The notes beneath the pieces are model-generated. The model did not search any database. It saw only the letters and a program-made list of their open reading frames with translations, and was not told where the DNA came from. Shown piece by piece: positions 1-64,000 of a DNA stretch of 64,000 bases. The position numbers and the translations under genes were made by a program. Location: positions 4,256,001 through 4,320,000 of the forward strand of contig CM000152.2 of assembly GCA_000004695.1 (NCBI GenBank), in the 5' to 3' direction. How positions within the stretch are numbered: the stretch's first letter is position 1; every line of letters starts with the position of its first letter. Source of the DNA: Dictyostelium discoideum (lineage: Eukaryota).

Positions 1-835
1 TATTATTTCTATTATTACTATTATTATTATTTTGTTGTTGTTGTTGTTGTGGTGGTTGTTGTGGTTGTTGTGGTGAAGAGTTGAAATTAAATGGGTCATT
101 TCCAAAAATATTATTATTGTTATTATTATTATTTTGGTGTGGAGAAGAGAAGAAATCATTTTGTTGAGGTGGTTTTTGAATAGTTTTTGAAGAAGCTGGT
201 GGAGGTGGAGATAAAAGGAAACCACCACCACTTGCACCTGTTAAAACTGGTAAATTCTTTTTATTATTATTGTTATTATTATTTCCAGCTGGTGCTTTTG
301 AAGTTGGTGCTTTAAATGGAATATGAATTGTTTGACCAGTCTTTAAACTATAATCTTTCTTTGGTTCATTTTCATAATTTCTTCTTTGAATTTCAATATC
401 TTTTTTATTTTTAATATAACTATAAATAATGAATAAATATTATTAAAAAAAGGGGTTAGTGTTTTGGTTTTCTAGAAAATTGCAATTGGATCATTTTAAT
501 TGATTTCATTTGATTGCCCTCCCATCCCCCCCACTGAGTGTGTGTGTTTATGATCATAATAAAAATTAAAATGAAATGAAAAATACTTTTGATGATCTTG
601 TAAAGTTGCATTGAATTCAAAAGCATCATCTCTATCGGTGAAACCCATTCCAACAAATGCATGACGTTCACCATCTTTAATTCTAATTACAAAATAACGA
701 CTACTATCGACAACTGGTTCAACAGAGTTTTGATCAAATGGGCATTGTGCAAAGATTTCACCATTATTTGGATCTTCAAATCTGATAACACAATTTTCAC
801 CTCTTGCTACAATAACTAATCTGCCAGTCCCTATA

Positions 836-874
<39 letters not shown>

Positions 875-960
875 ATTGTGAGAGTGAGTGATTTTGTGAT
901 TATATTTATTAAATTATTTGATTTAAAATTAATTTATTAATATTTGAGTTATAGAAAAAA

Positions 961-991
<31 letters not shown>

Positions 992-1140
992 AAAATTTTA
1001 TTTAAATCAAAAAACTTACAAATAAAGGAAGATGGATCCCAATCTTGAGCTTTATAACCACTTGCACTTGGTCTTGGTGGAATTCTATAAATAAAACATT
1101 CCTTTTTGACTAAAAGTGTTTGTTCATAATCTTCATCCAT
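1..1140 (-). CDS. NECAP-like (adaptin-ear-binding coat-associated protein, DUF1681) gene. It is 3' partial because it runs off the window start. Exons 1140..1020, 830..587, 419..<1
   Basis: Start at ATG 1140..1138; the track M at 1170 is a TTG. Exon 1 reads [40 protein letters not shown]. The GTAAGT donor and the acceptor at 831/830 complete a Trp, giving ..DW|[80 protein letters not shown]. This matches the NECAP core (YRIPPR..GYRA.DW..TGRLRI...RYFV.RI.DG.G..A.IGIGF.DR.DAFDF). Exon 3 encodes a low-complexity tail ([11 protein letters not shown]...[11 protein letters not shown]...NDPFNFNSS) like the NECAP C-terminus. Phases were checked by hand. Confidence 0.75.
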
Positions 1141-1404
1141 TTTAAATTTAGTAATATGTAAATATTCCAAATATGATATTTATTAAATAAATATAAATTA
1201 GGTAAACAACAACGTGTGTGTGTGGTAATATTAAAAAAATTAAAAAAATTAAAAAAAAAAAATTAAAAAATTAAAAAAAACCAAAAAAAAAAATTAAAAA
1301 AAATTAAAAAAAATTAAAAAAAAAAAAAGATTGTAGGTGAAATTTCTATTTAAAAGTCATAAATAAAAAAAAAAAACCAGCTTGGAAACTTGCAAAAAAT
1401 AATT

Positions 1405-1412
1405 TTAAAAAA

Positions 1413-1475
<63 letters not shown>

Positions 1476-1500
1476 ACAAATAAATAAATAAATAAACAAA
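1405..1500. repeat. (AAAT)n microsatellite, about 24 units, in the intergenic region
   Basis: Direct read: aataaataaataaa... with two AAAC variants. Confidence 0.9.
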
Positions 1501-1592
1501 CAAATAAATATATAAATATATATAAATATAAATTTTTTTTTTCAAAAAAAAAAAAATAAAAAAAAAAAAATAAAAAAAATTAAACAAATAAA

Positions 1593-4272
1593 ATGGGAGG
1601 TTCATGGAAAGATAAAGCTTCTTCATATATTATTCAAGATTCATTAATTAGTAGTTCACAAGTTAAATCTCTGTCCAATAGTGCCATAGAAAGTTGTTTA
1701 AAAAATTTAGGAGTATGTTATTAAAAAATAAAAAAAAAAAAAAATAACTTTTTTCTTACTTACTATTATTATTATTTTTTTTTTTATTTTATTTTTTTTA
1801 TTTTTTTTTTTATAGTATATAAGTTACTTTTCAAATTCTATAAATGAAATGTTAAGTAAATGTGATAGTAGATATATAATATCAATATTATATTTAGTTG
1901 ATGGTATATTTAGAGTATTAAATAAAAATTATGGTGAAGAGAATAAAAAGAAAGAACCATTATTTTCACAATTAAATGAATCATTCTCTTTAATGTTACA
2001 ACAAAATGAAAAGAAGATTCTAGGCTCAACACCAGAAAAAGATTGTATAAAATTAATTAAACTACTTCAAATTTGGTTAAAACGTAATGATTTAGATCAA
2101 CATTTATTAAAGAAATGGGTTTTTAGAATTTCAACAGATTTAAATATTGATATAGATAATTTAGATTCATACCAAACTAATAATAATAATAATATAAATG
2201 AAAACAATACAACTATATCATCATCATCAACATTTGTAAATAAAAAGAGAACATTAGATAGTAATTTTGATATTGATGATATACTTGAGCCATCATCATT
2301 TAAACATCAAAAAGTAGATAATAGTATTGGTATAAACAGTATTAATAATAGTAATAAACTATTACAACAACAACAACAATTAAATCAATTATTAAAAGAG
2401 AATTTAATATATGGATTACCAATGGAGATGTTATTTGAAATTTTATCGAATTTATCAGTTGTAGATTTAGTTAAAGTTTCAAAAGTTAGTAAATTCTTTT
2501 ATAGTGTTGTAAATAATTTACCAAGTTGTACGAGTATATCATTTGAAAATATGATTTTACCATCAATTGATATGCAAAGATCATTGATTCAATTTAATTT
2601 AGTTGTAAATGTAAATCTATCCTTTAGTAGATTCGTTACAAATGATGTTATAATCACATTAGCAAAACATTGTAAACATTTGGAATCTTTAAATGTTAAT
2701 GGTTGTTTACAATTGGATTTAACCTCGATGATTCAATTATTAAGACATTCAAGAAATTTAAAATCTTTAAAAATGTCTCAAGTCGTTTGTGATGGTGTTA
2801 TGGAATTATCAAATAAATTAAAAAACACATCACAAAATTCAAATACTACTACAACAACAACCACTACCACAACAGCATCAAATACAAAACATAAAAAACA
2901 ACCAATACCATTTGGTAGATTAGGAAGATATCCAAATAAAAGAGCGAGAGCAAGAGAAAGAAAAGCAAGATTAAAACAAAAACACCAACAACAACAACAA
3001 CAAGCTAAAACAAGAAGAATAAAAGATAAAACCAAAGAGGTATTATTAGCTAAAGTTTTCTTTGATTTATTATTTAATATTAAGAATGGTATTATTGATG
3101 ATTCTGATGATATTGATGATGATAATAATAATATAAATAATAATAATGAAAATAAAAAAAAAGTCACTAAAAAGAAAAAGAAAAAAGAAGTCAAGGGCAA
3201 TGCTAGTGGTGAATTAGATCAAGAATTTATAGATTTAGTAAGTGATTGTGAAATGCGTGAACATGATGAAAATGAACAGAAACATATAGATATAGAAAAT
3301 AATTGTAATAATAATAATAATAATAATAATAGTAATAATAATAGTGATGATAGTAATGAAGAAGAAGATTATGAAACTAGTGAAGAAGAAGAAGAAGAAG
3401 ATAATGAAGATGGACATGGCTTTAATTATGATGATTATAGTTATCACTATGATTATGATTATGATGACGATGATGATGAATATAGAATTGGGAGAGGAGG
3501 AGGAGGAGGAGGAGGAGATGGAGGAGAAAAAGCAGTAGGAGAAGGAGGAGGATACAGTAATTCTCCTGTTAATAATAAAAAAATTAGATTAAGAGAATTA
3601 GATATTAGTTGTTGTCATCCATTAATATTTTTAATACTTCAAAATTATAACAAACCATTATCAACAAGTTTAGTTAAATTAAATATTGATTGTATGTGTG
3701 CTTCAATTGAAATTGGTGGTTATGCCGCTGGTATTAATAATATTTTTAGCAATTTTCCATTCCTATCAAAATTAAATTCATTATTTAATCCTATAATACA
3801 TAATAATAATAGTAATACAACAACAACAACAACCACCACATCAGCTACAAATACTAATGAATCATCGTTAACGAATAATATTCAAATGGTACCAAATAAT
3901 TTTAAAATTATTGTAAAATCAGATTCAATTTGGAGACGATTAATTTTTAATGATTCAAATGGTTTCGAAAAATTGATATTACAAAAACAATCACAATATC
4001 TACAACAACCAAATTCAGAATATTCAATTAAAAAATTTAGGAAATATGTTAATAAACGTTATTTATTTGGTACAACTTCAATTTATATGGCTTGTAAATA
4101 TGGAAATTTTAAAGCAATTGATACTTTAATGTCATTAAATTCAAATAATAACAATAGTAATAATAATTATAGTAATAATAATAATAATAATAGTAATAAT
4201 AATAATAATAATCATAATAACAATAATAATAATAATAATAATAATAACAATAATAATAATGATAATAGTAAC

Positions 4273-4327
<55 letters not shown>

Positions 4328-4812
4328 GAGTTGTAAATATTAATATACCAGATTATTATGGTATAACACCATTATTAGTTTCAAATAATATTTTCATTGT
4401 AAAGAAATTAGTTGATGAATATGGTGTTGTTGCATCAAGTGAATTTGAAGAATTATTTATAAAGGTTTGTTTAATATTAAATAAATATCATTCATTCTTA
4501 ATTGAAGAATCACAAGCTAGACCTGATTCACCAACAAATGAAGAGTTTGATCAATTGTTAACCATGCTTTTAAAAACACCACCTCTAATTACAAATCAAG
4601 AAATTTATCGTCAAAATAATATCTTATTGGTAAAGTTTGTAAAAAATTTTAAATTCTTTCAAGACTATGTCAAAAGTTCTCATAATATTACAAAACGTGC
4701 ATTGCTATTATCTCAAACATTACGTGATGATTCAATTTATGAAAAAACTGATCTTTCAAATATGAGTAAAGAATATGAAAAAAGAATTTTAATGGTTTTA
4801 TATCATGGTTAA
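1593..4812 (+). CDS. CID/RPR-like N-terminal domain + F-box + LRR-like + ankyrin-repeat protein, poly-N/T rich. Exons 1593..1712, 1816..4812
   Basis: ORF 1849..4812, plus a predicted upstream exon (MGGSWKDKASSYIIQDSLISSSQVKSLSNSAIESCLKNLG) with a GTATGT donor at 1713 and a tttatAG acceptor at 1815, in frame with no stop. The N-terminus (ISILYLVDGIFRVLNKNYGEE..PLFSQLNESFSLMLQQNEKK..CIKLIKLLQIWLKRNDLDQHLL) follows the CID/RPR pattern of SCAF8/Pcf11 (LYVIDSIVRQS...F...L..W..R.V). The F-box is LIYGLPMEMLFEILSNLSVVDLVKVSKVSKFFYSVV. Ankyrin repeats are at TSIYMACKYGNFKAIDTLMS...DYYGITPLLVSNNIFIVKKLVDEYG. Confidence 0.7.
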
Positions 4813-5172
4813 AAAAAAATAATTAATAATAATAATAATAATAATATGTTAATTATTTTTATAAATATTTTATTTTAATTATTAAATTTTCTTTTGTTTT
4901 AATTTTTTGTTTTTTTTTTGAAATAAATTCTGTGAATTTATTTTTAGATTGAGACGTGTTAATTTTGCATATGCAAAAATATTTTAATTTGGTTTATGAC
5001 ACATCAAAATTTTTTATTTATTTTTTTTTTCTTTTTTATTTTAATCTAAACCTTTTTTTTTTTTTTTGGTACTTAAAAAATATCTTTGGGAAATTGTTTA
5101 ATTATTCACTGATTAGATTTCCGGGATAGTTTAAACCACACAATGTTTTTCGACCAAACAATTTAATTTTTT

Positions 5173-5206
<34 letters not shown>

Positions 5207-5303
5207 GTCTAGGCAACGAAATTTTAGATTTTTTTTTTTTTTTTTTTTTAATATAAATAATTCAGGTTTTCATTACCAAAAAAACTAAATTATAAATAAT
5301 AAA

Positions 5304-6400
5304 ATGGAAAATATTACTCTTGATCAATACCTTCAATCAGCAGTTGATGTTGTTAAAGAGATTGGCCCAATGATTTTAAAAAACTATAACAGTCGTTCAA
5401 AACAAATTGAATACAAAGGTGCTATTGATTTAGTTACTGATACTGATAAAGGTAAATTTAAAAAAAAAATTAAAGAAAAAAAAAAAAAAAAATTTTAAAT
5501 GATTGGATAATCTAATTTATAAATATTCTTTTCTCTTTCTCTCTATTTGTTTGTTTGTTTTATTTATTTATTTATTTATTTATTTTAAATTTAAATTTAA
5601 TTTTTAGCTGTTGAAGAACATATTATTAAAACATTGACAACTAAATATCCACATACAAAGATTTTAGGAGAAGAATCAACTAAAGATGGAATTTACAATT
5701 GGGGTAATGAACCAACATGGGTAATTGATCCAATTGATGGTACAACCAATTTCGTTCATAGATTCCCATTATTTTGTGTTTCAATTGCATTATCAATAAA
5801 CAAAGAAATTGTTGTTGCTTGTTTATATGCACCAGTATTGGATGAATTATTCACAGCAACTAAAGGTGGTGGTGCCTTTTTAAATGGTGAATCAATTTCA
5901 GTTTCATCTGTTGAACATCTTTCACAATCAATCATTTCAACAAATGTTGGTTATGATAGATCCGATAAAGGTATTGAATTTATGTTAACGTAAGTATAAA
6001 AATAATAATAATAATTAAAAATTGGGAAAAAAAAAAAAAAGTGTGTGAATTTGAATTGTTAATATTAATAATGATTGAAAAAAAAAATAAAAAAAATAAA
6101 AAAAATAAAAGTAATTTCAAAAATATTTTAAAGGATAATGTTCAAGCATTAAGATTCTCAGGTACAGCAGCATGGGAAATGGCAAGTGTATCATGTGGTA
6201 GAGTTGATAGTTTCTATGAATGGGGTATTCATCCATGGGATATTGCTGCTGCCTCTTTATTAATTACAGAAGCTGGCGGTGTTGTTGTTGACCCATCAGG
6301 TGGTAAATGTGATATGGAATCTAGAAAAGTTTTATGTGGTAATCCAAATATTGTTAATAAATTATCAAAATTATTAATTGAAAAACCAACTTCTAATTAA
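5304..6400 (+). CDS. Inositol monophosphatase (IMPase family). Exons 5304..5451, 5608..5989, 6112..6400, about 273 aa
   Basis: Motifs WVIDPIDGTTNFVHRFPLFCVSIAL and WDIAAASLLITEAGGVVVDPSGG are canonical IMPase signatures. Introns bounded by GTAAAT/GTAAGT donors and AG acceptors restore frame (..VTDTDK|AVEEHIIKTL..; ..IEFMLT|NFKNILKDNVQALRFSGTAAW). Confidence 0.85.
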
Positions 6401-6733
6401 AAAAAAAATAAAAAAAATAATAAAATAAAAAAAATAAAAAAAAAATTATAAAATTAAAATAAAAAATAAAAGGTAAACAAAATTATTGAAAGAAAAGCAA
6501 TAATACACATTGGAAAAAAAAAATAAAAAAATAATAATAATTATAATTAGGATTAATCAATGATTACATTATATAATAATTTATATACAATTTATTTTCA
6601 TTATTATCAAAATTAATTAAAAAAATTTTTACTTGATAAGGATAAGTTTGAATACCAATATTTGTAACTACCAAAAAATATTATTTTTTTTTTTTTTTTA
6701 ATCTGACAATATTCATCTGATTCATACAGGTTA

Positions 6734-6765
<32 letters not shown>

Positions 6766-7597
6766 TGACCACTTTTGTGTGTGTTTTTTTTAAAGTTTGG
6801 TGAAAGAGTGTATCATTTTTTTTCATTTTTTTTCATTCATTAATTTATTTATTTTATTTGCTTTCTACCCTTTTTTTTTTTTTTTTTTTTTTTTTCATCT
6901 TACAAAAAAATAAGTTTACCTACCCAACAACACATATTTCACATGTATGTGTGTTTGTCAGATTACTCAATAAATAAATATTTATTGTTATTATTTCAAT
7001 GAACTGTGTGTTAAGTTGAAGTGTGTATTTTTTTTTTTTTTTTTTTTTTTAAACCCAATCAAAGAATAAATCTCAAAAAAAAAAAAAAAAATTGTGAGCA
7101 ATATATTTCAACCTATCAAAAAAAAAAAAAACCTTCTTATTTTGGTAAAAAATATTTTTACTTGAAATAAAAAAAAAAAAAAAAAAACCCTATTTACTTT
7201 TTTTTTTTTTTTTTTAACACATAATCTGTTTGTAGTTACAACAATACTTTCAAAAAACAAAAAAAAAATTAAAAAAAATTAAAAAAAATTAAAAAAAAAT
7301 TAAAATTTTTAAAAAAAAATAGCTATAAAATCTGCGTCAAGTCAATGCGAAAACAGAACGATAAAAATTGGCAAAGGAAAATAAAAAAAATATTTTATAT
7401 TTTCATAAAAAATAAAAAAAACAAAACAAAATAAAATAAAACAAAACAAAATAAAACAAAACAATTACTTTACTAAATGTAAATAAAAAATATTTTATTT
7501 TTATTAATCCATAATAAAATTAAAAATATCTTTTTTATATTTTTTTATTTTTTTTTTATATTTAAAAATATAAATACCATATATATACATATCTAAA

Positions 7598-7670
7598 ATG
7601 ATAAAATCAATTTTATCATTACAAAATTTTAAATTTATAAAACCTTGTACAAATTCATCAATTTTAAAAT

Positions 7671-7711
<41 letters not shown>

Positions 7712-9076
7712 GGTATAAATAAATATAATAGTACATTTAATAATAATAATTCAAATTTTTCAAATAAAAATTTATTTTCATCAAAACAATATCAACAACA
7801 ATCTATTTGTAATATACCAATTTTATCTACAATTTCATATCATAATAAAAATAATACAAATATAAATACTATTATTAATAATAATAATAGTAGTAATAAT
7901 AATTTAATTAATTTAAATGATAAATTTAATAATTTAAATAATAAAACATCACCAATAATATTTAATAAAAATTATTCAACAACTGTATCAACATTACTAG
8001 ATGATAATAATAGTAATAGTAATAATAACAACAATAGTAATAATAATAAACCAAGTACAACATTTGTAAATGATTGGATTAGTAAATTTCCAAATTCAGT
8101 TCAACCTTATCTTAGATTGAGTAGAGTTGATAAACCAATTGGAGTTTGGTTATTATTATATCCATGTTGTTGGAGTATTTCATTGGCAGCACCTGCCGGA
8201 TCATTTCCAGATTTAAAAACAATGTTGGTATTTGGTATTGGTGCATATGTAATGAGAAGTGCTGGTTGTGTTATAAATGATATGGCTGATTATAAATTTG
8301 ATTCAAAAGTTGAACGTACAAAAACTAGACCAATAGCTTCAAAACAATTAACTCATAAACAAAGTTTAATATTTTTAGGTGGTCAATTATTAGCTTCTTT
8401 TGGTTTAATTTTATCAAGTTTAAATTATTATACGTATGTAAAAAATTTAAAAAATAATAAAATAATAAAATAATAACAATAAAATAATAACAATAATAAA
8501 ATATATTTTTTTTTCATTAGTATTGCATTATGTGCATCATCATTACCAATTGTGGTATTGTATCCATTTATGAAAAGATTTACATATTATCCACAATTTG
8601 TATTAGGATTAGCATTTAATTGGGGAGCATTGGCTGGATATTCAGCGATTGCAGGATCATGTAATTGGTCAATCGTTGCACCATTATATTTGGCAGGTAT
8701 TAGTTGGACGATGGTTTATGATACAATCTATGCACATCAAGATAAAAGGGATGATATTTTAGTTGGTGTTAAATCTACTGCATTGAAATTTGCAGAAAAG
8801 AGTCGTATTATTTTATCAGTTTTCTCTGGTCTAGTTATATCTGGTATGTTTTTAACTGGTATCGCTGCAAATATGCCATTGTTTTATTATTTGGGTACTG
8901 CTGCTTGTAGTAGTCATTTAATTTGGCAATTGAAAACTGTAGATTTCAATAATCCTTCCTCTTGTCTTGAAAAATTCATTTCCAATAAGAATTTCGGTCT
9001 TTATTTCCTTTTAATCATTATAGTTTCAAAATTATTACAAGATAAAGAAAATGAAAATGAAATTCAAAAAAAATAA
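7598..9076 (+). CDS. coq2: 4-hydroxybenzoate polyprenyltransferase (COQ2, UbiA family), mitochondrial. Exons 7598..8433, 8521..9076
   Basis: LRLSRVDKPIGVWLLLYPCCWSI, NDMADYKFD, YDTIYAHQDKRDD and STALKF match COQ2/UbiA motifs. The poly-N N-terminal presequence region is typical. A GTATGT donor and cattAG acceptor give ..LNYYT|IALCASS.. colinear with human COQ2 LNYYSIALGA. Confidence 0.85.
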
Positions 9077-9277
9077 AACTTTATCTATTGAATAAATAAA
9101 TAAAAAATAAATAAAATAATAAAAAAAAAAAAAAAAAGAAATAAATGCGCAAAAAAAAAAGAAAAAAAATAATAACAATAAATGATATATATAAATATTT
9201 ATATACAAATAATCCTTTCCTTTTATTGTTGTTATTACTATCAAAGTTTTTTTTTTTTTTTTTTTTTTTTTTATTTA

Positions 9278-9800
9278 TTCATCACTATTTGTTGATGCAT
9301 TTGCAGCTTCTTCATTTAATTGAGAACGTGATTTTCTTTCATCCATTGATTTTAAATATTCTTGATGTTTTGGACCTTTTGAAACTCTTACCATTAATTC
9401 AACACTTGGTATACTATCTGTATGAATTTCTAATATAAAAAAAAATAAAAAAATATATATATTAAAATTCCACTCTTGGAAACCATCCTTTTTTTTTTTT
9501 TTTAAAAAAATTAAATTAAAACTTACTTTCAACTTTAATAACATCTTTTGATTTTAAATAGTCAATAGTTGTTACAACTTTTGCAATTGCTTCACCTAAA
9601 CCAGAAATATTAACAAATTCTTCAGTATCTAAATATCTTGCAGTGAGATCTGAAAAGTAATAAAGATTTTTTGTTTTTTCTGCTGATACCTTTATTTTTT
9701 TAATTTCTGGTTTGTTTGTATTTTCTGTTGTTGTTGTTGTTGTTGTTGGTGATGTGGCAGTTGTTGGTGATGTAATTGACGCTGTGGTTGGTGATGTTTG
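9278..9800 (-). CDS. Alba-like nucleic-acid-binding protein (Alba/Rpp20-Rpp25 type). Exons about 9800..9526 and 9431..9278. The start codon is unresolved
   Basis: Minus-strand translation reads ..KIKVSAEKTKNLYYFSDLTARYLDTEEFVNISGLGEAIAKVVTTIDYLKSKDVIKVE|KIHTDSIPSVELMVRVSKGPKHQEYLKSMDERKSRSQLNEEAANASTNSDE*. It is split by a GTAAGT..tattAG intron. The GLGxAIxKAV..E.LK core fits the Alba fold pattern. I found no in-frame ATG upstream before a stop, so a further 5' exon is likely. Confidence 0.4.
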
Positions 9801-10690
9801 AGTTTCTACTATAAAATAATATTCATTTTTAATAATTTAATTATATTTATTTATTTATTTGTATATATATATTTTATTAATTTATTTATTAATTATTTAA
9901 AAGAGGAGAGAAAAAAAAAAAAAAATTAAAATAAAAAATAAAAAAAAGGTTTGATTTAATATGAGACATTTGAATTTTTTTATTTTTATTTTTATTTTTT
10001 AATTTTTATTTTTTTTTATTTTTTTTTCCTATTGATTTTAATTACCTGACATATCTAGATATTTATAAATTTATTATTATTTAGTTTATTATGTTTGATA
10101 TTGTATTATTATTTTATTTATTATCTAATTTAATTTTAGTTTTTTAAAATCTTTATATTTTTTTTTTTCACTTTTTTATTTTATTTTTATTTTGTAAATG
10201 AACTCAATGAATTTTTTAATTTAATTATAAAAAAAATTATTTGAAAAAAAAAAAAAAAATAAAAAAAAAAAAAAAAAATTGTTTTTTTTTTTTTTCAAAC
10301 AAAATATGCATTATTTTTATTTTTTTTATTTTTTTTTTTTTATTTATTTTCTTTTATTTTATTTTTATATTTCCTTTTTTTTTTACCAAAATAAGAATGA
10401 TAAATGTTTTTTTATTAAACCAATTTAAATTGGCATTTTTTTATTTTAAATGAACAATCTCCATTACAAAAAATAAAATAAATTATCAAAAAAATAATTA
10501 ACCTTCAGTATTCGTCCATCGGTTAAGTTTTATCAATTTTGTCTTATTTATAAAAAATAGAGTTTTTTTTGAATTGGGTACCGAATGGATGAGATCTTAG
10601 GTCACACAGATTTAACCAAACTTTCCTACCCTTGCTTTAAATTATAAAAAATAATTTTAATGTAATATTAAATTTGAAAATATCAAAAAT

Positions 10691-10763
10691 GCCCGGCTAG
10701 CTCAGTCGGTAGAGCGCCAGACTCTTAATCTGGTGGTCGGGGGTTCGAGCCCCCCGTTGGGCG
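10691..10763 (+). tRNA. tRNA-Lys (anticodon CUU)
   Basis: gcccggctagctcagtcggtagagcgccagactCTTaatctggtggtcgggggttcgagccccccgttgggcg. This is 73 nt with a cloverleaf, A-box, B-box (ggttcgagccc) and anticodon loop ct-CTT-aa. It is followed immediately by a T-run (Pol III terminator). Confidence 0.92.
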
Positions 10764-10859
10764 AATTTTTTTCCAATACAACCACTTGTACGAAGTTCGT
10801 ATTTTTGAATGGTATATTAATATGAAAAAAAAAAAAAAAACAATAACAAAATACGTAAT

Positions 10860-12040
10860 TAGAAATCTAAATTAATATTTTTTATTAATAAAGATTTAAA
10901 ATAATTAATTGTATAGTGATGAACCTTCTAAAAATGAAAAGATTTCATATTCCACTCTACCTAATAAATGTTACAAACTAGAATATAAAAAATTAATTAA
11001 CTCTTTCAAAAGATCCCAGCAATTTTAAAGACCTAAACGATTTCTTTAAACATTATATTTAACTTCACTATATTTAAAATTCTGAATTTTGATAATTAAA
11101 TAAAAGGAATACCTACTTGACATTTTATAACTTGTGATGTTTGTGAATTAATAATTAGGTTTATAATCGACTATACATTGATATCAAAGATGCATAATTA
11201 GACTACAATAATATTCATAAAAAATGGTATTTTTTTTTTTTTATATAATCAACAATCTGACGTTTATTTGTTTGAATTTTTGGTGTTTTTGTTGTATCTC
11301 TTTTTGCCAACGAGGTGGATTTGTGGGGTTTATGGGAATTCCAAGTAGATTTAAGCTTTTCTCCAAAATCATGATCGATTTTAACTTCGTTGGTTTTGAT
11401 GGAACTTAGTTATCTCTCTTTTCTCTTTCTTCTTCTTGTATTTTGTAAGAAATACCACGTACTGGATAATTAGCAATACGTCTCATTAAATGGGTACAGA
11501 AACCTTAAATCTTGTTTCTGTACCCATACCTCTAGAGGTTTTGATAAAGAATAATCTTTTATTATTTGGTTTTTAATATTTTTAATTTGTATGATGTATT
11601 TGATTCTGTTACAAATTGGGAGGATGTCTTTTGATGATGCTAATTTAAGAATTATATCATAGTCTAATGTTGTGGCTTGGGTTTTAGTAGAGTTGATTTC
11701 AAATCCATATACATACTTGGTGAAATATCATTGCTATTAAGTTTTTATAGGAGAAATGTCTTGAGAGGTCATAATCTATGGCCTTGTAGCACCATATGAA
11801 GTGTGGTTTATGAAATCTTATATGAATGTAGTCCATGTTGATTTCGTAGTCTTTCTTCATATAAGGATTATTGGTGTGATTTTGTTTTATTGTTTATAAT
11901 CATTCATTCGTGTAACCAGTTAGATTTCCCGCCTGTTGATTTGAAGATGAATCTCGTTAGTTTGGTAGTGTTAATATATGAATATAAATAGCTCAAAATT
12001 TCTGTATCCCAAACTCTGCCTAACCAATTAAAGTATAAAT
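10860..12040. mobile_element. Probable tRNA-associated retroelement fragment (TRE/DRE-type, TRE3-like position). It lies downstream of two convergent tRNA-Lys genes
   Basis: The G/T-rich plus strand is not ordinary gene sequence. It has diverged similarity to 13700..14280 (for example atatcataGtctaatgttgtgg vs atatcataAtctagtgttgtgttg, and catatacatacttggtgaaatatcattgctatta vs catatccatatttggtgaataactaatgagatta). It sits 30-100 bp downstream of tRNA genes, where TRE3 elements integrate. It contains a perfect 13-bp hairpin at about 11485..11522. Confidence 0.3.
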
Positions 12041-12050
12041 AACCATATCT

Positions 12051-12061
12051 GGAATTGAACC
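12051..12061 (-). promoter_or_regulatory. External B-box (exB) about 32 bp downstream of tRNA-Lys(UUU)
   Basis: ggaattgaacc is the reverse complement of GGTTCAATTCC, matching the B-box consensus GGTTCGANTCC. This element is characteristic of Dictyostelium tRNA genes. Confidence 0.6.
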
Positions 12062-12092
12062 TGTGATCTATCTTATACTAAATCTAAAATTT

Positions 12093-12165
12093 CGCCCAAA
12101 GGGGGGCTCGAACCCCCGACCACAAGGTTAAAAGCCTTGCGCTCTACCGACTGAGCTATCTGGGC
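12093..12165 (-). tRNA. tRNA-Lys (anticodon UUU), copy 1
   Basis: The reverse complement reads gcccagatagctcagtcggtagagcgcaaggctTTTaaccttgtggtcgggggttcgagcccccctttgggcg. This is 73 nt with a T-run downstream. Confidence 0.92.
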
Positions 12166-12222
12166 ATTTTTGGAAATTTCGAAATTAAAAACAACTACAG
12201 AACGATTTTTTAAGCCTGGAAG

Positions 12223-12999
12223 TTGTTGCACCACCCAAGAGAGCGAATAACTCTCAAACTAAACCAAGTCAAACCCAAATACGAAAACAAACAAAAATTA
12301 AAAGTAATCTATAGAAACATGATGGATATCAAATACAAGGGATGGAACAAACACCAGCCAACAACAGGTCAAAAACTGATTCAAAAGAACATTAATCACC
12401 CAATTCTACCATTTAGAGAAGCCAGATCAATCACAACTATCAAAGGAAGAGACTTAGCGTGGAGATATCTACTCAAGGCACTTCCAAAACACCATGGGGA
12501 GAATTGTCACTCATGTAAAGAAGAAGAGTCGTCTATGCACATCTTCTTCGAATGCAAATCAATAAAACAGAATATCGACTCAATCTATCAAAAGGTCTGT
12601 AAAGACTCCAACAACACTTACCACGGTCCATGGAGCGAAAAAGTTCTCGGAAAACTACTCACACCATTCTCATCAAATCTGATAGGAGCCATTATGGAAT
12701 CGATATGGTACAGAAGAAATCAAATAAAATTCAACGATAACACTACAATAATAACAGAGAACCAAATAATTCATAAAATCAAAAAAGCGAGAGATGCCGA
12801 ATGGGATAGAACAAGAAAGATAGTAGAAAAGCAACTACGTCAAGAACTAAGATGCACTGATAACCGAGAGTCAATCAATCGGACCGCATCAATAAAAAGA
12901 AGACTCGAAAAATTCAGCCACAACTGGAACTCGAAACTCATGACCATAAACATCCCGGAACACTTCATACCATACTGCTCATATAACACCAACTCATAA
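12223..12999 (+). pseudogene. Truncated retrotransposon ORF2 C-terminal segment (258 codons)
   Basis: The ORF has no upstream start, and the 5' truncation is typical of non-LTR copies. The CCHC-like motif is noted above. Confidence 0.55.
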
Positions 13000-13062
13000 A
13001 AAAAAAAAAAAAAAAAATTATAACAATAATAATAATAATAATAATATAATAATAATAATAAT

Positions 13063-13093
<31 letters not shown>

Positions 13094-13106
13094 TAAGAAT
13101 AACAAG

Positions 13107-13164
<58 letters not shown>

Positions 13165-13190
13165 AAACTCTCCTAGAACACACTCAAATT
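13000..13190 (+). repeat. A-rich / (AAT)n / oligo(A) tract following the ORF2 stop
   Basis: Direct read: a18, then (aat)n, then about a60. Confidence 0.85.
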
Positions 13191-13214
13191 GAGTGATGTT
13201 ATTACGATTTTTTT

Positions 13215-13420
13215 TAACCATCTCTTTTAGAGGCCCTGTAAAAATATTACAAATAAAATGAGATCTAGCATCTCAAGGAGATGCAACTAATAATTGTCTG
13301 ATTAAAAAAATAAAAAAACTAGATTGTTAACACTTACTTTATGAGGCCTAGTAAACTACAAATAAAATGGGACCTAGAATCTACAGGAGAGGCAACTAAA
13401 CATTTCACTATCCAATACAA
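13215..13420. repeat. Two ~100-bp tandem repeat units
   Basis: ttagaggccctgtaaaaatattacaaataaaatgagatctagcatctcaaggagatgcaactaa... is repeated as ttatgaggcctagtaaactacaaataaaatgggacctagaatctacaggagaggcaactaa... Confidence 0.7.
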
Positions 13421-13611
13421 AAAAGGTCGATTTTTAATTTGAATAATAAAATTTCATATTTGAAATGAAAGCGATAGTTGTTTCATTACAGTCACACTAG
13501 AAACAACTTCAATTAATTATTGGAATATAATTGTGTAAATATTTTATGTAAAAATTGATGTTTATGAAATGTTGGATTTAACTTATGTTTAGTTAATGAT
13601 TTAATAAGTTA

Positions 13612-13622
13612 GGAGTTGAACC
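13612..13622 (-). promoter_or_regulatory. Solo exB-like box with the copy-1 downstream flank but no adjacent tRNA
   Basis: ggagttgaacctgtgatctatcttat matches 12051..12076 (ggaattgaacctgtgatctatcttat). The expected tRNA position upstream is occupied by T-rich unrelated sequence. Confidence 0.4.
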
Positions 13623-13639
13623 TGTGATCTATCTTATTT

Positions 13640-14290
13640 TTTTTTTGATATAAATAAACTATTGTAGTATACAATTAGTATGTTATTTTTATTTATTTAT
13701 TTTAGGTTTTTTAGTTTTTGTGAATTTAAAATAGTATGTTATTTTAGATTAGGTAATTAATAATTAATTGGTGGTGTAATTGTTGGAATTGGTTCATTAG
13801 TGTTTATGCTCCATTCTTTTTTAAATTTTTTGATGGTTTCGGACCATTGGGTTTCTTTTTGAGTTTTTGTGAGGTTGTTTTTAATTGAGTATTGGTTAAA
13901 GTTCTTGAATATTCCAATCTTATTAGCTTGTGCCATTTTGATTTTAATATATCATAATCTAGTGTTGTGTTGTTTATTTGGTTGTTCTAATTATCAATTG
14001 ATTGAGTTATATTGATGTCAAATAATGATTTGCATAACCATATCCATATTTGGTGAATAACTAATGAGATTATGTTCCAATATGCATGTGTTCTGACTAG
14101 ATCAAGATTTGTGTTTATATAATTCCAGTTGAACCTGTATTTTTTATATTGTGCGTTTTCTGCAAAATGAAAATTAATATTGATAGTTGGATCTGGTTTA
14201 AATGCTTTGTTGTTTGTTTGTGGTTTATAGATGAGTGTGTATAATTTTGTTGTTTGGTTTTTTGTTAGTGACCAGTTTTTGATAGTGATC
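13640..14290. mobile_element. Second diverged copy of the tRNA-downstream retroelement fragment
   Basis: It is similar to 11600..12040 and ends in gatagtgatctatcttatactaaat(t)taaaatttcg, the same tRNA-downstream flank as copy 1. Confidence 0.3.
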
Positions 14291-14314
14291 TATCTTATAC
14301 TAAATTTAAAATTT

Positions 14315-14387
14315 CGCCCAAAGGGGGGCTCGAACCCCCGACCACAAGGTTAAAAGCCTTGCGCTCTACCGACTGAGCTATCTGGGC
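14315..14387 (-). tRNA. tRNA-Lys (anticodon UUU), copy 2. The mature sequence is identical to copy 1
   Basis: The same 73-nt sequence is present. The shared 3' flank is tgatctatcttatactaaat, but this copy has no exB. Confidence 0.92.
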
Positions 14388-14636
14388 ATATTTGAAAATT
14401 TTAATTTTTTTACAAAATCACATTGATTTTTAATGACAATCGAAAATTTAAAATTTTAAATAAAAATAAAACAAAAGCAATAGAAATCTTTTTTTTTTTA
14501 AAAACAATTCTATCAAGATTTGAATTGAAATTGATTGAGGTATTAACTTCATTCTAAACCTAAAAAAAAAACTTTTTTTTAAATTTTTTTTTTTTTTTAT
14601 TTTTCTATTTTTTTTTAGAAAACACATCGCACCACC

Positions 14637-15083
14637 ATGGACAAGTTATTTTTTTTTGTTTTTAGAAATAGTTTCATAAGGAGAAGAATATTTTATTATC
14701 TTCGATTTATAAACTGTCATTATTATAAAAGATATTTTTTAAAAAATGATATTTCAAATTTAGTAAGTTACCCATATATTAATGAAATTAATAGTTTAGA
14801 GATTTCATTCCAAACAGTTGAAGATGAAAATATATTCAATGCTTTGAACCTTTGCAATTTAAAAAAATTAAAAATCAACTCAACTTCATTTCAAAACTCT
14901 AGTATATTTCAATCACTTAATTCCCTCACAATTGTTCATCCAATAAATGAAAATATCTTAAAACAAAATTTTCTAATTCAATTTCAAAATTTAAAGAAAA
15001 TAAAATTTCACCCTTCATTTAACCAAATTTTAAAACAACAATCAAAAAACAACAATAACAATAATAATAATAACAATAATCCA

Positions 15084-15133
<50 letters not shown>

Positions 15134-16730
15134 TAATAATAATAATAATAAAAATAATAGTTATTATATTGAAATACCAAATTCAATAACTAGTATTCAA
15201 TTTTATGAATTTTCAATATCATTAGAATCATTAATAGGATTACCACCAAATTTAACAAAGTTAATAATTAAAAAAACAAAAGATTATTTAGATAGCCAAT
15301 ACTTTTATGAAAGTAAAATTAAAACTCTAGAACTAGGTGGTGAATTTAATAGTGAAATAAAGAAATTCTATTTACCAAAAGATTTGGTAAATTTAAAATT
15401 GAGTGATTCATTTAATCAACCCATTTCAAATGATTCATTACCAAGTTCATTAAAAACTTTAGAGATTGGTGATTTATTTAATCAAAAAATTAAAAAATTA
15501 CCAAATGGATTGGAATCATTAATATTGGGAAATTCATTTAATCAAACATTTCAAATTGGATCATTACCAGAGAGTTTAAAAGAATTGGTACTTAGTCCAT
15601 TTTATAATAAACCAATTAAAACTGAACTTTTTAACAATTTGAAATCATTAATTAAATTAACATTTAGTTCACCAACTCATACAAAAGGTTCAATTCTTAG
15701 TAGTGGTGGTGGTGGCGGTAGTGGTGGTAGTGGTGGTGGTAGTGGTACATTTAATTATCCTCCAAATTTAGAAGAACTTTATTTTTCAAATACTGATGAC
15801 AATTTAAGTGAAGGTAGTTTAAGATCATTCTTCTTTCCAAATAAAATTAATAATTTACCACCAATTGAAACTTGTAATACTTTGAAAAAGATATCACTTT
15901 GTTTATTAAGAACTTATTCACCAATTCCAAAATCAGTTAAAGTATTAGCACTATATGAACTAAGTTTTAAAATGTTTAATAAAAACCTTGGTTTACCACC
16001 GAGTCAAAAGGAGAAAATTAAATTCGATATACCAAAACATATTGAAACTTTAATCTTTCTATCATTAAATTTTCAAATTCATAGTGATAGTTTAAGAATT
16101 TCAAACCTTTGTTATCTAGAATTTGGTAGTTTTTTTAATTGTCCACTTCCAGAATCTGAATATTCTTATCCTCCATCACTAACTTCAATCATTTTACCAT
16201 GGGATTATAGTTGTAAAATCAATTATTTACCAAAGAATTTAAAAGAATTTTATTTCAGTAAAGATCCAATACCATTGAAACAATCATTAAGAATTGAATA
16301 TGCCTCTTCTTCGTCATCTCAAATTTCCTATAGGTATTCATTTGAAAATATTTTACCCCCATCATTACAAGTTTTATATTTACCATGGTTTCATAAATTT
16401 TCAATTGAATCAAATCAATTACCACAATCAATTACTAAATTAAGAATTTCTTCAAATTTTCAAAATCAAACAATTACTTTTAATAATTTACCAACAAATA
16501 TTAAATCATTAATTATTACTGGTAATCCAACAATTATTAATTTACCATCAACTTTAAATTCTTTAATAATTTATAATTCAAATTCAAATTTTATAAATCA
16601 ATTATTTAATCAATCATTTCAAAATGAAAATGAAAATGAAAATGAAAATAATTTAACAACAATTGGTAATAGTCTTTTATTAAATAATATTTTAGAAATT
16701 CATTCAGATGAAACTATAATTTTAAAATAA
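14637..16730 (+). CDS. FNIP-repeat-containing protein (Dictyostelium-expanded family)
   Basis: Many repeats of L(P/K)..L..L.(L/F)G..FNQP(I/L) (for example LPKDLVNLKLSDSFNQPISNDSLPSSLKTLEIGDLFNQKIKKLPNGLESLILGNSFNQTF) form the FNIP repeat. The N-terminus MDKLFFFVFRNSFIRRRIFYYL shares the family motif also seen in the 16791 and 45960 genes. Confidence 0.8.
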
Positions 16731-16790
16731 AAATAATTATTATTAAATAAAATAAAATAAAAAAAATAATAAAACTATTAAATATTTATT

Positions 16791-21032
<4,242 letters not shown>

Positions 21033-21761
21033 TCTTGTAATTGTTTGTTTTATAAAAATAAAAAAAAGAAAAAAAAAAAAAGTTGAAAAAAAAAAAAAAA
21101 AAAAAAAGTAAGAAATTACGGGAAAATTAAGTACTTTTTTTTTTTTGAAACTAATTTTTTGAAGATCGTAATAATAATAACAATATAATTATAGTTATAA
21201 TAAATAATAATTAATAATAACAAAAATATAAAAAGTATAAAAATAAAAAATGTTTATTTAAATTACATCCAAAATTTTCACTCATCAAACAAAAAAAAAA
21301 ATAAAAATAAAAAAAAACATTGATATCAATCAACAGGACTAAAACAAATAAATTTGGATAGGTTCGCTATCTATATTTTACCCTTTCTTTTATTAAAAGC
21401 TGTGTTTGTTGTTTCATTTGAATTTATGAAAATATTAATAATTTTTTCACTTTTTTTCGTTTTATTTTAAAAGTTTTTTTTAAAATTATTGAAATAAAAA
21501 TAAAATAAATAAATAATTATAATAAATAAAAAAAAATCATTGAATCACTAAATCAAAGAAAAATAAATTAAATTTAATTTAGTGATCAAAAACCAGGGTT
21601 TTGATCGTATTCATTGAAAAAAAAAAAAATAAAAAAAAAAGTAAAAAAATAAAAAAAAAATCCTCCAACTTTTCAAACAGCGCATTACCACCCATCAAAA
21701 AAATCTTTGAAATTGGGAATATGTTTTGTGTAAATATTGTTCTAAAAAAAATTTAAAAAAA

Positions 21762-21800
<39 letters not shown>

Positions 21801-22173
21801 AAAATAATTTTATTTTCGTAAAAAAACATTAATGGTTTTCCTTTTAAATTGTTATTTGAAATCATTTTTCACATGTGTAAAATAAAAATAAAAATAAAAA
21901 TAAGATAAATATTTAAACTAAAAAAAAAAAAAATTGGGTTATTTAAAAAATAAAAAAATAAAAAAAAATTTGAAGATCGATATATGTAAGGTGTATACAC
22001 TTGAAAAAAAGAGAGAAAAATACCCAAAAAAAAAAGAATTTTTACCACACAGGCACATAACCTTTTTTTTTTTTTTTTTACATACACACACACAAAAAAA
22101 AAATTTTTTTTTAAATTATTTTTATTTTTATTATTATTTATTAAATTTTTTTTAATCACTTTATTTTATTATA

Positions 22174-22206
<33 letters not shown>

Positions 22207-22354
22207 CACCACCAAATTCACTGAAAAAAAAAGTAATGATACCAATAATAAAAACAATAATAATAAATAATAATAAATTGATATAAAAAAATAAAATAAA
22301 AAAAATAAAAAAATAAAAAAATAAAAAAAAAAAATAAATAAAAATAAAAGGGAA

Positions 22355-23200
22355 ATGCCAAGTAAAGAATTTATTATTCCATTAATTTTATTATGTTTTT
22401 ATTCAGTAAATGGATTTGTAGCAGTAATATCATCATTGGTAGAATTATTTATACACAAAGCATCATGGAACTCAATCAAAATATTTTTTTATAGTCTATT
22501 AATTTTACAATGTTTATGTAGATGTATTATTATTGGTTGGGGAATGATCGAAACTGTTCAAGGTGGTGAATTTTATAGTAATTTTCCATCATTATTATTT
22601 ATTTCATATGCTGGTTTAGTCGCATTACAAATGTAAGATTAATAATTATAATTCCATATGCAATGGATTTAAACAATAAAATAAAAAAAAAAAAATAAAA
22701 AAAAAAAAAAATATTAACACACACACAAATAAATTAATTATTTATTTTTTTATTTTTTTTTTATTTTAATATTTTAGGATTCAATTTTTACCAAATGATA
22801 ATCAATATTTATTATTATCAGAAGGTAAAAAAAATAATCATAAAGTTAAAGTTGGAACCAACATTTTAATATTTTTTAATTTATTTATGTATTTTGGAAT
22901 GTTTTTATTATTTGGAATTGCAGAGAAACAAGTTGGAAATTCAACTAGTTTTAATCATCATGGTAATCATAATTCTACAACATCTACATCAACTGATGAA
23001 ATACCTTTGGTTTCAACAGAAGTTGGAGAATTATATCTTTTTGGTGACAAAGATCCAATTTATATTGTATTGGATTGTTTTTATTTTGTATGTTTATTAT
23101 TATTATTAATTTTTCATTCTTATGTTGGTTGGAAAACTTATAAAAGAAATAAAGATTTATTTGGTATAAAAGTAAGTTTTAAGAAAAAAAAAAAAAAAAT

Positions 23201-23236
<36 letters not shown>

Positions 23237-24707
23237 TATTGATTATTAATTTTAAAAAAAATAGTTAAATGTAATTCATTTAATTTTATTAATTTGTATA
23301 TTTATTAGATCATTATTAGTAATAATTGATCCATCATCACCAAATAATTCAATATTACATATTGATACAGAATCATGGTTAATTTATATTTATACTATAT
23401 CATATTATGTAGTTGGTGAGATTATACCGGGAATGTTGTTGATAGTGATTGAATTTCTATTACCATATCATAAAAGAAAAGATTTTATAAATATTGGTGG
23501 AGAATTATCAAGTTATCAAGATGTTTGGAAATCAGAGAATATTGCAATTCATGAATTGCTAGGAATGGGTGGTAGTGGTGCTATGGTGCATAAATGTACC
23601 GTAAAGAAAGGTCCATTACGTGGTGGTACTTTTGCAGTGAAAGTAATGAAAGATTGTACAAATGAAGATATTGAATCGTTAGAGAATGAAATTAGAGTCT
23701 ATGAAAAACTAAAGTCACCCTATATCGTCTCCTATCAAGGTTCAAGTAAAGTCGTTGGTTCAAGTGGTCAAATCTTTGAGATTCGACTATTCATGGAATA
23801 CATCCCACATACATTAGATAAATATCTATTAGCAAGGTCAGTTTGTGGTGATTCAAATGGTGGTGGTTCAAGTAGAAATTTAAAAAATTATTTTTTACAC
23901 ATGCAAGAATATCAATCTTCACCACAATCTTCAATTTCATATTATCAGAATAATAATAATAATAATAACAATTCACCATTAATACAACCACAACAACAAC
24001 AACAATATGTCTATCCATATTATTTTAGATATAGTCAAGTTGTTTGGTATTTATATCAAATTTCAATTGGTTTGGATAATTTACATGCAAATAAAATTGC
24101 TCATAGAGATTTAAAATCAAATAATATTTTTGTAACTTTATCAGAGAGTGAAGTTAAAATTTGTAAAATTGGTGATTTCGATATCTCTAGATCTTTTAAT
24201 AATCCAAAAGTTTTAAATGTTTTATCAAATCCAACAGCTTTACAACAACAAAAATTAAATAATTTCTTTCAATCAGCAACAACAACAACAACAACAGAAC
24301 AAACAACAGAGCCAATAGAGGTAGCAGCAACAACAACACCTCAAACAATTCATTCAGCATTTCAACATGATATTTTATCTTTTGGTTTTATTGTTTTAGA
24401 CTTTTTAACTTTATCAAACTATAGTTGTTTTGACTCAAAATTTGATACTTCAAACTACTATGATGATGATAAATTCAATAATAAATCAAATACAAAAATT
24501 AAAAAACCAGATTTACCAGATTATATAAAAAAAGATGAAAAACTTTGGGAACCTGTCATTCAACTTTATAAAAGTTGTACATCTGATGATCCAAATAAAC
24601 GACCTTCTTCACTTGGTGTTAAATTTCATTTAGCCAATCTTTATAAAGATATTATAGAGTCTGGCACTGAAGTTTGGTCAATTGAAAAAGATTCTTCAAG
24701 TAAATGA
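22355..24707 (+). CDS. Multi-pass (about 7 TM) membrane domain fused to a C-terminal Ser/Thr protein kinase domain. Exons 22355..22632, 22778..23171, 23265..24707
   Basis: Exons 1-2 encode about six hydrophobic helices (IIPLILLCFYSVNGFVAVISSLV, IKIFFYSLLILQCLCRCIIIGWGM, NFPSLLFISYAGLVALQMIQFL, NILIFFNLFMYFGMFLLFGIA, IYIVLDCFYFVCLLLLLIFHSYVGW). Exon 3 opens with another (LIYIYTISYYVVGEIIPGMLLIVIEFLL), then kinase subdomains GMGGSGAMV, FAVKVMK, HRDLKSNN and DFD. Splice sites (GTAAGA/GTAAGT donors, AG acceptors) keep one frame with no stops. Confidence 0.7.
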
Positions 24708-24769
24708 AAAATTAAAAAAAAAAAATAAAAATAAAAATAAAAATAAAAATAAAAATCTAAAAATAACCC

Positions 24770-24808
<39 letters not shown>

Positions 24809-25653
24809 ACCTCTGGTGAAAGTAATAATTAAATTTAATTTTATTTATTTATTTATTTCTTTTATTTTTTTTTTTATTAGAATATTTAAATCATGGATTT
24901 TGGTTTTTTTAAATTATTCATTCTCTTTATTATTTAAAACAAAATGACCAGGTAAAAGATCGGCCATGATCGGCCAAAAAAAAATATATATATTTTTTTT
25001 TATATATTTTATTTTAAATTTATAACTAATCCGGTATGAATTGGTGTATTATTTTTGACAAAAAATTCATATATATATATTTTTTTTTTTCTTTCTTTTT
25101 AATTAATTTGTAAATTTGAAGGATAGCCCTGGGAACAAAAAACTGAAATATTCCACTGCATGTCTGTTTGGGTTGAGATTTTGTATTCTTTTTAAAATTG
25201 AATGAATTAAGTGAGCCCTGATGTTTTACTCTTTTTTTATTTGGTAATTGTTTGTATTGGTTTATTAAATTTGGGAAAATATTTCTCTCTATGTTGTGTA
25301 TTCTGTGGATTTTTAAAAATCTTCTTTTATATTCTTTGATTTTTTTTTTTTTAATTATTATTATTATTATTATTAACTTCAATTGAAACTTTCATTTTGT
25401 TGTTTTAATTTTTTTAAAAAAAAAAAAAAAAAAATAGAAAACAATGAATTTAAAAAAAAAAAAATGTGTAAAATTTGGAGAGTAATTATTTATTTTTATT
25501 TTTAATTTTTAATTTTTTTTTTTTTTTTTTTTTACTTTTCTTTTTTTTTTTTTTTTTTCGTTGGTGATTTGGGATGTATAAAAATTTTATAAAAAAAAAA
25601 TTTTTTAGATATTTTTTTTTTATAAAATTTTTTTTTTTAATTTTTTTAAATTT

Positions 25654-25685
<32 letters not shown>

Positions 25686-26029
25686 ATTATATTTGGTGGC
25701 TTATTTTTTTTTTTTTATTTATTTTTTATTTATTTATTTTTTTTTATTATTATTATTTTTTTTTTATGTTTTTAATTTCAATTTTATTTATTAAAAATTA
25801 ACTCAAACATATTTTTTAAAAAAACTTGGAAAAAAAAAAATAAAAAAAACATTGTAAATCTATAACACAAACCACACACAAAAAAAAAAATAAAAAAAAA
25901 AAAGTCAAAAAGTCACAAGAAATAAATAAATAATCAATCTCATGTATATTCGTTAAAAAAAAAAATAAAATTAAAAGCTTAAAAATTAATTTCATAGTAG
26001 CAACAAAAAAAAAATAAAAAAATAAAAAA

Positions 26030-27583
26030 ATGGATAAAAATAATAATAATAATAATAGTAATGGGGGACATGAAAATTTATTTAAAGATCTTCAAAATCA
26101 AAAAAGAGTTCAAAATCCATCATTTAGTTCTGGTCAAAGTAGAACAGTGCCATCAATTTCTGCTCGTGGCGTGGCACCAATTAGCTCATCATCAAGTTCA
26201 TCATCTATTTCAACAACTAATAACACTACTACTACTACTACAAGTGGTACTGGTAGTACATCATCACCAGTATCAAAAGGTGTACCATTAATACCAATTG
26301 GTGCATCAAGATTTAAACAACAACCATCAACAGATGTTTGGAGATCAGCAAGAGGACAACAATTATCAGAATCACTTTGGTCGTCTTTTAAACAAGCATT
26401 GCAAAATTCTCAAAATTCTCAACAATCTTTATCACAATCTTTATCACAATCTCATTCAACAAATAGTGAGGTATGTATAAATATATATATATTTTTTAAA
26501 ATAATTTTAATTTTTACTAATTATTTTTATTAATTATTTTTTTTTTTTTTTTTTTAGATTAATAATATTTTATTGGAGTTTGTAAAACATTATAATTCAG
26601 AATATGATAAATGGAATGTTGAAATGGGAGTTGATTATGCTAATACAAAAGTATATGGAATTAAATTATATTGTACACCAGTATTAGATATCCAAACCAC
26701 ATTATATTTGACTAGACAACTTTGTTCTTATGTTTTAAATTTATCAAAGGCATTAACTGATGATAATTTGGATATACCAGATGGTTTACATTTCATATGT
26801 TTAATAAACATTTTATCAAGATCACCATTGAATTCAACATTATTACATCAAGAGAATGCATTGGCACATCCATTTCAAGCAGCACGTCTTGCATCTTATA
26901 AACTCTCTTCTTTTAGAGACAAAAATAATCCATCCTTTACAAAATGGTGGCCATACCTTAAAGTTTTATTAGCTAATTGTTGTCAAATTGCTACAAATTT
27001 CGTACATGATAAACAAAATTTATCTTTTAATTCTTTAAGGTATGGCAATGTAAATAATAATAATAATAGTAATAATAATAATAATATTGTAAATAGTACC
27101 AGTTTAAGTAGTGGTAGTTTACTTTCAAATGGTGGTGGTATTAGTACTAGTGAACCAGAGATTTCACCATCAACATCACCATTAACAGGTACAACTCCAA
27201 CATCACCATCAAGTTCTTGGTCATCATCTTCAATAACTAATCATCAAATTCAACATCAAATTTTAATGCAACAACAACAACAACAACAAGCTCAACAACA
27301 ACATACTCAACAATACTTTAATACGATTGGACAAAGTAGTAGTTATTCCTATACAAACGTTATCAATGGTGTTTCAACCAATAATAGTACAATAACAGCA
27401 ACAACTACAAGTAATTTCTTAATTCAACATATATTTAAACTTGGTACAATTTCAATTTTGATGGATTCTTTACAATTCTTTAATGATTTCTTTAAAACTC
27501 TTCAACCAAAAGATTCAGAAGATTCATTTAGATTATTGATTATTGATACATTAGGTATTTTAATTAGTGGTAATGGTGGTTTG

Positions 27584-27625
<42 letters not shown>

Positions 27626-28540
27626 GCAACATCAACAAATACAACACCAAATACAATAATTAATAATACAACAATAAATAACAGCGGTTTAACAAATAGT
27701 ATTAATAATAATAATGGTGGTAATAATAATTTAAATAAACTTAAAGAACCAGGTAACGAAATTAAAACAATTATAAATTGTATTGGTATGAAAGCGTATA
27801 TTAAAACAAGTAAAAAAGTAACATCATTACAAAACGAATTTCAATTTCAATTACATGTTATTAGGGTGATTAAAGAATTGATTTCAAATAATTTAAATAA
27901 TGCAAAATATTTTAATTCTCATAGAGGTTTTGAAAAAATTCAAGAGGTTATATTATGGGTAACTCAATGTTTTAAACCAACAGATTCACATACATTCACT
28001 GATGAAAGTTGTTTAGATTTTGATACTTCAATGCCTGCTCAAGAATTATCTGCCTTATTAATTGGTGCAACTTCTTCAAATTCTTCTAATAATCTACCAA
28101 ATTTAACAAATTCAATATCATCACCCTCACACTCATCCTCCTCCTCCTCCTCAACAACAACAAATATTAATAATAGTAATAATAATACAGCAACAGCAAC
28201 AACAACAACAAGTAATGTAATAATTCCACCAACAATGTATGATAGTTTAAATTCAGTTTTAAATTCATTAAAATATACGACTTATTCAGAGAAATCATCA
28301 TCACTTATAAAATCACCACCAATTATTGTTAAAAGAAGTAAAGTTGTACAACTTTCACAATTGTTTCAAGTTTTACATTCATTTTCTTTTACACTTGTAC
28401 CATTTTCAAAAATTCAAACTAATTCCTCCTCTTCTTCTGGTAATTTAAATTACAATATATATTCCTCCTCTTCAGCATCATTTATAAATAATAATAATAA
28501 TAATAATAACTGTAATATATCATCACCAACAAATCAATCT

Positions 28541-28616
<76 letters not shown>

Positions 28617-28858
28617 TTTTACCAAGATCAAATTCATCTTATTCAATATTTAGAAGAGGTGATAGTTTAAATACAATCATTGATATCAATCAAGATAATA
28701 ATAATAGTAATAGTAATAGTAATAATAGTAGTACACTTGATATTTTAAATAATAGTCAAGATACAATTGTAGATAATAATAATGGTAGTAATATTGATTT
28801 TGAAGCAACAATAACTACTAATACAACAACGGTCGTGACAGCAACCGTTAATTTAACA

Positions 28859-28895
<37 letters not shown>

Positions 28896-30338
28896 TGATT
28901 GATGGTAATACCGAAGTAACTGGTGGATCAGCACATAATAGTTGGTCAAGTTATACAAATATAAATGAACAATTTCAACAATTATCATTAACATCATCAA
29001 CGACAGCAACAGGATCATCACCAACATCACCAACAGCATTTCAATATCAATCAAAACCAATTGATAAAATGTTTGTGAATACATTATTAATTGAAACAAT
29101 TTTTGAAAAATTATTTTCACAATTAAATCTTAGTGCTTTAAATGAAAATCATTCAACAACTTCTTCTTTACCAATTAGTCAAAATTTAAGTGATGATTCC
29201 TCAAATACAAATACAAATAATAATAATACATCATTTGGTAAAATTTATATTTCAGATAATTTACAACAAAATCCAAACACTGATAAATCATTATCATGTG
29301 GTAAAATTTTTAATAAGATTAAAAATTCAACACCAGAACTTCAATTACAAATAATTGAATATTTAATTAAATTAGTAATAGAGAATCCATATTGTTTACC
29401 AATTCTTAGAAGATTTAATCTTTGGGAATTAATATTTTCTGATAATTTTTATTATTCATCACCACAAGCAACTTTAAATGATGATGATATTGAATATTTA
29501 TTAAATTCAACCACCACTACCACCACCTCATCATCAACTAATATTTCAGAAGAACAATTAAAGAAACGTAAATTATATTTATTTAATGGATTAAGATTAG
29601 GTTGTTTAGGTTTAATTCAATTCTTTTCAACATTTAATAATAGAGATAATTTTGAAGAGATTTGTATAATTTTAACAGAGATGAGAAAATCATTATTAAA
29701 ATCACCAGCATCAGTGATTGAGTTATGTCAATTATTAATTAATATCACTAAATCAAATCCTCAAGGTACAATTCAATCATTGATTAAATTAAGAATTTTC
29801 CAACAAATTCCACAAATGATTCAAGTCCTATTCAAATATGAACAGGCTAGTAACTCTCAATTTGGTTTATTACATAAGAAAGCTAGAAATATCATTTTCT
29901 CTTATCTAGGCCAATTGATAGTTCACGAAGAATTATCTTATCATGCAGTTGTTGAAAAAGAATTGATAGATGTTTTATTTTTATTATTAAGAAAAGTTGA
30001 AACTAAAACTTTTTCAATTACTCAAATATTTTTCTTAATGAAATTAAATGTTTCATCTTCTTCACCATCAGTTACAACTTTATTATCTTCTTCTTCACAA
30101 GTATTAAATTCATATCAACAACAACAACAACAACCACAACAACAATCATCACAACCACAACAACAATCATCACAACCACAACAAATTCCACAATCCCAAC
30201 TACAACAACAAAATCAAACACAGTCATTACAATCATCATCATTATCATCAACATCATTATTATTAACATCACAACATCAACAACCATCAACATCATTATT
30301 ATCAACATCACAGTTTTCATCATCATCATCCTTATTGC

Positions 30339-30421
<83 letters not shown>

Positions 30422-30441
30422 CCACAACTACTACAACAAAC

Positions 30442-30484
<43 letters not shown>

Positions 30485-30706
30485 GTTCAAACTCCATCAT
30501 CACCTCAAACATTAGCATCATTATTAGGAAATTCAAGTTCAAATACATTAACATCATCATCATCAACATTATCATTAAATGAATCATCAACATTATCAAG
30601 ATTACCAACATCAAATAATTTATCAGAATTATATAGGACATATATTTCCGAGTTATCAATGATTAAAGAAGAGACATCATGTACTTATGATTTTAAATTT
30701 GATTAA
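26030..30706 (+). CDS. Large low-complexity protein (about 1530 aa) with globular N- and C-terminal regions and an ARM/HEAT-like C-terminus. Exons 26030..26470, 26558..30706
   Basis: Exon 1 ([18 protein letters not shown]...STNSEV) ends at a GTATGT donor. The acceptor ttttAG at 26557 continues [21 protein letters not shown]... in frame. The track M at 26573 is a TTG. Non-repetitive segments ([23 protein letters not shown]; [56 protein letters not shown]) argue for real coding. The stop lies only 8 bp before the next gene's ATG. Confidence 0.6.
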
Positions 30707-30714
30707 TTTTATCA

Positions 30715-31035
30715 ATGTTGGATGGTATTAGACAAATTATTAAAAACAATCCAAAGAAACAAAATCTATTTAAAAAGTTTCGTGTTTTCATTAAAATCGT
30801 TAACTTGGTTAATGCTGATGATAAAAAAGAACGTTTGTCAGTTTTATGTCATTCAGTATTACGTACTGTAATTTTATTAATGGCAAATAATCCAAAAATT
30901 AAAAAACATTTTCGTAATCATATTGGTTATGATACAATTAAAGATTTAATTATTAAATCTGAAGGTATTGTTTCTGAAACAACAATGAATATTTTATTTG
31001 ATATGGTAATTATTTTTAATTTAATAATGATAATC

Positions 31036-31124
<89 letters not shown>

Positions 31125-31147
31125 TTGAAATAATATTAATATTAATA

Positions 31148-31187
<40 letters not shown>

Positions 31188-34100
31188 TTGTTGATGGTGA
31201 ATTTGATATTGAATATAAATATGTTATTCAAAATCCAGATTCATGTTTATTAATATTTAATTTATTAAAATATTTCCCAACTAAATTACAACATGAAATA
31301 TTGGATAGATTTACAGTGATGGTAGAGAAATGTACAACTAATCAATCAGTTTGTTGTAATTGTCATTTAATTTATAATTTATTAGAGGCAATTTATAAGG
31401 GTCAACCAATGGAAGTTACAACAAAGATATTGAAATTAATTGAAAGATTAGGTATTCATAGTGTTACAGTTAGAGAATTAAAGAAATTATTTGGTTTATT
31501 AAAGAGTGAACAAGGTGATTATCTTCCTCCAACAACATCGGCTCTATTGACAACATTACAAAATATATCAAATTCACGTAATCCAGGACCACAGGTTTAT
31601 TTCGATTTCGATGGAAAAGATAGTTGTATCATATTGCCAACATTTGATAAATGGCCATTTCCAAAGGGTTTTTCATTTTGTACTTGGGTTAGAATTGAAT
31701 CATTTGTTGATCCAACCGGTACACCAGAGTATAAACCAAGATTATTTAGTTTCCTCTCTGATAGTGGTTGTGGTATTGAGGTGTTGTTCATTTATCAACA
31801 ACTTCAAGTATTGACAGTGAATAATCACCAAAGTAAAGCCGTATTTCAATCACCACCTACCTTTGTCGAAAGGGAATGGTATTTCGTATCGGTGGTTTAT
31901 TCAATTAATTTAATCTCTTCTAATGAGATTAGAATTTATATTAATGGTCAACAGTCAGCGAAATCATCCATTAAATTGAATATATCAGGTACACTTTGGA
32001 ATCATTTCAAAATTGGTAATAATAGTAAGAAAATGTCTGGTGAACGTGAATGTCCACTCTATGGTCAAATGGGTGCTTTCAACATTTTCGATGAATCATT
32101 ATCACCAAGTCAAATTCAAGCAATCTATACATTGGGTCCAAATTTTAATACCTCTTTTCAAGATGTTGAAGGTTCAACTAAATCTGCTCACACTTTTGAA
32201 TCTTCACTTACTAGTCATCTCTTTTTAAATTATAATTGTCGTGCATTAGATGGTGATCTTTGTTTAGATAATACACCCGATATTGGTGGTGATAAAAATT
32301 ATGATGCAACTTTAGTCTCAATTAATCCATGTGTATCAAGAGATATTAAAGATATTATCTATTGTTTAGGTGGCATTAAAGTATTATTTCCATTAATTCA
32401 ACAAATTAATAATCCAATATCACCTTTATCTTTAGAATTAATTACAAATGAAAATAATAATAATAATAATAATAATTTATCATTGTCATCACAACAACAA
32501 ACATTAGAACAATTACAACAATCTATAAATATTAAATTAACAAATCAAGTTTTAGCATTATTTAAATTTATGTTAAAAGAGAGTGAAGCAAATCAAGAGG
32601 AAATGTTACGTTGTCAAGGTTTCTCTGTTATGGGTTATTTATTACAACAAATTTCACCAGAATATCTAACGATTGGATGTACAAATATCTTTATTGATAT
32701 GTCAAATCAAATTTCTGATCCAACATTGGTTGAAGAGGTGTATAGTAATTTAATGTTAAATTTCTGTATTTGGATTAAAACTAAATATGAATTACAAAGA
32801 AATCTATTGGTAATCATTAAACAAATCGTTTTTGAAAAGTATGATCAAGTCTCTGATATCATTACAGTTCAATTGATATTAGATATAATGAATGATTTCT
32901 ATTGGTATGATGATTCAAAGAATGAAGCACATCGTAATCATCATTTCTTTAATAAAGATATCTTATCGAAACGTCCTTCAATTTCAAATATTCGAGAATT
33001 ACGTCAAATCCTATTTGAAGTTTTACGTATTCTATTACGTCATCAAAAATCAACAGATATTCAAGCTATCATTAAATTTTTAATTTATTGTAAAGATTAT
33101 CAACAATTAATTGAAATGATGGAATTTGTATTAGGTTTATTACCATCATTAGATAATATTAATAATAATAATAATAGTGGTAATAATAATAGTAATAGTA
33201 GTGGTAATAATAATAATAATAATGGTAATAATAAAAATATTAATTTTGGATTAAGTAGTTCAGGTTTAAATGGTAATGGTCATAATTGTCAACAATTTTT
33301 TGATGAAATTATGGGATTAGGTGGTACAGATGTATTTTTAACATTATTAAAGATTGATGATGAAGGTGTTAGAAATACTGCTATTCAATTGATTAGTAAA
33401 ATTCATGGATTATGTAATCATTCTCAAAATAAAAAACATAAAGCAAATTTATTTCAAGATTCAATTATTATTACTCGTTGTTTACATACATTCCCAATGA
33501 CAGAGGAAACTTTTAGATATTTATTATCGTTTGCTATGGGTTACGATTTTACACCTGCAAATAGCACCAGTCACAATAATGGTCAAATGGTACCACCATG
33601 TTTAGATAAACATAAAGTCATAAAGAATAATGAGATCCTATCGGTTATATTCAAACTACTATCAAATACTGATGTTATATTGGTTCAAACGGTTTTACAA
33701 GAGATTAAACTCTACATATCCAATGAAGAATCATCACATGTCAATAGAAATGCATGTCTATCAATTGATAAATGGTTCGATCATTTATTCGCAATCATTA
33801 GTAGTGTAGAGAAAACCGATACTCAATATTCAAATGTAACGGATTTAATCATTGATATCATAAAGATTTTGGTAATTCATTCATTCGATGAATCAAAAGG
33901 TATTCAAAAAACATTGGAAATCGTATTGGCAACTCTTAGACCTTATGATGAACGTGGTGTATTAGATTATCATTCATTGGCTCGTACTTTATTTTTAAAT
34001 ATCGTTCAATCCATTAAATCTAAAGCTCTAACTACCATTGGTGATAATCAATCACCATTAAAGAAATCAAAGAAAGCTTTTATTGAAAATTTAATTCAAT

Positions 34101-35099
34101 TCTTTATTTTAACTGAAGAATTTATATTTTATTCTCCAAAAGGTGGTAATCATGATTTACATTCAAGTTTATCATCAATTAGAACTTCAATTTTAGGTGG
34201 TGGCGGTGGTTTCAATGAATTTGGTATTGGTAGTAGTACTATAGTTACTTCATCAGCTCATTCAGCATCATCTTCAGTTCATAGTAGTTTTGATGGTAGT
34301 TTCTCTCCATCTTCACCACAATTATTATCATCATCAACTTCATCAACATCACAATTACAACAACAACAACAACTTCAACAACTTCAACAACTTCAACAAC
34401 AAGGTCAATCAAAGAGTGGATCAAATACACCTTCAAATAGTAATCATGGTAGTTATAATTATAATAATAATAATTCACCAAATTTAATATCATCTTCAAA
34501 TTCTTTATTAAATTCACCATCATCAATTGGTCAATCATTATCTTCATCATTTAGTTTATCATCATCATCAAAAGAAGTTAATATTGGTGGTGGTGGGGGT
34601 ATTGGTGGTTTTAGTAAATTACATTATAATAGTGAAACTAAAGAATGGGAAGATACATTATTAGTTAAAGAGATACTTGATCTAGTTGATACATTAAAGC
34701 TATTGGATAATTTAAGTGAAAGTGATTTTTCAACTTCAAATATTCAAGCAACAACATCAAAATCAACATCAAATTTAATGTTTACAACTCATTATCATAG
34801 AATTTTCCTAAGATTTACATTGGAAGCAATTAAAATTTGTAATAAACAAGAACCTTTACAAACTTTGATGTCTCATGTTATGAGATTGAAAACACTCTCT
34901 GAAAAAGATCGTCAAAAAGTAGAAAATGATACAATGAGTAATAATAGATTAACTTTTATTTTATCTCATTTAGCTAAAGCATTAAGATCAATCATTGATT
35001 TAAATTTACCATTACATCAAAAAGCATTAGTACCATTAATGAAAGATATCATTCGTAAATTAAATTCAACATTAATTAGTACATTATCAAAACAGCAGC

Positions 35100-35161
<62 letters not shown>

Positions 35162-38100
35162 ATTCATCAACATCAATCTGTATCAGGTCCTTTAAATCTT
35201 TACCAATTATCATTACCCCAATCAGCATTGTCGCAATCTCAACAATTTATAATTCAACAAACTCAACAAATTTTAAATGGTGTTGGAGTTGGTGCAGGAA
35301 ATTCATCACCATCGTCATCATCATCATCATCATCAAACTCTGTAAACATTGATCAAAGTGAAATATCAGGATGGGTTGAAGAATTAACTGACTCAAGTAG
35401 AATTGTCGAATTTTGTTCAATTGTTGTTACATCACCAAGATGGTCACAAATCGTTCAATATATTGATAATCAAACTTATTTTACAACAGTTGAAGAGAAA
35501 TCACTTTATTCTTGGTTAGAGAAGAGAAAGAAGAAATTAACAAAGGTTGTATTGAATACTGATGAAAAAGAAGCAGAATCATTCAATGCCGCAGAGAGAA
35601 AAGCTGATAATGATTTGAATTCAATTCATGTTAAACTTTGGATGCCAGAATGTGAAAGACGTGCATTACATCTTTATAAAGCAAGAGAATTACGTAATCA
35701 AACCACTGTTCAATGGAGAAAGATTTTAAGATCTCTAACTAATGAACGTGGTCCTTGGGGTACAACTGAATCAATCGTTCATTGGAAATTAGATAAAACT
35801 GAAAACTCTTCAAGAATGAGAATTAAATTAAAAAGAAATTATAAATTTGATGAACATTTAAATTGTGCAATTAATGATTCAGAAATTCAAGATGATCATA
35901 ATAATAGTAATAGTAATAATAATAATGATTCAAATAATTCTGATGGTGAACATTTATCAGAAAGTGCAAATTTACTCTCAATTAAACCAAATGAAAAACA
36001 ACAACAACAACAACAAAGTGATGAAGTCGATTCTGATTGGACAATGGTACCAAAGGATATTGATAGTGAAGAAAATATTGATAGTTTAATTCAACAACAA
36101 CAACAACAGCAACATCAACAACAAAAAGAAAAAGAAAAATTAATTTATTCAACAAGTTGTCATTGGATTACACCATCAAGTTGTAAAAAAGGTAAATTAG
36201 AAATTACAACTTTTAATTTAATTTTTACTGAAGAAGAGGAATTACCACCACCATCAACTACCACTACAAATACAACAAATACAACAAATACAAATTCAAC
36301 AACAAATGATTCAACATTTTTAAAAATTAAAAGATGGCCAAATGAAATGATTAAAGATGTTCATTTAAGACGTTATTTATTAAGAGGTAGTGCAATTGAA
36401 ATATTTATGCGTGATAAAACAAATTATTTATTTAATTTCAAAAAGAATGAAAGAAATAAAGTTTATAATAAGATCAATAGTGTAAAGAGAGAGTTTTCAA
36501 AGGAACCAACATTATCACCATCCGATATGTTAAAGAAAGCAACATCAGAATGGCAAGCTAGAAGAATATCAAACTTTGATTATCTAATGACATTGAATAC
36601 AATAGCAGGTAGAACCTATAATGATCTAACACAATATCCAGTATTCCCTTGGGTGATTGCAGATTATACATCACCAGTGTTGGATTTAAATAAAGCAGAA
36701 ACTTTCAGAGATTTATCAAAACCAATTGGTGCATTAAATGAAAAGAGATTGGAAATCTTTAAAGATCGTTATGAATCATTCGATGATCCAGTGATTCCGA
36801 AATTCTATTATGGCAGTCATTATAGTAGTGCTGGTATTGTATTGTTTTATTTAATTCGTTTGGAACCATTCACAACTCAGTTCCTTAATCTTCAAGGTGG
36901 AAGATTCGATCATCCCGATCGTATGTTTGACAGTATAGCATTGGCATGGGATAATTCATTGACCTCTTCAACCGATGTCAAAGAGTTAATACCCGAGTTT
37001 TACTATATGCCAGAGTTTTTAACAAATCATAATCATATCAATTTTGGTATTAAACAAAATGGTATTGGCATTGAAGATGTTCTTTTACCACCATGGGCTT
37101 CATCACCATCGGATTTCATTCGTATCAATAGAGAGGCATTGGAGAGTGATTACGTTTCAAGTCATCTTCATGAATGGATCGATTTAATATTTGGTATTAA
37201 GCAACGTGGTAAACAAGCCAAGGAGGTATTCAATGTTTTCTATTATCTAACTTATGAAGGTTCTGTTGATATCGATTCCATTGAGGATGAAACAACTCGT
37301 CGTGCAACTGAAAGTCAAATCAATAATTTCGGTCAAACACCAACTCAACTCTTTTCAAAGAAACATCATATTCAACGTGATCCTTTGAACGAATCTCATA
37401 TCTCAATTTTGAAAACTCCTCCAAATCAATTACAAGCTTACTTTTTAAAGATTACCAATAAGAATCCAATCGTTTACGTTTACATTCCAGAGCCAAATCC
37501 AATCATGTCCTATTTGGTTGCTGATAAAGTTACGGTCATTGATAAATCTAGAACCACTACCAATCATAAATGGTTCCCTTCCACTCCAAATGATAAGATC
37601 TCACCATTCACTTTTGAATTGGATCCATCTTCAACCACTAAACGTAGAATTGGTTTACCATTTGCAAATGATGTAACAATCTCTCCAAATTGTTTTGCTA
37701 TCACCTCTGATGGTAGATATGTTATTAGTTGTGCTCATTGGGATAATAGTTTCAAACTATCATTTGTTGATAGTGCAAAATTAATTCAAAGTGTTGTAAA
37801 ACATAAAGATACTGTCACTTGTTTATCTTTGGCTTCTGATGGTCAAACTTTAATCACTGGTTCAAAAGATACAACCGTAATGGTTTGGAGAATTGCAACA
37901 ACCAATAAAAGTGGTGCTCCAAAATTCAATGATGTACCTGATCATATTCTTTATGGTCATGATGATGAAATCACCTGTGTAGATGTAAATGTTGGTTTAG
38001 ATATCTCTATCTCTGGTTCAAAAGATGGTACTTGTATCATTCACAACTTAAAACATGGTGAATATGTTAGATCAATTTATTTACCAAGACAATCTCCAAT

Positions 38101-38937
38101 TAGTTTAATTGCAATTTCAAATCAAGGTTATATTGTAATTTATTCACAAGTAAGTAAAAAAAAAACAAAATTTTAATTTAATTTAATTCATTTTTTTTTA
38201 TATTATTTTTTCAATATTTTCATCAATTATTTGCCAAAAAAAAACTTTAATTATATACTACTCTTTTTTTTTTATTATTTTGTTATTTTATTTTAGTGTG
38301 GTAATGATTCATTTGTAAGGATACATTTGAATTTATTTGTTCAACCCACACACACATCACATCCACACCCACACTTTTTTTTTTTCTCACACACCTAAAA
38401 CAAAGGAATATTTAAATCAAAATCTTTTTTTTTTTTTTTTTTGTTTTTTCAATAATACATGTAAATTTCATAAATAATTCGATTTCTCGTTTCGTTTATA
38501 AACAAATATGTTAAATTATAATAATCAATACTAATTTTTATTATAAATTTTTTTTTTTTTTTATTTTAAATTTCAAATTCACTCAGGCCGATTTAATGAT
38601 TTATCTATACAGTATAAATGGTGGACTCTTGAAAACAGTTGATACACACGAAAGATTACATAGTATTATAATAAGTAAAGATTCAGAGTATTTAATTACT
38701 GGTGGCGAAAGAGGGGTTGTTGTTATTAGAACACTTTTCAATTTAAAACCAACTAATCATAAATTAGTGTTTGGAACTCCAATTCATTCTTTAGCCATGG
38801 CATCCGATCAAAAACATTTAATGGTTGGTTTAGAAGATGGTAGATTATTAATTATTGCATCTAATAGTGCATCTCCTCCAACAAATTATTATTCCATTAC
38901 CAAATTCCTCATCTTCATTACCTTCATCATCCAATAA
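30715..38937 (+). CDS. Neurobeachin/LRBA-class BEACH protein (LvsA-like): ConA-like domain, ARM region, PH-BEACH, C-terminal WD40. Exons 30715..31005, 31187..38149, 38587..38937, about 2534 aa
   Basis: The N-terminal exon and following sequence are colinear with the NBEA N-terminus ([17 protein letters not shown] ~ NIRMKFAVLIGLIQVGEV; [20 protein letters not shown] ~ LLVGGEFDLEMNFIIQDAES; [16 protein letters not shown] ~ WPYQNGFTLNTWFRMD). The BEACH domain ([34 protein letters not shown]...[28 protein letters not shown]) is highly NBEA-like. The WD40 region is present (HWDNSFKLS...[11 protein letters not shown]...). Introns at 31006..31186 (GTAATT...AG) and 38150..38586 (GTAAGT...AG) are phase-consistent. 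Confidence 0.85.
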
Positions 38938-39295
38938 ATTTTAAAATTAAAAATAAAATAAATAAAAAATTTATTGGTTAAATAAAAAAAAAAAAAAAAA
39001 AAAACCTTAATATTTAATATATGAATATATTCAACATAACAACATAAAAACCAATTTTCCAAAATTATTTTTAGTTTTATTTTCCAAAAAATTGATTTTG
39101 GAATAAAAAATATTGTGTTTGGTATTTGTTTAAAAAAAAAAGGATTTTATTATAAATTATAATTTTGTTATTATAATATATAGAAAATAAGATGAGAACA
39201 TTTATGTTTTCATGTTTTTGGGTTTTTTTTTTAATTAAAAAGGTATTAAAGTTGGCTGATGGAATTTTTGGGGAGTGTTTTTAATTTTCTATTTA

Positions 39296-39326
<31 letters not shown>

Positions 39327-39824
39327 TTTTTTTTTTTTTTTTTTTTTTTCCAAGCGATGTGGTTGGGTGGGGGAGTGATTAATAAATCTATTTTTAAAAA
39401 ATTTTCTACTCCCTTAAAAATTAGTACTCAATAAACTCTTAAAGATTTATTGTGATTATTACAAAGCAATAGATATGTAATAATTTTTTTTATTTTCAAA
39501 TAGACACTTAAAATAAAAAAAAAAAAAAAAAAACATTTTAATCCCCATTAAACACCAATTTTAATAATCTCACCCAATCCATGAATCAATGTTATTGTTT
39601 GAAATTAAATTATTATTATGAAATAAAAATTTTTTTTTTATTATTTTAAAAAATTTTCTCTATTTTTTTTTTTAATATTTAAATAAAAAAATATGAATTA
39701 GTCTTTTTCCTTTCGAATCATGTTTTGATAAAAAAAAAAAAAATATTTAAACTTTTTGTAAAAAATACATCTAATAATAAAAATAATAATAATAATAAAA
39801 AAAATAATAATAATAAATAATAAA

Positions 39825-40131
39825 ATGAATAAATGTTGTATATGTATTAGTGGTGAACCAGGTGTTGGTAAATCGTCAATTGTCCAACAATTTGTAAAAA
39901 ATGATTTTTCAACACAATATACACCAACTTTAGAGGATTTTTATAATTATGAGTTAAATTTGGATGAAGAAAAATATAATTTGGAAATAATTGATACTGC
40001 TGGTCAAGAAGAATTTTGTGATTTAAAAAATAATTATATATTAAATGGAAATGCATTTATAATAGTTTATAGTATTTGTTGTAAAGGTTCTTTTAAAGAA
40101 GTAGTATGTATTTTAAATTATTTTTTATTTA

Positions 40132-40210
<79 letters not shown>

Positions 40211-40729
40211 TAAAAAAATTAAAAGAAAAATATAATGGATAATATAATAAATATAAAAGATTGTCAAAATATTCCAATAATAATTGTTGGTAATAAAATT
40301 GATATTGACGAAAAAGAAAGAAAAGTCTCAACATTGGAAGGTAAAAATTTGGCCAAACAATTAAATTGTTTGTTTATTGAAACAAGTGCAAAACAAAATT
40401 TAAATATTTCAAAAATTTTTACAACATTGGTAAAAGATTGGAATGAAAAACAACAAAATATTAAAAAATTCTCTAAAAAAAGTTCATACTCAATTAAAAA
40501 CATTAATTGTTCATCAACAGTAAAAAGTAAAGAAAAACAAATAATAATTTCTGATATTAATGCTTATGAAATTTCATTTCAAAATAATAGTCTCAAAAAG
40601 TCAAATAGCTCTGATAATTTTAATCATTCTTCTCATAAAACAACAATTAAAATAAAACAAAATATCAGTGTGGATTCAATTCAAAAGAATAATGGAAAAA
40701 TTTCTAAACCAAAATGCCCTGTCCAATAA
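39825..40729 (+). CDS. Ras-superfamily small GTPase (divergent Ras/Rap-like) with a C-terminal CAAX-like CPVQ. Exons 39825..40103, 40226..40729
   Basis: G1 GEPGVGKSS; effector-region T in YTPTLEDF; G3 DTAGQEEF; G4 NKID after splicing (..SFKEV|KNIMDNIINIKDCQNIPIIIVGNKIDI); G5 ETSAK. The intron 40104..40225 contains (TAT)23. Confidence 0.8.
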
Positions 40730-40975
40730 ATTAAAAATTTGTAAATAGAAAATAATCTTATTTACAACAAATTGTTTAAAATAACTATAACTTGTAAATA
40801 TTAAAAAAAATAAAAATCAAAAAAAAAAAAAAAAAAATTATTAGTATTTTATAAATGAGATCATTATAAATACTGATATATTTTTGTAAAAACATTTTTT
40901 TGAAATTCAGTTTTAAATATGTTTAAAACAAAATAAATTATATATATATATATAATCAAATAATATAAATATTAA

Positions 40976-41032
<57 letters not shown>

Positions 41033-41228
41033 GTTTATTATTATTATTATTATGTTTATTTTATAAAGTAGCTATTCATTTAATTTTATAATGAAAATAA
41101 TTTAATTCTAAAAATTACAACCACTATATTGTTTCACAACATTTATTTTATAATTTTTTTTTATTTTTTTTTTAATTCATAACAAGTTTTTAAAACTTTC
41201 TTTTCTTTATTTTTTCTTTAATTCATAA

Positions 41229-41240
41229 GGGAATCGAACT
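41229..41240 (-). promoter_or_regulatory. exB box downstream of tRNA-Ala
   Basis: ggaatcgaac is the reverse complement of GTTCGATTCC, about 35 bp 3' of the tRNA. Confidence 0.5.
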
Positions 41241-41270
41241 TGTGATCTCATTTCGATCCCTAGAAAAAAA

Positions 41271-41366
41271 TGGAGAAGAAGGGTATCGATCCCTTTACCT
41301 TATGGAACTCTGATTTTCGTTGCTGTTTATGCAAACCATACGCTCTACCATATGAGCTACATCCCC
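41271..41366 (-). tRNA. tRNA-Ala (anticodon UGC) with a 23-nt intron after position 37
   Basis: The reverse complement reads ggggatg-ta-gctc-atatggta-gagc-g-tatgg-ttTGCa[taaacagcaacgaaaatcagagt]t-ccata-aggta-aaggg-atcgata-ccctt-cttctcc-a. G3:U70 is the universal Ala identity pair. Anticodon stem tatgg/ccata is perfect, and the T-stem aaggg/ccctt pairs. One U6:U67 mismatch and A54 are atypical. A T7 terminator lies right after the 3' end. Confidence 0.6.
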
Positions 41367-41610
41367 ATGATGAAATTTCTTAATTTACTGCCCTGTAACG
41401 GCAAAATCTCGTATTTTATCCTGAATTAATGAAACAGTATTTCAAGGAGAGCAACTAATAATTGAATTATTCAATTCGACAAAAAAGCTCTAAATCTTTT
41501 AATAAATTAAATGTCTGAAAATTTAAAAAAGAAAAATAATAGAAAAAATCGATTTTTTTTTTCAAAAAACCATTTTGGAAAATTAATATTTGATTTAAAA
41601 AAATACCCCC

Positions 41611-41649
<39 letters not shown>

Positions 41650-41942
41650 ATATTAATATTGTGAAAGATAATATTTGACTCACGCTATGTAAGACTTGTC
41701 TAGGTTGCATATTCTTGCTATATAATATTTTTGAGTCAACTAAGAAATATATGTAAATGAAAATAAGTTTTTAAAATATTTAAAAAAACAAATGGAAAAA
41801 AAAAAAAAAAAAAAGTTAATTTTGAAGTTCATACTTGATGACTCCTTATTGAACAATCAACATAAAAAAAAAAATAAAAAATAAAAAAAATAAAAAAAAA
41901 TAAAAATAAAATTTTTGGCTTTTTAAATTTTTTTTTTTTTTT

Positions 41943-41995
<53 letters not shown>

Positions 41996-42211
41996 TTGTG
42001 TGTTATATTAATATTAAAAAAAATTTATTGTTATTATTATTTTCTTTTTTTTTTTTTTTTTGAACTAATACAATATAAATATATATATAAAAATATATTT
42101 ATAAAAAAAAAAAAAAAAAGAAAAGTAGAAAGAGGAAAAAACAAAAAACAAAAAAAAAACAAAAAACAAAAAAAAACAATTGCAGATCCATAAAAAAAAG
42201 AAAAAAGAAAA

Positions 42212-45618
<3,407 letters not shown>

Positions 45619-45959
45619 TATTAATTTAAAAAAATAAAAATAAAAAAAATAAAAAAATAAAATAAATAAATAAAAAAAAAATAAAAAAATATATAAAAAA
45701 TAAAATAAAAAATAATAACAATATTAAATAATTAAATAATTTATTTATTATTTTTTTTTTTATAGTTGGAACTTTTGTTTAACATATTAATCTAATTTAT
45801 CTTTTTTCAAGATTTAATTAAGCTTTTTTTACAACCAAAATATCTAAAAAGATATTTTCTTAAATTTTTCTTAATTTTTTTTTTTTTATTTTTTTAAATT
45901 TGTTGGTTGAAAAAAAAAAAAAAAAAAAAAAAAAAAGAATTTTGTTTAATTAATAAAAA

Positions 45960-49349
<3,390 letters not shown>

Positions 49350-49744
49350 TACTTAATATTACCATTTAAAAATAAAAATTTTAAATTTTAGACATTTTTA
49401 TAATCAAAATAATTAAAAATGAAATTTTATTTATTTTTTTTTTTATTTATTTATTTGTTTATTTAATTTTTTTTTTTTTTTATTTTTTTTTTTTTTATTT
49501 ATATATTTTTCACTTATACAGCTATCTCTATTATTGCCCATTAATATTAAAACCTACACCACCTCTGCCTATTTCTCTTTTTGGGATTTATAAATTGCAA
49601 TTTGTATTTATTGAGGAACAAATTTTCAAGAACTCTAATTGGATTTATTTTTGGAAATAAAAAAAAACTGAATTTCTAACCACCAACTTTTTCATTTTTT
49701 TTTTTTTTTTTTTTTTTCAAATATTTTTTTTTTTTATTAATTGA

Positions 49745-51064
49745 ATGTTATTTAAATTAATAAAGTTACTATTATTTTTTATTTTAGCTATAATAGTATT
49801 TAAAATTGAAAATACAGACAGTATTACAAATACAATAAATTATAAATATCACCAACATAGTAATAATACATATAGTAATACAAAAAATAAAATGAAATCA
49901 TGGAGAAATATGGCAATTGATTTAATAAAGGAAGAACAAGCAAGAGAAGATTATAGAAATAATAATTTTACAATTATAGACGGTAGTAATAAAAATGATT
50001 CATCTCAACAACAACAACAACAACAACAAGCAATTGTAGAAGCACCATTATATACTAAATTAAAGAGACAATATAGCAGATATTATAGATTTAAAGTGAA
50101 GGATACAATTAATCATCAATATTTAATGAACTATTTCATTCAAACTGAATTTGATAAAGATACAATGGATTTTATAATGGAAACACCAAGATGGAATTTC
50201 GTTTCAAATGCTGCAAATTGGATAATGTCATGGATGTATACAAAAACTGATATTATGGGATTCATTGGTAAAGGTAATATGATGTGTCTTTCAACTTATC
50301 AATATAAACAAATTCTAAAAATAAATAGAACTTTGCCAACTATAAAATTTGATGAAGAAGACGACAATGACCAAGATCCACTTAAAGTTTACTATGAATC
50401 ATTATTAGATATTGGTGCTGGGTGTGGTTCAACAACATTATCAATGAAACCATTATTTAAAAATGTAACTGCAACAGAAGCTTCAAAAGGTATGATCTAT
50501 AGTTTAAATAAAAAAGGTATTGATTCCGTATTTTGTTTAGATTTAGAAACTTGTGATCAATTAAAAAATAAACAATATGATATAGTATCTTGTTTAAATG
50601 TTTTAGATAGATGTGAAAAACCAATTAGTTTATTAAAGTAAGTTTTTTTTATTTTTTTTTTTATTTTTTAATTTTTAAAACTAATACAAGTATTAATATT
50701 ATATATAAATATTAATATTATATATAGCACAATTAAGAAATTTTTAAAACCAAATGGTAAATTAATATTAGCAGTAGTATTTCCATTTAATCCTTATGTT
50801 GAATTTGGTGGTATTGATAATTCACCAATTGAAACAATAAATTTAGATCAAGAAACATTGTCAGAATATGTTGACTCTTTTAACAAACAAGTTTTCATTC
50901 CAAATAATTTCGAAATTGACTCATTCACTGTGGGACCTTATATTTCAGAAGGTGATGCACTTTATCAAAACTATGTTTTAACTGATGTTATTTTTGTTTT
51001 AAAAGTTAAAAATGAAGATCACTCAAATAATAAAATTTCAAATGATTTAATGTCTTGTGATTAA
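49745..51064 (+). CDS. METTL9/DREV-family SAM-dependent methyltransferase with an N-terminal signal/anchor. Exons 49745..50637, 50728..51064
   Basis: LLDIGAGCGSTTLSMKPLFKNVTATEASKGMIY...YDIVSCLNVLDRCEKPISLLK|N|TIKKFLKPNGKLILAVVFPFNPYVE...YVLTDVIFVLK aligns with the METTL9 blocks [35 protein letters not shown] and YVLDDAVFVLK. There is a GTAAGT donor, and the acceptor at 50727 is phase-consistent. Confidence 0.8.
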
Positions 51065-51170
51065 ATTTTAAAAAAGAAAATAAAAAATAAAAAATAAAAA
51101 CAAATTATTTATTATATTATATACAAAATTGAAATGAGTTTTATTTATCTCCTTTTTTGTTTATTTTTAT

Positions 51171-52826
51171 TTATCTTTTTCTATCTCTATCCCTATCTAT
51201 ATCTCTTTCTCTTCCTCTACCTCTATCCCTGTCTCTTTCTCTTTCTCTACCTCTATCCCTATCTCTTTCTCTGTCTCTATCTCTGTCTCTATCTTTTTCT
51301 CTTTCTCTATCTCTATCTCTATCCCTATCTTTTTCTCTATCTCTATCCTTTTTCTTATCTTTATATTTTTTCTCTTTTTTCTTTTCCTTTCTTCTTTTTC
51401 TTCTTTCATAATCAGAATCATCACTTGATGAATCAGTGTCACTACTTGAATCACTTATATCACTAAATTGAGATAAATAAGATTTAACGTTTTCAACCCA
51501 CTCCTCTTTTTCTTGTTCTTTTTTTTCTTTTTTCTCTCTCTTTTCTTTTCTTTTCCTTTCCTTTTTTTCCTTTTTCTTTTGTTCTTTTTTTAATTTCTTT
51601 TCTTCTTTTGATAAAGGTTCATTTAGTTCTTTTATTATACTTTTTAGTAATGGTGAAATTGATTCTTTTGTTTGTTGTTTTTGCTCTTGTTCTTTCTGTT
51701 TTTGATCTTGTTTTAAAAAAGAAGAAAATGGGTCTAAAGTGTTGTCTTGTTGTTTTTGTTGTTGTTGTTGATCTTGTTTTAAAAAAGAAGCAAAAGGATC
51801 TAATGAACCATCCTGTTTTTGTTCCTGTTGTTTTTGATCTTGTTTTAAAAATGCTGAAAATGGATCTAATTCATCACCATTTGACTCTTTATTTTTCTTT
51901 TGTTGTTGTTGTTGATCTTGTTTTAAAAATGAAGAAAATGGGTCTAATTGATCATCAGACATAGGCTCCATTTTTTGATCTTCACCATTTTGTTTATCAT
52001 CACTTTCAAATATTGCCTTAAATAAATCGATTGGAGGTCTTTTGGCCTCCTTAACTTGAAATTCACCATTACTTTCAAATGTTGATACATTATATTGATC
52101 ATTATTACCAAATAATTCTTCAAGATTTAATTGAGCTGTCATATTTAATGTTGATGCTGCTGTTACTGTGGTAGAAGTTGGACTACTACTTGATTGTAAA
52201 ATAGGAGATGGTGATGGCGATGATTGTGTGGTTGCAGTGGGTATTGAATTTCGAATATTTGAATTTTGCTGTGTTGGTGAATTAGTTTCAAATGTAGCAT
52301 CAAATGGTATTTGATAATGAGTTGGTATATTTAGTTTTGATTTCCAATCATTTGATGATTTTTGTTTTAATTGCTTTTCAATTTTAAAATTTTCAACCTC
52401 TTCTCTTGAGTAAGGTGGCTCAACATTGAAACGTCTACATAATAATAGTTCAGGTACCCATTTTTCAATTAATTTCTTTGATTTAGTTTTTAATTTATTA
52501 TTATTATCTTTATTTTCATTAGATGTTGATGAAGAAGATGATGATGATACAAATCTATCATTTAATTTACTTTGAAGTGGTGAAAATGATTGAGCATACC
52601 TTTCAAAAACTTTATTCTCTTTTTCTTTTTCAATCTCTGAAATATCTCTATAACTTGAATAGTTTATTAATGATTGTTCTTTTAAATTCTTATCACCTTG
52701 TTTATCAAGTATATACTCATTAAATCTTAACCTTCTACCTGGATCCATTAAATATTCCATTGATTCTTTAATTATATTACCTGAGTTAATTATTGATTGT
52801 TGTGGTTGTGGTTGAATATTTTGAGT

Positions 52827-52879
<53 letters not shown>

Positions 52880-53167
52880 GCTGTTTTTGTTTATTAATTG
52901 AAAGTTGTAATTCACCTAATAAATTTGATCTTTGAATTGGAGTGATTGTTACAATATTTGTAGGTTTTTGTAAAATATTTTTATCTAATGGTGAAGTGAA
53001 TTTATGGTAATAATTAAAGTTAATTGGTAATTGTGGTGGTGGGAACCATTTAATTTCAAATGAAGTTTGACCACTACTTAATATAAATCCTTTCAAAGGT
53101 AATGTGCCATCAGAGCATCTTATTGTATATTTATTATCAATGGGTCTTAAAAAATCAACTATACCAC

Positions 53168-53200
<33 letters not shown>

Positions 53201-54514
53201 TCTTTATTTTATTGTTTTTACTACCTAACCAAGTATTTTTATCTCTTTCTCTCTTTTTATCGAATAAACCAGTATCATAAATATCATCATGATTTTCATT
53301 ACCATATAAATCGAAACCTTTGTCATCATCATCTTCTAATGCACCCAATCCAAATGATCCGATTGAAGACTTTGATGAATCCATTGATACACGGTTTGAA
53401 TTTGATTTTTGATTTTGAAAACGCATATTTTTTACATCTTCAGAAGGTTCATAACCAACACCATAAACATTATTCTTTTGTCTAATGTCTAATAGTTTTT
53501 TACTTGGTTCATTTAAAAGTATATTTTTATAAGCTTCTTCATCACCTGTTTCATCCTCTTCATTATCATCACTTTCATCACTTTCATCAACATCTTCATT
53601 ATCACCATTATCGAATGTATTATTATTATTATTATTATTATTAGTAGTAGTATTTTGAATGATTGATAAAATTGATTGAGGTATTTCTTCACCATCTTTA
53701 AGCTGTGATAATAGTTCAGAGGGTATTTCAACACCATCTAATGAAACCAATGATGATGATGATGATGAATGTCTAGACTTTTTATTTATTTTATTTGATT
53801 GCCTTTGTTTCTTTCTTTTTAATTTATTTTCTAATTGAATTCTCTTTAATTGACCCATAGGTTCATTCTTTAATTTATTCACACCCATTAATTTTAATAA
53901 TTTTACACCTATAGATTCTTTTGATGCTTCAACTATATTATTATTACTACCTTCATTAAATAAACTTTTTAAATTATTTGTATTTAAATTATTACTATCT
54001 AAATTATTATTATTATTATTATTATCATTATCATTACCAAAACTACCCAATCCACTGAAATAATTAAAATCAGAATGAGTTGTTAATTCTTTTGCTCTAT
54101 GTGTTAAATCTTCTTCATCCATAAAATCTTCTGGTTTTAATGGTTGAATATTATTAGATACTCTTTCAGTTTTTGATGATTTAAAAGTTGACGGTGTCCA
54201 TCCTTCTTTTGAACCAACTGAATTGAAATAACCTGCTGAAAATCCACCTGTAAATGCACCATGAATCTCTTTCTACCACTTTCATCCATTACCTCTTGTT
54301 TATGAATCGGTTTAAATGATTCTTTAAATGTTTTATTACTATTTGGTGTAAAATCATCATCATCTTTAAATTCAAATAATGTTCCAATTAATTTATTATT
54401 ATTTTTATTATTATTATTCTTTTTTTTTATATAATTATAATTTTCTTCATTTTCATTATTATTGCTATTATTACTATTATAATCATAAAAATTATTATAA
54501 TTATTTCTTTTCAT
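51171..54514 (-). CDS. GPATCH1-like protein (DUF1604 N-terminal region, G-patch-like motif, C-terminal RD/RE-repeat tail). The reading frame is interrupted by an apparent 1-nt deletion near 54263
   Basis: Frame A (54514..54137) encodes MKRNNY...[18 protein letters not shown]. Frame B then encodes (I)[39 protein letters not shown] and runs on through the 983-aa ORF to 51171. The conserved GPATCH1 block is ..[30 protein letters not shown], so the expected ..agattcCatggt.. is present as ..agattcatggt.. with one C missing. [12 protein letters not shown] is G-patch-like. The tail is [15 protein letters not shown]... . Confidence 0.6.
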
Positions 54515-54869
54515 ATTTCTTTTGTGGTGGGGGTGAAATGAGAAATGAATTAATGAAAAAAAAAAAAAAATAAAATAAAATAAAATAAAAAAAAAATAAA
54601 AAAAAATAAAAAAAATAATTAAAATCCCATCTGAAGAATTTTCTTTTTTAATAAAAAATTAAAAAGCTAAGAAAAAAAAAAAAACTAAAATTAGTTTTGT
54701 AATTTACCATTACTATCAAATAAAAAATTTAAAATAATAATTTTTTTTTTTTTTTTTTTTTAATTTTTCTAAAGGATTCATTTTTTTATTTTTTTATTTT
54801 TTTTTTTTTATTTTTTTTCGTTGGATTTGATTAAATTAAATTTATCAGTCACAAGAAAAAAACAGAACG

Positions 54870-55188
54870 ATGTCAGGTGATAAACTTAAAGCCACATTAA
54901 CAATTGGAATTACAGATAGCGAATTAATAAATTTAGAATCTAATGGTAATGATATCACAGATGAATATATAAAAAATGAATTTCAAGAGGACACAAGTAA
55001 AGGTGGAATCAATGATTTATTAAAAAACATCATATCAATGCAACAAATTACCAATGTCGAATTAACAAAATTTGTAAATAAAGAAAAATCTGAAAAATTA
55101 GCCACAATTGACCAAACAGTACAAACAAAATCAAAAAAACAACAAAATAAAGGTAAGGTATCTATATCATAATATTTATTATCCCACA

Positions 55189-55233
<45 letters not shown>

Positions 55234-55391
55234 CAATACTAACATCAATTTTATATGTTTTAGAAAAACAGCAACAAAAACAGCAACAACAACAACAACA
55301 AAATAAAAAAAGAGTAGAAAATGATAATGGTAATGGAAATGATACAAACAATGAAGATGAAAAAGTTGTGAAACAACAAAAATTGGAATGA
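54870..55391 (+). CDS. Small charged protein of unknown function. Exons 54870..55152, 55264..55391
   Basis: ORF MSGDKLKATLTIGITDSELINLESNGNDITDEYIKNEFQEDTSKGGINDLLKNIISMQQITNVELTKFV...KQQNK, then a GTAAGG donor. The 111-nt intron contains T50. The acceptor tttAG at 55263 continues [41 protein letters not shown]. Confidence 0.45.
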
Positions 55392-55610
55392 AAAAATAAA
55401 TAAATAAAAATAAAATTGTATAGATAAGATTAGATTTGATTATTTATTATATTGTATTACTGTGGTATAGATACACACACACATTTTCACGCATAATATA
55501 ATAAGATTTATTTATGTGGTACATTTTATTTTATTATTTCAATTTCTGTATATTTTTATTATTATATATATTTTATCCTGTTGTTTTTTATTTTGTTTCT
55601 GTATTTTTAA

Positions 55611-55745
<135 letters not shown>

Positions 55746-55776
55746 ATTATTATTTTATTTTTTTAATAATTTAATA

Positions 55777-57614
55777 CTAAAGATTTAAAGAAATATTTGA
55801 CCAATCTTCCCAATATTGTTTTGCTTTTGTTAAAATAGCAACCCATTCTTTCATTGAATCTTCAGATTCAGCGGCTAAAAGTAAAGTATGTTTTGGATGA
55901 ACCAATTGAAAGCAATGAATATAGGGTTTGAATTTTTTATCTTTTGGAAGGATTTCAATTGATTTAATTTCTAAAATGATTAATTCACCTTGAGGTTTTG
56001 GATCGTTATTATATTTATAATAGAATAAAACATCACGTTCCAAAGAGAACCAACGAGTTTTCCAACTTTTCATTAACCCATTCATTTTGAAGAGGAAACC
56101 CGATTTGGAGGGTAACGTATCGAACTTCTCTCTCAAAGCATCCTCAGCCATGAAATCTGGATAAACATATTTCAATAACCAATTCTGACTTTTTGAACCA
56201 TTTAATAGGAATTCGGTTGTTGTCGATCTAATCATACCATCCACTAAAATTAAAACTTCTTCTGGTTTCAGTGGACGATTATTGTATAGAATCGTTTCAA
56301 TCTTTTCCCTAATCTTTTTTTGTGCGATTGCTGTTGACTCTTCACCAATTGTTACACCACCAATCTCTCTACTAATTTTAAATGTACATAAATAATAACG
56401 TAATGAATCCACTAAATCACAAAGTTTAGTTGATGATGTTCTATCTGATTGTTCCTCCAAAACTTTACCACAAAACCATAAAACTGATGCAATATCAATT
56501 GATGGTACTTTATAACTTTTAATACCCATCTGTATAAATAATTCAATTGTATTCTTTACTTGTTCATATTTATCAATCTTTACAAATGTATTAATTAATG
56601 CTTCATAAATTAATTTTTCTTCTCTATATTTAAAAAAAAATTTTAAAATTAATATAAATTTTCTTTTTTTTATTATATATATATATCAAAATTTTAATTT
56701 ATACTTTAAACCTGAATTATTTAAAATTGTTAAAATTTCTTGATAAGTTTGGATTGCATTTAAATATTTCTTTTCAGTTTGTTGTAATTTTGATTGTTCT
56801 AATGAAATTGAGATTAAAGCTTTTCTAATTTCAGTTGTTCTTTCTTGTGATTGATTACTTGTATCTTTTAATGATTCATAGTATAAAGTTGTTAAACATA
56901 CATTACATTGATTCAATGTATTAATTAAAATATCAGTTGGTGTTTGTATTATACATTGTGATGAGGATGATGATACTCTTGATTGTAATGGTAAATGTGC
57001 TCTTGATGGTGATATACCAATATTACCATTATTAAATGTTGTTGTTGTGGTTGCTGTTGTATTATTAGTATTAGTAGTATTAACACCACTACTAATATTT
57101 GATAACGAAGAAGAGGATGCCGATGACGATGATGATGATAATGATGATGATGATAATGATGGTGAAATTGGTTGTGGTTGATTTTGTGATGGGGTTGTTG
57201 GTAATAATGTTTTAGCAGTTGGTTTAATATATTGTTGTTGATGTAATTGAAATTGTTGTTGTTTTTGAAGTTTTTGTTGTTCATTAGTTTGTTGAATATA
57301 TTTATGAATGTCTAATACCAATTGATAGAATGTTGTATAACCACCCTCTGCTTTACCCTTGAATGATTTTATAAATACTTTTGATGATTTATCATATTGA
57401 TTATTCTCCAACATTGATAATCCCAATAAATCTAAACATATACAAACTTCATTACTATCTCCACCATATAATATCTCTCTAATATGTAATGATTGATTAC
57501 CAAATTGAACTGAATCTTCATATAAATTACATTTTCTACATGAATCCGCTAAAATATACATTAAATAACCACAAATTGGTGATTCCCTTTGGAAGGTTTT
57601 TTTTAAATAATTAG

Positions 57615-57681
<67 letters not shown>

Positions 57682-57915
57682 TTAGTATGCAGTAAATTTT
57701 AATTATTAATTATTAATTATTAATTATTACTTTAAAACAACTTCATCTATTGCTGGTAATAAACTTTTTAATGAATTTATTTTATTTAAACTTTGATCTT
57801 CTAAACATGCTTTTATAACTTTGGTAACTGTTTCAGAGTATTGTTGTTTATGTAAACCTGGTTTTAAAAATCTTAAATTGGTTTCAATGGTCTTATTGAT
57901 AAATGTTTCTGCCAT
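55777..57915 (-). CDS. TPR-like + C-terminal PH-domain protein. Exons 57915..57731, 57586..56705, 56623..55777, about 637 aa
   Basis: The PH domain is [53 protein letters not shown]...[33 protein letters not shown]. Exon 2 has TPR-like helices ([54 protein letters not shown]) and a Ser/Thr-rich linker. Introns are GTAATA..aaAG and GTATAA..tatAG, with phases checked. Confidence 0.65.
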
Positions 57916-58426
57916 AGTTGTAGTAATTAATAACTACCTTTATTAGTAGTATTTTTTTTTTTGGTTTTTTTTGTTTTTTTTTTTTTTTTTTGTTTTTTTT
58001 TTTGTTTGTTTTTTTGGGTGTATGTTTTTTTTTTTTTTTTTTTTTTTTTGTTTTATCCAAAAACTTGATTTACTATTGATTTGGAAAATTTCTTTTGACT
58101 TTTATGACTTTCTGTGTTTTTTTTTTTTTTTTTTTTTTTTGATTTTATGTGTATTACAAAGCCGAATGAATTTATGATGTGTATTTAAATTTGGGTTCTT
58201 GTCGTTTGGGATCTTTTTGACTTAAAAAAAAAAAAAAAAAAATTATTTTTTTAAATTTTCTTTTCTAAAATCAAAAAAAAAATAAAAAAAAAAAAAAAAA
58301 TTATTTTTTTTTATTTTTTTATTTTTTTTTTTATTTTTTTTTATTTTTCTAATTTTTTTATGAATCATTATAAAAAATATCTCAATCAGGTTCTATTGCG
58401 AGTCAAAAATAGTTTTTAAAGGGGTT

Positions 58427-58457
<31 letters not shown>

Positions 58458-58923
58458 TTTATTTTCTTATAAAAATTAATTATTAATAATGTTAATCCCT
58501 TTTTTTTTTTTATATTTAAGGTTTTATTATTTTTATTATTATTATTTTTTTTATTATTGATCATTATTTTTTTTTTTTTTTACACAGTTTTTCTTTTTTT
58601 CTTTTGCACTTTTTACAATTTTTATTTTTTTTTTTTTTTTTTTTTTTAAAGGGATGGGTGATTCTGTTCTCAAGATATTACTATTTTTTATTTTTTTAAT
58701 TGAAATTACCACCCTCAAAAAAAAATAAAATAAAAAAAATAAAAAAAATAAAAATAGCGCTAATCATAAATGGTTGTTGTGTTTAGAATAAAAAAATAAA
58801 AAATGAAAAAAAAAAAAAAAAAAAAAATGAAAATTTTTTTTTTTTTTATTTTTTTCACAATTATTTATTTTTTTTACAAAATAACGAGGATACCGATAAA
58901 AATAAAAAATTAAAAATTAAAAA

Positions 58924-59348
58924 ATGACAGATCCAACATGTGATATCTATACATCTAAAGTTAAATCATTAAAAAAAACATCACCAGCATCTTTAAATTC
59001 AAATAGAGCTATTGCATTATCAAGAACTAAATCAATAATTGCAAGTGATAATAAAGTTATTAAAATCAAAGTATGTGTGAAAAATAAAAATATCTTTTAT
59101 TTTTTTATTATTTTTTTTTACTAAAAATACATTTATTTTATATTATTATATTTTAGATTGAATTACCAAAAATTGAAAATAAAATATTTTCAAAAATTAA
59201 AGGTATTCCATCACCATTTAAAATTGAAACAAGTAATGAAACTATATATGACACAAAATTAAAATACGAAATCCAATCACTTTCATCATCAAAATCATAT
59301 GATAAAATATCAGCAATTGATTCAAGTGGATCAGTTTGGATTTCAAAT

Positions 59349-59383
<35 letters not shown>

Positions 59384-60454
59384 TGATGATGATGAAATTG
59401 TACATTCATATTCAATTAATTATGATAATAATAAATTTACAGAGTTAGGATGGGCAGGATCATCATTTAATACTAAAGATTCAACAATAATTGCAAAAAC
59501 TCAATTTTATCAAAAAAATATTCAAATTTATAAAGGTGATCAATTATCACAAACCATTCAATTAATTCAAAATCCAACTCAAATTAATTATTTTGATCAT
59601 GAAAAATCTCAAACTTCACTTTTAGCTATAACTGAATTTAATCAATTAAAAATTTTTGATCCAAGACAATCTTCAAATAATTGTTGTATTCAAAAGTTTA
59701 CTGTATGTATACATTTAAATTTATTAATTTATTTATTTTCAATTTGCGTGCGTGCGCACTAATCATTATATATATTTTTATTTTTTATATATAGCCAGGA
59801 ACATCATGGTTATATTCAATGGCGATTTCATCAAATTCAGAATATATAGCAGTTGGTGGATCATCAAGAACTGTTAGTGTTTATGATACAAAGAGATGGA
59901 ATAATTCAGGTAATTGGAAGAATTGTTTAAAGTACGAGATTACAAATATTGAATTTTCAAATACAAGACCTTCGATTTGTTATGTTGGTGGATTGGATTC
60001 AGAAGTTTTAGCAGGTGAATGGAATGGTTCAAGTGGTGTCGATCATTTCACTGGTCTTAGAGTTGATTCCAAATGGTTAGGTTTATCAAAATTAAGAGAT
60101 CAAGAATATATATTTGGTTATACTGGTTCTTCTTCAATCTATTATATCGATAATTGTGATAAATTATTCCAAGGTACTTTATCTGAAAAATCATTACACA
60201 ATACTTCAAAACAAGAAAAAAAACAACAACATCAATTAAATAATCAATTAAAACAACAACAACAAAAAGATAAACAAGAACAACAACAACAACAACAACA
60301 ACCAAATGAACAAGTTATGCAAGAAAGTGATAATAGTAATAGTAATAATAATAATAATAATAATGAAACAACAATTGGTAAAGCAAGATCAATTGAAGGT
60401 TCACCAACAGGTGATGAAAAACATCAATCAAAAAAATTAAAAAAGGAAGAATAA
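58924..60454 (+). CDS. Hypothetical protein, possibly beta-propeller/WD-like, with a poly-Q C-terminus. Exons 58924..59070, 59157..59702, 59795..60454, about 450 aa
   Basis: GTATGT donors lie at 59071 and 59703. Acceptors ttttAG at 59156 and tatatAG at 59794 restore one frame: ..VIKIK|IELPKIENKIF..CCIQKFT|PGTSWLYSMAISSNSEYIAVGGSSRTVSVYDTKRW... . No confident domain assignment. Confidence 0.55.
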
Positions 60455-60502
60455 ATAAATAATTTATTATTAAAACAAATAACTTTTTTATTTTTTTTAT
60501 TA

Positions 60503-61240
60503 TTATTTTGATAATTTTAAAATTGTACTAAATAATTGTATTCTTTGAGTAATATATTGTTGTTGAGTTAAATCTATTAATGGTTTAGATTGCCACATTG
60601 GAATTGTATTATTTAATTTATCGATTGTAATATTTGATGTATTACCATTTTTATAATCTTTAATATCATCAAATAGAATTTGTTTCATTTGATAATCTTG
60701 TTCATAATTATTATATGATATTGTCATAAATTCAATAAGATCACTAATTGATAATTCTAATTTAGTTTTACCTCTATTACTAATTATCTAAAATTGTATT
60801 AATTAATTTATTAATATTTTTTTAAATACTTTACACCCTAAATTATATTATATATATATATATATTAATAATTAATGATAAATTACATTTAAATCATTTA
60901 AATTTTTTAAATGAATTAATTTTTTTGAAATTTCTAAAAGATTATTTAATTTATTTAAATTATTATTTATATTTTCAATTGATTTTCTTATTGATTCAAT
61001 TGGTTCTTTTATTTTCATTATAAGTTGTTGTTGTTGTTGTTCTATTGAGGTTGTAGTTTTTGATTTAATTGTTGTCGATGATAAAGCACTTTCATCATCA
61101 ATATTACCTTCAATAGTTGAACAATAATCTAATATCTTTTCAAATTGATCATTTGATTCTTCATTGAAATGATCTATCTCTGATTTAATATCTTGAAATT
61201 CATTATAGTATTTTTGAATTTCAAGTAACGATATTTCCAT
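60503..61240 (-). CDS. Small coiled-coil protein of unknown function. Exons 61240..60887, 60787..60503, about 212 aa
   Basis: MEISLLEIQKYYNEFQDIKSEIDHFNEE...KLIHLKNLNDLN|IISNRGKTKLELSISDLIEFMTISYNNYEQDY...RIQLFSTILKLSK*. A GTAATT donor and ttttAG acceptor maintain the frame. Confidence 0.5.
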
Positions 61241-61249
61241 TTTCTTTTT

Positions 61250-61293
<44 letters not shown>

Positions 61294-61751
61294 TTTGGGT
61301 GGTAAAAAATAAAAAAAAAAATAAAAAAATAAAAAAAAAAAAAAAAAAAAATTTTTTATTTTTTTTTTAATTTTTTTTTTTTAAACAATAACCCAGTTTT
61401 ATTTTTTTATTTTTAATATGAATTTGGTTCTTAAAAATAAAACACCCAAAAATACACAAAATGATATAAAATTTGAAAAAAAAAAAAAAAAAATAAAAAT
61501 AAATCATTTTGTTTTTTTTTTTTTTGTTAGTCAAAAATTTTATATTTGGATTTATTTATTATCTTTTGTTATTTGCAAGGGTAATGATCAATATTTACAC
61601 TTTCTATAGAATAGTAAATTGAAAAAAAAAAAAAAAAAAAATGAAAAAAACAAAAAATTAAGTTAATTGGTTATTTCTATTTTTTTTTTTATTTATTTTT
61701 TTTTTTATTTTATATTTATAAAAAAAAAAGAAATTGATTAAAAACTAACAT

Positions 61752-62070
61752 TTAATATTTTCTGCATGGTGGTTGATAATGATTACATGGTGGTGGTGGT
61801 GGTGGTGGTTGACAAATTGGCTTTTTGCAGCCACCTCCGTTACCCCATGTTTTTGATGGTGGTCCTCCATATCCACTTGTTTGATTAGAGCTCAATTCCA
61901 TACCATTTGATGTTGAAGTAGAAATTGAATCATTTGATATCTTTAAACCATTACCTAAACTTGTGATTGAATCTGTTAAAGAATAATAATAATAATATTA
62001 ATAATATAGCAAAAAAAAAAAAAAAAAAAATATTTTAATCAAATATATAATATTTACCAATAATTGCCAT
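61752..62070 (-). CDS. Putative small (about 77 aa) Gly/Pro/Cys-rich protein. Exons 62070..62058, 61972..61752
   Basis: ATGGCAATTATTG|GTAAAT...aacAG|ATTCAATC... gives MAIIDSITSLGNGLKISNDSISTSTSNGMELSSNQTSGYGGPPSKTWGNGGGCKKPICQPPPPPPCNHYQPPCRKY*. The first exon is short, so confidence is low. Confidence 0.3.
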
Positions 62071-62162
62071 TTTATCTGTTTAATATATTTTTTCAAAATT
62101 ATTACTATTTTTTTTATTTTTTTTTTTATTTTATACAAATATACATTTTTACATATTTTGAT

Positions 62163-62194
<32 letters not shown>

Positions 62195-62552
62195 AATGAA
62201 TTAAAATATTTTAATTGGAAACACATTAACTTGTTTTAAAAACATAAATTATCAATACACCCATTTATTACCAAAAAAGTAATATTTTATTTTTCTTTGA
62301 TTAAATTTCAATCCCATATTAAAAATATTACCCCAATCTGAAAACATAACAACATCAAATAACATTTAAAATAAAAAAGATTATAAAACAAAATGAAATC
62401 ATATTATTCAAATACGATTAAAATTAAATAATAAAATCACCCATATTAATTTTTTTTTTTTTTTTTTTATTATCTTTTTTTTATATTAAATTTAAAAATG
62501 AAACCAAATGTGAAAAATAAAAGAAATTGAAATAGTGAAAGAAATAATTATT

Positions 62553-64000
62553 TTATGGAGTAATTTTTGAGATTAAATTTTGTTGGAATATCATTTGTTT
62601 ATCAAATTCTGCAGATGAAAAAATATAATGGTTAAAATTAACCAAATCATTGATTGGTAATTTCTTATATTCTTTAAATTTTTGAAGGAATTCTAATGAA
62701 TTAATTTTTTTATTTTTTTCAGAGTTGATTATTGATAGTCTTAAGAGTGCATCTGGTACTCTGAATCCATCTAGTGGAGCATTACTTAAATATTTTAAAT
62801 AAAATGATTCTGATGAATATTTTGTTTCAATATTTGTTTCTAAATGATTTAAACAATCCAATGCAAATGCTTTATAGAAATAGAAATATTCATTAACTAC
62901 ACCAACACCAGCACCAGCACCACTATCTTCAATACATAAATCTAATGTTTCTAAACCTAATTTAAAATCACCCATCAATAAATGAATCATACTTTTTAAA
63001 AAATTTAAATCATATGTCAAGGTTGAATTTGAGGTTGAATTTAAATCTAGTTTACTTAAATCAATGTTGTCCTCTAATTCAGTAATAATTTTACATTCAT
63101 TCTTTAAAGAGTTGATTAATTCCAAACATTTTTTATATTTTGTTGGTTTTAATAAATGTAAGCCAATAAAACAAACTATTAAATGTTTATTATTTGGACG
63201 GACTTTTAATAATTGATTAATTAATTCAATAGTTTGTCCATGAAGTAAACCTGGTAAACAAACAAAATTTAATTCCGTTTGATAGGCCATTGATAAATTT
63301 GAAACCAATTTTAATTTTTCATTTATTGTTATTGATTGATTTGAAGTAACTGATTTGAAACCATCAATAAATTTATTAGTGTAATCTAATGTTTTTAAAA
63401 TTCTTTCCAATTGTTTTGTTTTTAATTGATTTCGAGAAGAAGTAGAAGAAGAAGGAAATGAAAATGATAATGGTGAAAAAGAAGAGGCAGAAGTAGAAGA
63501 AGAGGCAGAAGAAGAAGATGATGATTGTTCTTTAAATTTAACTATTTCTTCTAGTATTATTGCATACTTTTTATTTAAATTTAATTGTTCAATTGATTGA
63601 AATTCATTAAATAACCATCTAGAAAATTTTAAAAGATGATCCTTTAAACTAACTGAATTTGCATGTTCTTTGGATGTTGTAAGTTGAGAGTACTTTTCAA
63701 TACAATTTTCATCACCTAAATCTGCACCTTTTTTAATGTATTCTAAACCAAGATCTTTATTAGTTTTTCCAGGACCTAATATTCCTTGATACAATAGAGA
63801 ACCATAATTATTACATGCATTTAAATGATTAAAATCAGCAGCTATTTTATAGAAAAATAAAGTTTTCTCAAAATCAATTTGAACACCATATATACCACGT
63901 TGAAACATTATACCGACATGATAAGCAGATTCTGGTACCATCATATTCTTTTGATAATAAGTTAACTTTATTGGATCTTTAATGTTTTGAAGATTTGGAA
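62553..64000 (-). CDS. Sel1-like repeat (SLR/TPR-like) protein, 5' partial because it continues past the window end
   Basis: YGSLLYQGILGPGKTNKDLGLEYIKKGADLGDENCIEKY and AYHVGIMFQRGIYGVQIDFEKTLFFYKIAADFNHLNACNNYG are Sel1-type repeats. The frame stays open upstream of the track's first M through position 64000. A Ser-rich linker is present. Confidence 0.7.
   Translation of the reverse strand, partial: PNLQNIKDPIKLTYYQKNMMVPESAYHVGIMFQRGIYGVQIDFEKTLFFYKIAADFNHLNACNNYGSLLYQGILGPGKTNKDLGLEYIKKGADLGDENCIEKYSQLTTSKEHANSVSLKDHLLKFSRWLFNEFQSIEQLNLNKKYAIILEEIVKFKEQSSSSSSASSSTSASSFSPLSFSFPSSSTSSRNQLKTKQLERILKTLDYTNKFIDGFKSVTSNQSITINEKLKLVSNLSMAYQTELNFVCLPGLLHGQTIELINQLLKVRPNNKHLIVCFIGLHLLKPTKYKKCLELINSLKNECKIITELEDNIDLSKLDLNSTSNSTLTYDLNFLKSMIHLLMGDFKLGLETLDLCIEDSGAGAGVGVVNEYFYFYKAFALDCLNHLETNIETKYSSESFYLKYLSNAPLDGFRVPDALLRLSIINSEKNKKINSLEFLQKFKEYKKLPINDLVNFNHYIFSSAEFDKQMIFQQNLISKITP

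Follow-up and report, generated by a model that had tools for sequence, protein, structure and literature searches.

A CTD-interacting domain joined to an F-box in a dictyostelid protein suggests a ubiquitin ligase that docks on transcribing RNA polymerase II

The CTD-interacting domain (CID) is known for recruiting RNA-processing and termination factors to the C-terminal repeat domain (CTD) of RNA polymerase II (Pol II), and the ubiquitin ligases directed at Pol II use other modules (Rsp5/NEDD4, Elongin-cullin, CRL4-CSA with UVSSA, ARMC5-CUL3, and Asr1). We know of no E3 ligase that uses a CID. KDM2A/KDM2B (FBXL11/FBXL10) follow the same logic as the protein described here, with a chromatin- or transcription-targeting module N-terminal to an F-box-LRR, but in place of a CID they target through JmjC, CXXC, and PHD domains, which recognise DNA and chromatin. 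UVSSA, in the CSA-DDB1 CRL4 system, has a VHS domain where our protein has a CID, and stands as a subunit apart from the receptor instead of being fused to it; its ligase is a CRL4, not an SCF. Asr1, a yeast RING E3, is recruited directly by phosphorylation of the Pol II CTD (PMC12270679). It is a functional analogue of the mechanism proposed below and is not homologous; this RING/PHD ligase works as one subunit, binds the CTD through a region of its own, and is neither a cullin-RING receptor nor the possessor of a CID fold. The CID-RRM factors SCAF8/SCAF4, Nrd1, and Seb1 show an identity of only 17-20% to our protein, in which the CID is followed by an F-box, leucine-rich repeats (LRRs), and ankyrin repeats. 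Pfam returned no match to an RRM or other RNA-binding domain in the Dictyostelium discoideum protein or any orthologue; since the CID is all that is shared, the protein is not a member of the SCAF8/Nrd1/Seb1-type CID-RRM factors.

We analysed a window of 64,000 nt of the D. discoideum genome (the whole stretch of DNA studied; all features below lie on its forward strand). The locus at 1593..4812 is predicted to encode, in this order, a CID, a flexible linker, an F-box, FBXL-type LRRs, two ankyrin repeats, and a conserved C-terminal region. These domains and their architecture are conserved in three other dictyostelid-type orthologues, which have in common the CID, F-box, and ankyrin order with completion of the CID by a 5′ exon. 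The first-pass annotation had proposed that CID, F-box, and ankyrin repeats occur in one protein and that this combination is unusual; sequence, profile, and predicted structure agree on the first point, and the second holds as far as it is testable, for when 1.84 billion representative proteins were searched exhaustively with HMMER, only three matched both the CID and the F-box parts, all three being dictyostelid or dictyostelid-like. The literature searched contained no paper joining an F-box with a CID, and none of the 600 pattern matches obtained by scanning metagenome contigs with the CID alignment was confirmed. A fusion of a CID to a putative SCF receptor is kept across the three sampled dictyostelid genera and one further relative.

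Reading frame, composition, and comparison with the orthologues establish a two-exon gene structure for a protein of 1038 aa, the splicing in D. discoideum being predicted. Exon 1 (1593..1712; 120 nt, 40 codons, MGGSWKDK...CLKNLG) starts with the ATG at 1593 and codes for CID helices 1-2, and exon 2 (1816..4812) codes for residues 41-1038 and includes the stop codon. Intron 1 (1713..1815; GTATGT...TTTATAG, of the GT..AG type) has a GC content of 6.8% and contains in-frame stops; its length is 103 nt, not 104 nt as given earlier. The splice sites are GGA/GTATGT (donor) and TTTATAG/TAT (acceptor), the 1712/1816 junction is the only one that preserves the open frame, and the product of joining the two exons contains one stop, which is terminal. 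Because of a TAG in frame at 1813-1815, an unspliced ORF could begin only at the ATG at 1849 (M52), which is why a mechanical ORF list gives 1849..4812 alone. An exact look-up of the two gene models in a protein collection matched neither; this absence carries no information, as just 1 of 7 other ORFs of the window was present there, an entry from a sequencing-run assembly that clusters with a D. citrinum protein.

It is very improbable that exon 1 goes unused and that translation starts at M52 to yield a protein of 987 aa with a CID devoid of its first three helices. That ORF is self-sufficient, and exon 2 supplies most of the Pfam CID score (26.7 bits in total, and 23.4-25.3 bits when exon 1 is left out). 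However, the exon-1 peptide is kept in three orthologues, with significant similarity to each of their N-termini (z = 6.9, 3.3, and 11.3; 2000 shuffles), and Cavenderia fasciculata shares the length of the first exon and the phase of the intron, its exon 1 being likewise of 120 nt, phase-0, and ending at the same alignment position. An equivalent N-terminus is encoded on an orthologous mRNA contig: in the orthologue P0001 a single uninterrupted ORF is found on contigs of 2.4-2.5 kb, and the longer of these terminates in AATAAA and poly(A), so that CID and F-box occur on one and the same mRNA. The composition of exon 1 is also coding-like (29% GC), against about 7% in its flanks (intron 6.8%; 300 nt upstream of the exon 7.3%). 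Finally, an AF2 model places the exon-1 part in two confidently modelled helices (residues 5-16 and 21-37; block pLDDT 79-94) that align to helices 1-2 of known CIDs. The upstream 40-codon exon proposed earlier as an extension of the ORF is thus upheld by frame, composition, orthologue N-termini, and the C. fasciculata exon. The Pfam match to the CID does not depend on exon 1: exon 2 alone scores 25.3 bits and scrambled versions of exon 1 leave 25.0-25.1 bits, so the contribution of exon 1 is ~1.5 bits, together with a shift of the alignment start from profile position ~36 to 13. We take exon 1 to be real because of conservation and structure, not because of the Pfam score.

Judged by sequence and model, residues 5-149 (1605..2142, split by intron 1) are a genuine CID of eight helices, with Y66, D69, R73, and K122 in its groove. 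When the N-terminal 159 aa were scanned alone, Pfam PF04818 (CID) matched residues 20-140 above its gathering cut-off (E = 7.2e-6, 26.7 bits; cut-off 23.9 bits), and in the scan of the full-length, poly-Asn-rich protein PF04818 was not listed. The CID was the top Pfam family for the N-termini of all four orthologues, and the CIDs of the three from outside D. discoideum, taken singly, scored 17.6-21.6 bits, under the Pfam cut-off. A four-sequence CID profile searched against the PDB matched CID proteins only (SCAF8, SCAF4, Nrd1, Pcf11, Seb1, and RPRD1B; E = 3.3e-8 to 0.035). The AF2 model of the CID, built on the four-sequence alignment, shows the eight-helix right-handed superhelical fold of CIDs, distinguishable from VHS/ENTH; a single-sequence AF2 prediction of residues 1-159 was discarded (pLDDT 65, below 50 in the exon-1 part, and only noise in Foldseek). 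We rejected a VHS/ENTH identity for the N-terminal domain, to which neither sequence nor structure gave a better match than to a CID. The CID/RPR assignment made in the first-pass annotation is therefore retained, with a Pfam score above cut-off, PDB profile matches that are all CIDs, conserved groove residues, and an agreeing predicted fold. The locus also illustrates how a domain can escape notice, since scanning the full-length protein, rich in low complexity, fails to detect the CID, and a gene model that began at M52 would truncate it.

Across the four species Y66, D69, and K122 are invariant, and R73 is Arg except in C. fasciculata, which has Lys. In Seb1/SCAF8 numbering Y64, D67, and R71 dock the CTD, their counterparts here being Y66, D69, and R73 (PMC4949328), and R112 of SCAF8, to which K122 is equivalent in position, forms a salt bridge with phospho-Ser2 (PMC3215212). 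Because this Tyr/Asp/Arg groove and the Lys at the SCAF8 Arg112 position are kept, the CID would tether its ligase to the Ser2-phosphorylated CTD of elongating or terminating Pol II. We put the probability that the protein acts as an SCF receptor tethered in this way at roughly one half. What counts against this reading is, in part, that CIDs can bind peptides other than the CTD, as the Nrd1 CID does with the NIM motifs of Trf4 and Sen1, and that Ctk3 (5ce7) has a CID that lacks canonical CTD binding; orthologue CIDs that fall below the Pfam cut-off singly, absence from Skp1 co-IPs (see below), and an AF2 model built on an alignment of four sequences weigh in the same direction.

Two alternatives bear on the CID itself. 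Instead of Pol II, the CID may recognise another protein through a CTD-like motif, of the NIM type or a phospho-Ser-Pro, and so provide an otherwise ordinary SCF-FBXL ligase with a phosphodegron reader or a dock for a non-polymerase substrate. The best structural matches do include the Nrd1 CID with Trf4 and Sen1 NIM peptides (PDB 2mow and 6o3w). Since phosphodegrons are typical targets of F-box proteins, recognition of this kind would be in character; we nevertheless regard it as unlikely, given that four species keep all the residues that dock specifically with the CTD beta-turn, along with a basic residue at the position for phospho-Ser2, and that a location N-terminal to the F-box is unusual for an SCF substrate-binding domain. 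Alternatively, the CID could bind no CTD and survive as a remnant with a structural or regulatory role, for instance in autoinhibition, dimerisation, or stability; the protein would then be a conventional FBXL receptor working solely through its LRRs and ankyrin repeats. The precedent of a non-canonical CID in Ctk3, the divergence of the orthologue CIDs, and the tolerance in P0001 of an insert of ~80 residues in one CID loop all speak for such a remnant, but the groove residues are invariant over a deep dictyostelid split and the closest relatives of the domain, in sequence as in structure, are canonical CTD binders, so that we consider it decidedly unlikely.

Some F-box proteins act outside SCF complexes. 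The F-box of the present protein (2413..2526; residues 240-277, LPMEMLFEILSNLSVVDLVKVSKVSKFF) is canonical, as had been claimed, and exceeds the Pfam cut-offs with both PF00646 (E = 9.6e-9, 35.2 bits; cut-off 20.5 bits) and PF12937 (E = 1.2e-7, 31.8 bits; cut-off 24.3 bits). An identical F-box sequence has been entered as DDB_G0281237 (Fig. S3 in PMC9485057), and on account of this identity we use that gene name; the locus is DDB_G0281237 or a very close relative. The same study catalogues DDB_G0281237 as an F-box/LRR protein (“LRR”) with no mention of a CID, and gives it the class “abt” and no co-IP code (PMC9485057 and its supplement), from which it follows that the protein was not recovered with Skp1 in the four co-IP data sets. 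This absence favors a role outside SCF, such as that of an adaptor on the transcription machinery that binds Skp1 alone or works independently of Skp1. Such a role is nonetheless quite improbable: the F-box served in that study's training set of 17 confident F-boxes, most predicted F-box proteins are likewise missing from those co-IPs (7 of 54 were recovered; PMC9485057), and the LRR domain is homologous to those of bona fide SCF receptors. On the preferred reading, the F-box would bind Skp1, and the protein would thereby serve an SCF (Skp1-Cul1-Rbx1) ubiquitin ligase as its substrate receptor.

The LRRs lie between the F-box and the ankyrin repeats; this FBXL-type domain, the main substrate-type module, had been overlooked in the first-pass annotation. 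Block 1, of the FBXL/Skp2 type (2536..2781; residues 281-362), is supported by PDB matches of the orthologue profile, which places Skp2-type LRRs directly C-terminal to the F-box. Block 2 (3580..3699; residues 629-668) carries the invariant motifs ISCCHxLI and NIDC.C. Between the blocks is a low-complexity insert of Thr, basic, acidic, Asn, and Gly runs (2782..3579; residues 363-628, 266 residues; columns about 483-747 of the four-orthologue alignment) that is missing in all three orthologues. In the PDB the LRR profile matched FBXL2 (E = 8.8e-30), FBXL17 (E = 1.2e-21), and SKP2 (E = 1.6e-16), and further COI1, TIR1, FBXL5, KDM2B (5jh5, E = 1.4e-6), and FBXL3; Pfam LRR matches on the single sequence were weak (E = 0.29-0.45), and the unspecific matches in a wide protein search were LRR proteins. 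FBXL2, FBXL17, and SKP2 thus share with our protein an F-box followed by Skp2-type LRRs, and differ from it in that our searches gave no sign of a CID or ankyrin repeats in them, whereas the D. discoideum LRR domain is short and interrupted by the insert.

In known SCF structures the region corresponding to the LRR-ankyrin-C-terminal module is on the E2-facing side of the F-box, and the module would present a substrate for ubiquitination, either Rpb1 or some factor that moves along with the polymerase. Taken with the CID, this arrangement suggests a ligase that docks directly on transcribing polymerase. The more specific proposal, that SCF(CID-FBXL) docks on Ser2-phosphorylated Rpb1 and polyubiquitinates the polymerase or a tightly bound elongation or termination factor, we hold doubtful. 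If true, it would mean a direct, phospho-code-gated removal of stalled or terminating Pol II. The conserved fusion of a CID to an SCF receptor would offer an uncomplicated example, accessible to genetics, of a cullin-RING ligase that reads the CTD phospho-code directly. Dictyostelium is haploid and readily knocked out, so the hypothesis is directly testable.

The C-terminal ankyrin repeats named in the first-pass annotation are present in the family, and in the D. discoideum protein itself they stay below the Pfam cut-off (Ank_2 scores 20.8 bits once the poly-Asn run is taken out; cut-off 27.3 bits). Repeat 1 (4051..4143; residues 786-816) is indicated by a sub-threshold Pfam Ank match, the orthologue P0001, and the family profile, and repeat 2 (4342..4428; residues 883-911) by Pfam, the orthologues, and the family profile. 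A species-specific poly-Asn insert (4144..4323; residues 817-876) parts the two. At the aligned position five Ank models exceed the cut-off in P0001, and the four-species profile gave strong ankyrin matches in the PDB that span about two repeat units. By these comparisons the family clearly has two predicted ankyrin repeats, with a divergent and split copy in D. discoideum. The region that follows (4435..4809; residues 914-1038) is kept in all four orthologues; it had no Pfam match in the D. discoideum protein or the orthologues, and the best stretches among the PDB matches listed for the profile lie within its positions about 12-99, the ankyrin part. A basic motif, KKRTL (2242..2256), lies in the low-complexity linker between the CID and the F-box, with K184 and L187 invariant in the alignment, and is a candidate nuclear localisation signal.

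Joining 1593..1712 to 1816..4812 (+) gave a single open frame of 1038 codons, which bears out the proposal of the first-pass annotation that a 40-codon upstream exon extends the ORF; a mechanical ORF list holds a 987-aa ORF (1849..4812) and a separate 43-aa ORF (1593..1724). Moving the acceptor by ±1 base put dozens of stops into the joined frame. Given the donor GGA/GTATGT and the acceptor TTTATAG/TAT, intron 1 spans 1713..1815 (+) and is 103 nt long, the 104 nt first given being a small arithmetic slip; because TAG lies in frame at 1813-1815, an unspliced ORF starts no earlier than M52. Exon 1 has a GC content of 29%; intron 1 has 6.8% and the upstream 300 nt 7.3%. The window as a whole is AT-rich (GC = 22.9%), and its poly-Asn tracts and its introns, which are short and extremely rich in AT, are likewise typical of Dictyostelium.

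Whether exon 1 is used or, alternatively, unused was judged by comparison with related sequences. In an exhaustive HMMER search with residues 1-377 against 1.84 billion representative proteins, three scored far above the generic F-box/LRR background: P0001 from JGI contigs (E = 3.9e-43, 757 aa), Tieghemostelium lacteum KYR01564.1 (P0002; E = 2.6e-33, 691 aa), labelled "cyclin-like F-box containing protein", and Cavenderia fasciculata DFA_03334 (P0003; E = 6.3e-22, 708 aa). The exon-1 peptide aligns with the N-termini of all three, and its 40 residues alone gave z = 6.9, 3.3, and 11.3 in a shuffle test (real score matched by 0, 24, and 0 of 2000 shuffles, respectively). In the annotated C. fasciculata gene, exon 1 measures exactly 120 nt (40 codons) and is followed by a phase-0 intron, which ends just before F-I-D-Y-Y, the same place as G40/Y-I-S-Y-F in the window gene. 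In T. lacteum (L001 6001-8283), the first intron follows residue 24 in phase 1, unlike the position in the other two genes, so the CID-coding region has undergone intron gain, loss or sliding among dictyostelids. P0001 is encoded without interruption on two short-flanked contigs (2.4-2.5 kb). One of these, the longer, terminates in AATAAA and a poly(A) run, so this contig is an assembled mRNA carrying the N-terminal domain and the F-box together. Judged on this comparative evidence, exon 1 can be regarded as real, established short of direct RNA evidence in D. discoideum. Within reach of the same search, the CID-F-box combination appears to be confined to dictyostelids.

The CID/RPR match claimed for the N-terminus held up. 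Pfam CID (PF04818, cut-off 23.9 bits) matched residues 20-140 when the isolated N-terminus was scanned (26.7 bits, E = 7.2e-6), and was not reported in the scan of the full-length protein. Exon 2 supplies most of this score (23.4 bits for the ORF from M52, 25.3 for whole exon 2, and 25.0-25.1 with two scrambled versions of exon 1); the true exon 1 lengthens the alignment from about profile position 36 back to 13. Individual Pfam CID scores of all three orthologues fall below the cut-off, and their precomputed annotations list only F-box and ankyrin, probably because of such scores or the absence of the CID from full-length scans. The PDB sequences matched by a profile of the four N-termini were all CID proteins (SCAF8: E = 3.3e-8; SCAF4: 1.4e-6; Nrd1: 5e-5; Pcf11: 3e-4; Seb1: 9e-4; RPRD1B: 0.035), with alignments beginning inside the exon-1-encoded part. 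The AF2 model from the four-sequence alignment (pLDDT 89.8, pTM 0.86) has eight helices, helices 1-2 being encoded by exon 1, and its best 50 Foldseek matches in the PDB were all CIDs, led by SCAF8 (TM 0.77/0.84, 2.3 Å, 143 columns). The N-terminal domain is a CID.

The CTD beta-turn is docked by conserved Tyr64, Asp67, and Arg71 (PMC4949328), and SCAF8 Arg112, at whose equivalent Pcf11 has Met, makes the phospho-Ser2 salt bridge (PMC3215212). These residues map to Y66, D69, R73, and K122 in the window protein; Y66, D69, and K122 are invariant in 4/4 orthologues; at position 73, three have R and the fourth has K. It is beside this conservation that a CID surviving as a remnant without binding has to be weighed. 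The CID might instead read a CTD-mimic motif in a non-Pol II protein, by analogy with the Nrd1 CID, which does so with Trf4 and Sen1. P0001 carries a Ser/Pro-rich insert of ~80 residues (about 70-150; L003 about 300-540) in the CID loop between helices 4-5; it includes ...STPSSPTSPTKK..., in which SPTSP, the core of the heptad repeated in the Pol II CTD (YSPTSPS), occurs, and could be plain low complexity or an intramolecular CTD mimic filling the CID groove.

Pfam places the canonical F-box expected from the first reading at residues 240-277. The region after it, overlooked there, is an FBXL/Skp2-type LRR domain: with inserts removed, the orthologue profile matched FBXL2 (8.8e-30), FBXL17 (1.2e-21), and SKP2 (1.6e-16), followed by COI1, TIR1, Rad7, FBXL5, KDM2B, and FBXL3. 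A 266-residue low-complexity insert (window 2782-3579), absent from all three orthologues, interrupts the LRR domain; it is made of Thr, basic (RYPNKRARARERKARLKQKH), acidic, Asn, and Gly runs. Two ankyrin repeats follow, separated by a 60-residue poly-Asn run (4144-4323) likewise absent from the three orthologues. The prediction of C-terminal ankyrin repeats holds but is weak for the window protein, where they fall below the Pfam cut-off; in P0001 they exceed it, and the family profile is plainly ankyrin. The C-terminal ~125 residues are conserved, and matched nothing in the PDB profile search or in Pfam. Gene structure, domains, and conserved architecture are demonstrated by these data; the original observation and its domain interpretation are correct, and the comparative evidence strengthened both.

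Known SCF receptors hold substrates C-terminal to the F-box, as in the Skp2, Fbw7, and beta-TrCP structures. The protein would be an SCF substrate receptor whose LRR-ankyrin-C-terminal module, because it lies on that side, would engage substrate, and whose CID would tether it to the Ser2-phosphorylated Pol II CTD. A flexible N-terminal-side linker of about 90 residues joins CID and F-box; its conserved basic motif KKRTL could be a nuclear localisation signal. In KDM2A/B, chromatin-reading domains precede the F-box-LRR unit as the CID precedes the F-box here, and the closest functional analogue is Asr1, a RING ligase recruited through phosphorylation of the CTD (PMC12270679). CTD-tethered SCF function, which we infer in its entirety, is an attractive and testable hypothesis, under which the protein would be an FBXL receptor that also carries a CTD reader.

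The gene is already catalogued: its F-box sequence is found under DDB_G0281237 in Fig. S3 of Boland et al. 2022 (PMC9485057), in a copy differing slightly from the window sequence, apparently through machine reading of the supplement. The entry is of class "abt" (a, UniProt-annotated F-box; b, BLASTp-predicted; t, training set), with "LRR" as sole other domain, and that paper never mentions CID (PMC9485057). That the protein acts outside SCF is an alternative on which the co-IPs of the same study bear: DDB_G0281237 was not recovered with Skp1, since it carries none of the codes v, s, u, and m that mark such recovery, and these co-IPs recovered only 7/54 predicted F-box proteins (PMC9485057). 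The literature search found no main-text occurrence of DDB_G0281237, no paper combining F-box, CID domain, and Dictyostelium, and none joining F-box, CTD-interacting domain, ubiquitin ligase, and RNA polymerase II. A combination of CID and F-box seems not to have been described before.

Among seven long window ORFs looked up in the protein collection, only a 587-aa ORF (43855-45615, +) had a verbatim match, derived from a sequencing-run assembly, which suggests a collection mostly without the reference proteins of this species. This ORF clusters at ≥90% identity with a 989-aa Dictyostelium citrinum protein (KAN0009323.1), suggesting one exon of a larger gene. Downstream of the gene lies an inositol monophosphatase family gene (5304-6400, +; PF00459, E = 3.5e-49), whose introns are short and AT-rich. 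Upstream is a divergent NECAP/DUF1681 homologue (590-1149, -; PF07933, E = 8.8e-49). It has one intron or more, including one that contains a stretch of about 35 T residues (840-874). The 450-bp intergenic region between the divergent genes holds a long (AAATAAAT)n-type microsatellite (1405-1500), a short way 5' of the proposed start codon (1593). The C. fasciculata orthologue also has an upstream DUF1681 gene (L002 3133-4414), but there both are read from one strand and a ribosomal protein L37ae gene separates them, so the synteny is partial.

Follow-up and report, generated by a model that had tools for sequence, protein, structure and literature searches.

The TRE-family non-LTR retrotransposons of Dictyostelium favor opposite sides of tRNA genes. 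TRE5 elements insert 44-54 bp upstream, in the opposite orientation, and TRE3 elements (subfamilies A-D) insert downstream, at 40-150 bp and oriented like the tRNA, and can make use of the external B box (exB; PMC5911963). The exB, published as GTTCRAnYC on the tRNA strand (PMC3159450), is placed by the literature ~41 bp behind the tRNA, at 66-80% of tRNA genes. The C-module terminates TRE5-A and TRE5-C, but not TRE5-B (PMC3159450), and TRE tandems have been described (PMC5391098; PMC5006619). In the mechanism drawn from the literature, TRE elements would recognize tRNA genes by their Pol III transcription complex (TFIIIC/TFIIIB), and insertion would proceed by target-primed reverse transcription.

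The interval considered here, part of a 64-kb window of D. discoideum DNA whose numbering is used throughout, is the annotated LysCUU-5/LysUUU-10/LysUUU-9 cluster of chromosome 3: four tRNA coordinates agree with AX4 chr3 under a single constant offset (4,256,000), and the spliced coq2 product from 7598-9076 is identical to XP_640905.1. ARAGORN and Rfam place the three tRNA-Lys genes at the coordinates and on the strands given in a preliminary description of this DNA, with equal scores (72.6 bits) for the two UUU copies; in vivo, tagged TRE5-A integrations have been recorded at all three genes alike.

10691-10763, plus strand: tRNA-Lys(CUU), AX4 LysCUU-5 (ARAGORN, Rfam; chr3 4266691-4266763)
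12093-12165, minus strand: tRNA-Lys(UUU) copy 1, AX4 LysUUU-10 (ARAGORN, Rfam, AX4 coordinates)
14315-14387, minus strand: tRNA-Lys(UUU) copy 2, AX4 LysUUU-9 (ARAGORN, Rfam, AX4 coordinates)

Upstream of LysUUU-10, and head-to-head with it, lies a 5'-truncated TRE5 element flanked by a 10-bp TSD.

12202-12211: left TSD, ACGATTTTTT (10-mer at the homology boundary)
12212-13203, plus strand: 5'-truncated TRE5 element, most likely TRE5-B (homologues L001, L002, L003 and L007)
13204-13213: right TSD, ACGATTTTTT (10-mer at the homology boundary)

In the 64-kb window ACGATTTTTT occurs twice only (12202 and 13204), each time precisely on a homology boundary. The element starts 46 nt from the tRNA, not ~55 bp as first estimated, and the TRE5 integration geometry proposed for copy 1 holds: head-to-head, 46 nt, 10-bp TSD. 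Within it, the ORF2 C-terminus (12223-12999) is followed by an A/AAT-rich tract internal to the element (13000-13156) and then by 47 terminal nt that include a hairpin (13157-13203). The ORF2 part, 258 stop-free codons with a CX2CX7HX4C motif, is of retrotransposon origin, as had been suggested: its homologue P0011 (E 2e-138) carries RVT_1. The A-run at 13000, by contrast, is internal and not the oligo(A) tail for which it was taken, since homology to four other copies runs on to 13203. These copies are 98% (L001), 94% (L003), 84% (L002) and 78% (L007) identical to the window element; all end at ...GTGATGTTATT and then an A-run, with a TSD next in L002, L003 and L007, while the window copy has 0-1 A ahead of its TSD, i.e., no A-tail. 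Members of this family also stand 48 nt from tRNA-Glu (L002) and tRNA-Thr (L007).

Which TRE5 is this? All TRE5-A/B/C and TRE3-A/B/C/D labels used here were assigned by structural definitions and elimination, and TRE5-B is the most likely label because the element is without a C-module. It could instead be the ORF2 3' end of a TRE5-A (or TRE5-C) copy, e.g., one that ended at an ancestral polyadenylation site before the B/C modules: TRE5-A and TRE5-B are closely related, 3' transduction is the presumed origin of the C-module (PMC4559204), and L001 has a C-module ~330 bp past the element end. However, those 330 bp are not B-module, and three independent copies (L002, L003, L007) stop at one and the same nucleotide, after which come an A-run and a TSD; in the window copy this end has a TSD and no A-run, and in L001 an A-run only. 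Furthermore, L007 is full-length, and while its 5' end is 86% identical to the TRE5-A A-module, its ORF1 is distinct (over 203 aa it shares just 34% identity with that of TRE5-A) and its 3' end has no B or C modules, which is exactly the architecture by which the literature defines TRE5-B (PMC3159450). A TRE5-A or TRE5-C origin is improbable. The window element shares with TRE5-B its non-LTR character, a TSD, insertion 46 bp upstream with the 5' end toward the tRNA, an ORF2 C-terminus with a CCHC knuckle, and an end without a C-module or 3' B-module; the kinship of TRE5-B to TRE5-A (A-module-like 5' end, distant ORF1) is seen in L007. The likeness described is one of architecture, and the window copy differs in retaining the last 1 kb only and in having no A-tail.

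Beyond this element lie two C-module stubs, which the preliminary description had missed.

13216-13318, plus strand: extremely 5'-truncated TRE5-A-type remnant (88 nt of C-module and an A7TA7 tail)
13329-13424, plus strand: older C-module-like remnant, TRE5-A or TRE5-C (~90 nt and an A6 tail; outermost member of the array)

In L003 and L001, TRE5-A copies bearing a B-module terminate in C-modules, to which the first stub, with a hairpin GCAUCUC/GAGAUGC, shows 82% identity; reference copies of the L003/L001 type have the T15, C26, A35 and C38 named in PMC3159450. The outer stub is 66-73% identical to TRE5-A C-modules and may be TRE5-C or an old TRE5-A. Both consist of 3'-terminal module sequence and an oligo(A) run, as expected of the TRE5-A C-module, but are only stubs of 88 and ~90 nt. 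A target motif stands beside every member: ACGATTTTTT at 12202/13204, CTAGATTGTT, a degenerate TSD of the middle stub, at 13319, and TCGATTTTTAA at 13427. Judged from its sequence, the set is a TRE5 tandem array, matching published descriptions of TRE5-TRE5 tandems; L003 contains a four-element array of the same kind, with the TSD GATCGTTATAT repeated. The array would have arisen by three TRE5 insertions at one target site ~46-48 bp from the tRNA, with their 5' ends tRNA-facing: the newest would have entered beside the tRNA, displacing older ones outward, to give the order young 1-kb fragment (12212-13203), TRE5-A C-module stub, older C-module stub, with the duplicated target motif CGATTTTT recurring between members.

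On the downstream side of the two LysUUU genes, the exBs and a young TRE3-type element have to be considered together.

12051-12061, minus strand: exB of LysUUU-10, GGTTCAATTCC (31 nt past the tRNA 3' end)
13612-13622, minus strand: exB of LysUUU-9, GGTTCAACTCC (the earlier "solo exB", displaced by insertion)
13624-13637: TSD GTGATCTATCTTAT, poly(A) side of the young TRE3-type element (exact 14 bp)
13638-14284, minus strand: 5'-truncated TRE3-type element of 647 bp, in tRNA orientation (identity to L004/L005)
14285-14298: TSD GTGATCTATCTTAT, tRNA side (17-30 nt past the LysUUU-9 3' end)

Both boxes fit GTTCRAnYC, as known exBs do, in agreement with the exB previously assigned to copy 1. A LysUUU unit runs from the exB through a 31-nt spacer and the tRNA to 14 nt of upstream sequence. 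Where nothing intervenes, the exB stands 31 nt behind the tRNA, versus ~41 bp in the literature; the window exBs are of the known kind, one of them being shifted by ~660 bp. Comparison of the window with itself matches 12063-12179 to 14285-14401 at 97%, confirming the common 3' flank noticed for both UUU copies, and the exB plus flank at 12051-12076 to 13612-13637 at 25 of 26 positions.

Does LysUUU-9 lack an exB? So the preliminary description had it, with the exB at 13612-13640 as an orphan of local duplication and deletion, and the exB-like 26-mer does stand ~680 bp from the closest tRNA. Yet the DNA between this box and LysUUU-9 is a single poly(A)-tailed element (A11 tail, 13638-13648; body, 13649-14284) with a perfect 14-bp TSD. 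Subtracting the element and one TSD copy joins 13612-13637 to 14299-14401 in a 129-bp unit that is identical to 12051-12179 at 125 of 129 positions; LysUUU-9 therefore has an exB (13612-13622), split off by the TRE3-type insertion. The 14-mer GTGATCTATCTTAT is found only at 12063 (in the uninterrupted copy 1), 13624 and 14285, with a chance match at a fixed site of ~1e-8. Nor is it part of the element termini: the L004 and L005 copies, 97.0% and 96.5% identical to the window element, have different TSDs of their own (TTCTACGAA and ATTCAAAAA), downstream of tRNA-Gly and tRNA-Thr, respectively, both in tRNA orientation. One TRE3-type insertion suffices to explain both the displaced exB and the seeming exB loss, making a deletion unnecessary; that the box is a true orphan is very improbable. 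The young copy would have entered between LysUUU-9 and its exB, shifting the latter by ~660 bp. In L005, too, a TRE3-type insertion, there at 33-41 nt, separates a tRNA from its exB; the L005 copy includes an RVT_1 gene, and the translated window element hits seven Dictyostelium proteins.

What stands of the earlier "duplication and deletion" is the local duplication of the exB-tRNA unit, which is plausible; the two LysUUU units would be a local duplicate older than the insertions now seen. Gene conversion or family-wide flank conservation could also make units near-identical, and the exB and parts of the flank recur at a LysUUU gene of a different chromosome (L003; 89% over 122 nt). But the tRNA-exB spacer, matching at 30 of 31 positions between the local copies, is largely different in L003, and the block common to the local units is short, with unrelated DNA on either side; this alternative to tandem duplication is doubtful.

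Older TRE3-type sequence lies between LysCUU-5 and LysUUU-10.

10825-11230, plus strand: old TRE3-type fragment in LysCUU-5 orientation (begins ~61 nt downstream; boundaries approximate)
11231-11243, minus strand: A13, probably the tail belonging to the TRE3-type fragment on this strand (seen directly as T13 in the plus-strand letters)
11244-11983, minus strand: diverged, 5'-truncated TRE3-type ORF2 C-terminal/3' fragment in LysUUU-10 orientation (L008/L009 homology)
11984-12050: unique spacer, outside the TRE3-type fragments

Instead of the one G/T-rich repeat described at 10860-12040, the region thus holds two convergent fragments (43% and 60% G+T, respectively) and a spacer. The plus-strand fragment, its 3' end missing, aligns colinearly at 64% with L002 5732-5231, a sequence that follows tRNA-Glu and is oriented like it; between 11160 and 11229 the fragment shows 75% identity to L008 5331-5406. 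The minus-strand fragment has its 5' end 109 nt downstream of LysUUU-10. Its conceptual translation hits five Dictyostelium proteins (E about 1e-35), and 11540-11988 is 75-82% identical to the L008 and L009 copies, which follow tRNA-Ser and tRNA-Arg and share their orientation, the L009 copy with a TSD, CTTCTTTTAT. Before the A13 run is cagattgttgattatat, similar to the 3' end of this fragment's family. A 276-nt segment of the fragment (11264-11539) is without explanation and implies at least one deletion or rearrangement there; TSDs were sought for both older fragments and none was found. The claim of TRE3-like repeats in tRNA-downstream positions is borne out by Dictyostelium relatives that adjoin other tRNA genes downstream, in the same orientation. 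LTR-type Skipper-2/DGLT-P elements are also tRNA-downstream inserters, and Skipper-2 targets the same region (PMC5006619), but poly(A) tails, 5' truncation and TSDs of variable length (9-14 bp) mark the downstream elements, LTRs are absent, and the layout of the longer L005 copy, with two ORFs and RVT_1, is that of a non-LTR element; a Skipper-2/DGLT-P identity is scarcely credible. As in known TRE3, the window elements are poly(A)-tailed and 5'-truncated, with a TSD in the young copy, their longer relatives encode RT, and their placement relates to the exB; the young copy, between gene and exB, is nearer the tRNA (17-30 nt) than the published 40-150 bp.

The sequence anatomy, TSDs, homologies and geometry observed here make it very probable that the cluster was repeatedly struck by TRE-family elements, the order of events and the subfamily names being what we infer, along with the targeting mechanism, which comes from the literature. 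TRE3-type insertions, in tRNA orientation, would have landed 109 nt behind LysUUU-10, ~61 nt behind the convergent LysCUU-5, and 17-30 nt behind LysUUU-9. The preliminary reading of a record of repeated tRNA-targeted retrotransposition survives in its TRE5 upstream and TRE3 downstream, and not in its orphan exB, deletion, tail, boundaries and distance. The cluster is textbook TRE biology, ordinary for the reference genome. The one further strain that was compared carries every insertion and offered no empty-site allele; its assembly has the same cluster structure at 99.4% identity.

A further tRNA sequence lies close to LysCUU-5.

10580-10635, minus strand: decayed tRNA-Leu(UAA) relic (93.7% identity to L004 7473-7535)

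The relic is absent from the AX4 tRNA gene listing and has neither an ARAGORN call nor an Rfam match at E<=1; its 5' 56 nt are kept and its T-arm and B box are ruined, and its counterpart at L004 7473-7535 is an intact tRNA-Leu-UAA.

The preliminary description took the tRNA-Lys cluster for a record of tRNA-targeted retrotransposition by TREs (tRNA gene-targeted non-LTR retroelements), a reading that is correct in outline, with several boundaries misplaced. Its three tRNA-Lys genes are called by ARAGORN and matched by Rfam, and the AX4 chromosome 3 list has the same genes (PMC5391098). One offset, 4,256,000, aligns all four tRNAs of the window with AX4 chromosome 3 genes, whose coordinates are taken from the S2 table of PMC5391098:

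tRNA genes of the window matched by Rfam, with their AX4 counterparts
10691-10763, plus strand, tRNA-Lys(CUU); LysCUU-5, chr3 4266691-4266763
12093-12165, minus strand, tRNA-Lys(UUU) copy 1; LysUUU-10, chr3 4268093-4268165
14315-14387, minus strand, tRNA-Lys(UUU) copy 2; LysUUU-9, chr3 4270315-4270387
41271-41366, minus strand, intron-containing tRNA; AlaUGC-5, chr3 4297271-4297366

Beyond the three tRNAs of the cluster, no further Rfam match was found at a permissive threshold. A second D. discoideum assembly, GCA_054883475.1, is colinear with the window (99.4% identity over 9000-15500) and has the same three tRNAs, so the arrangement is not an assembly artefact; an empty-site allele was sought, and this assembly, the sole other one returned, carries every insertion. 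The spacing of its LysUUU genes is 24 nt shorter (14487-16759 at the corresponding locus, L010, versus 12092-14388 in the window), probably because the A/AAT-rich tract of the TRE5 fragment at 12212-13203 differs in length. The window also holds coq2 (4-hydroxybenzoate polyprenyltransferase, UbiA family) on the plus strand (7598-8433 and 8521-9076), with one predicted intron of 87 nt (93% A+T, GTATGT...AG boundaries) and a spliced product identical to XP_640905.1 of AX4. The tRNA and coq2 matches place the window at AX4 chr3:4,256,001-4,320,000.

If LysUUU-9 lost its external B box (exB) by deletion, as had been proposed, why does an "orphan" exB lie nearby? The published exB has the motif GTTCRAnYC and follows the tRNA at a distance of ~41 bp (PMC3159450); the motif is present at both LysUUU genes, as GGTTCAATTCC (12061-12051) and GGTTCAACTCC (13622-13612). 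Between the latter and LysUUU-9 is a 5'-truncated element (13638-14284, minus strand) that ends in ...TTTATTTATATC followed by A11 and is flanked by 14-bp target-site duplications (TSDs): the 14-mer GTGATCTATCTTAT occurs three times in the window, at 13624, at 14285 and, in undisturbed copy 1, at 12063. Removal of the element and one TSD joins 13612-13637 to 14299-14401 in a 129-bp unit identical to 12051-12179 at 125 positions, so the supposed orphan belongs to LysUUU-9. The tRNA-to-exB distance is 31 nt in copy 1 and in reconstructed copy 2. Thus, the exB of LysUUU-9 was never lost: the empty-site reconstruction restores a copy-1-like unit, and a TRE3-type insertion with a perfect TSD displaced the exB.

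The A11 tail, the 14-bp TSD and a relative that encodes a reverse transcriptase identify 13638-14284 as a non-LTR element of TRE3 type. It is 97.0% identical to 5108-5765 of L004 and 96.5% to 5008-5664 of L005, two of the fetched Dictyostelium loci with related copies (L001-L009). Both relatives have the orientation of the tRNA that they follow, tRNA-Gly(GCC) in L004 and tRNA-Thr(AGU) in L005, and each has its own TSD, TTCTACGAA and ATTCAAAAA, respectively; from TSD to TSD, the L005 copy measures ~4.2 kb, and within it lies a gene with RVT_1, the reverse-transcriptase domain. Published TRE3 insertions lie 40-150 bp downstream of tRNA genes (PMC5911963), whereas 13638-14284 sits closer, 17-30 nt behind LysUUU-9, though it abuts the exB, which begins 1 nt beyond the insertion site; the L005 copy, of the same family, likewise separates a tRNA from its exB. 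The orientation rule of TRE3 holds throughout: all three window fragments and the relatives in L001, L002, L004, L005, L008 and L009 match the adjacent tRNA. The perfect TSD makes the LysUUU-9 locus a clean worked example of TRE3-type insertion into the gap that separates a tRNA gene from its exB.

Upstream of LysUUU-10, an ORF2 fragment (12223-12999) had been described as part of a TRE5 in head-to-head position. The ORF2 of TRE5 elements encodes APE, RT and zinc-finger domains. The window ORF comprises only the C-terminal 258 codons, with a CX2CX7HX4C motif and a weak, sub-threshold zf-RVT match (Pfam, E 0.89); its close relatives are confined to Dictyostelium, with farther ones in Tieghemostelium and Cavenderia. 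An exhaustive HMMER search returned longer proteins that have RVT_1 ahead of the homologous stretch: P0011 (708 aa, 81% identity, E 2e-138), P0013 (1056 aa) and P0015 (993 aa). Named TRE proteins were sought among the protein hits of the window fragments, but every hit is a "hypothetical protein", and no mention of their DDB_G identifiers was found in the literature. These homologues and the geometry uphold the TRE5 reading, but the oligo(A) at 13000, taken for the end of the element, is not its end: DNA homology to other copies passes this A-run and continues via an A/AAT-rich tract to ...CTCAAATTGAGTGATGTTATT at 13203. The 3' end GTGATGTTATT, without a C-module, is shared by all five copies examined (window, L001, L002, L003 and L007); A12-A18 follows the terminal nucleotide in the latter four, and then a TSD in L002, L003 and L007. 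In the window copy, the tail is 0-1 A and the end at 13203 directly abuts ACGATTTTTT, a 10-mer whose sole other occurrence in the 64 kb is at 12202-12211, just before the first homologous nucleotide. With this TSD at both homology limits, the element is therefore 12212-13203, and its 10-bp TSD and 5' truncation are typical of target-primed reverse transcription. The element (plus strand) and LysUUU-10 (minus strand) face each other with their 5' ends, as in L001, L002, L003, L006 and L007; the gap from 12212 to the tRNA 5' end at 12165 measures 46 nt, not the roughly 55 bp first estimated, and is 48 nt in the copies next to tRNA-Glu (L002) and tRNA-Thr (L007). This placement is the published TRE5 geometry, 44-54 bp upstream of a tRNA in opposite orientation (PMC5911963).

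Which TRE5 is it? TRE5-A and TRE5-C terminate in a C-module, TRE5-B does not, and a 3' B-module is peculiar to TRE5-A (PMC3159450). Both modules are missing from the 3' end of the full-length copy in L007, which begins with 94 nt that share 86% identity with the TRE5-A A-module; over 203 aa, its ORF1 is only 34% identical to the 444-codon TRE5-A-type ORF1. The family of 12212-13203 is most likely TRE5-B, an assignment made by elimination on published structural definitions. A second C-module-less TRE5-type family, with 53% protein identity to the window fragment, is represented by L006 1746-4960; it has 14 cluster members in one strain, and the L006 copy lies upstream of tRNA-Arg(ACG) and ends in an analogous hairpin followed by A17.

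Distal to this element are two stubs. The inner one (13216-13303, then A7TA7) shares 82% identity with the modules that terminate elements of L003 and L001; these elements carry A-modules, a 444-codon ORF1 and a B-module, which marks them as TRE5-A. In TRE5-A, the C-module is the 3'-terminal 134-137 bp before the oligo(A); it contains a stem-loop and, numbered backwards from its 3' end, T15, C26, A35 and C38, the nucleotides mutated in PMC3159450. All four are present in the L003 and L001 modules. The inner stub forms a 7-bp hairpin and lacks the last ~6 nt of these reference modules; the outer stub (13329-13418, then A6) is more diverged (66-73% identity) and matches three of these four positions. 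A copy of the target motif accompanies each array member:

Target motif copies in the array upstream of LysUUU-10
12202, ACGATTTTTT
13204, ACGATTTTTTTT
13319, CTAGATTGTT, degenerate
13427, TCGATTTTTAA

Members farther from the tRNA are more diverged, a pattern that agrees with recurrent insertion at the site closest to the tRNA. TRE tandems have been described previously (PMC5391098; PMC5006619). An array of the same kind, with four TRE5 elements, occupies L003 3589-8111 upstream of a tRNA-Lys(UUU), with the TSD GATCGTTATAT between each pair; one member is a TRE5-A with ORF1 and three A-modules in tandem, another, probably TRE5-C, is a fragment that carries a variant C-module, and the remaining two are a TRE5-B-like fragment and a B-C stub. 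The locus is consistent with AX4 LysUUU-6/IleAAU-4 on chr1.

The C-module stem-loop is required for TRE5-A retrotransposition. In the C-module-less elements, the 47-nt 3' terminus (13157-13203 in the window) folds into an 11-pair hairpin (z = -2.6):

Copies of the 3'-terminal hairpin
window 13157-13203
L001 6730-6776
L002 6766-6812
L003 7494-7540
L007 7577-7623
L006 4896-4943

Across the six copies, 96.7% of cells are paired, with one compensatory change from U-A to C-G (L007) and one paired insertion (L006 family); in a shuffle test, 47-72 of 500 shuffles did equally well, six sequences being too few for significance.

The interval 10860-12040, between the convergent LysCUU-5 and LysUUU-10, had been described as a diverged repeat in the TRE3 position. 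TRE3-type material does lie downstream of both tRNAs, but the interval is a composite of four parts rather than one repeat:

Parts of the interval between LysCUU-5 and LysUUU-10
about 10825-11230, plus strand, 3'-truncated fragment, 64% colinear with the element behind tRNA-Glu in L002
T13 run between the two fragments, minus strand, taken for the tail (A13) of the minus-strand fragment
11244-11983, minus strand, fragment whose part 11540-11988 is 75-82% identical to copies in L008 and L009
unique spacer of 67 nt, adjoining the exB

The L008 and L009 relatives lie behind tRNA-Ser and tRNA-Arg, and the conceptual translation of the minus-strand fragment matches five Dictyostelium proteins (E about 1e-35). 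Both fragments lie within 40-150 bp of their tRNAs: 11983 is 109 nt behind LysUUU-10, a canonical TRE3 distance, and 10825 is ~61 nt behind LysCUU-5. The minus-strand fragment shares only ~33% protein identity with the young element at 13638-14284, which implies two or more TRE3 families here. A weak tblastn extension had placed its 5' end at the exB (12050); the DNA alignment to L008 and L009 puts it at ~11983. TSDs were sought for both old fragments and none was found: the candidate AATGGTAT (10808 and 11223) for the plus-strand fragment is an 8-mer that occurs eight times in the window, and related copies in L001 and L008 contain "AAAATGGTA" internally. The minus-strand copy has a ~50-nt deletion (window 11643) that starts at the family position "aaaaatggta", where the plus-strand fragment also breaks off (11230); the breakpoint shared by these inverted copies may be coincidence or a trace of rearrangement between them. 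The segment 11264-11539 (276 nt) of the minus-strand fragment is unmatched in related copies, elsewhere in the window, in the fetched loci and in Rfam; a perfect inverted repeat of 12 bp lies within it, gggtacagaaac (11491-11502) and gtttctgtaccc (11517-11528). Two readings seem improbable: that the terminal hairpin of the C-module-less TRE5 elements is a functional counterpart of the TRE5-A C-module stem-loop, and that this 276-nt segment is an undescribed small element or transduced sequence, not decayed UTR.

How these elements would have found the locus is taken from the literature: TRE5-A ORF1 binds TFIIIB, which TFIIIC places on the B box, and TRE3 uses the internal or external B box (PMC5911963; PMC3159450). 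Tagged TRE5-A inserted in vivo at all three tRNA-Lys genes (read counts 104/0/25, 5699/158/111 and 8/649/189; PMC5391098); this makes them live Pol III targets, even LysUUU-9, whose exB was displaced, in keeping with the idea that the internal B box suffices for assembly of the Pol III complex. This reference-genome locus is already annotated and has served in experiments; everything in it obeys known rules (TRE3 inserts downstream and TRE5 ~50 bp upstream, tandem arrays form, the exB is used), and its significance beyond bookkeeping is slight.

A decayed tRNA-Leu(UAA) relic (10580-10635, minus strand) lies head-to-head with LysCUU-5, 55 bp upstream; its first 56 nt are 94% identical to an intact tRNA-Leu-UAA (L004 7446-7528), its T-arm and B box have degraded into CAATTCAAAAAAAA, and it is neither called by ARAGORN or Rfam nor present in the AX4 tRNA list. 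AlaUGC-5 (41271-41366, minus strand), found by Rfam and missed by ARAGORN, has an exB, GTTCGATTCCC, at 41230-41240, ~30 nt downstream, and a ~37-nt C-module-like remnant, TTCAAGGAGAGCAACTAATAATTGAATTATTCAATTC, at about 41441-41477, ~75 nt upstream.

Follow-up and report, generated by a model that had tools for sequence, protein, structure and literature searches.

Seven membrane helices and a divergent protein kinase domain in one polypeptide: an analysis of the Dictyostelium discoideum gene 7tmk2

Introduction

Do three exons of a Dictyostelium discoideum locus encode a single protein in which a bundle of membrane helices leads into a protein kinase, and if so, what might such a protein do? 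The question was raised by an initial annotation of the window, that is, the whole stretch of 64,000 nucleotides that was analysed, in whose numbering all positions below are given. The locus 22355-24707 (plus strand) is 7tmk2 of D. discoideum (DDB_G0281331, DDB0220006, UniProt Q54U65). In an exact-sequence look-up, its spliced product was identical over all 704 aa to EAL66962.1/XP_640911.1/Q54U65 (AX4).

The gene and its seven-helix/kinase architecture are already known; because both have been on record since 2006, in annotation and in print, the locus is no discovery. Goldberg et al. 2006 (PMC1420674) catalogued 7TMK2 with an identical N-terminal sequence and with FAVK, HRDLKSNN and DFD, placed it in the class Other/Other-Unique and marked it 'a', predicted active. 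The GPCR-bigram survey of van den Hoogen et al. 2018 (PMC5784254) also includes it. In a literature search for 7tmk2/7tmk1, the 2006 kinome paper was, among the papers searched, the only one to name 7TMK2 in its main text, and no experiment on the protein was found. What is added here to that record is the seven-helix topology, the independence of the fusion from splicing, the range of orthologs, the selection acting on the domains, the loss of the APE motif and a lead to the plant TOM proteins.

Results

The exon structure proposed in the initial annotation, three exons with junctions 22632/22778 and 23171/23265, was borne out by GT..AG introns, an in-frame coding sequence and the match to the annotated protein (Table 1). 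The junctions read 22632/GTAAG...TAG/22778 and 23171/GTAAG...TAG/23265. Conserved protein sequence spans both of them, LQM/xQF at intron 1 in all orthologs and FGIK/LNIIHL at intron 2 (the slash marks the junction). The product length given there, 688 aa, was wrong: the spliced coding sequence of 2115 nt encodes 704 aa. An Rfam search of positions 21000-26100 (E up to 1) returned no RNA family, so that nothing points to a non-coding explanation.

Table 1. Features of 7tmk2, with positions in the window
Feature	Position	Strand	Content	Support
Exon 1, aa 1-93, phase-2 end	22355..22632	+	Start codon, TM1 (aa 7-32), TM2 (41-65), most of TM3 (72-95)	D. citrinum exon 1 equally long, 278 nt
Intron 1, 145 nt	22633..22777	+	GTAAG...TAG, 90% A+T	D. 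citrinum: same position and phase
Exon 2, aa 93-224	22778..23171	+	TM3 end, Lys-rich inner loop 2, TM4 (111-145), outer loop 2 with two N-x-S/T sequons (N147, N158), TM5 (186-221), basic inner loop 3	Hydropathy, AlphaFold2
Intron 2, 93 nt	23172..23264	+	GTAAG...TAG, 95% A+T	D. citrinum: same position
Exon 3, aa 225-704 and stop codon	23265..24707	+	TM6 (224-245; part in exon 3), TM7 (262-289), linker, whole kinase domain	Single open frame
TM7	23376..23459	+	Family-invariant YYxxGEIxP...LP (Y271, G275, E276, P279, P291)	Alignment, profile comparison
Cytosolic linker, 28 residues, aa 290-317	23460..23543	+	LPYHKRKDF...; TM7 to kinase N-lobe	
Protein kinase domain, aa 318-690	23544..24662	+		Pfam, motifs, dN/dS
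Gly loop, aa 324-332	23562-23588	+	GMGGSGAMV	
FAVK, aa 347-353	23631-23651	+	FAVKVMK	
AlphaC Glu366	23688-23690	+		
Poly-N/Q insert, aa 404-477	23802..24023	+	Low complexity	pLDDT <50; ortholog alignment gaps
HRDLKSNN, aa 504-511	24102-24125	+		
DFD, aa 528-530	24174-24182	+		
Activation-segment insert, aa 534-585, 52 residues	24192..24347	+	Thr/Gln-rich	AlphaFold2, alignment
Subdomain IX	24366-24386	+	HDILSFG	

A gene model of this kind might be an artefact that wrongly merges two genes, one for a small multi-pass membrane protein and one for a kinase. A bacterial-style ORF list does divide the locus into three ORFs, and it had been claimed that only splice reconstruction reveals the fusion. 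This claim did not hold, because the open frame of exon 3 alone contains part of TM6, TM7 and the whole kinase. Secondly, the ortholog of Tieghemostelium lacteum carries seven helices and the kinase (aa 8-644) in a single uninterrupted exon, and in Ceratiomyxa fruticulosa a single assembled transcript (Trinity) spans both domains. Thirdly, the intron positions of D. citrinum are identical to those of D. discoideum 7tmk2, and both flanking genes are syntenic. The ortholog search that had been suggested for this locus found the same architecture across Dictyostelia and in Ceratiomyxa (8 orthologs), with conservation of sequence across both junctions. Mis-joining of two genes was therefore rejected, being effectively refuted by the T. 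lacteum exon and the D. citrinum introns, and we give it a negligible chance of being correct. Supported instead is the architecture proposed at the outset, a single polypeptide in which seven TM helices lead through a linker into a protein kinase domain of Ser/Thr type. By these comparisons the fusion is real and independent of splicing, and it is old, being common to Dictyostelia and Ceratiomyxa. The ratio dN/dS was 0.13 in the TM domain, 0.046 in the kinase core and 0.22 in the inserts, values that indicate purifying selection on both domains.

The number and orientation of the helices were then considered. Where the initial annotation had predicted six to seven TM helices, seven were obtained by hydropathy and by modelling, more than three in either case. 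Seven Kyte-Doolittle peaks exceed 1.6, and seven long helices appear in each of two AlphaFold2 runs (pLDDT 72 and pTM 0.73 for the TM-only model), the model of 7TMK2 being built on 7 sequences only. In the topology predicted with these seven helices, the N-terminus lies outside and the kinase on the inner side. Lys and Arg residues number 15 in the predicted inner segments vs 3 in the outer ones, and the N-x-S/T sequons of the TM domain all (3/3) fall in predicted outer loops. It is suggested that the N-terminus and the three sequon-bearing loops face the outside or the lumen, and that the kinase, like the loops rich in Lys and Arg, lies on the cytosolic side.

The identity of the seven-helix domain was less easily settled by database comparison. 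Pfam 7TM families, among them the canonical GPCR families 7tm_1, 7tm_2, 7tm_3, Dicty_CAR and Frizzled, gave no match to D. discoideum 7TMK2 at E up to 10, and none scored above its threshold among the family members scanned. Among PDB sequences, a profile of the TM family had no match (E up to 10), and cAR1, rhodopsin and the beta2 receptor each scored 0 bits or less against that profile. On reading the sequence, the canonical GPCR motifs DRY and NPxxY were absent. A phmmer search with aa 1-303 against 1.84 billion representative proteins yielded 4 matches, all of them slime-mould orthologs, with no oomycete or choanoflagellate protein. In the Foldseek search with the 7TMK2 model, the top 50 matches, weak ones, were almost all GPCRs, and the predicted bundle has a GPCR-type fold. 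Taken together, the domain is confined by sequence to the slime moulds (Eumycetozoa), and its modelled fold is GPCR-like.

One sub-threshold similarity deserves a separate treatment, that to the plant THH1/TOM1/TOM3 proteins (PF06454, formerly DUF1084), which have seven TM helices of a length similar to those of 7TMK2, but are without a kinase domain. Against PF06454 (gathering threshold 25 bits), the T. lacteum protein scored 20 bits (E 4.9e-4) and that of H. album 15.6 bits, both sub-threshold and collinear; six other family members scanned, D. discoideum included, gave no match. The majority-consensus sequence of the TM family also gave no match to PF06454, which weakens the lead. In the reverse direction, the 7TMK2 TM profile scored 14-21.5 bits against plant TOM3/THH1 in two collinear pieces, with 14 decoys at or below 6.7 bits, the plant set being >80% identical and thus effectively one observation. 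TOM3/THH1 and 7TMK2 have in common the Arg of TM2, P(S/A)L.F at TM3, C..IR in TM6 and YYxxxEIxP...LP in TM7, and TM7 is the segment of 7TMK2 closest to the plant proteins. Alignment of the two families by hhalign gave P 0.0044 and a probability of only 7.9%. When the TOM alignment was permuted in blocks, TM7 alone accounted for about 22 of the 28 hhalign score units; most of the score thus comes from this one helix, so that the collinear alignment over the full length is suggestive and unproven. That the seven-helix domain is a highly diverged THH1/TOM1/TOM3-type domain is, on these similarities, a tentative reading to which we give slightly less than an even chance.

In the kinase part, GMGGSGAMV, FAVKVMK, HRDLKSNN, DFD and the poly-N/Q insert of the initial annotation were all located in the translated product. 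Pfam detected the kinase alone in 7TMK2 (aa 318-673). Pkinase (PF00069) matched in two pieces with 74.3 bits vs a cut-off of 31.7, and PK_Tyr_Ser-Thr (PF07714) reached 67.9 bits vs 23.1, so that both models score alike. The catalytic residues are G324-x-G-x-x-G329, K350, E366, H504-R-D506...N511 and D528. The poly-N/Q insert lies in the C-lobe, ahead of the helix preceding the catalytic loop, and is far shorter in the more distant orthologs. At aa 534-585, the Thr/Gln-rich low-complexity insert takes the place of the P+1 loop and APE region of canonical kinases. Of the 'complete kinase catalytic domain' that had been claimed, the catalytic motifs are thus present, while the APE motif is missing and the Pkinase match is broken in two. 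APE is found in none of the dictyostelid copies and is kept in Ceratiomyxa only; its loss is thus confined to dictyostelids.

These departures raise the possibility of a pseudokinase or scaffold, in which the kinase fold would bind nucleotide or partners without phosphorylating and would signal by recruitment. Several features speak for it: DFD stands in place of DFG in seven of the eight orthologs and DFN in T. lacteum; the dictyostelid copies are without APE and the P+1 loop and bear the 52-residue insert in the activation segment; HRD is changed to HGD in T. lacteum and to HND in Acytostelium; the Gly loop of H. album is degenerate; and the best solved relatives, JAK and RAF, match at just E about 1e-8. 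However, E366, D506, N511 and the Mg-binding D528 are invariant in 8/8 orthologs (Dictyostelia and Ceratiomyxa), and the beta3 Lys is present in every one, with a two-column offset in the Acytostelium and Heterostelium copies. The low dN/dS of the kinase core, below that of the TM domain, also argues against loss of catalysis. Non-RD kinases, moreover, can dispense with the HRD arginine. The curated kinome table, finally, marks 7TMK2 as active (PMC1420674). A pseudokinase is on balance unlikely. The kinase of D. discoideum 7TMK2 is probably active, with an atypical substrate-binding region (DFD, APE and P+1 loop missing, a long low-complexity activation segment). Given the changes HGD and DFN in T. 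lacteum, HND in Acytostelium, DFD and the missing APE, catalysis may be weak or absent in certain lineages.

Discussion

The best explanation of the locus, in which we have high confidence, is that 7tmk2 codes for an integral membrane protein of 704 aa, with seven helices and a divergent eukaryotic protein kinase domain. Fusions of 7TM domains to kinases, which the initial annotation had placed in amoebozoans and plants, are known to the cited surveys from acanthoecid choanoflagellates, sponges, oomycetes and amoebozoans, and from no plant (PMC12716839; PMC5784254). The nearest case for comparison is 7TMK1 of the same species (DDB0229939), which also combines an N-terminal multi-pass domain with a C-terminal kinase. 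Its kinase, in contrast, is of the TKL/CZAK group, with VAVK, HRDLSTKN and DFG, and with the TM profile of 7TMK2 its TM region scored -3.1 bits, no better than the decoys. On both counts paralogy of the two proteins was rejected, and most likely they are independent fusions.

In oomycetes, the GPCR-TKL class of GPCR-bigrams (PMC5784254; PMC6033456) likewise carries a protein kinase on the cytosolic side behind a 7TM domain, and the two Dictyostelium proteins are listed as similar to these bigrams by van den Hoogen et al. 2018 (PMC5784254). The oomycete kinases are TKL, about half of them with a C-terminal DEP domain; 7TMK2 was classed as Other/Other-Unique by Goldberg et al. 2006. The choanoflagellate GPCR-TKL/K and GPCR-TK and the sponge GPCR-TKs (eLife 2025, PMC12716839) have the same domain order as 7TMK2. 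According to that study, GPCR-kinase fusions arose repeatedly, the 7TM domains are unrelated by the authors' clustering, and none has been functionally characterised. RpkA, likewise from D. discoideum, is a GPCR-PIPK in which a 7TM domain is joined to a catalytic domain at the C-terminus; its output domain, unlike that of 7TMK2, is a lipid kinase (PIPK) and not a protein kinase. It is the sole fusion of the 7TM/C-terminal-catalytic-domain class with knock-out phenotypes.

How might 7TMK2 work? The heptahelical domain may be a sensor, candidate cues being small molecules, lipids or some property of the membrane. The cytosolic face of TM5-TM7 would then change in conformation or oligomeric state, and this change would be relayed through the short linker to the kinase, which would phosphorylate Ser/Thr on itself or on substrates. 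Such a protein would provide a route from receptor to kinase within one polypeptide, for which heterotrimeric G proteins would not be required. To this mechanism as a whole, from sensor through linker to kinase, we give even odds.

Alternatively, the heptahelical domain may be no receptor at all, and may act as an anchor, a transporter-like or an organelle-targeting module (e.g. vacuolar or endosomal, like plant TOM1) that would do no more than hold a constitutively regulated kinase at a given membrane, a reading that we consider rather unlikely. In line with it is that no ligand-binding GPCR family matched. The possible kinship with THH1/TOM1/TOM3 points the same way, as Arabidopsis TOM1 is found on the tonoplast (PMC10576174) and did not bind the G-alpha subunit GPA1 (PMC2530877). 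On the other hand, the membrane-embedded polar residues E30, R56, R239 and E276 and the outer-loop motif GGEFYSNFP are kept across the 7TMK2 family, more constraint than a passive anchor needs, and the dN/dS of the TM domain likewise argues against a mere anchor.

Should the sensor be a TOM1-type domain, Eumycetozoa would show an otherwise function-less 'plant' 7TM family wired straight to a kinase output. TOM1-type proteins would then be suggested as ancient membrane sensors, and Dictyostelium would be a tractable system for finding what they sense. More generally, the fusion of a 7TM domain to a kinase recurs among eukaryotes and could couple a receptor to phosphorylation without G proteins. 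Because D. discoideum is the most tractable organism with such a fusion, 7tmk2 is a sensible target for knock-out and biochemistry.

Gene model and identity of 7tmk2

The window has a G+C content of 23%, typical of Dictyostelium, and within it the three exons of 7tmk2 join in frame into a coding sequence of 2115 nt. Both introns (145 and 93 nt, A+T 90% and 95%) read GTAAG...TAG, which bears out the junctions proposed in the initial annotation. The spliced product is 704 aa long, not 688 aa as had been given there. A bacterial-style ORF list does yield three separate ORFs here (93, 115 and 424 aa), but the further claim that only splicing reveals the fusion does not hold: in exon 3 one frame stays open from just after the acceptor TAG, and it covers the linker and the entire kinase together with the whole of TM7 and part of TM6. 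The membrane-kinase fusion is therefore independent of the splice reconstruction. In D. citrinum both intron positions and phases are as in D. discoideum, and the flanking genes match on both sides. A mis-joined gene model was ruled out, because in the Tieghemostelium lacteum ortholog all seven helices and the kinase (aa 8-644) lie within one exon. The T. lacteum gene has one short 5' intron only.

An exact-sequence look-up identified the product as D. discoideum AX4 DDB_G0281331 (EAL66962.1, XP_640911.1, UniProt Q54U65). According to the kinome paper of Goldberg et al. 2006 (PMC1420674), '7TMK2 has no close homologs'; in the supplementary table, DDB0220006 7TMK2 is entered under Other/Other-Unique as a kinase predicted to be active, with the N-terminal sequence found here and the motifs FAVK, HRDLKSNN and DFD, the same as those singled out in the initial annotation. 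Van den Hoogen et al. 2018 (PMC5784254) also include the 704-aa 7TMK2_DICDI in their list of proteins that resemble oomycete GPCR-TKLs, and a literature search found no main-text mention of 7tmk2 outside Goldberg et al. The locus is a published, annotated gene; the junction of a 7TM domain with a kinase is confirmed and its interpretation supported, but the finding was already known. Such fusions are reported from amoebozoans, oomycetes, choanoflagellates and sponges (PMC12716839; PMC5784254), and plants, which had been counted among their holders, are not named. According to the eLife 2025 survey (PMC12716839), the function of GPCR-kinase fusions has not been characterised for any member.

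Positions of 7tmk2 and of other features in the window
Feature	Position	Strand	Remarks
7tmk2, three exons	22355-22632, 22778-23171, 23265-24707	+
Upstream neighbour	16791-21032	-	single 1413-aa ORF
Downstream neighbour	26030-30706 and beyond	+	begins about 1.3 kb past the 7tmk2 stop codon
Three tRNA-Lys genes within 3.7 kb	10690-10764 (+), 12092-12166 (-), 14314-14388 (-)		one anticodon CUU, two UUU
tRNA match	41271-41366	-	Rfam, 96 nt, 49.1 bits; not reported by ARAGORN
3' intergenic patch of 7tmk2	24920-25250		A+T lower than surroundings

In the upstream neighbour, long homopolymer tracts (poly-N, poly-Q) occur several times, and a segment rich in Cys and His (CNFHSTQDITFLCKTCNSVPCCNICVTSEKYHRGHS) resembles a B-box-type zinc finger; the D. 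citrinum counterpart is syntenic and about 59% identical. The downstream neighbour is orthologous to a BEACH-domain protein (neurobeachin/Lvs-type) of 3973 aa in D. citrinum, with 81-97% identity in those pieces that were compared. In the short intergenic patch, GATCGGCC...GATCGGCC stands in tandem and some stretches are unusual in containing G+C; the patch matched no Rfam family at E up to 1. Equal Rfam scores of the two UUU tRNA-Lys copies (72.6 bits each) point to a recent duplication; the 96-nt match is probably an intron-containing tRNA gene.

The membrane domain

Six to seven transmembrane helices had been predicted, and seven were found by hydropathy and by both AlphaFold2 runs. Kyte-Doolittle peaks above 1.6 (19-residue window) lie approximately at aa 7-25, 43-61, 79-97, 122-140, 187-205, 227-245 and 268-290, with no comparable peak in the kinase half. 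Seven long helices were modelled both in the full-length protein (pLDDT 56) and in aa 1-298 (7-sequence alignment; pLDDT 72, helices 85-94, pTM 0.73). Lys and Arg number 15 in predicted cytosolic segments vs 3 in outward ones, and all three N-x-S/T sequons (N147, N158, N251) fall in predicted outer loops; the N-terminus is likely outside and the kinase inside.

With E values allowed up to 10, D. discoideum 7TMK2 still matched no 7TM family in Pfam. A phmmer search with aa 1-303 against 1.84 billion representative proteins gave four matches, all 7TM-kinase orthologs (D. citrinum, T. lacteum, Acytostelium subglobosum, Heterostelium album). Membrane-embedded E30, R56, R239 and E276 are invariant across orthologs, as are the motifs GGEFYSNFP and YYxxGEIxP...LP.

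The domain may have a remote relative in the plant THH1/TOM1/TOM3 domain (PF06454, formerly DUF1084). D. discoideum 7TMK2 and the family consensus do not match PF06454; the T. lacteum (E 4.9e-4, 20 bits where the cut-off is 25, TM6-TM7) and H. album (E 0.011, below threshold, TM4-TM7) orthologs gave collinear matches. A plant TOM3 query (95% identical to A. thaliana TOM3) matched PF06454 at E 1.5e-148. With hhalign, the 7TMK2 family aligned collinearly over TM1-TM7 (P 0.0044, probability 7.9%) with a plant alignment of 20 sequences from search results, in effect nearly one sequence; reversed controls gave P 0.22 and 0.58, and block permutation assigned about 22 of 28 score units to TM7 alone. 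Against the 7TMK2 family HMM, plant TOM3/THH1 reached 14-21.5 bits over two collinear segments (TM1-3, TM5-7), and each of 14 decoys (rhodopsin, bacteriorhodopsin, beta2 receptor and cAR1, forward and reversed, plus reversed TOMs) 6.7 bits or less. Shared features are the TM2 Arg, P(S/A)L.F at the start of TM3, C..IR in TM6 and YYxxxEIxP...LP in TM7. Against the relationship speak the missing PF06454 matches of D. discoideum 7TMK2 and the family consensus and the narrow plant set, and we put the chance of remote homology a little short of even. TOM1 is a tonoplast seven-pass protein required for tobamovirus replication (PMC10576174) and has been regarded as a possible GPCR of plants, with negative GPA1 binding in a split-ubiquitin assay (PMC2530877). 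The heptahelical domain of 7TMK2 might be a non-sensing anchor on an internal membrane, which we consider rather doubtful; a sensing role is preferred.

The kinase domain and its evolution

Over aa 318-673, Pfam reports Pkinase (74.3 bits) and PK_Tyr_Ser-Thr (67.9 bits); the closest solved kinases are JAK2, JAK3 and RAF, at E of only about 1e-8. The domain had been called complete. The Gly loop, K350, E366, HRDLKSNN and D528 are indeed retained, the DFG glycine is replaced by Asp (DFD) and the N/Q-rich insert already noted is present (74 residues), but the APE motif is missing. A second, Thr/Gln-rich insert of 52 residues lies in the activation segment; both inserts have low model confidence.

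The architecture is shared by orthologs in D. citrinum (93-94% identical where residues align), Polysphondylium violaceum, T. lacteum, A. subglobosum and H. album, and beyond Dictyostelia in Ceratiomyxa fruticulosa (one complete Trinity transcript). E366, D506, N511, D528 and F529 are invariant in an eight-sequence alignment. A beta3 Lys is present in all eight (in Acytostelium and Heterostelium it aligns two columns off), and the HRD Arg varies (HND in Acytostelium). DFD is the norm; only Ceratiomyxa keeps APE. Its activation segment has canonical APE and DIWSFG, yet DFD, so that DFD is ancestral to the family and APE loss dictyostelid-specific. In the T. lacteum ortholog (2001-4123 of its genomic stretch), HGD stands in place of HRD, DFN in place of DFD and Lys at the subdomain XI Arg; this copy may be further along the way to a pseudokinase than its relatives.

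Between D. discoideum and D. citrinum, dN/dS (Nei-Gojobori) is 0.11 overall, 0.13 in the TM helices, 0.046 in the kinase core and 0.22 in the inserts. Both halves are constrained, the kinase core most strongly, which favours an active enzyme rather than a decaying one. That 7TMK2, with its DFD and missing APE, is a pseudokinase or scaffold seems improbable beside this constraint and the retained catalytic residues; such a reading and that of a non-sensing anchor are not exclusive and can both hold.

Relation to 7TMK1 and a possible mode of action

The kinase of 7TMK1, the other 7TM kinase of D. discoideum, is TKL/CZAK with DFG (PMC1420674 table), unlike the Other-Unique kinase of 7TMK2 with DFD, and its TM region does not resemble the 7TMK2 TM profile (-3.1 bits). 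Most simply, the two would be independent fusions, which fits the view that 7TM-kinase fusions arose repeatedly (PMC12716839).

7TMK2 is one polypeptide with seven helices and a cytosolic kinase whose catalytic core is intact, and both parts have been under long-term purifying selection. In the mode of action held most likely, its heptahelical domain would sense something at or in the membrane, the change would be relayed via the 28-residue linker, and the kinase would phosphorylate Ser/Thr targets with no need of a G protein.

Follow-up and report, generated by a model that had tools for sequence, protein, structure and literature searches.

Within the 64,000-nucleotide stretch of DNA analysed here (the window), two giant open reading frames (ORFs) follow one another on the plus strand at a distance of 8 bp and in different frames, the first ending with its stop codon at 30706 and the second starting with an ATG at 30715. 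These coordinates, given in a preliminary description of the DNA, were confirmed, and they raise the question of whether the ORFs are two genes or the parts of one. Judging from sequence comparison, the two ORFs are most probably (rough probability 0.9) the halves of a single BEACH gene of the LvsA/neurobeachin/LRBA class that has been split by a small frameshift. The product of such a gene would have about 4,067 residues and would comprise, from its N-terminus onwards, an extended ARM-like region, the Neurobeachin alpha solenoid and the ConA-like, DUF4704, PH-BEACH, BEACH and WD40 domains. Its reading frame would be broken by a −1-class indel within 30698-30709, in the simplest form by a T missing from GAT TTA ATT, and the ATG at 30715 would be an unremarkable Met codon inside the gene, placed 8 nt downstream by coincidence.

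Organization of the Locus

The product of the upstream ORF (1,529 aa) is encoded by two exons (26030..26470 and 26558..30703, plus strand). Exon 1 comprises 147 codons from the ATG at 26030 to a GTATGT donor at 26471, with residues 83-147 colinear with the Acytostelium subglobosum protein described below, and intron 1 (26471..26557) has 87 nt and 95% A+T and ends in an AG preceded by a T-run. The upstream frame then remains open over 26558..30703 and closes with TTT GAT TAA (30698-30706), the stop codon TAA lying at 30704-06. This upstream-frame part of exon 2 (1,382 codons) encodes the ARM-like region at the N-terminus together with the beginning of the Neurobeachin alpha solenoid. Inside the solenoid it carries a poly-Q/Ser low-complexity tract encoded by CAA repeats (30053..30619), an insertion of about 190 residues that is absent from both of the orthologs described below in MAFFT alignments; a 195-aa minus-strand ORF (30072..30659) is an antisense artefact of the same repeat. 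The last 28 codons before the stop (30620..30703) are conserved with the orthologs and are required for the Pfam profile of the solenoid to cross the junction.

The spacer between the two ORFs consists of 8 nt, TTTTATCA (30707-14), and is followed by ATG TTG GAT GGT from 30715, in a frame shifted by −1 with respect to the upstream frame. The downstream frame is closed by a TGA at 30700-02 and open from 30703, so that the overlap of the two open frames is 1 nt. The product of the downstream ORF (2,534 aa) is encoded by three exons (30715..31005, 31187..38149 and 38587..38934, with the stop codon at 38935-37), all on the plus strand. The first of these (97 codons), in which exon 2 is predicted to continue in the shifted frame, is followed by an intron of 181 nt (31006..31186; GTAATT to an AG behind a T-run, 97% A+T), and the large exon 31187..38149 encodes, according to Pfam, the remainder of the solenoid, the ConA-like domain, DUF4704, DUF4800/DUF1088, PH_BEACH, BEACH and the start of the WD40 domain. 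The last exon (38587..38937 including the stop, 116 codons) encodes the end of the WD40 propeller and lies past the end of the ORF at 38176, beyond a last intron of 437 nt (38150..38586; GTAAGT to CAG, 82% A+T); the exon junction at this intron (IVIYSQ|) matches the sequence of the A. subglobosum protein. The last intron is unusually long and less AT-rich than the other two, contains a CA-rich block, ccacacacacatcacatccacacccacac, at about 38346-38375, and matched no Rfam family at the gathering threshold.

The two open frames are 1,382 and 2,329 codons long in DNA of 71-77% A+T, and are therefore real coding sequence and no chance pattern. The G+C content of the window is about 13-39% per 1-kb window, mostly below 30%, and CAA and AAT repeats are present, as is typical of Dictyostelium.

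Domain Content

Pfam searches with the downstream ORF gave, in this order, the Neurobeachin solenoid (PF20425), Laminin_G_3, DUF4704, DUF4800/DUF1088, PH_BEACH, BEACH and NBCH_WD40. The solenoid remainder runs to about 31564 and is followed by the ConA-like lectin domain (Laminin_G_3, PF13385, 2.3e-16; about 31610-32119) and then by the DUF4704 solenoid (PF15787, 2.3e-64; from about 32288). PH_BEACH (PF14844, 7.8e-30; about 36158-36475), BEACH (PF02138, 1.7e-124; about 36548-37369) and the WD40 propeller (PF20426, 4.3e-52; from about 37613) occupy the C-terminal part in this order, and the last exon completes the propeller. Metazoan neurobeachin/LRBA and plant SPIRRIG likewise contain PF20425, PF13385, PF15787, PF14844, PF02138 and PF20426 in conserved order; in the window gene, however, the part that precedes the solenoid is much longer than in these proteins. 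The ConA-like domain of human neurobeachin is preceded by only about 230 residues, which would explain why the downstream ORF, taken alone, looked "complete".

The PF20425 match starts at residue 2 of the downstream ORF but only at position 196 of the 423 in the profile, and covers positions 196-421; the downstream ORF thus opens inside a domain. No Pfam family was matched by the upstream ORF on its own, and the upstream block alone gave nothing even at an E-value of 10. Fusion of the downstream ORF with the conserved C-terminal block of the upstream ORF and the last 28 residues before the stop carried the PF20425 match to profile position 113 and raised its score to 145.5 bits, whereas the control fusions (four shuffles, one reversed block and one unrelated block) scored only 122-129 bits. 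A natural read-through construct carried the match to profile position 66. The domain is accordingly present in the window but divided by the stop, whereas the orthologs carry profile positions 51-421 and 1-422 on one chain. A sequence search of the PDB with a junction-spanning construct returned chance matches only.

Orthologs Continuous across the Junction

An exhaustive HMMER search with the upstream block 29054-30070 as query found two proteins that span both ORFs. One, P0001 (3,333 aa), was matched over residues 731-1001 with an E-value of 4e-39 and 41% identity, and is the A. subglobosum protein XP_012759282.1, encoded by a single uninterrupted coding sequence; the other, P0003 (3,183 aa), was matched over residues 588-828 and is encoded by one uninterrupted ORF on a Logan contig. 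By blastp, residues 47-1000 of P0001 and 132-827 of P0003 are colinear with the upstream ORF, including the upstream-frame part of exon 2, and residues 1037-3310 and 867-3167, respectively, are colinear with the downstream ORF. In both proteins PF20425 crosses the position equivalent to the stop (residues 892-1263 in P0001 and 685-1111 in P0003). The A. subglobosum protein resembles the product of the window gene in its colinearity over both ORFs, with 38-59% identity in conserved blocks, and in its Pfam architecture, but is uninterrupted and free of poly-Q/N insertions. The preliminary description had listed, among several candidates, one gene of about 4,000 codons on the scale of LvsA that was broken by a frameshift or an assembly error, and had held that a single fused protein in related species would refute two separate genes; P0001 and P0003 are two such proteins, and they support that candidate.

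The A. subglobosum gene contains an intron of about 78 nt (GTATGT..CAG; DF837573.1, about 4194..4271) that interrupts the K1020 codon and lies 17 codons before the stop-equivalent position. At the corresponding place the window has continuous coding DNA, and so the position of this intron differs between these two dictyostelids.

A word-indexed protein search found nothing, and it also missed a 502-aa piece of P0001 that is present in its collection. The candidates that it listed (at least 2,109, at least 8,000 and at least 8,000) were mostly chance word matches, and its negative results are untrustworthy for eukaryotic proteins rich in low-complexity sequence.

The Junction

In MAFFT alignments the conservation with the orthologs reaches the last codon before the stop and continues through the apparent spacer, and the junction residues of the window align with AKIKEDASPDGGFEITLALLDGIRQVIKANPKK. 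The sequence of P0001 across the junction is LDEIFNVYIGHMAKIKEDASPDGGFEIT LA LLDGIRQVIKANPKKQQLF. In the downstream frame the similarity found by tblastn begins at nucleotide 30703, four codons 5' of the ATG at 30715. These four codons (30703..30714, LILS) cover the stop and the 8-nt spacer and align with ITLA in P0001 and LLLQ in P0003, and the Met at 30715 pairs with a Leu in both orthologs. The pairing of Met with Leu and the start of the similarity at 30703 argue that the ATG at 30715 is an internal codon. The preliminary description had stated that homology to neurobeachin begins at Met1 of the downstream ORF. This holds for the Pfam match, which starts at residue 2, but that match enters the profile at position 196 of 423 and the similarity to the orthologs starts upstream, at 30703. 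The use of this observation as an argument for a separate start was mistaken, since the entry is mid-domain, the similarity begins four codons earlier and the Met aligns with Leu.

Enumeration of possible edits indicated that single-base insertions give one open frame only after positions 30700-30705, and that deletions of 2, 5, 8 or 11 nt rejoin the frames only within 30690-30715. The lesion site (30698..30709) includes the TGA of the downstream frame at 30700-02 and the TAA of the upstream frame at 30704-06. Adding one T is the simplest repair and gives GAT TTA ATT TTA TCA ATG instead of GAT TAA; loss of that T would by itself create the in-frame TAA and displace everything that follows in the gene by one base. 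With the one-base repair the junction is two residues longer than in both orthologs, and a model with an excess of 5 nt fits the orthologs gap-free; the alignment scores of the 1-nt deficit and the 5-nt excess (179-184) are too close to separate the two models. The alternative readings to be told apart over 30650-30760 are GATTTAATT and GATTAATT. A metagenome scan for the junction, with 0-6 variable bases allowed, gave no match. A nonsense mutation by itself, another candidate of the preliminary description, is excluded, because the two halves lie in different frames.

The arrangement is thus very probably a lesion of the sequence or a sequencing error, and no unusual gene arrangement. Both halves are otherwise intact, from which it follows that the lesion would be either an error or very recent. 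We infer that a sequencing or assembly error is the likelier origin, a real recent mutation being possible though rather unlikely. Loss of LvsA reportedly causes defects in cytokinesis and in the contractile vacuole, and a null allele with such defects would be unlikely to be carried by a propagated strain; for this reason, and because both halves are otherwise intact, an error is favoured over a real null allele. The sources for LvsA loss are Kwak et al. 1999 and Gerald et al. 2002, in the passages of PMC3315810 and PMC7079120 that cite them. A real lesion would make the strain a natural lvsA truncation, informative on the N-terminal half of BEACH scaffolds, but nothing here favours that. No frameshift-like pair of ORFs was seen elsewhere in the window, where the one candidate (5601-6397) proved to be an ordinary intron, and the sequence is therefore without visible error-proneness.

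Alternative Explanations

That absence of any other sign of sequencing errors in the window would sit well with a real gene fission or a bicistronic arrangement, in which a 1,529-aa ARM-like protein and a 2,534-aa BEACH protein would be made separately, the latter from the ATG at 30715 by means of an internal promoter or of reinitiation. The length and otherwise intact state of both ORFs and the presence of an ATG just 8 nt past the stop are also in its favour. We nevertheless regard this explanation as very unlikely. The putative initiator Met pairs with Leu in both orthologs and is preceded by four codons of similarity, the split would fall inside a Pfam domain, midway through the solenoid, and the protein is a single chain in both related species. 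Nor is there any AT-rich DNA of intergenic or promoter-like character: the spacer measures 8 nt, and the junction has 77-78% A+T, as does coding DNA (71-77%), against 85-90% in flanking intergenic DNA. In general, reinitiation by eukaryotic ribosomes is not known to be efficient downstream of an ORF of 1,529 codons. The bicistronic arrangement proposed in the preliminary description is thus left unsupported, with ortholog similarity running from 30703, ahead of the ATG, across a junction that does not have the A+T content of intergenic DNA.

A real frameshift that is tolerated, the LvsA-type BEACH protein being made as two polypeptides, an N-terminal solenoid half and a BEACH half begun at Met 30715, that work together or independently, seems hardly probable. 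If it were true, the locus would offer a natural split of a giant BEACH scaffold, whose N-terminal 1,500 residues would need no covalent attachment.

Also very unlikely is a repair of the mRNA by the cell, whether by removal of an intron within 30650-30780 that is short or non-canonical, by programmed −1 ribosomal frameshifting or by transcriptional slippage. Of all GT..AG pairs enumerated, sixteen, including an 80-nt candidate (30652..30731), would restore the frame without a stop, and in A. subglobosum a genuine intron lies 17 codons before the equivalent site; the window DNA, however, is continuous coding sequence at the position of that intron, and the 16 candidates have 71-78% A+T, poor donors (GTTATC, GTACTT, GTTCAA) and no T-run acceptor, whereas the three real introns of the gene have 82-97% A+T and GTATGT, GTAATT or GTAAGT donors. 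The suggestion of a non-canonical intron accordingly found no support, poor sites and low A+T being common to all 16 pairs. The 80-nt candidate was rejected on its composition, on its splice sites, on the conserved residues that would be lost and on a Pfam score that fell to 123.7 bits, with the match starting from position 202. An intron at 30681..30730 had been reported in the preliminary description to create a TGA; a TGA does result, but the AG lies at 30730-31, so that this intron would have 51 nt and leave the frame unchanged, with the stop at 30866-68. Programmed frameshifting finds no support: the last 120 nt contain no X XXY YYZ heptamer in frame, the frames overlap by 1 nt only, the one slip allowed would take tRNA-Asp from GAU onto UGA, and the downstream 94 nt fold no better than shuffled sequence (z +0.95). 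All A or T runs near the site are of 4 or fewer.

Relation to LvsA

LvsA of D. discoideum, like the window gene, has the Neurobeachin solenoid, ConA-like, DUF4704, PH-BEACH, BEACH and WD40 domains in the same order, and in its high A+T content and abundance of CAA repeats the window DNA resembles that of Dictyostelium. The length of LvsA we take to be 3,619 aa. Counted from Met449 (MDSLQFF...), the upstream ORF contributes 1,081 aa up to its end, which together with the 4 junction residues and the 2,534 aa of the downstream ORF gives exactly 3,619. This exact sum suggests that the window contains the lvsA locus, that the published protein reads through the site and that the one-base model of the lesion is the right one; from the 2-nt and 5-nt models 3,618 and 3,617 aa would result, respectively. 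The reconstructed 3,619-aa protein and the 1,529-aa and 2,534-aa products had no match in the collection when looked up by exact sequence, and the identification with D. discoideum lvsA is therefore a suggestion that rests on this length. Look-ups of the ORFs 30715-31128, 26573-30706, 38596-38937 and 23433-24707 likewise returned no record, and neither the length nor accessions of LvsA were found in the literature searched. The name LvsA stands for large volume sphere A (Kwak et al. 1999, as cited in a passage of PMC3315810).

The window gene differs from LvsA in its interrupted ORF and in that both the ORF and the similarity to A. subglobosum reach 448 residues upstream of Met449, the start that a length of 3,619 aa would imply. 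These residues 1-448 of the upstream ORF correspond to 26030..27374, and residues 83-299 align with residues 47-257 of the A. subglobosum protein at 47% identity. On these comparisons, the true protein may have about 4,067 aa and a conserved N-terminal extension beyond that start. The value of the single-gene reading lies mainly in annotation: automatic gene calling would split the locus into two genes, one for an orphan "hypothetical" protein (1,529 aa) and one for a BEACH protein truncated at its N-terminus, where the correct annotation would be one protein of about 4,067 aa.

Other Features of the Window

Three tRNA-Lys genes, one CTT and two identical-scoring TTT copies, lie within 3.7 kb (10690..14388). 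On the minus strand, a 96-nt tRNA at 41271-41366 was detected by Rfam and missed by ARAGORN, and so probably contains an intron. Directly downstream of the BEACH gene, 39825..40729 holds a gene for a Ras-family small GTPase (GEPGVGKSS...DTAGQEEF), interrupted by a short intron whose in-frame reading is a poly-Tyr run.

Follow-up and report, generated by a model that had tools for sequence, protein, structure and literature searches.

The window analysed here is a 64,000-nt stretch of the Dictyostelium discoideum genome (assembly GCA_000004695.1, contig CM000152.2, positions 4,256,001 to 4,320,000 of the forward strand). Its G+C content was 22.9%, and coding repeats of poly-N and poly-Q type were abundant. 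Two genes in this stretch are considered. The first lies on the minus strand at 51171-54514 and, judging from its domain content and its closest homologs, is the single-exon dictyostelid ortholog of GPATCH1; its reading frame is split in two in this record (Table 1). The second is a neighbouring BEACH-domain (neurobeachin) gene on the plus strand, in which two further 1-nt indels were found.

The split GPATCH1-homolog gene

The N-terminal part of the gene (frame A) opens with MKRNN, and the last Phe codon before the break reads TTC (54265-54263, minus strand). A preliminary description of this DNA had stated that this frame runs into a stop. The stop exists, but it is not reached at once: translation in frame A would continue for another 41 codons, giving an ORF of 125 aa in total. 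No homology was found for this out-of-frame tail; translation of it would require the deletion to be real. The rest of the coding sequence lies in the -1 frame (frame B), which proved as long and open as had been claimed. It cannot be extended upstream because of an in-frame TAG, located just ahead of the junction as previously noted. Met132 is the sole possible re-initiation point of frame B, and the 983-aa product starting there is without the invariant block of the DUF1604 region. Adding one base at the break yielded an ORF of 1114 aa (the repaired protein).

Table 1. Positions of features of the GPATCH1-homolog locus and of clustered differences from GCA_054883475.1 (window coordinates)
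Feature	Position	Strand	Details
N-terminal coding part, frame A	54264-54514	-	ATG at 54514; 83 codons + 2 nt; ends ...VMDESGRKR + TT
Out-of-frame tail of frame A	54137-54262	-	41 codons past the break; stop at 54139-54137; Pfam blank beyond residue 84
Remaining coding sequence, frame B (-1)	51171-54263	-	1030 open codons, then stop at 51171-51173
TAG in frame B	54273-54275	-	Precedes the His codon by three codons
First ATG of frame B (Met132 of the intact protein)	54120-54122	-	ORF 51171-54122, 983 aa
Lesion	54264-54265	-	TT (plus strand AA) in the window versus TTT in the conspecific assembly and two dictyostelids
DUF1604 (PF07713)	54066-54313	-	Residues 68-150 of the repaired protein; lesion splits it between profile positions 18 and 19
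G-patch-equivalent segment	53883-53912	-	Fungal homologs read IGVKLLRKMGWRPGQGIGP here
Substitution patch	30600-30702
Substitution patch	38866-39083
Substitution patch	40690-40765
Substitution patch	41471-41610
Substitution patch	57855-58784

When the unrepaired window frames were searched with Pfam, the DUF1604 profile was cut exactly at 54263/54264. Residues 68-84 of frame A matched profile positions 2-18, weakly (E=0.023) and below the Pfam cut-off of 25 bits, and frame B matched positions 18-84 (E=1.6e-26). The protein repaired by one base matched positions 2-84 of 84 in one stretch (E=3.5e-35, 120 bits). Because the DUF1604 match is divided over both frames and is rejoined by the repair, the frame break is more than a chance arrangement. 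These results bear out the earlier proposal of a 1-nt deletion within a conserved block of a GPATCH1 homolog. A decaying pseudogene, with several lesions or relaxed constraint, was also considered and was rejected, as the gene carries a single lesion and frame B stays open over its whole length.

When the protein was aligned with six homologs, H85 to S93 and many neighbouring residues proved invariant; the junction motif had one form in five of the six homologs and another form in the sixth. A downstream motif, LLCRRFNV, and a second conserved motif were common to other dictyostelid homologs. A database-wide protein search returned 1303 matches at E<=1e-5. The best of these were dictyostelid homologs (E=9e-101 to 3e-56); next came fungal proteins annotated as 'G patch domain-containing protein 1' or as 'DUF1604-domain-containing protein'; no protein named as belonging to the genus Dictyostelium was found among the matches listed.

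The G-patch domain (PF01585) gave no Pfam match on the expected segment of the repaired protein, even at E<=10, and precomputed Pfam annotation lists PF07713 alone for the homologs of P. violaceum, T. lacteum and A. subglobosum. By eye, a helix-like G-patch remnant aligned with the fungal IGVKLLRKMGW, and the glycine-rich loop was replaced. On the strength of DUF1604 the gene is therefore clearly a homolog, albeit one whose G-patch is degenerate or undetectable. All TGH orthologs have been listed with both DUF1604 and G-patch domains (PMC7154892). Given the missing G-patch signature, one must ask whether GPATCH1 of dictyostelids is still able to activate the helicase DHX35.

The C-terminal third of the GPATCH1 homolog contains four copies of LDPF(S/A)(S/A)FLKQDQ, spaced by about 22-26 residues (51717-51944, minus strand). 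Similar DPFS(A/S/L)F motifs occur once or twice in the homologs of P. violaceum, T. lacteum and A. subglobosum. The C-terminal tail (51174-51347, minus strand) consists of (RD/RE/KD) dipeptide repeats, like the charged tails of splicing factors, and the plus strand opposite this tail carries spurious low-complexity ORFs at 51134-51466.

An intact allele in a second assembly and in relatives

When the neighbouring 1129-aa ORF was looked up by exact protein identity, one matching place was found, in the independent assembly GCA_054883475.1 (contig CM142509.1, chromosome-scale, 6.43 Mb), on the same chromosome. At the position of the split gene, this locus (L001) carries a called single-exon gene of 1114 aa, and its translation is identical to the repaired protein. 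The junction DNA reads AGAGATTTCATGG in L001 and AGAGATTCATGG in the window. The codons are AGA TTT CAT in GCA_054883475.1 versus AGA TT- CAT in the window, or -/A on the plus strand between window 54263/54264 and L001 position 18305. This indel was the sole difference between the window and L001 across the 3,344-nt gene, with no second lesion and no drift in the long N/Q repeats.

The same junction was found in relatives. The genomic locus of T. lacteum reads AGA TTT CAT GGT and that of P. violaceum reads AGA TTT CAC GGT, both contiguous and in frame. A comparison with dictyostelid orthologs had been put forward earlier as a check, and in both species the RF-HGAF junction is present. The preliminary description had taken the missing base for a C; the conspecific assembly and the two dictyostelids point instead to a T of the T3 run (Phe TTT), with the same consequence for the protein. 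An intact GPATCH1 allele certainly exists, because an error could not by chance recreate an ORF of 1114 codons together with the invariant motif.

Further searches yielded little. A metagenome scan with a pattern allowing one or two bases at the site (N{1,2}) gave 0 matches, and an exact look-up of the adjacent 100-aa ORF for further contigs found nothing. None of 10 window ORFs was present in the protein collection by exact look-up. Literature searches found no account of a Dictyostelium GPATCH1 gene, of accession GCA_054883475 or of errors in the D. discoideum genome.

The intact allele and the orthologs also bear on whether the two frames could be joined at the RNA level. A tiny intron might do so, either GAG/GTAATGG...GGTAG (20 nt) or a version ending in ...AAAGAG (26 nt). 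Both candidates have GT...AG ends and leave an open frame across the junction, and they are the only ones that reach frame B. However, each would remove residues that are invariant in homologs, in agreement with the earlier view that no splice can rescue the frame. Dictyostelid introns average about 150 nt, and the neighbouring methyltransferase gene implies one of about 90 nt from its gene span and product length; 20-26 nt is far below these sizes. Moreover, neither the intact allele nor the orthologs have an intron or any other interruption at the junction. We consider such an intron extremely improbable.

A programmed -1 slip after UUC, with the C re-read as the first base of CAU, or the insertion of a base into the mRNA, is very improbable as well. 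A -1 shift at UUC would give ...KRF-HGAF... and hence exactly the conserved protein, and frame B is fully open for its 1030 codons. The site, G AGA UUC AUG, however, lacks a slippery heptamer of the form X XXY YYZ, and tRNA-Phe would face AUU after the slip. The 123 nt downstream had a minimum free energy of -22 kcal/mol compared with a shuffle mean of -18.6 (z=-1.09), and 25 of 200 shuffles folded as well. The frameshift is also not conserved, as the conspecific assembly, T. lacteum and P. violaceum are in frame with TTT CAT or TTT CAC. With regard to base insertion, a run of two or three T is far too short for transcriptional slippage, and insertional RNA editing in Amoebozoa is known only from mitochondria. 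It is very improbable that the genomic TT is real and that full-length GPATCH1 is made by an unconventional -1 shift in which the C is read twice at a site that is not canonically slippery. The analysis turned up no exact match to the window that yields a full-length protein by another route; such a find had been named in advance as one that would refute the frameshift.

Differences between the two assemblies and the origin of the missing base

We compared window positions 6755-31045 and 35934-59403 (47.8 kb) with two loci of GCA_054883475.1 (L001 and L002). Identity was 99.75% and 99.6%, with 60 differences in the 47.8 kb. Eighteen of these were length differences in long A or T runs, and the window was the longer in all 18, by 1 to 32 bases. 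This uniform direction means that one of the two assemblies has a systematic technical bias. If the shortness of the runs reflects an error tendency of GCA_054883475.1, that tendency is towards deletion, the opposite of the extra T that this assembly has in the GPATCH1 gene.

Perfect triplet-repeat tracts of 8-43 units had the same length in both assemblies in 26 of 27 cases; the only exception was (GTA)34 at 43467 in the window, which has 37 units in the other assembly. Because such long triplet tracts mutate fast, their agreement suggests a shared or almost identical lineage behind both assemblies, in which case few true mutations would be expected between them. Most substitutions fell into tight patches (Table 1) that also contained 1-nt indels and double substitutions at adjacent positions. 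The patches resemble local low sequence quality rather than mutation. Isolated substitutions were also present, for example at 23593 (K/R) and 57326. Some of these could be real polymorphisms, and the two sources would then not be the same clone. Isolated coding substitutions (K/R in a kinase and K/N in a GTPase tail) were considered as an arbiter between the assemblies and proved uninformative.

A 987-aa ORF at 1849-4812 (plus strand) had no exact counterpart on record, unlike the 1129-aa ORF and a 1413-aa ORF, which were found in GCA_054883475.1. Introns or another assembly difference may account for this.

The BEACH-domain gene, which encodes 4069 aa in GCA_054883475.1, contains a lesion of the same kind. 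At 30702 (plus strand) the window reads TTGATTAAT and the other assembly TTGATTTAAT, the window being without one T (T2 versus T3). This lesion ends a 1377-aa ORF (26573-30706) inside the Neurobeachin alpha-solenoid region. The frame of GCA_054883475.1 matches Pfam Neurobeachin (PF20425) across the site (E=2.5e-14), and at this position GCA_054883475.1 is demonstrably the intact version. Two substitutions, 30600 G/T and 30637 G/T, lie within 100 bp. Further along, the patch at 38866-39083 (plus strand) holds twelve differences within about 220 bp and looks like low sequence quality. Among them is an extra T at 38892 in the window, which alters the C-terminal tail of the BEACH gene; here, too, GCA_054883475.1 is probably the intact version. 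At all three coding 1-nt indels, this assembly reads through in the annotated frame, demonstrably at 30702 and 54264 and probably at 38892.

Between the window and the independent assembly there is a one-base discrepancy at the GPATCH1 junction, the independent assembly carries an intact allele and the orthologs are in frame. The missing T is probably a sequence or assembly error, and we infer that it is this record, and not the sequenced strain's DNA, that is at fault. Under this explanation, the real junction of the strain would be AGA TTT CAT, encoding the intact 1114-aa protein, and a base-calling, consensus or assembly error would have dropped one T from the T3 run. The loss would split the reading frame in the middle of DUF1604, and the frameshift would encode nothing functional. 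We favour an error in the record because the two lineages appear nearly identical, because a second T2/T3 frameshift is demonstrable in the window at 30702, because error-like patches are present and because the 3.3-kb gene shows no other change. Against an error, the GPATCH1 site is isolated. It lies outside any patch, with the closest other differences at 45910 and 55195, and is not visibly within poor-quality sequence, unlike the indels in the patches at 30600-30702 and 38866-39083.

The missing T might instead reflect a genuine 1-nt deletion that arose very recently in the sequenced strain or lineage, creating a null or N-terminally truncated GPATCH1 allele; we regard this as possible but rather unlikely. 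Among real small indels, a lone one in a short homopolymer is the most frequent type, and the few isolated substitutions between the assemblies are possibly true variants. That the gene has no other lesion is equally compatible with a very young mutation and with an error. Knockouts of GPATCH1 in C. neoformans are viable (10.1101/2021.03.19.436190), and by analogy a real null allele would be tolerated. However, the agreement of the hypermutable triplet repeats leaves very little true divergence, and a single real frameshift in 48 kb that hits the most conserved block of a conserved gene would be rare a priori. The same record also contains at least one more demonstrable frameshift against an intact conserved domain, at 30702, and that one sits in an error-like substitution cluster. 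If the deletion were real, the products would be the 125-aa frame A protein or the 983-aa protein from Met132, neither of which is recorded as an exact match in any other assembly of the collection, an absence that carries little weight. The 983-aa protein would probably be non-functional, since it is without the invariant block, and cDNA or RNA-seq reads from the source strain would be expected to read AGAUUCAUGG.

The range of causes given in the preliminary description holds overall: a sequencing or assembly error is the probable one, a strain-specific inactivating mutation is a tentative alternative and recoding falls far behind.

Implications and comparison with known systems

The frame break in the GPATCH1 gene is an ordinary one. 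It implies no new biology, and its practical use is as an annotation warning. When this record serves as the reference, the GPATCH1 ortholog will be annotated as a pseudogene or as a truncated 983-aa protein, or be omitted, and surveys of spliceosomal proteins could wrongly score GPATCH1 as absent from the species. The BEACH gene, at 30702 and 38892, is affected in the same way. If the deletion were true, the strain could serve directly as a GPATCH1 mutant, of modest value for studies of splicing fidelity, and a laboratory lineage in wide use may naturally be null for a DHX35 cofactor.

What such a mutant would lack is indicated by other systems. Fungal cryo-EM has shown the conserved N-terminus of GPATCH1 docked on PRP8 and probing the active site of spliceosomes that have stalled (PMC11958768). 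Fungal and human GPATCH1 bind and activate the spliceosomal helicase DHX35, rejecting faulty splicing substrates (PMC11958768; 10.1101/2021.03.19.436190), and loss of GPATCH1 in Cryptococcus relaxes splice-site fidelity and choice (10.1101/2021.03.19.436190). The window gene shares with this family (human GPATCH1, Arabidopsis TGH and fungal Gpatch1) the invariant DUF1604 block with (S/T)VGSKEGW. It differs from the family in that a G-patch is undetected and in its long poly-N and poly-Q tracts, its four LDPF(S/A)(S/A)FLKQDQ repeats and its (RD/RE)n tail. It also differs in having its frame broken at codon 84, in the N-terminal DUF1604 region.

The locus resembles programmed -1 ribosomal frameshifting in that one conserved protein is spread over two overlapping frames, which a -1 shift at a single codon suffices to join. 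Unlike such systems, the site in the window has no slippery heptamer, no stimulatory structure and no conservation. Comparable single-base errors, brought to light when a genome is assembled anew, are described for other reference genomes, for example M. tuberculosis Erdman (PMC12817950). For the present record, the fault is deduced from a comparison of assemblies. The locus is like indel errors of this kind in that one base of a short homopolymer is affected, a conserved ORF is broken, the change is absent from an independent assembly and other error patches lie nearby.
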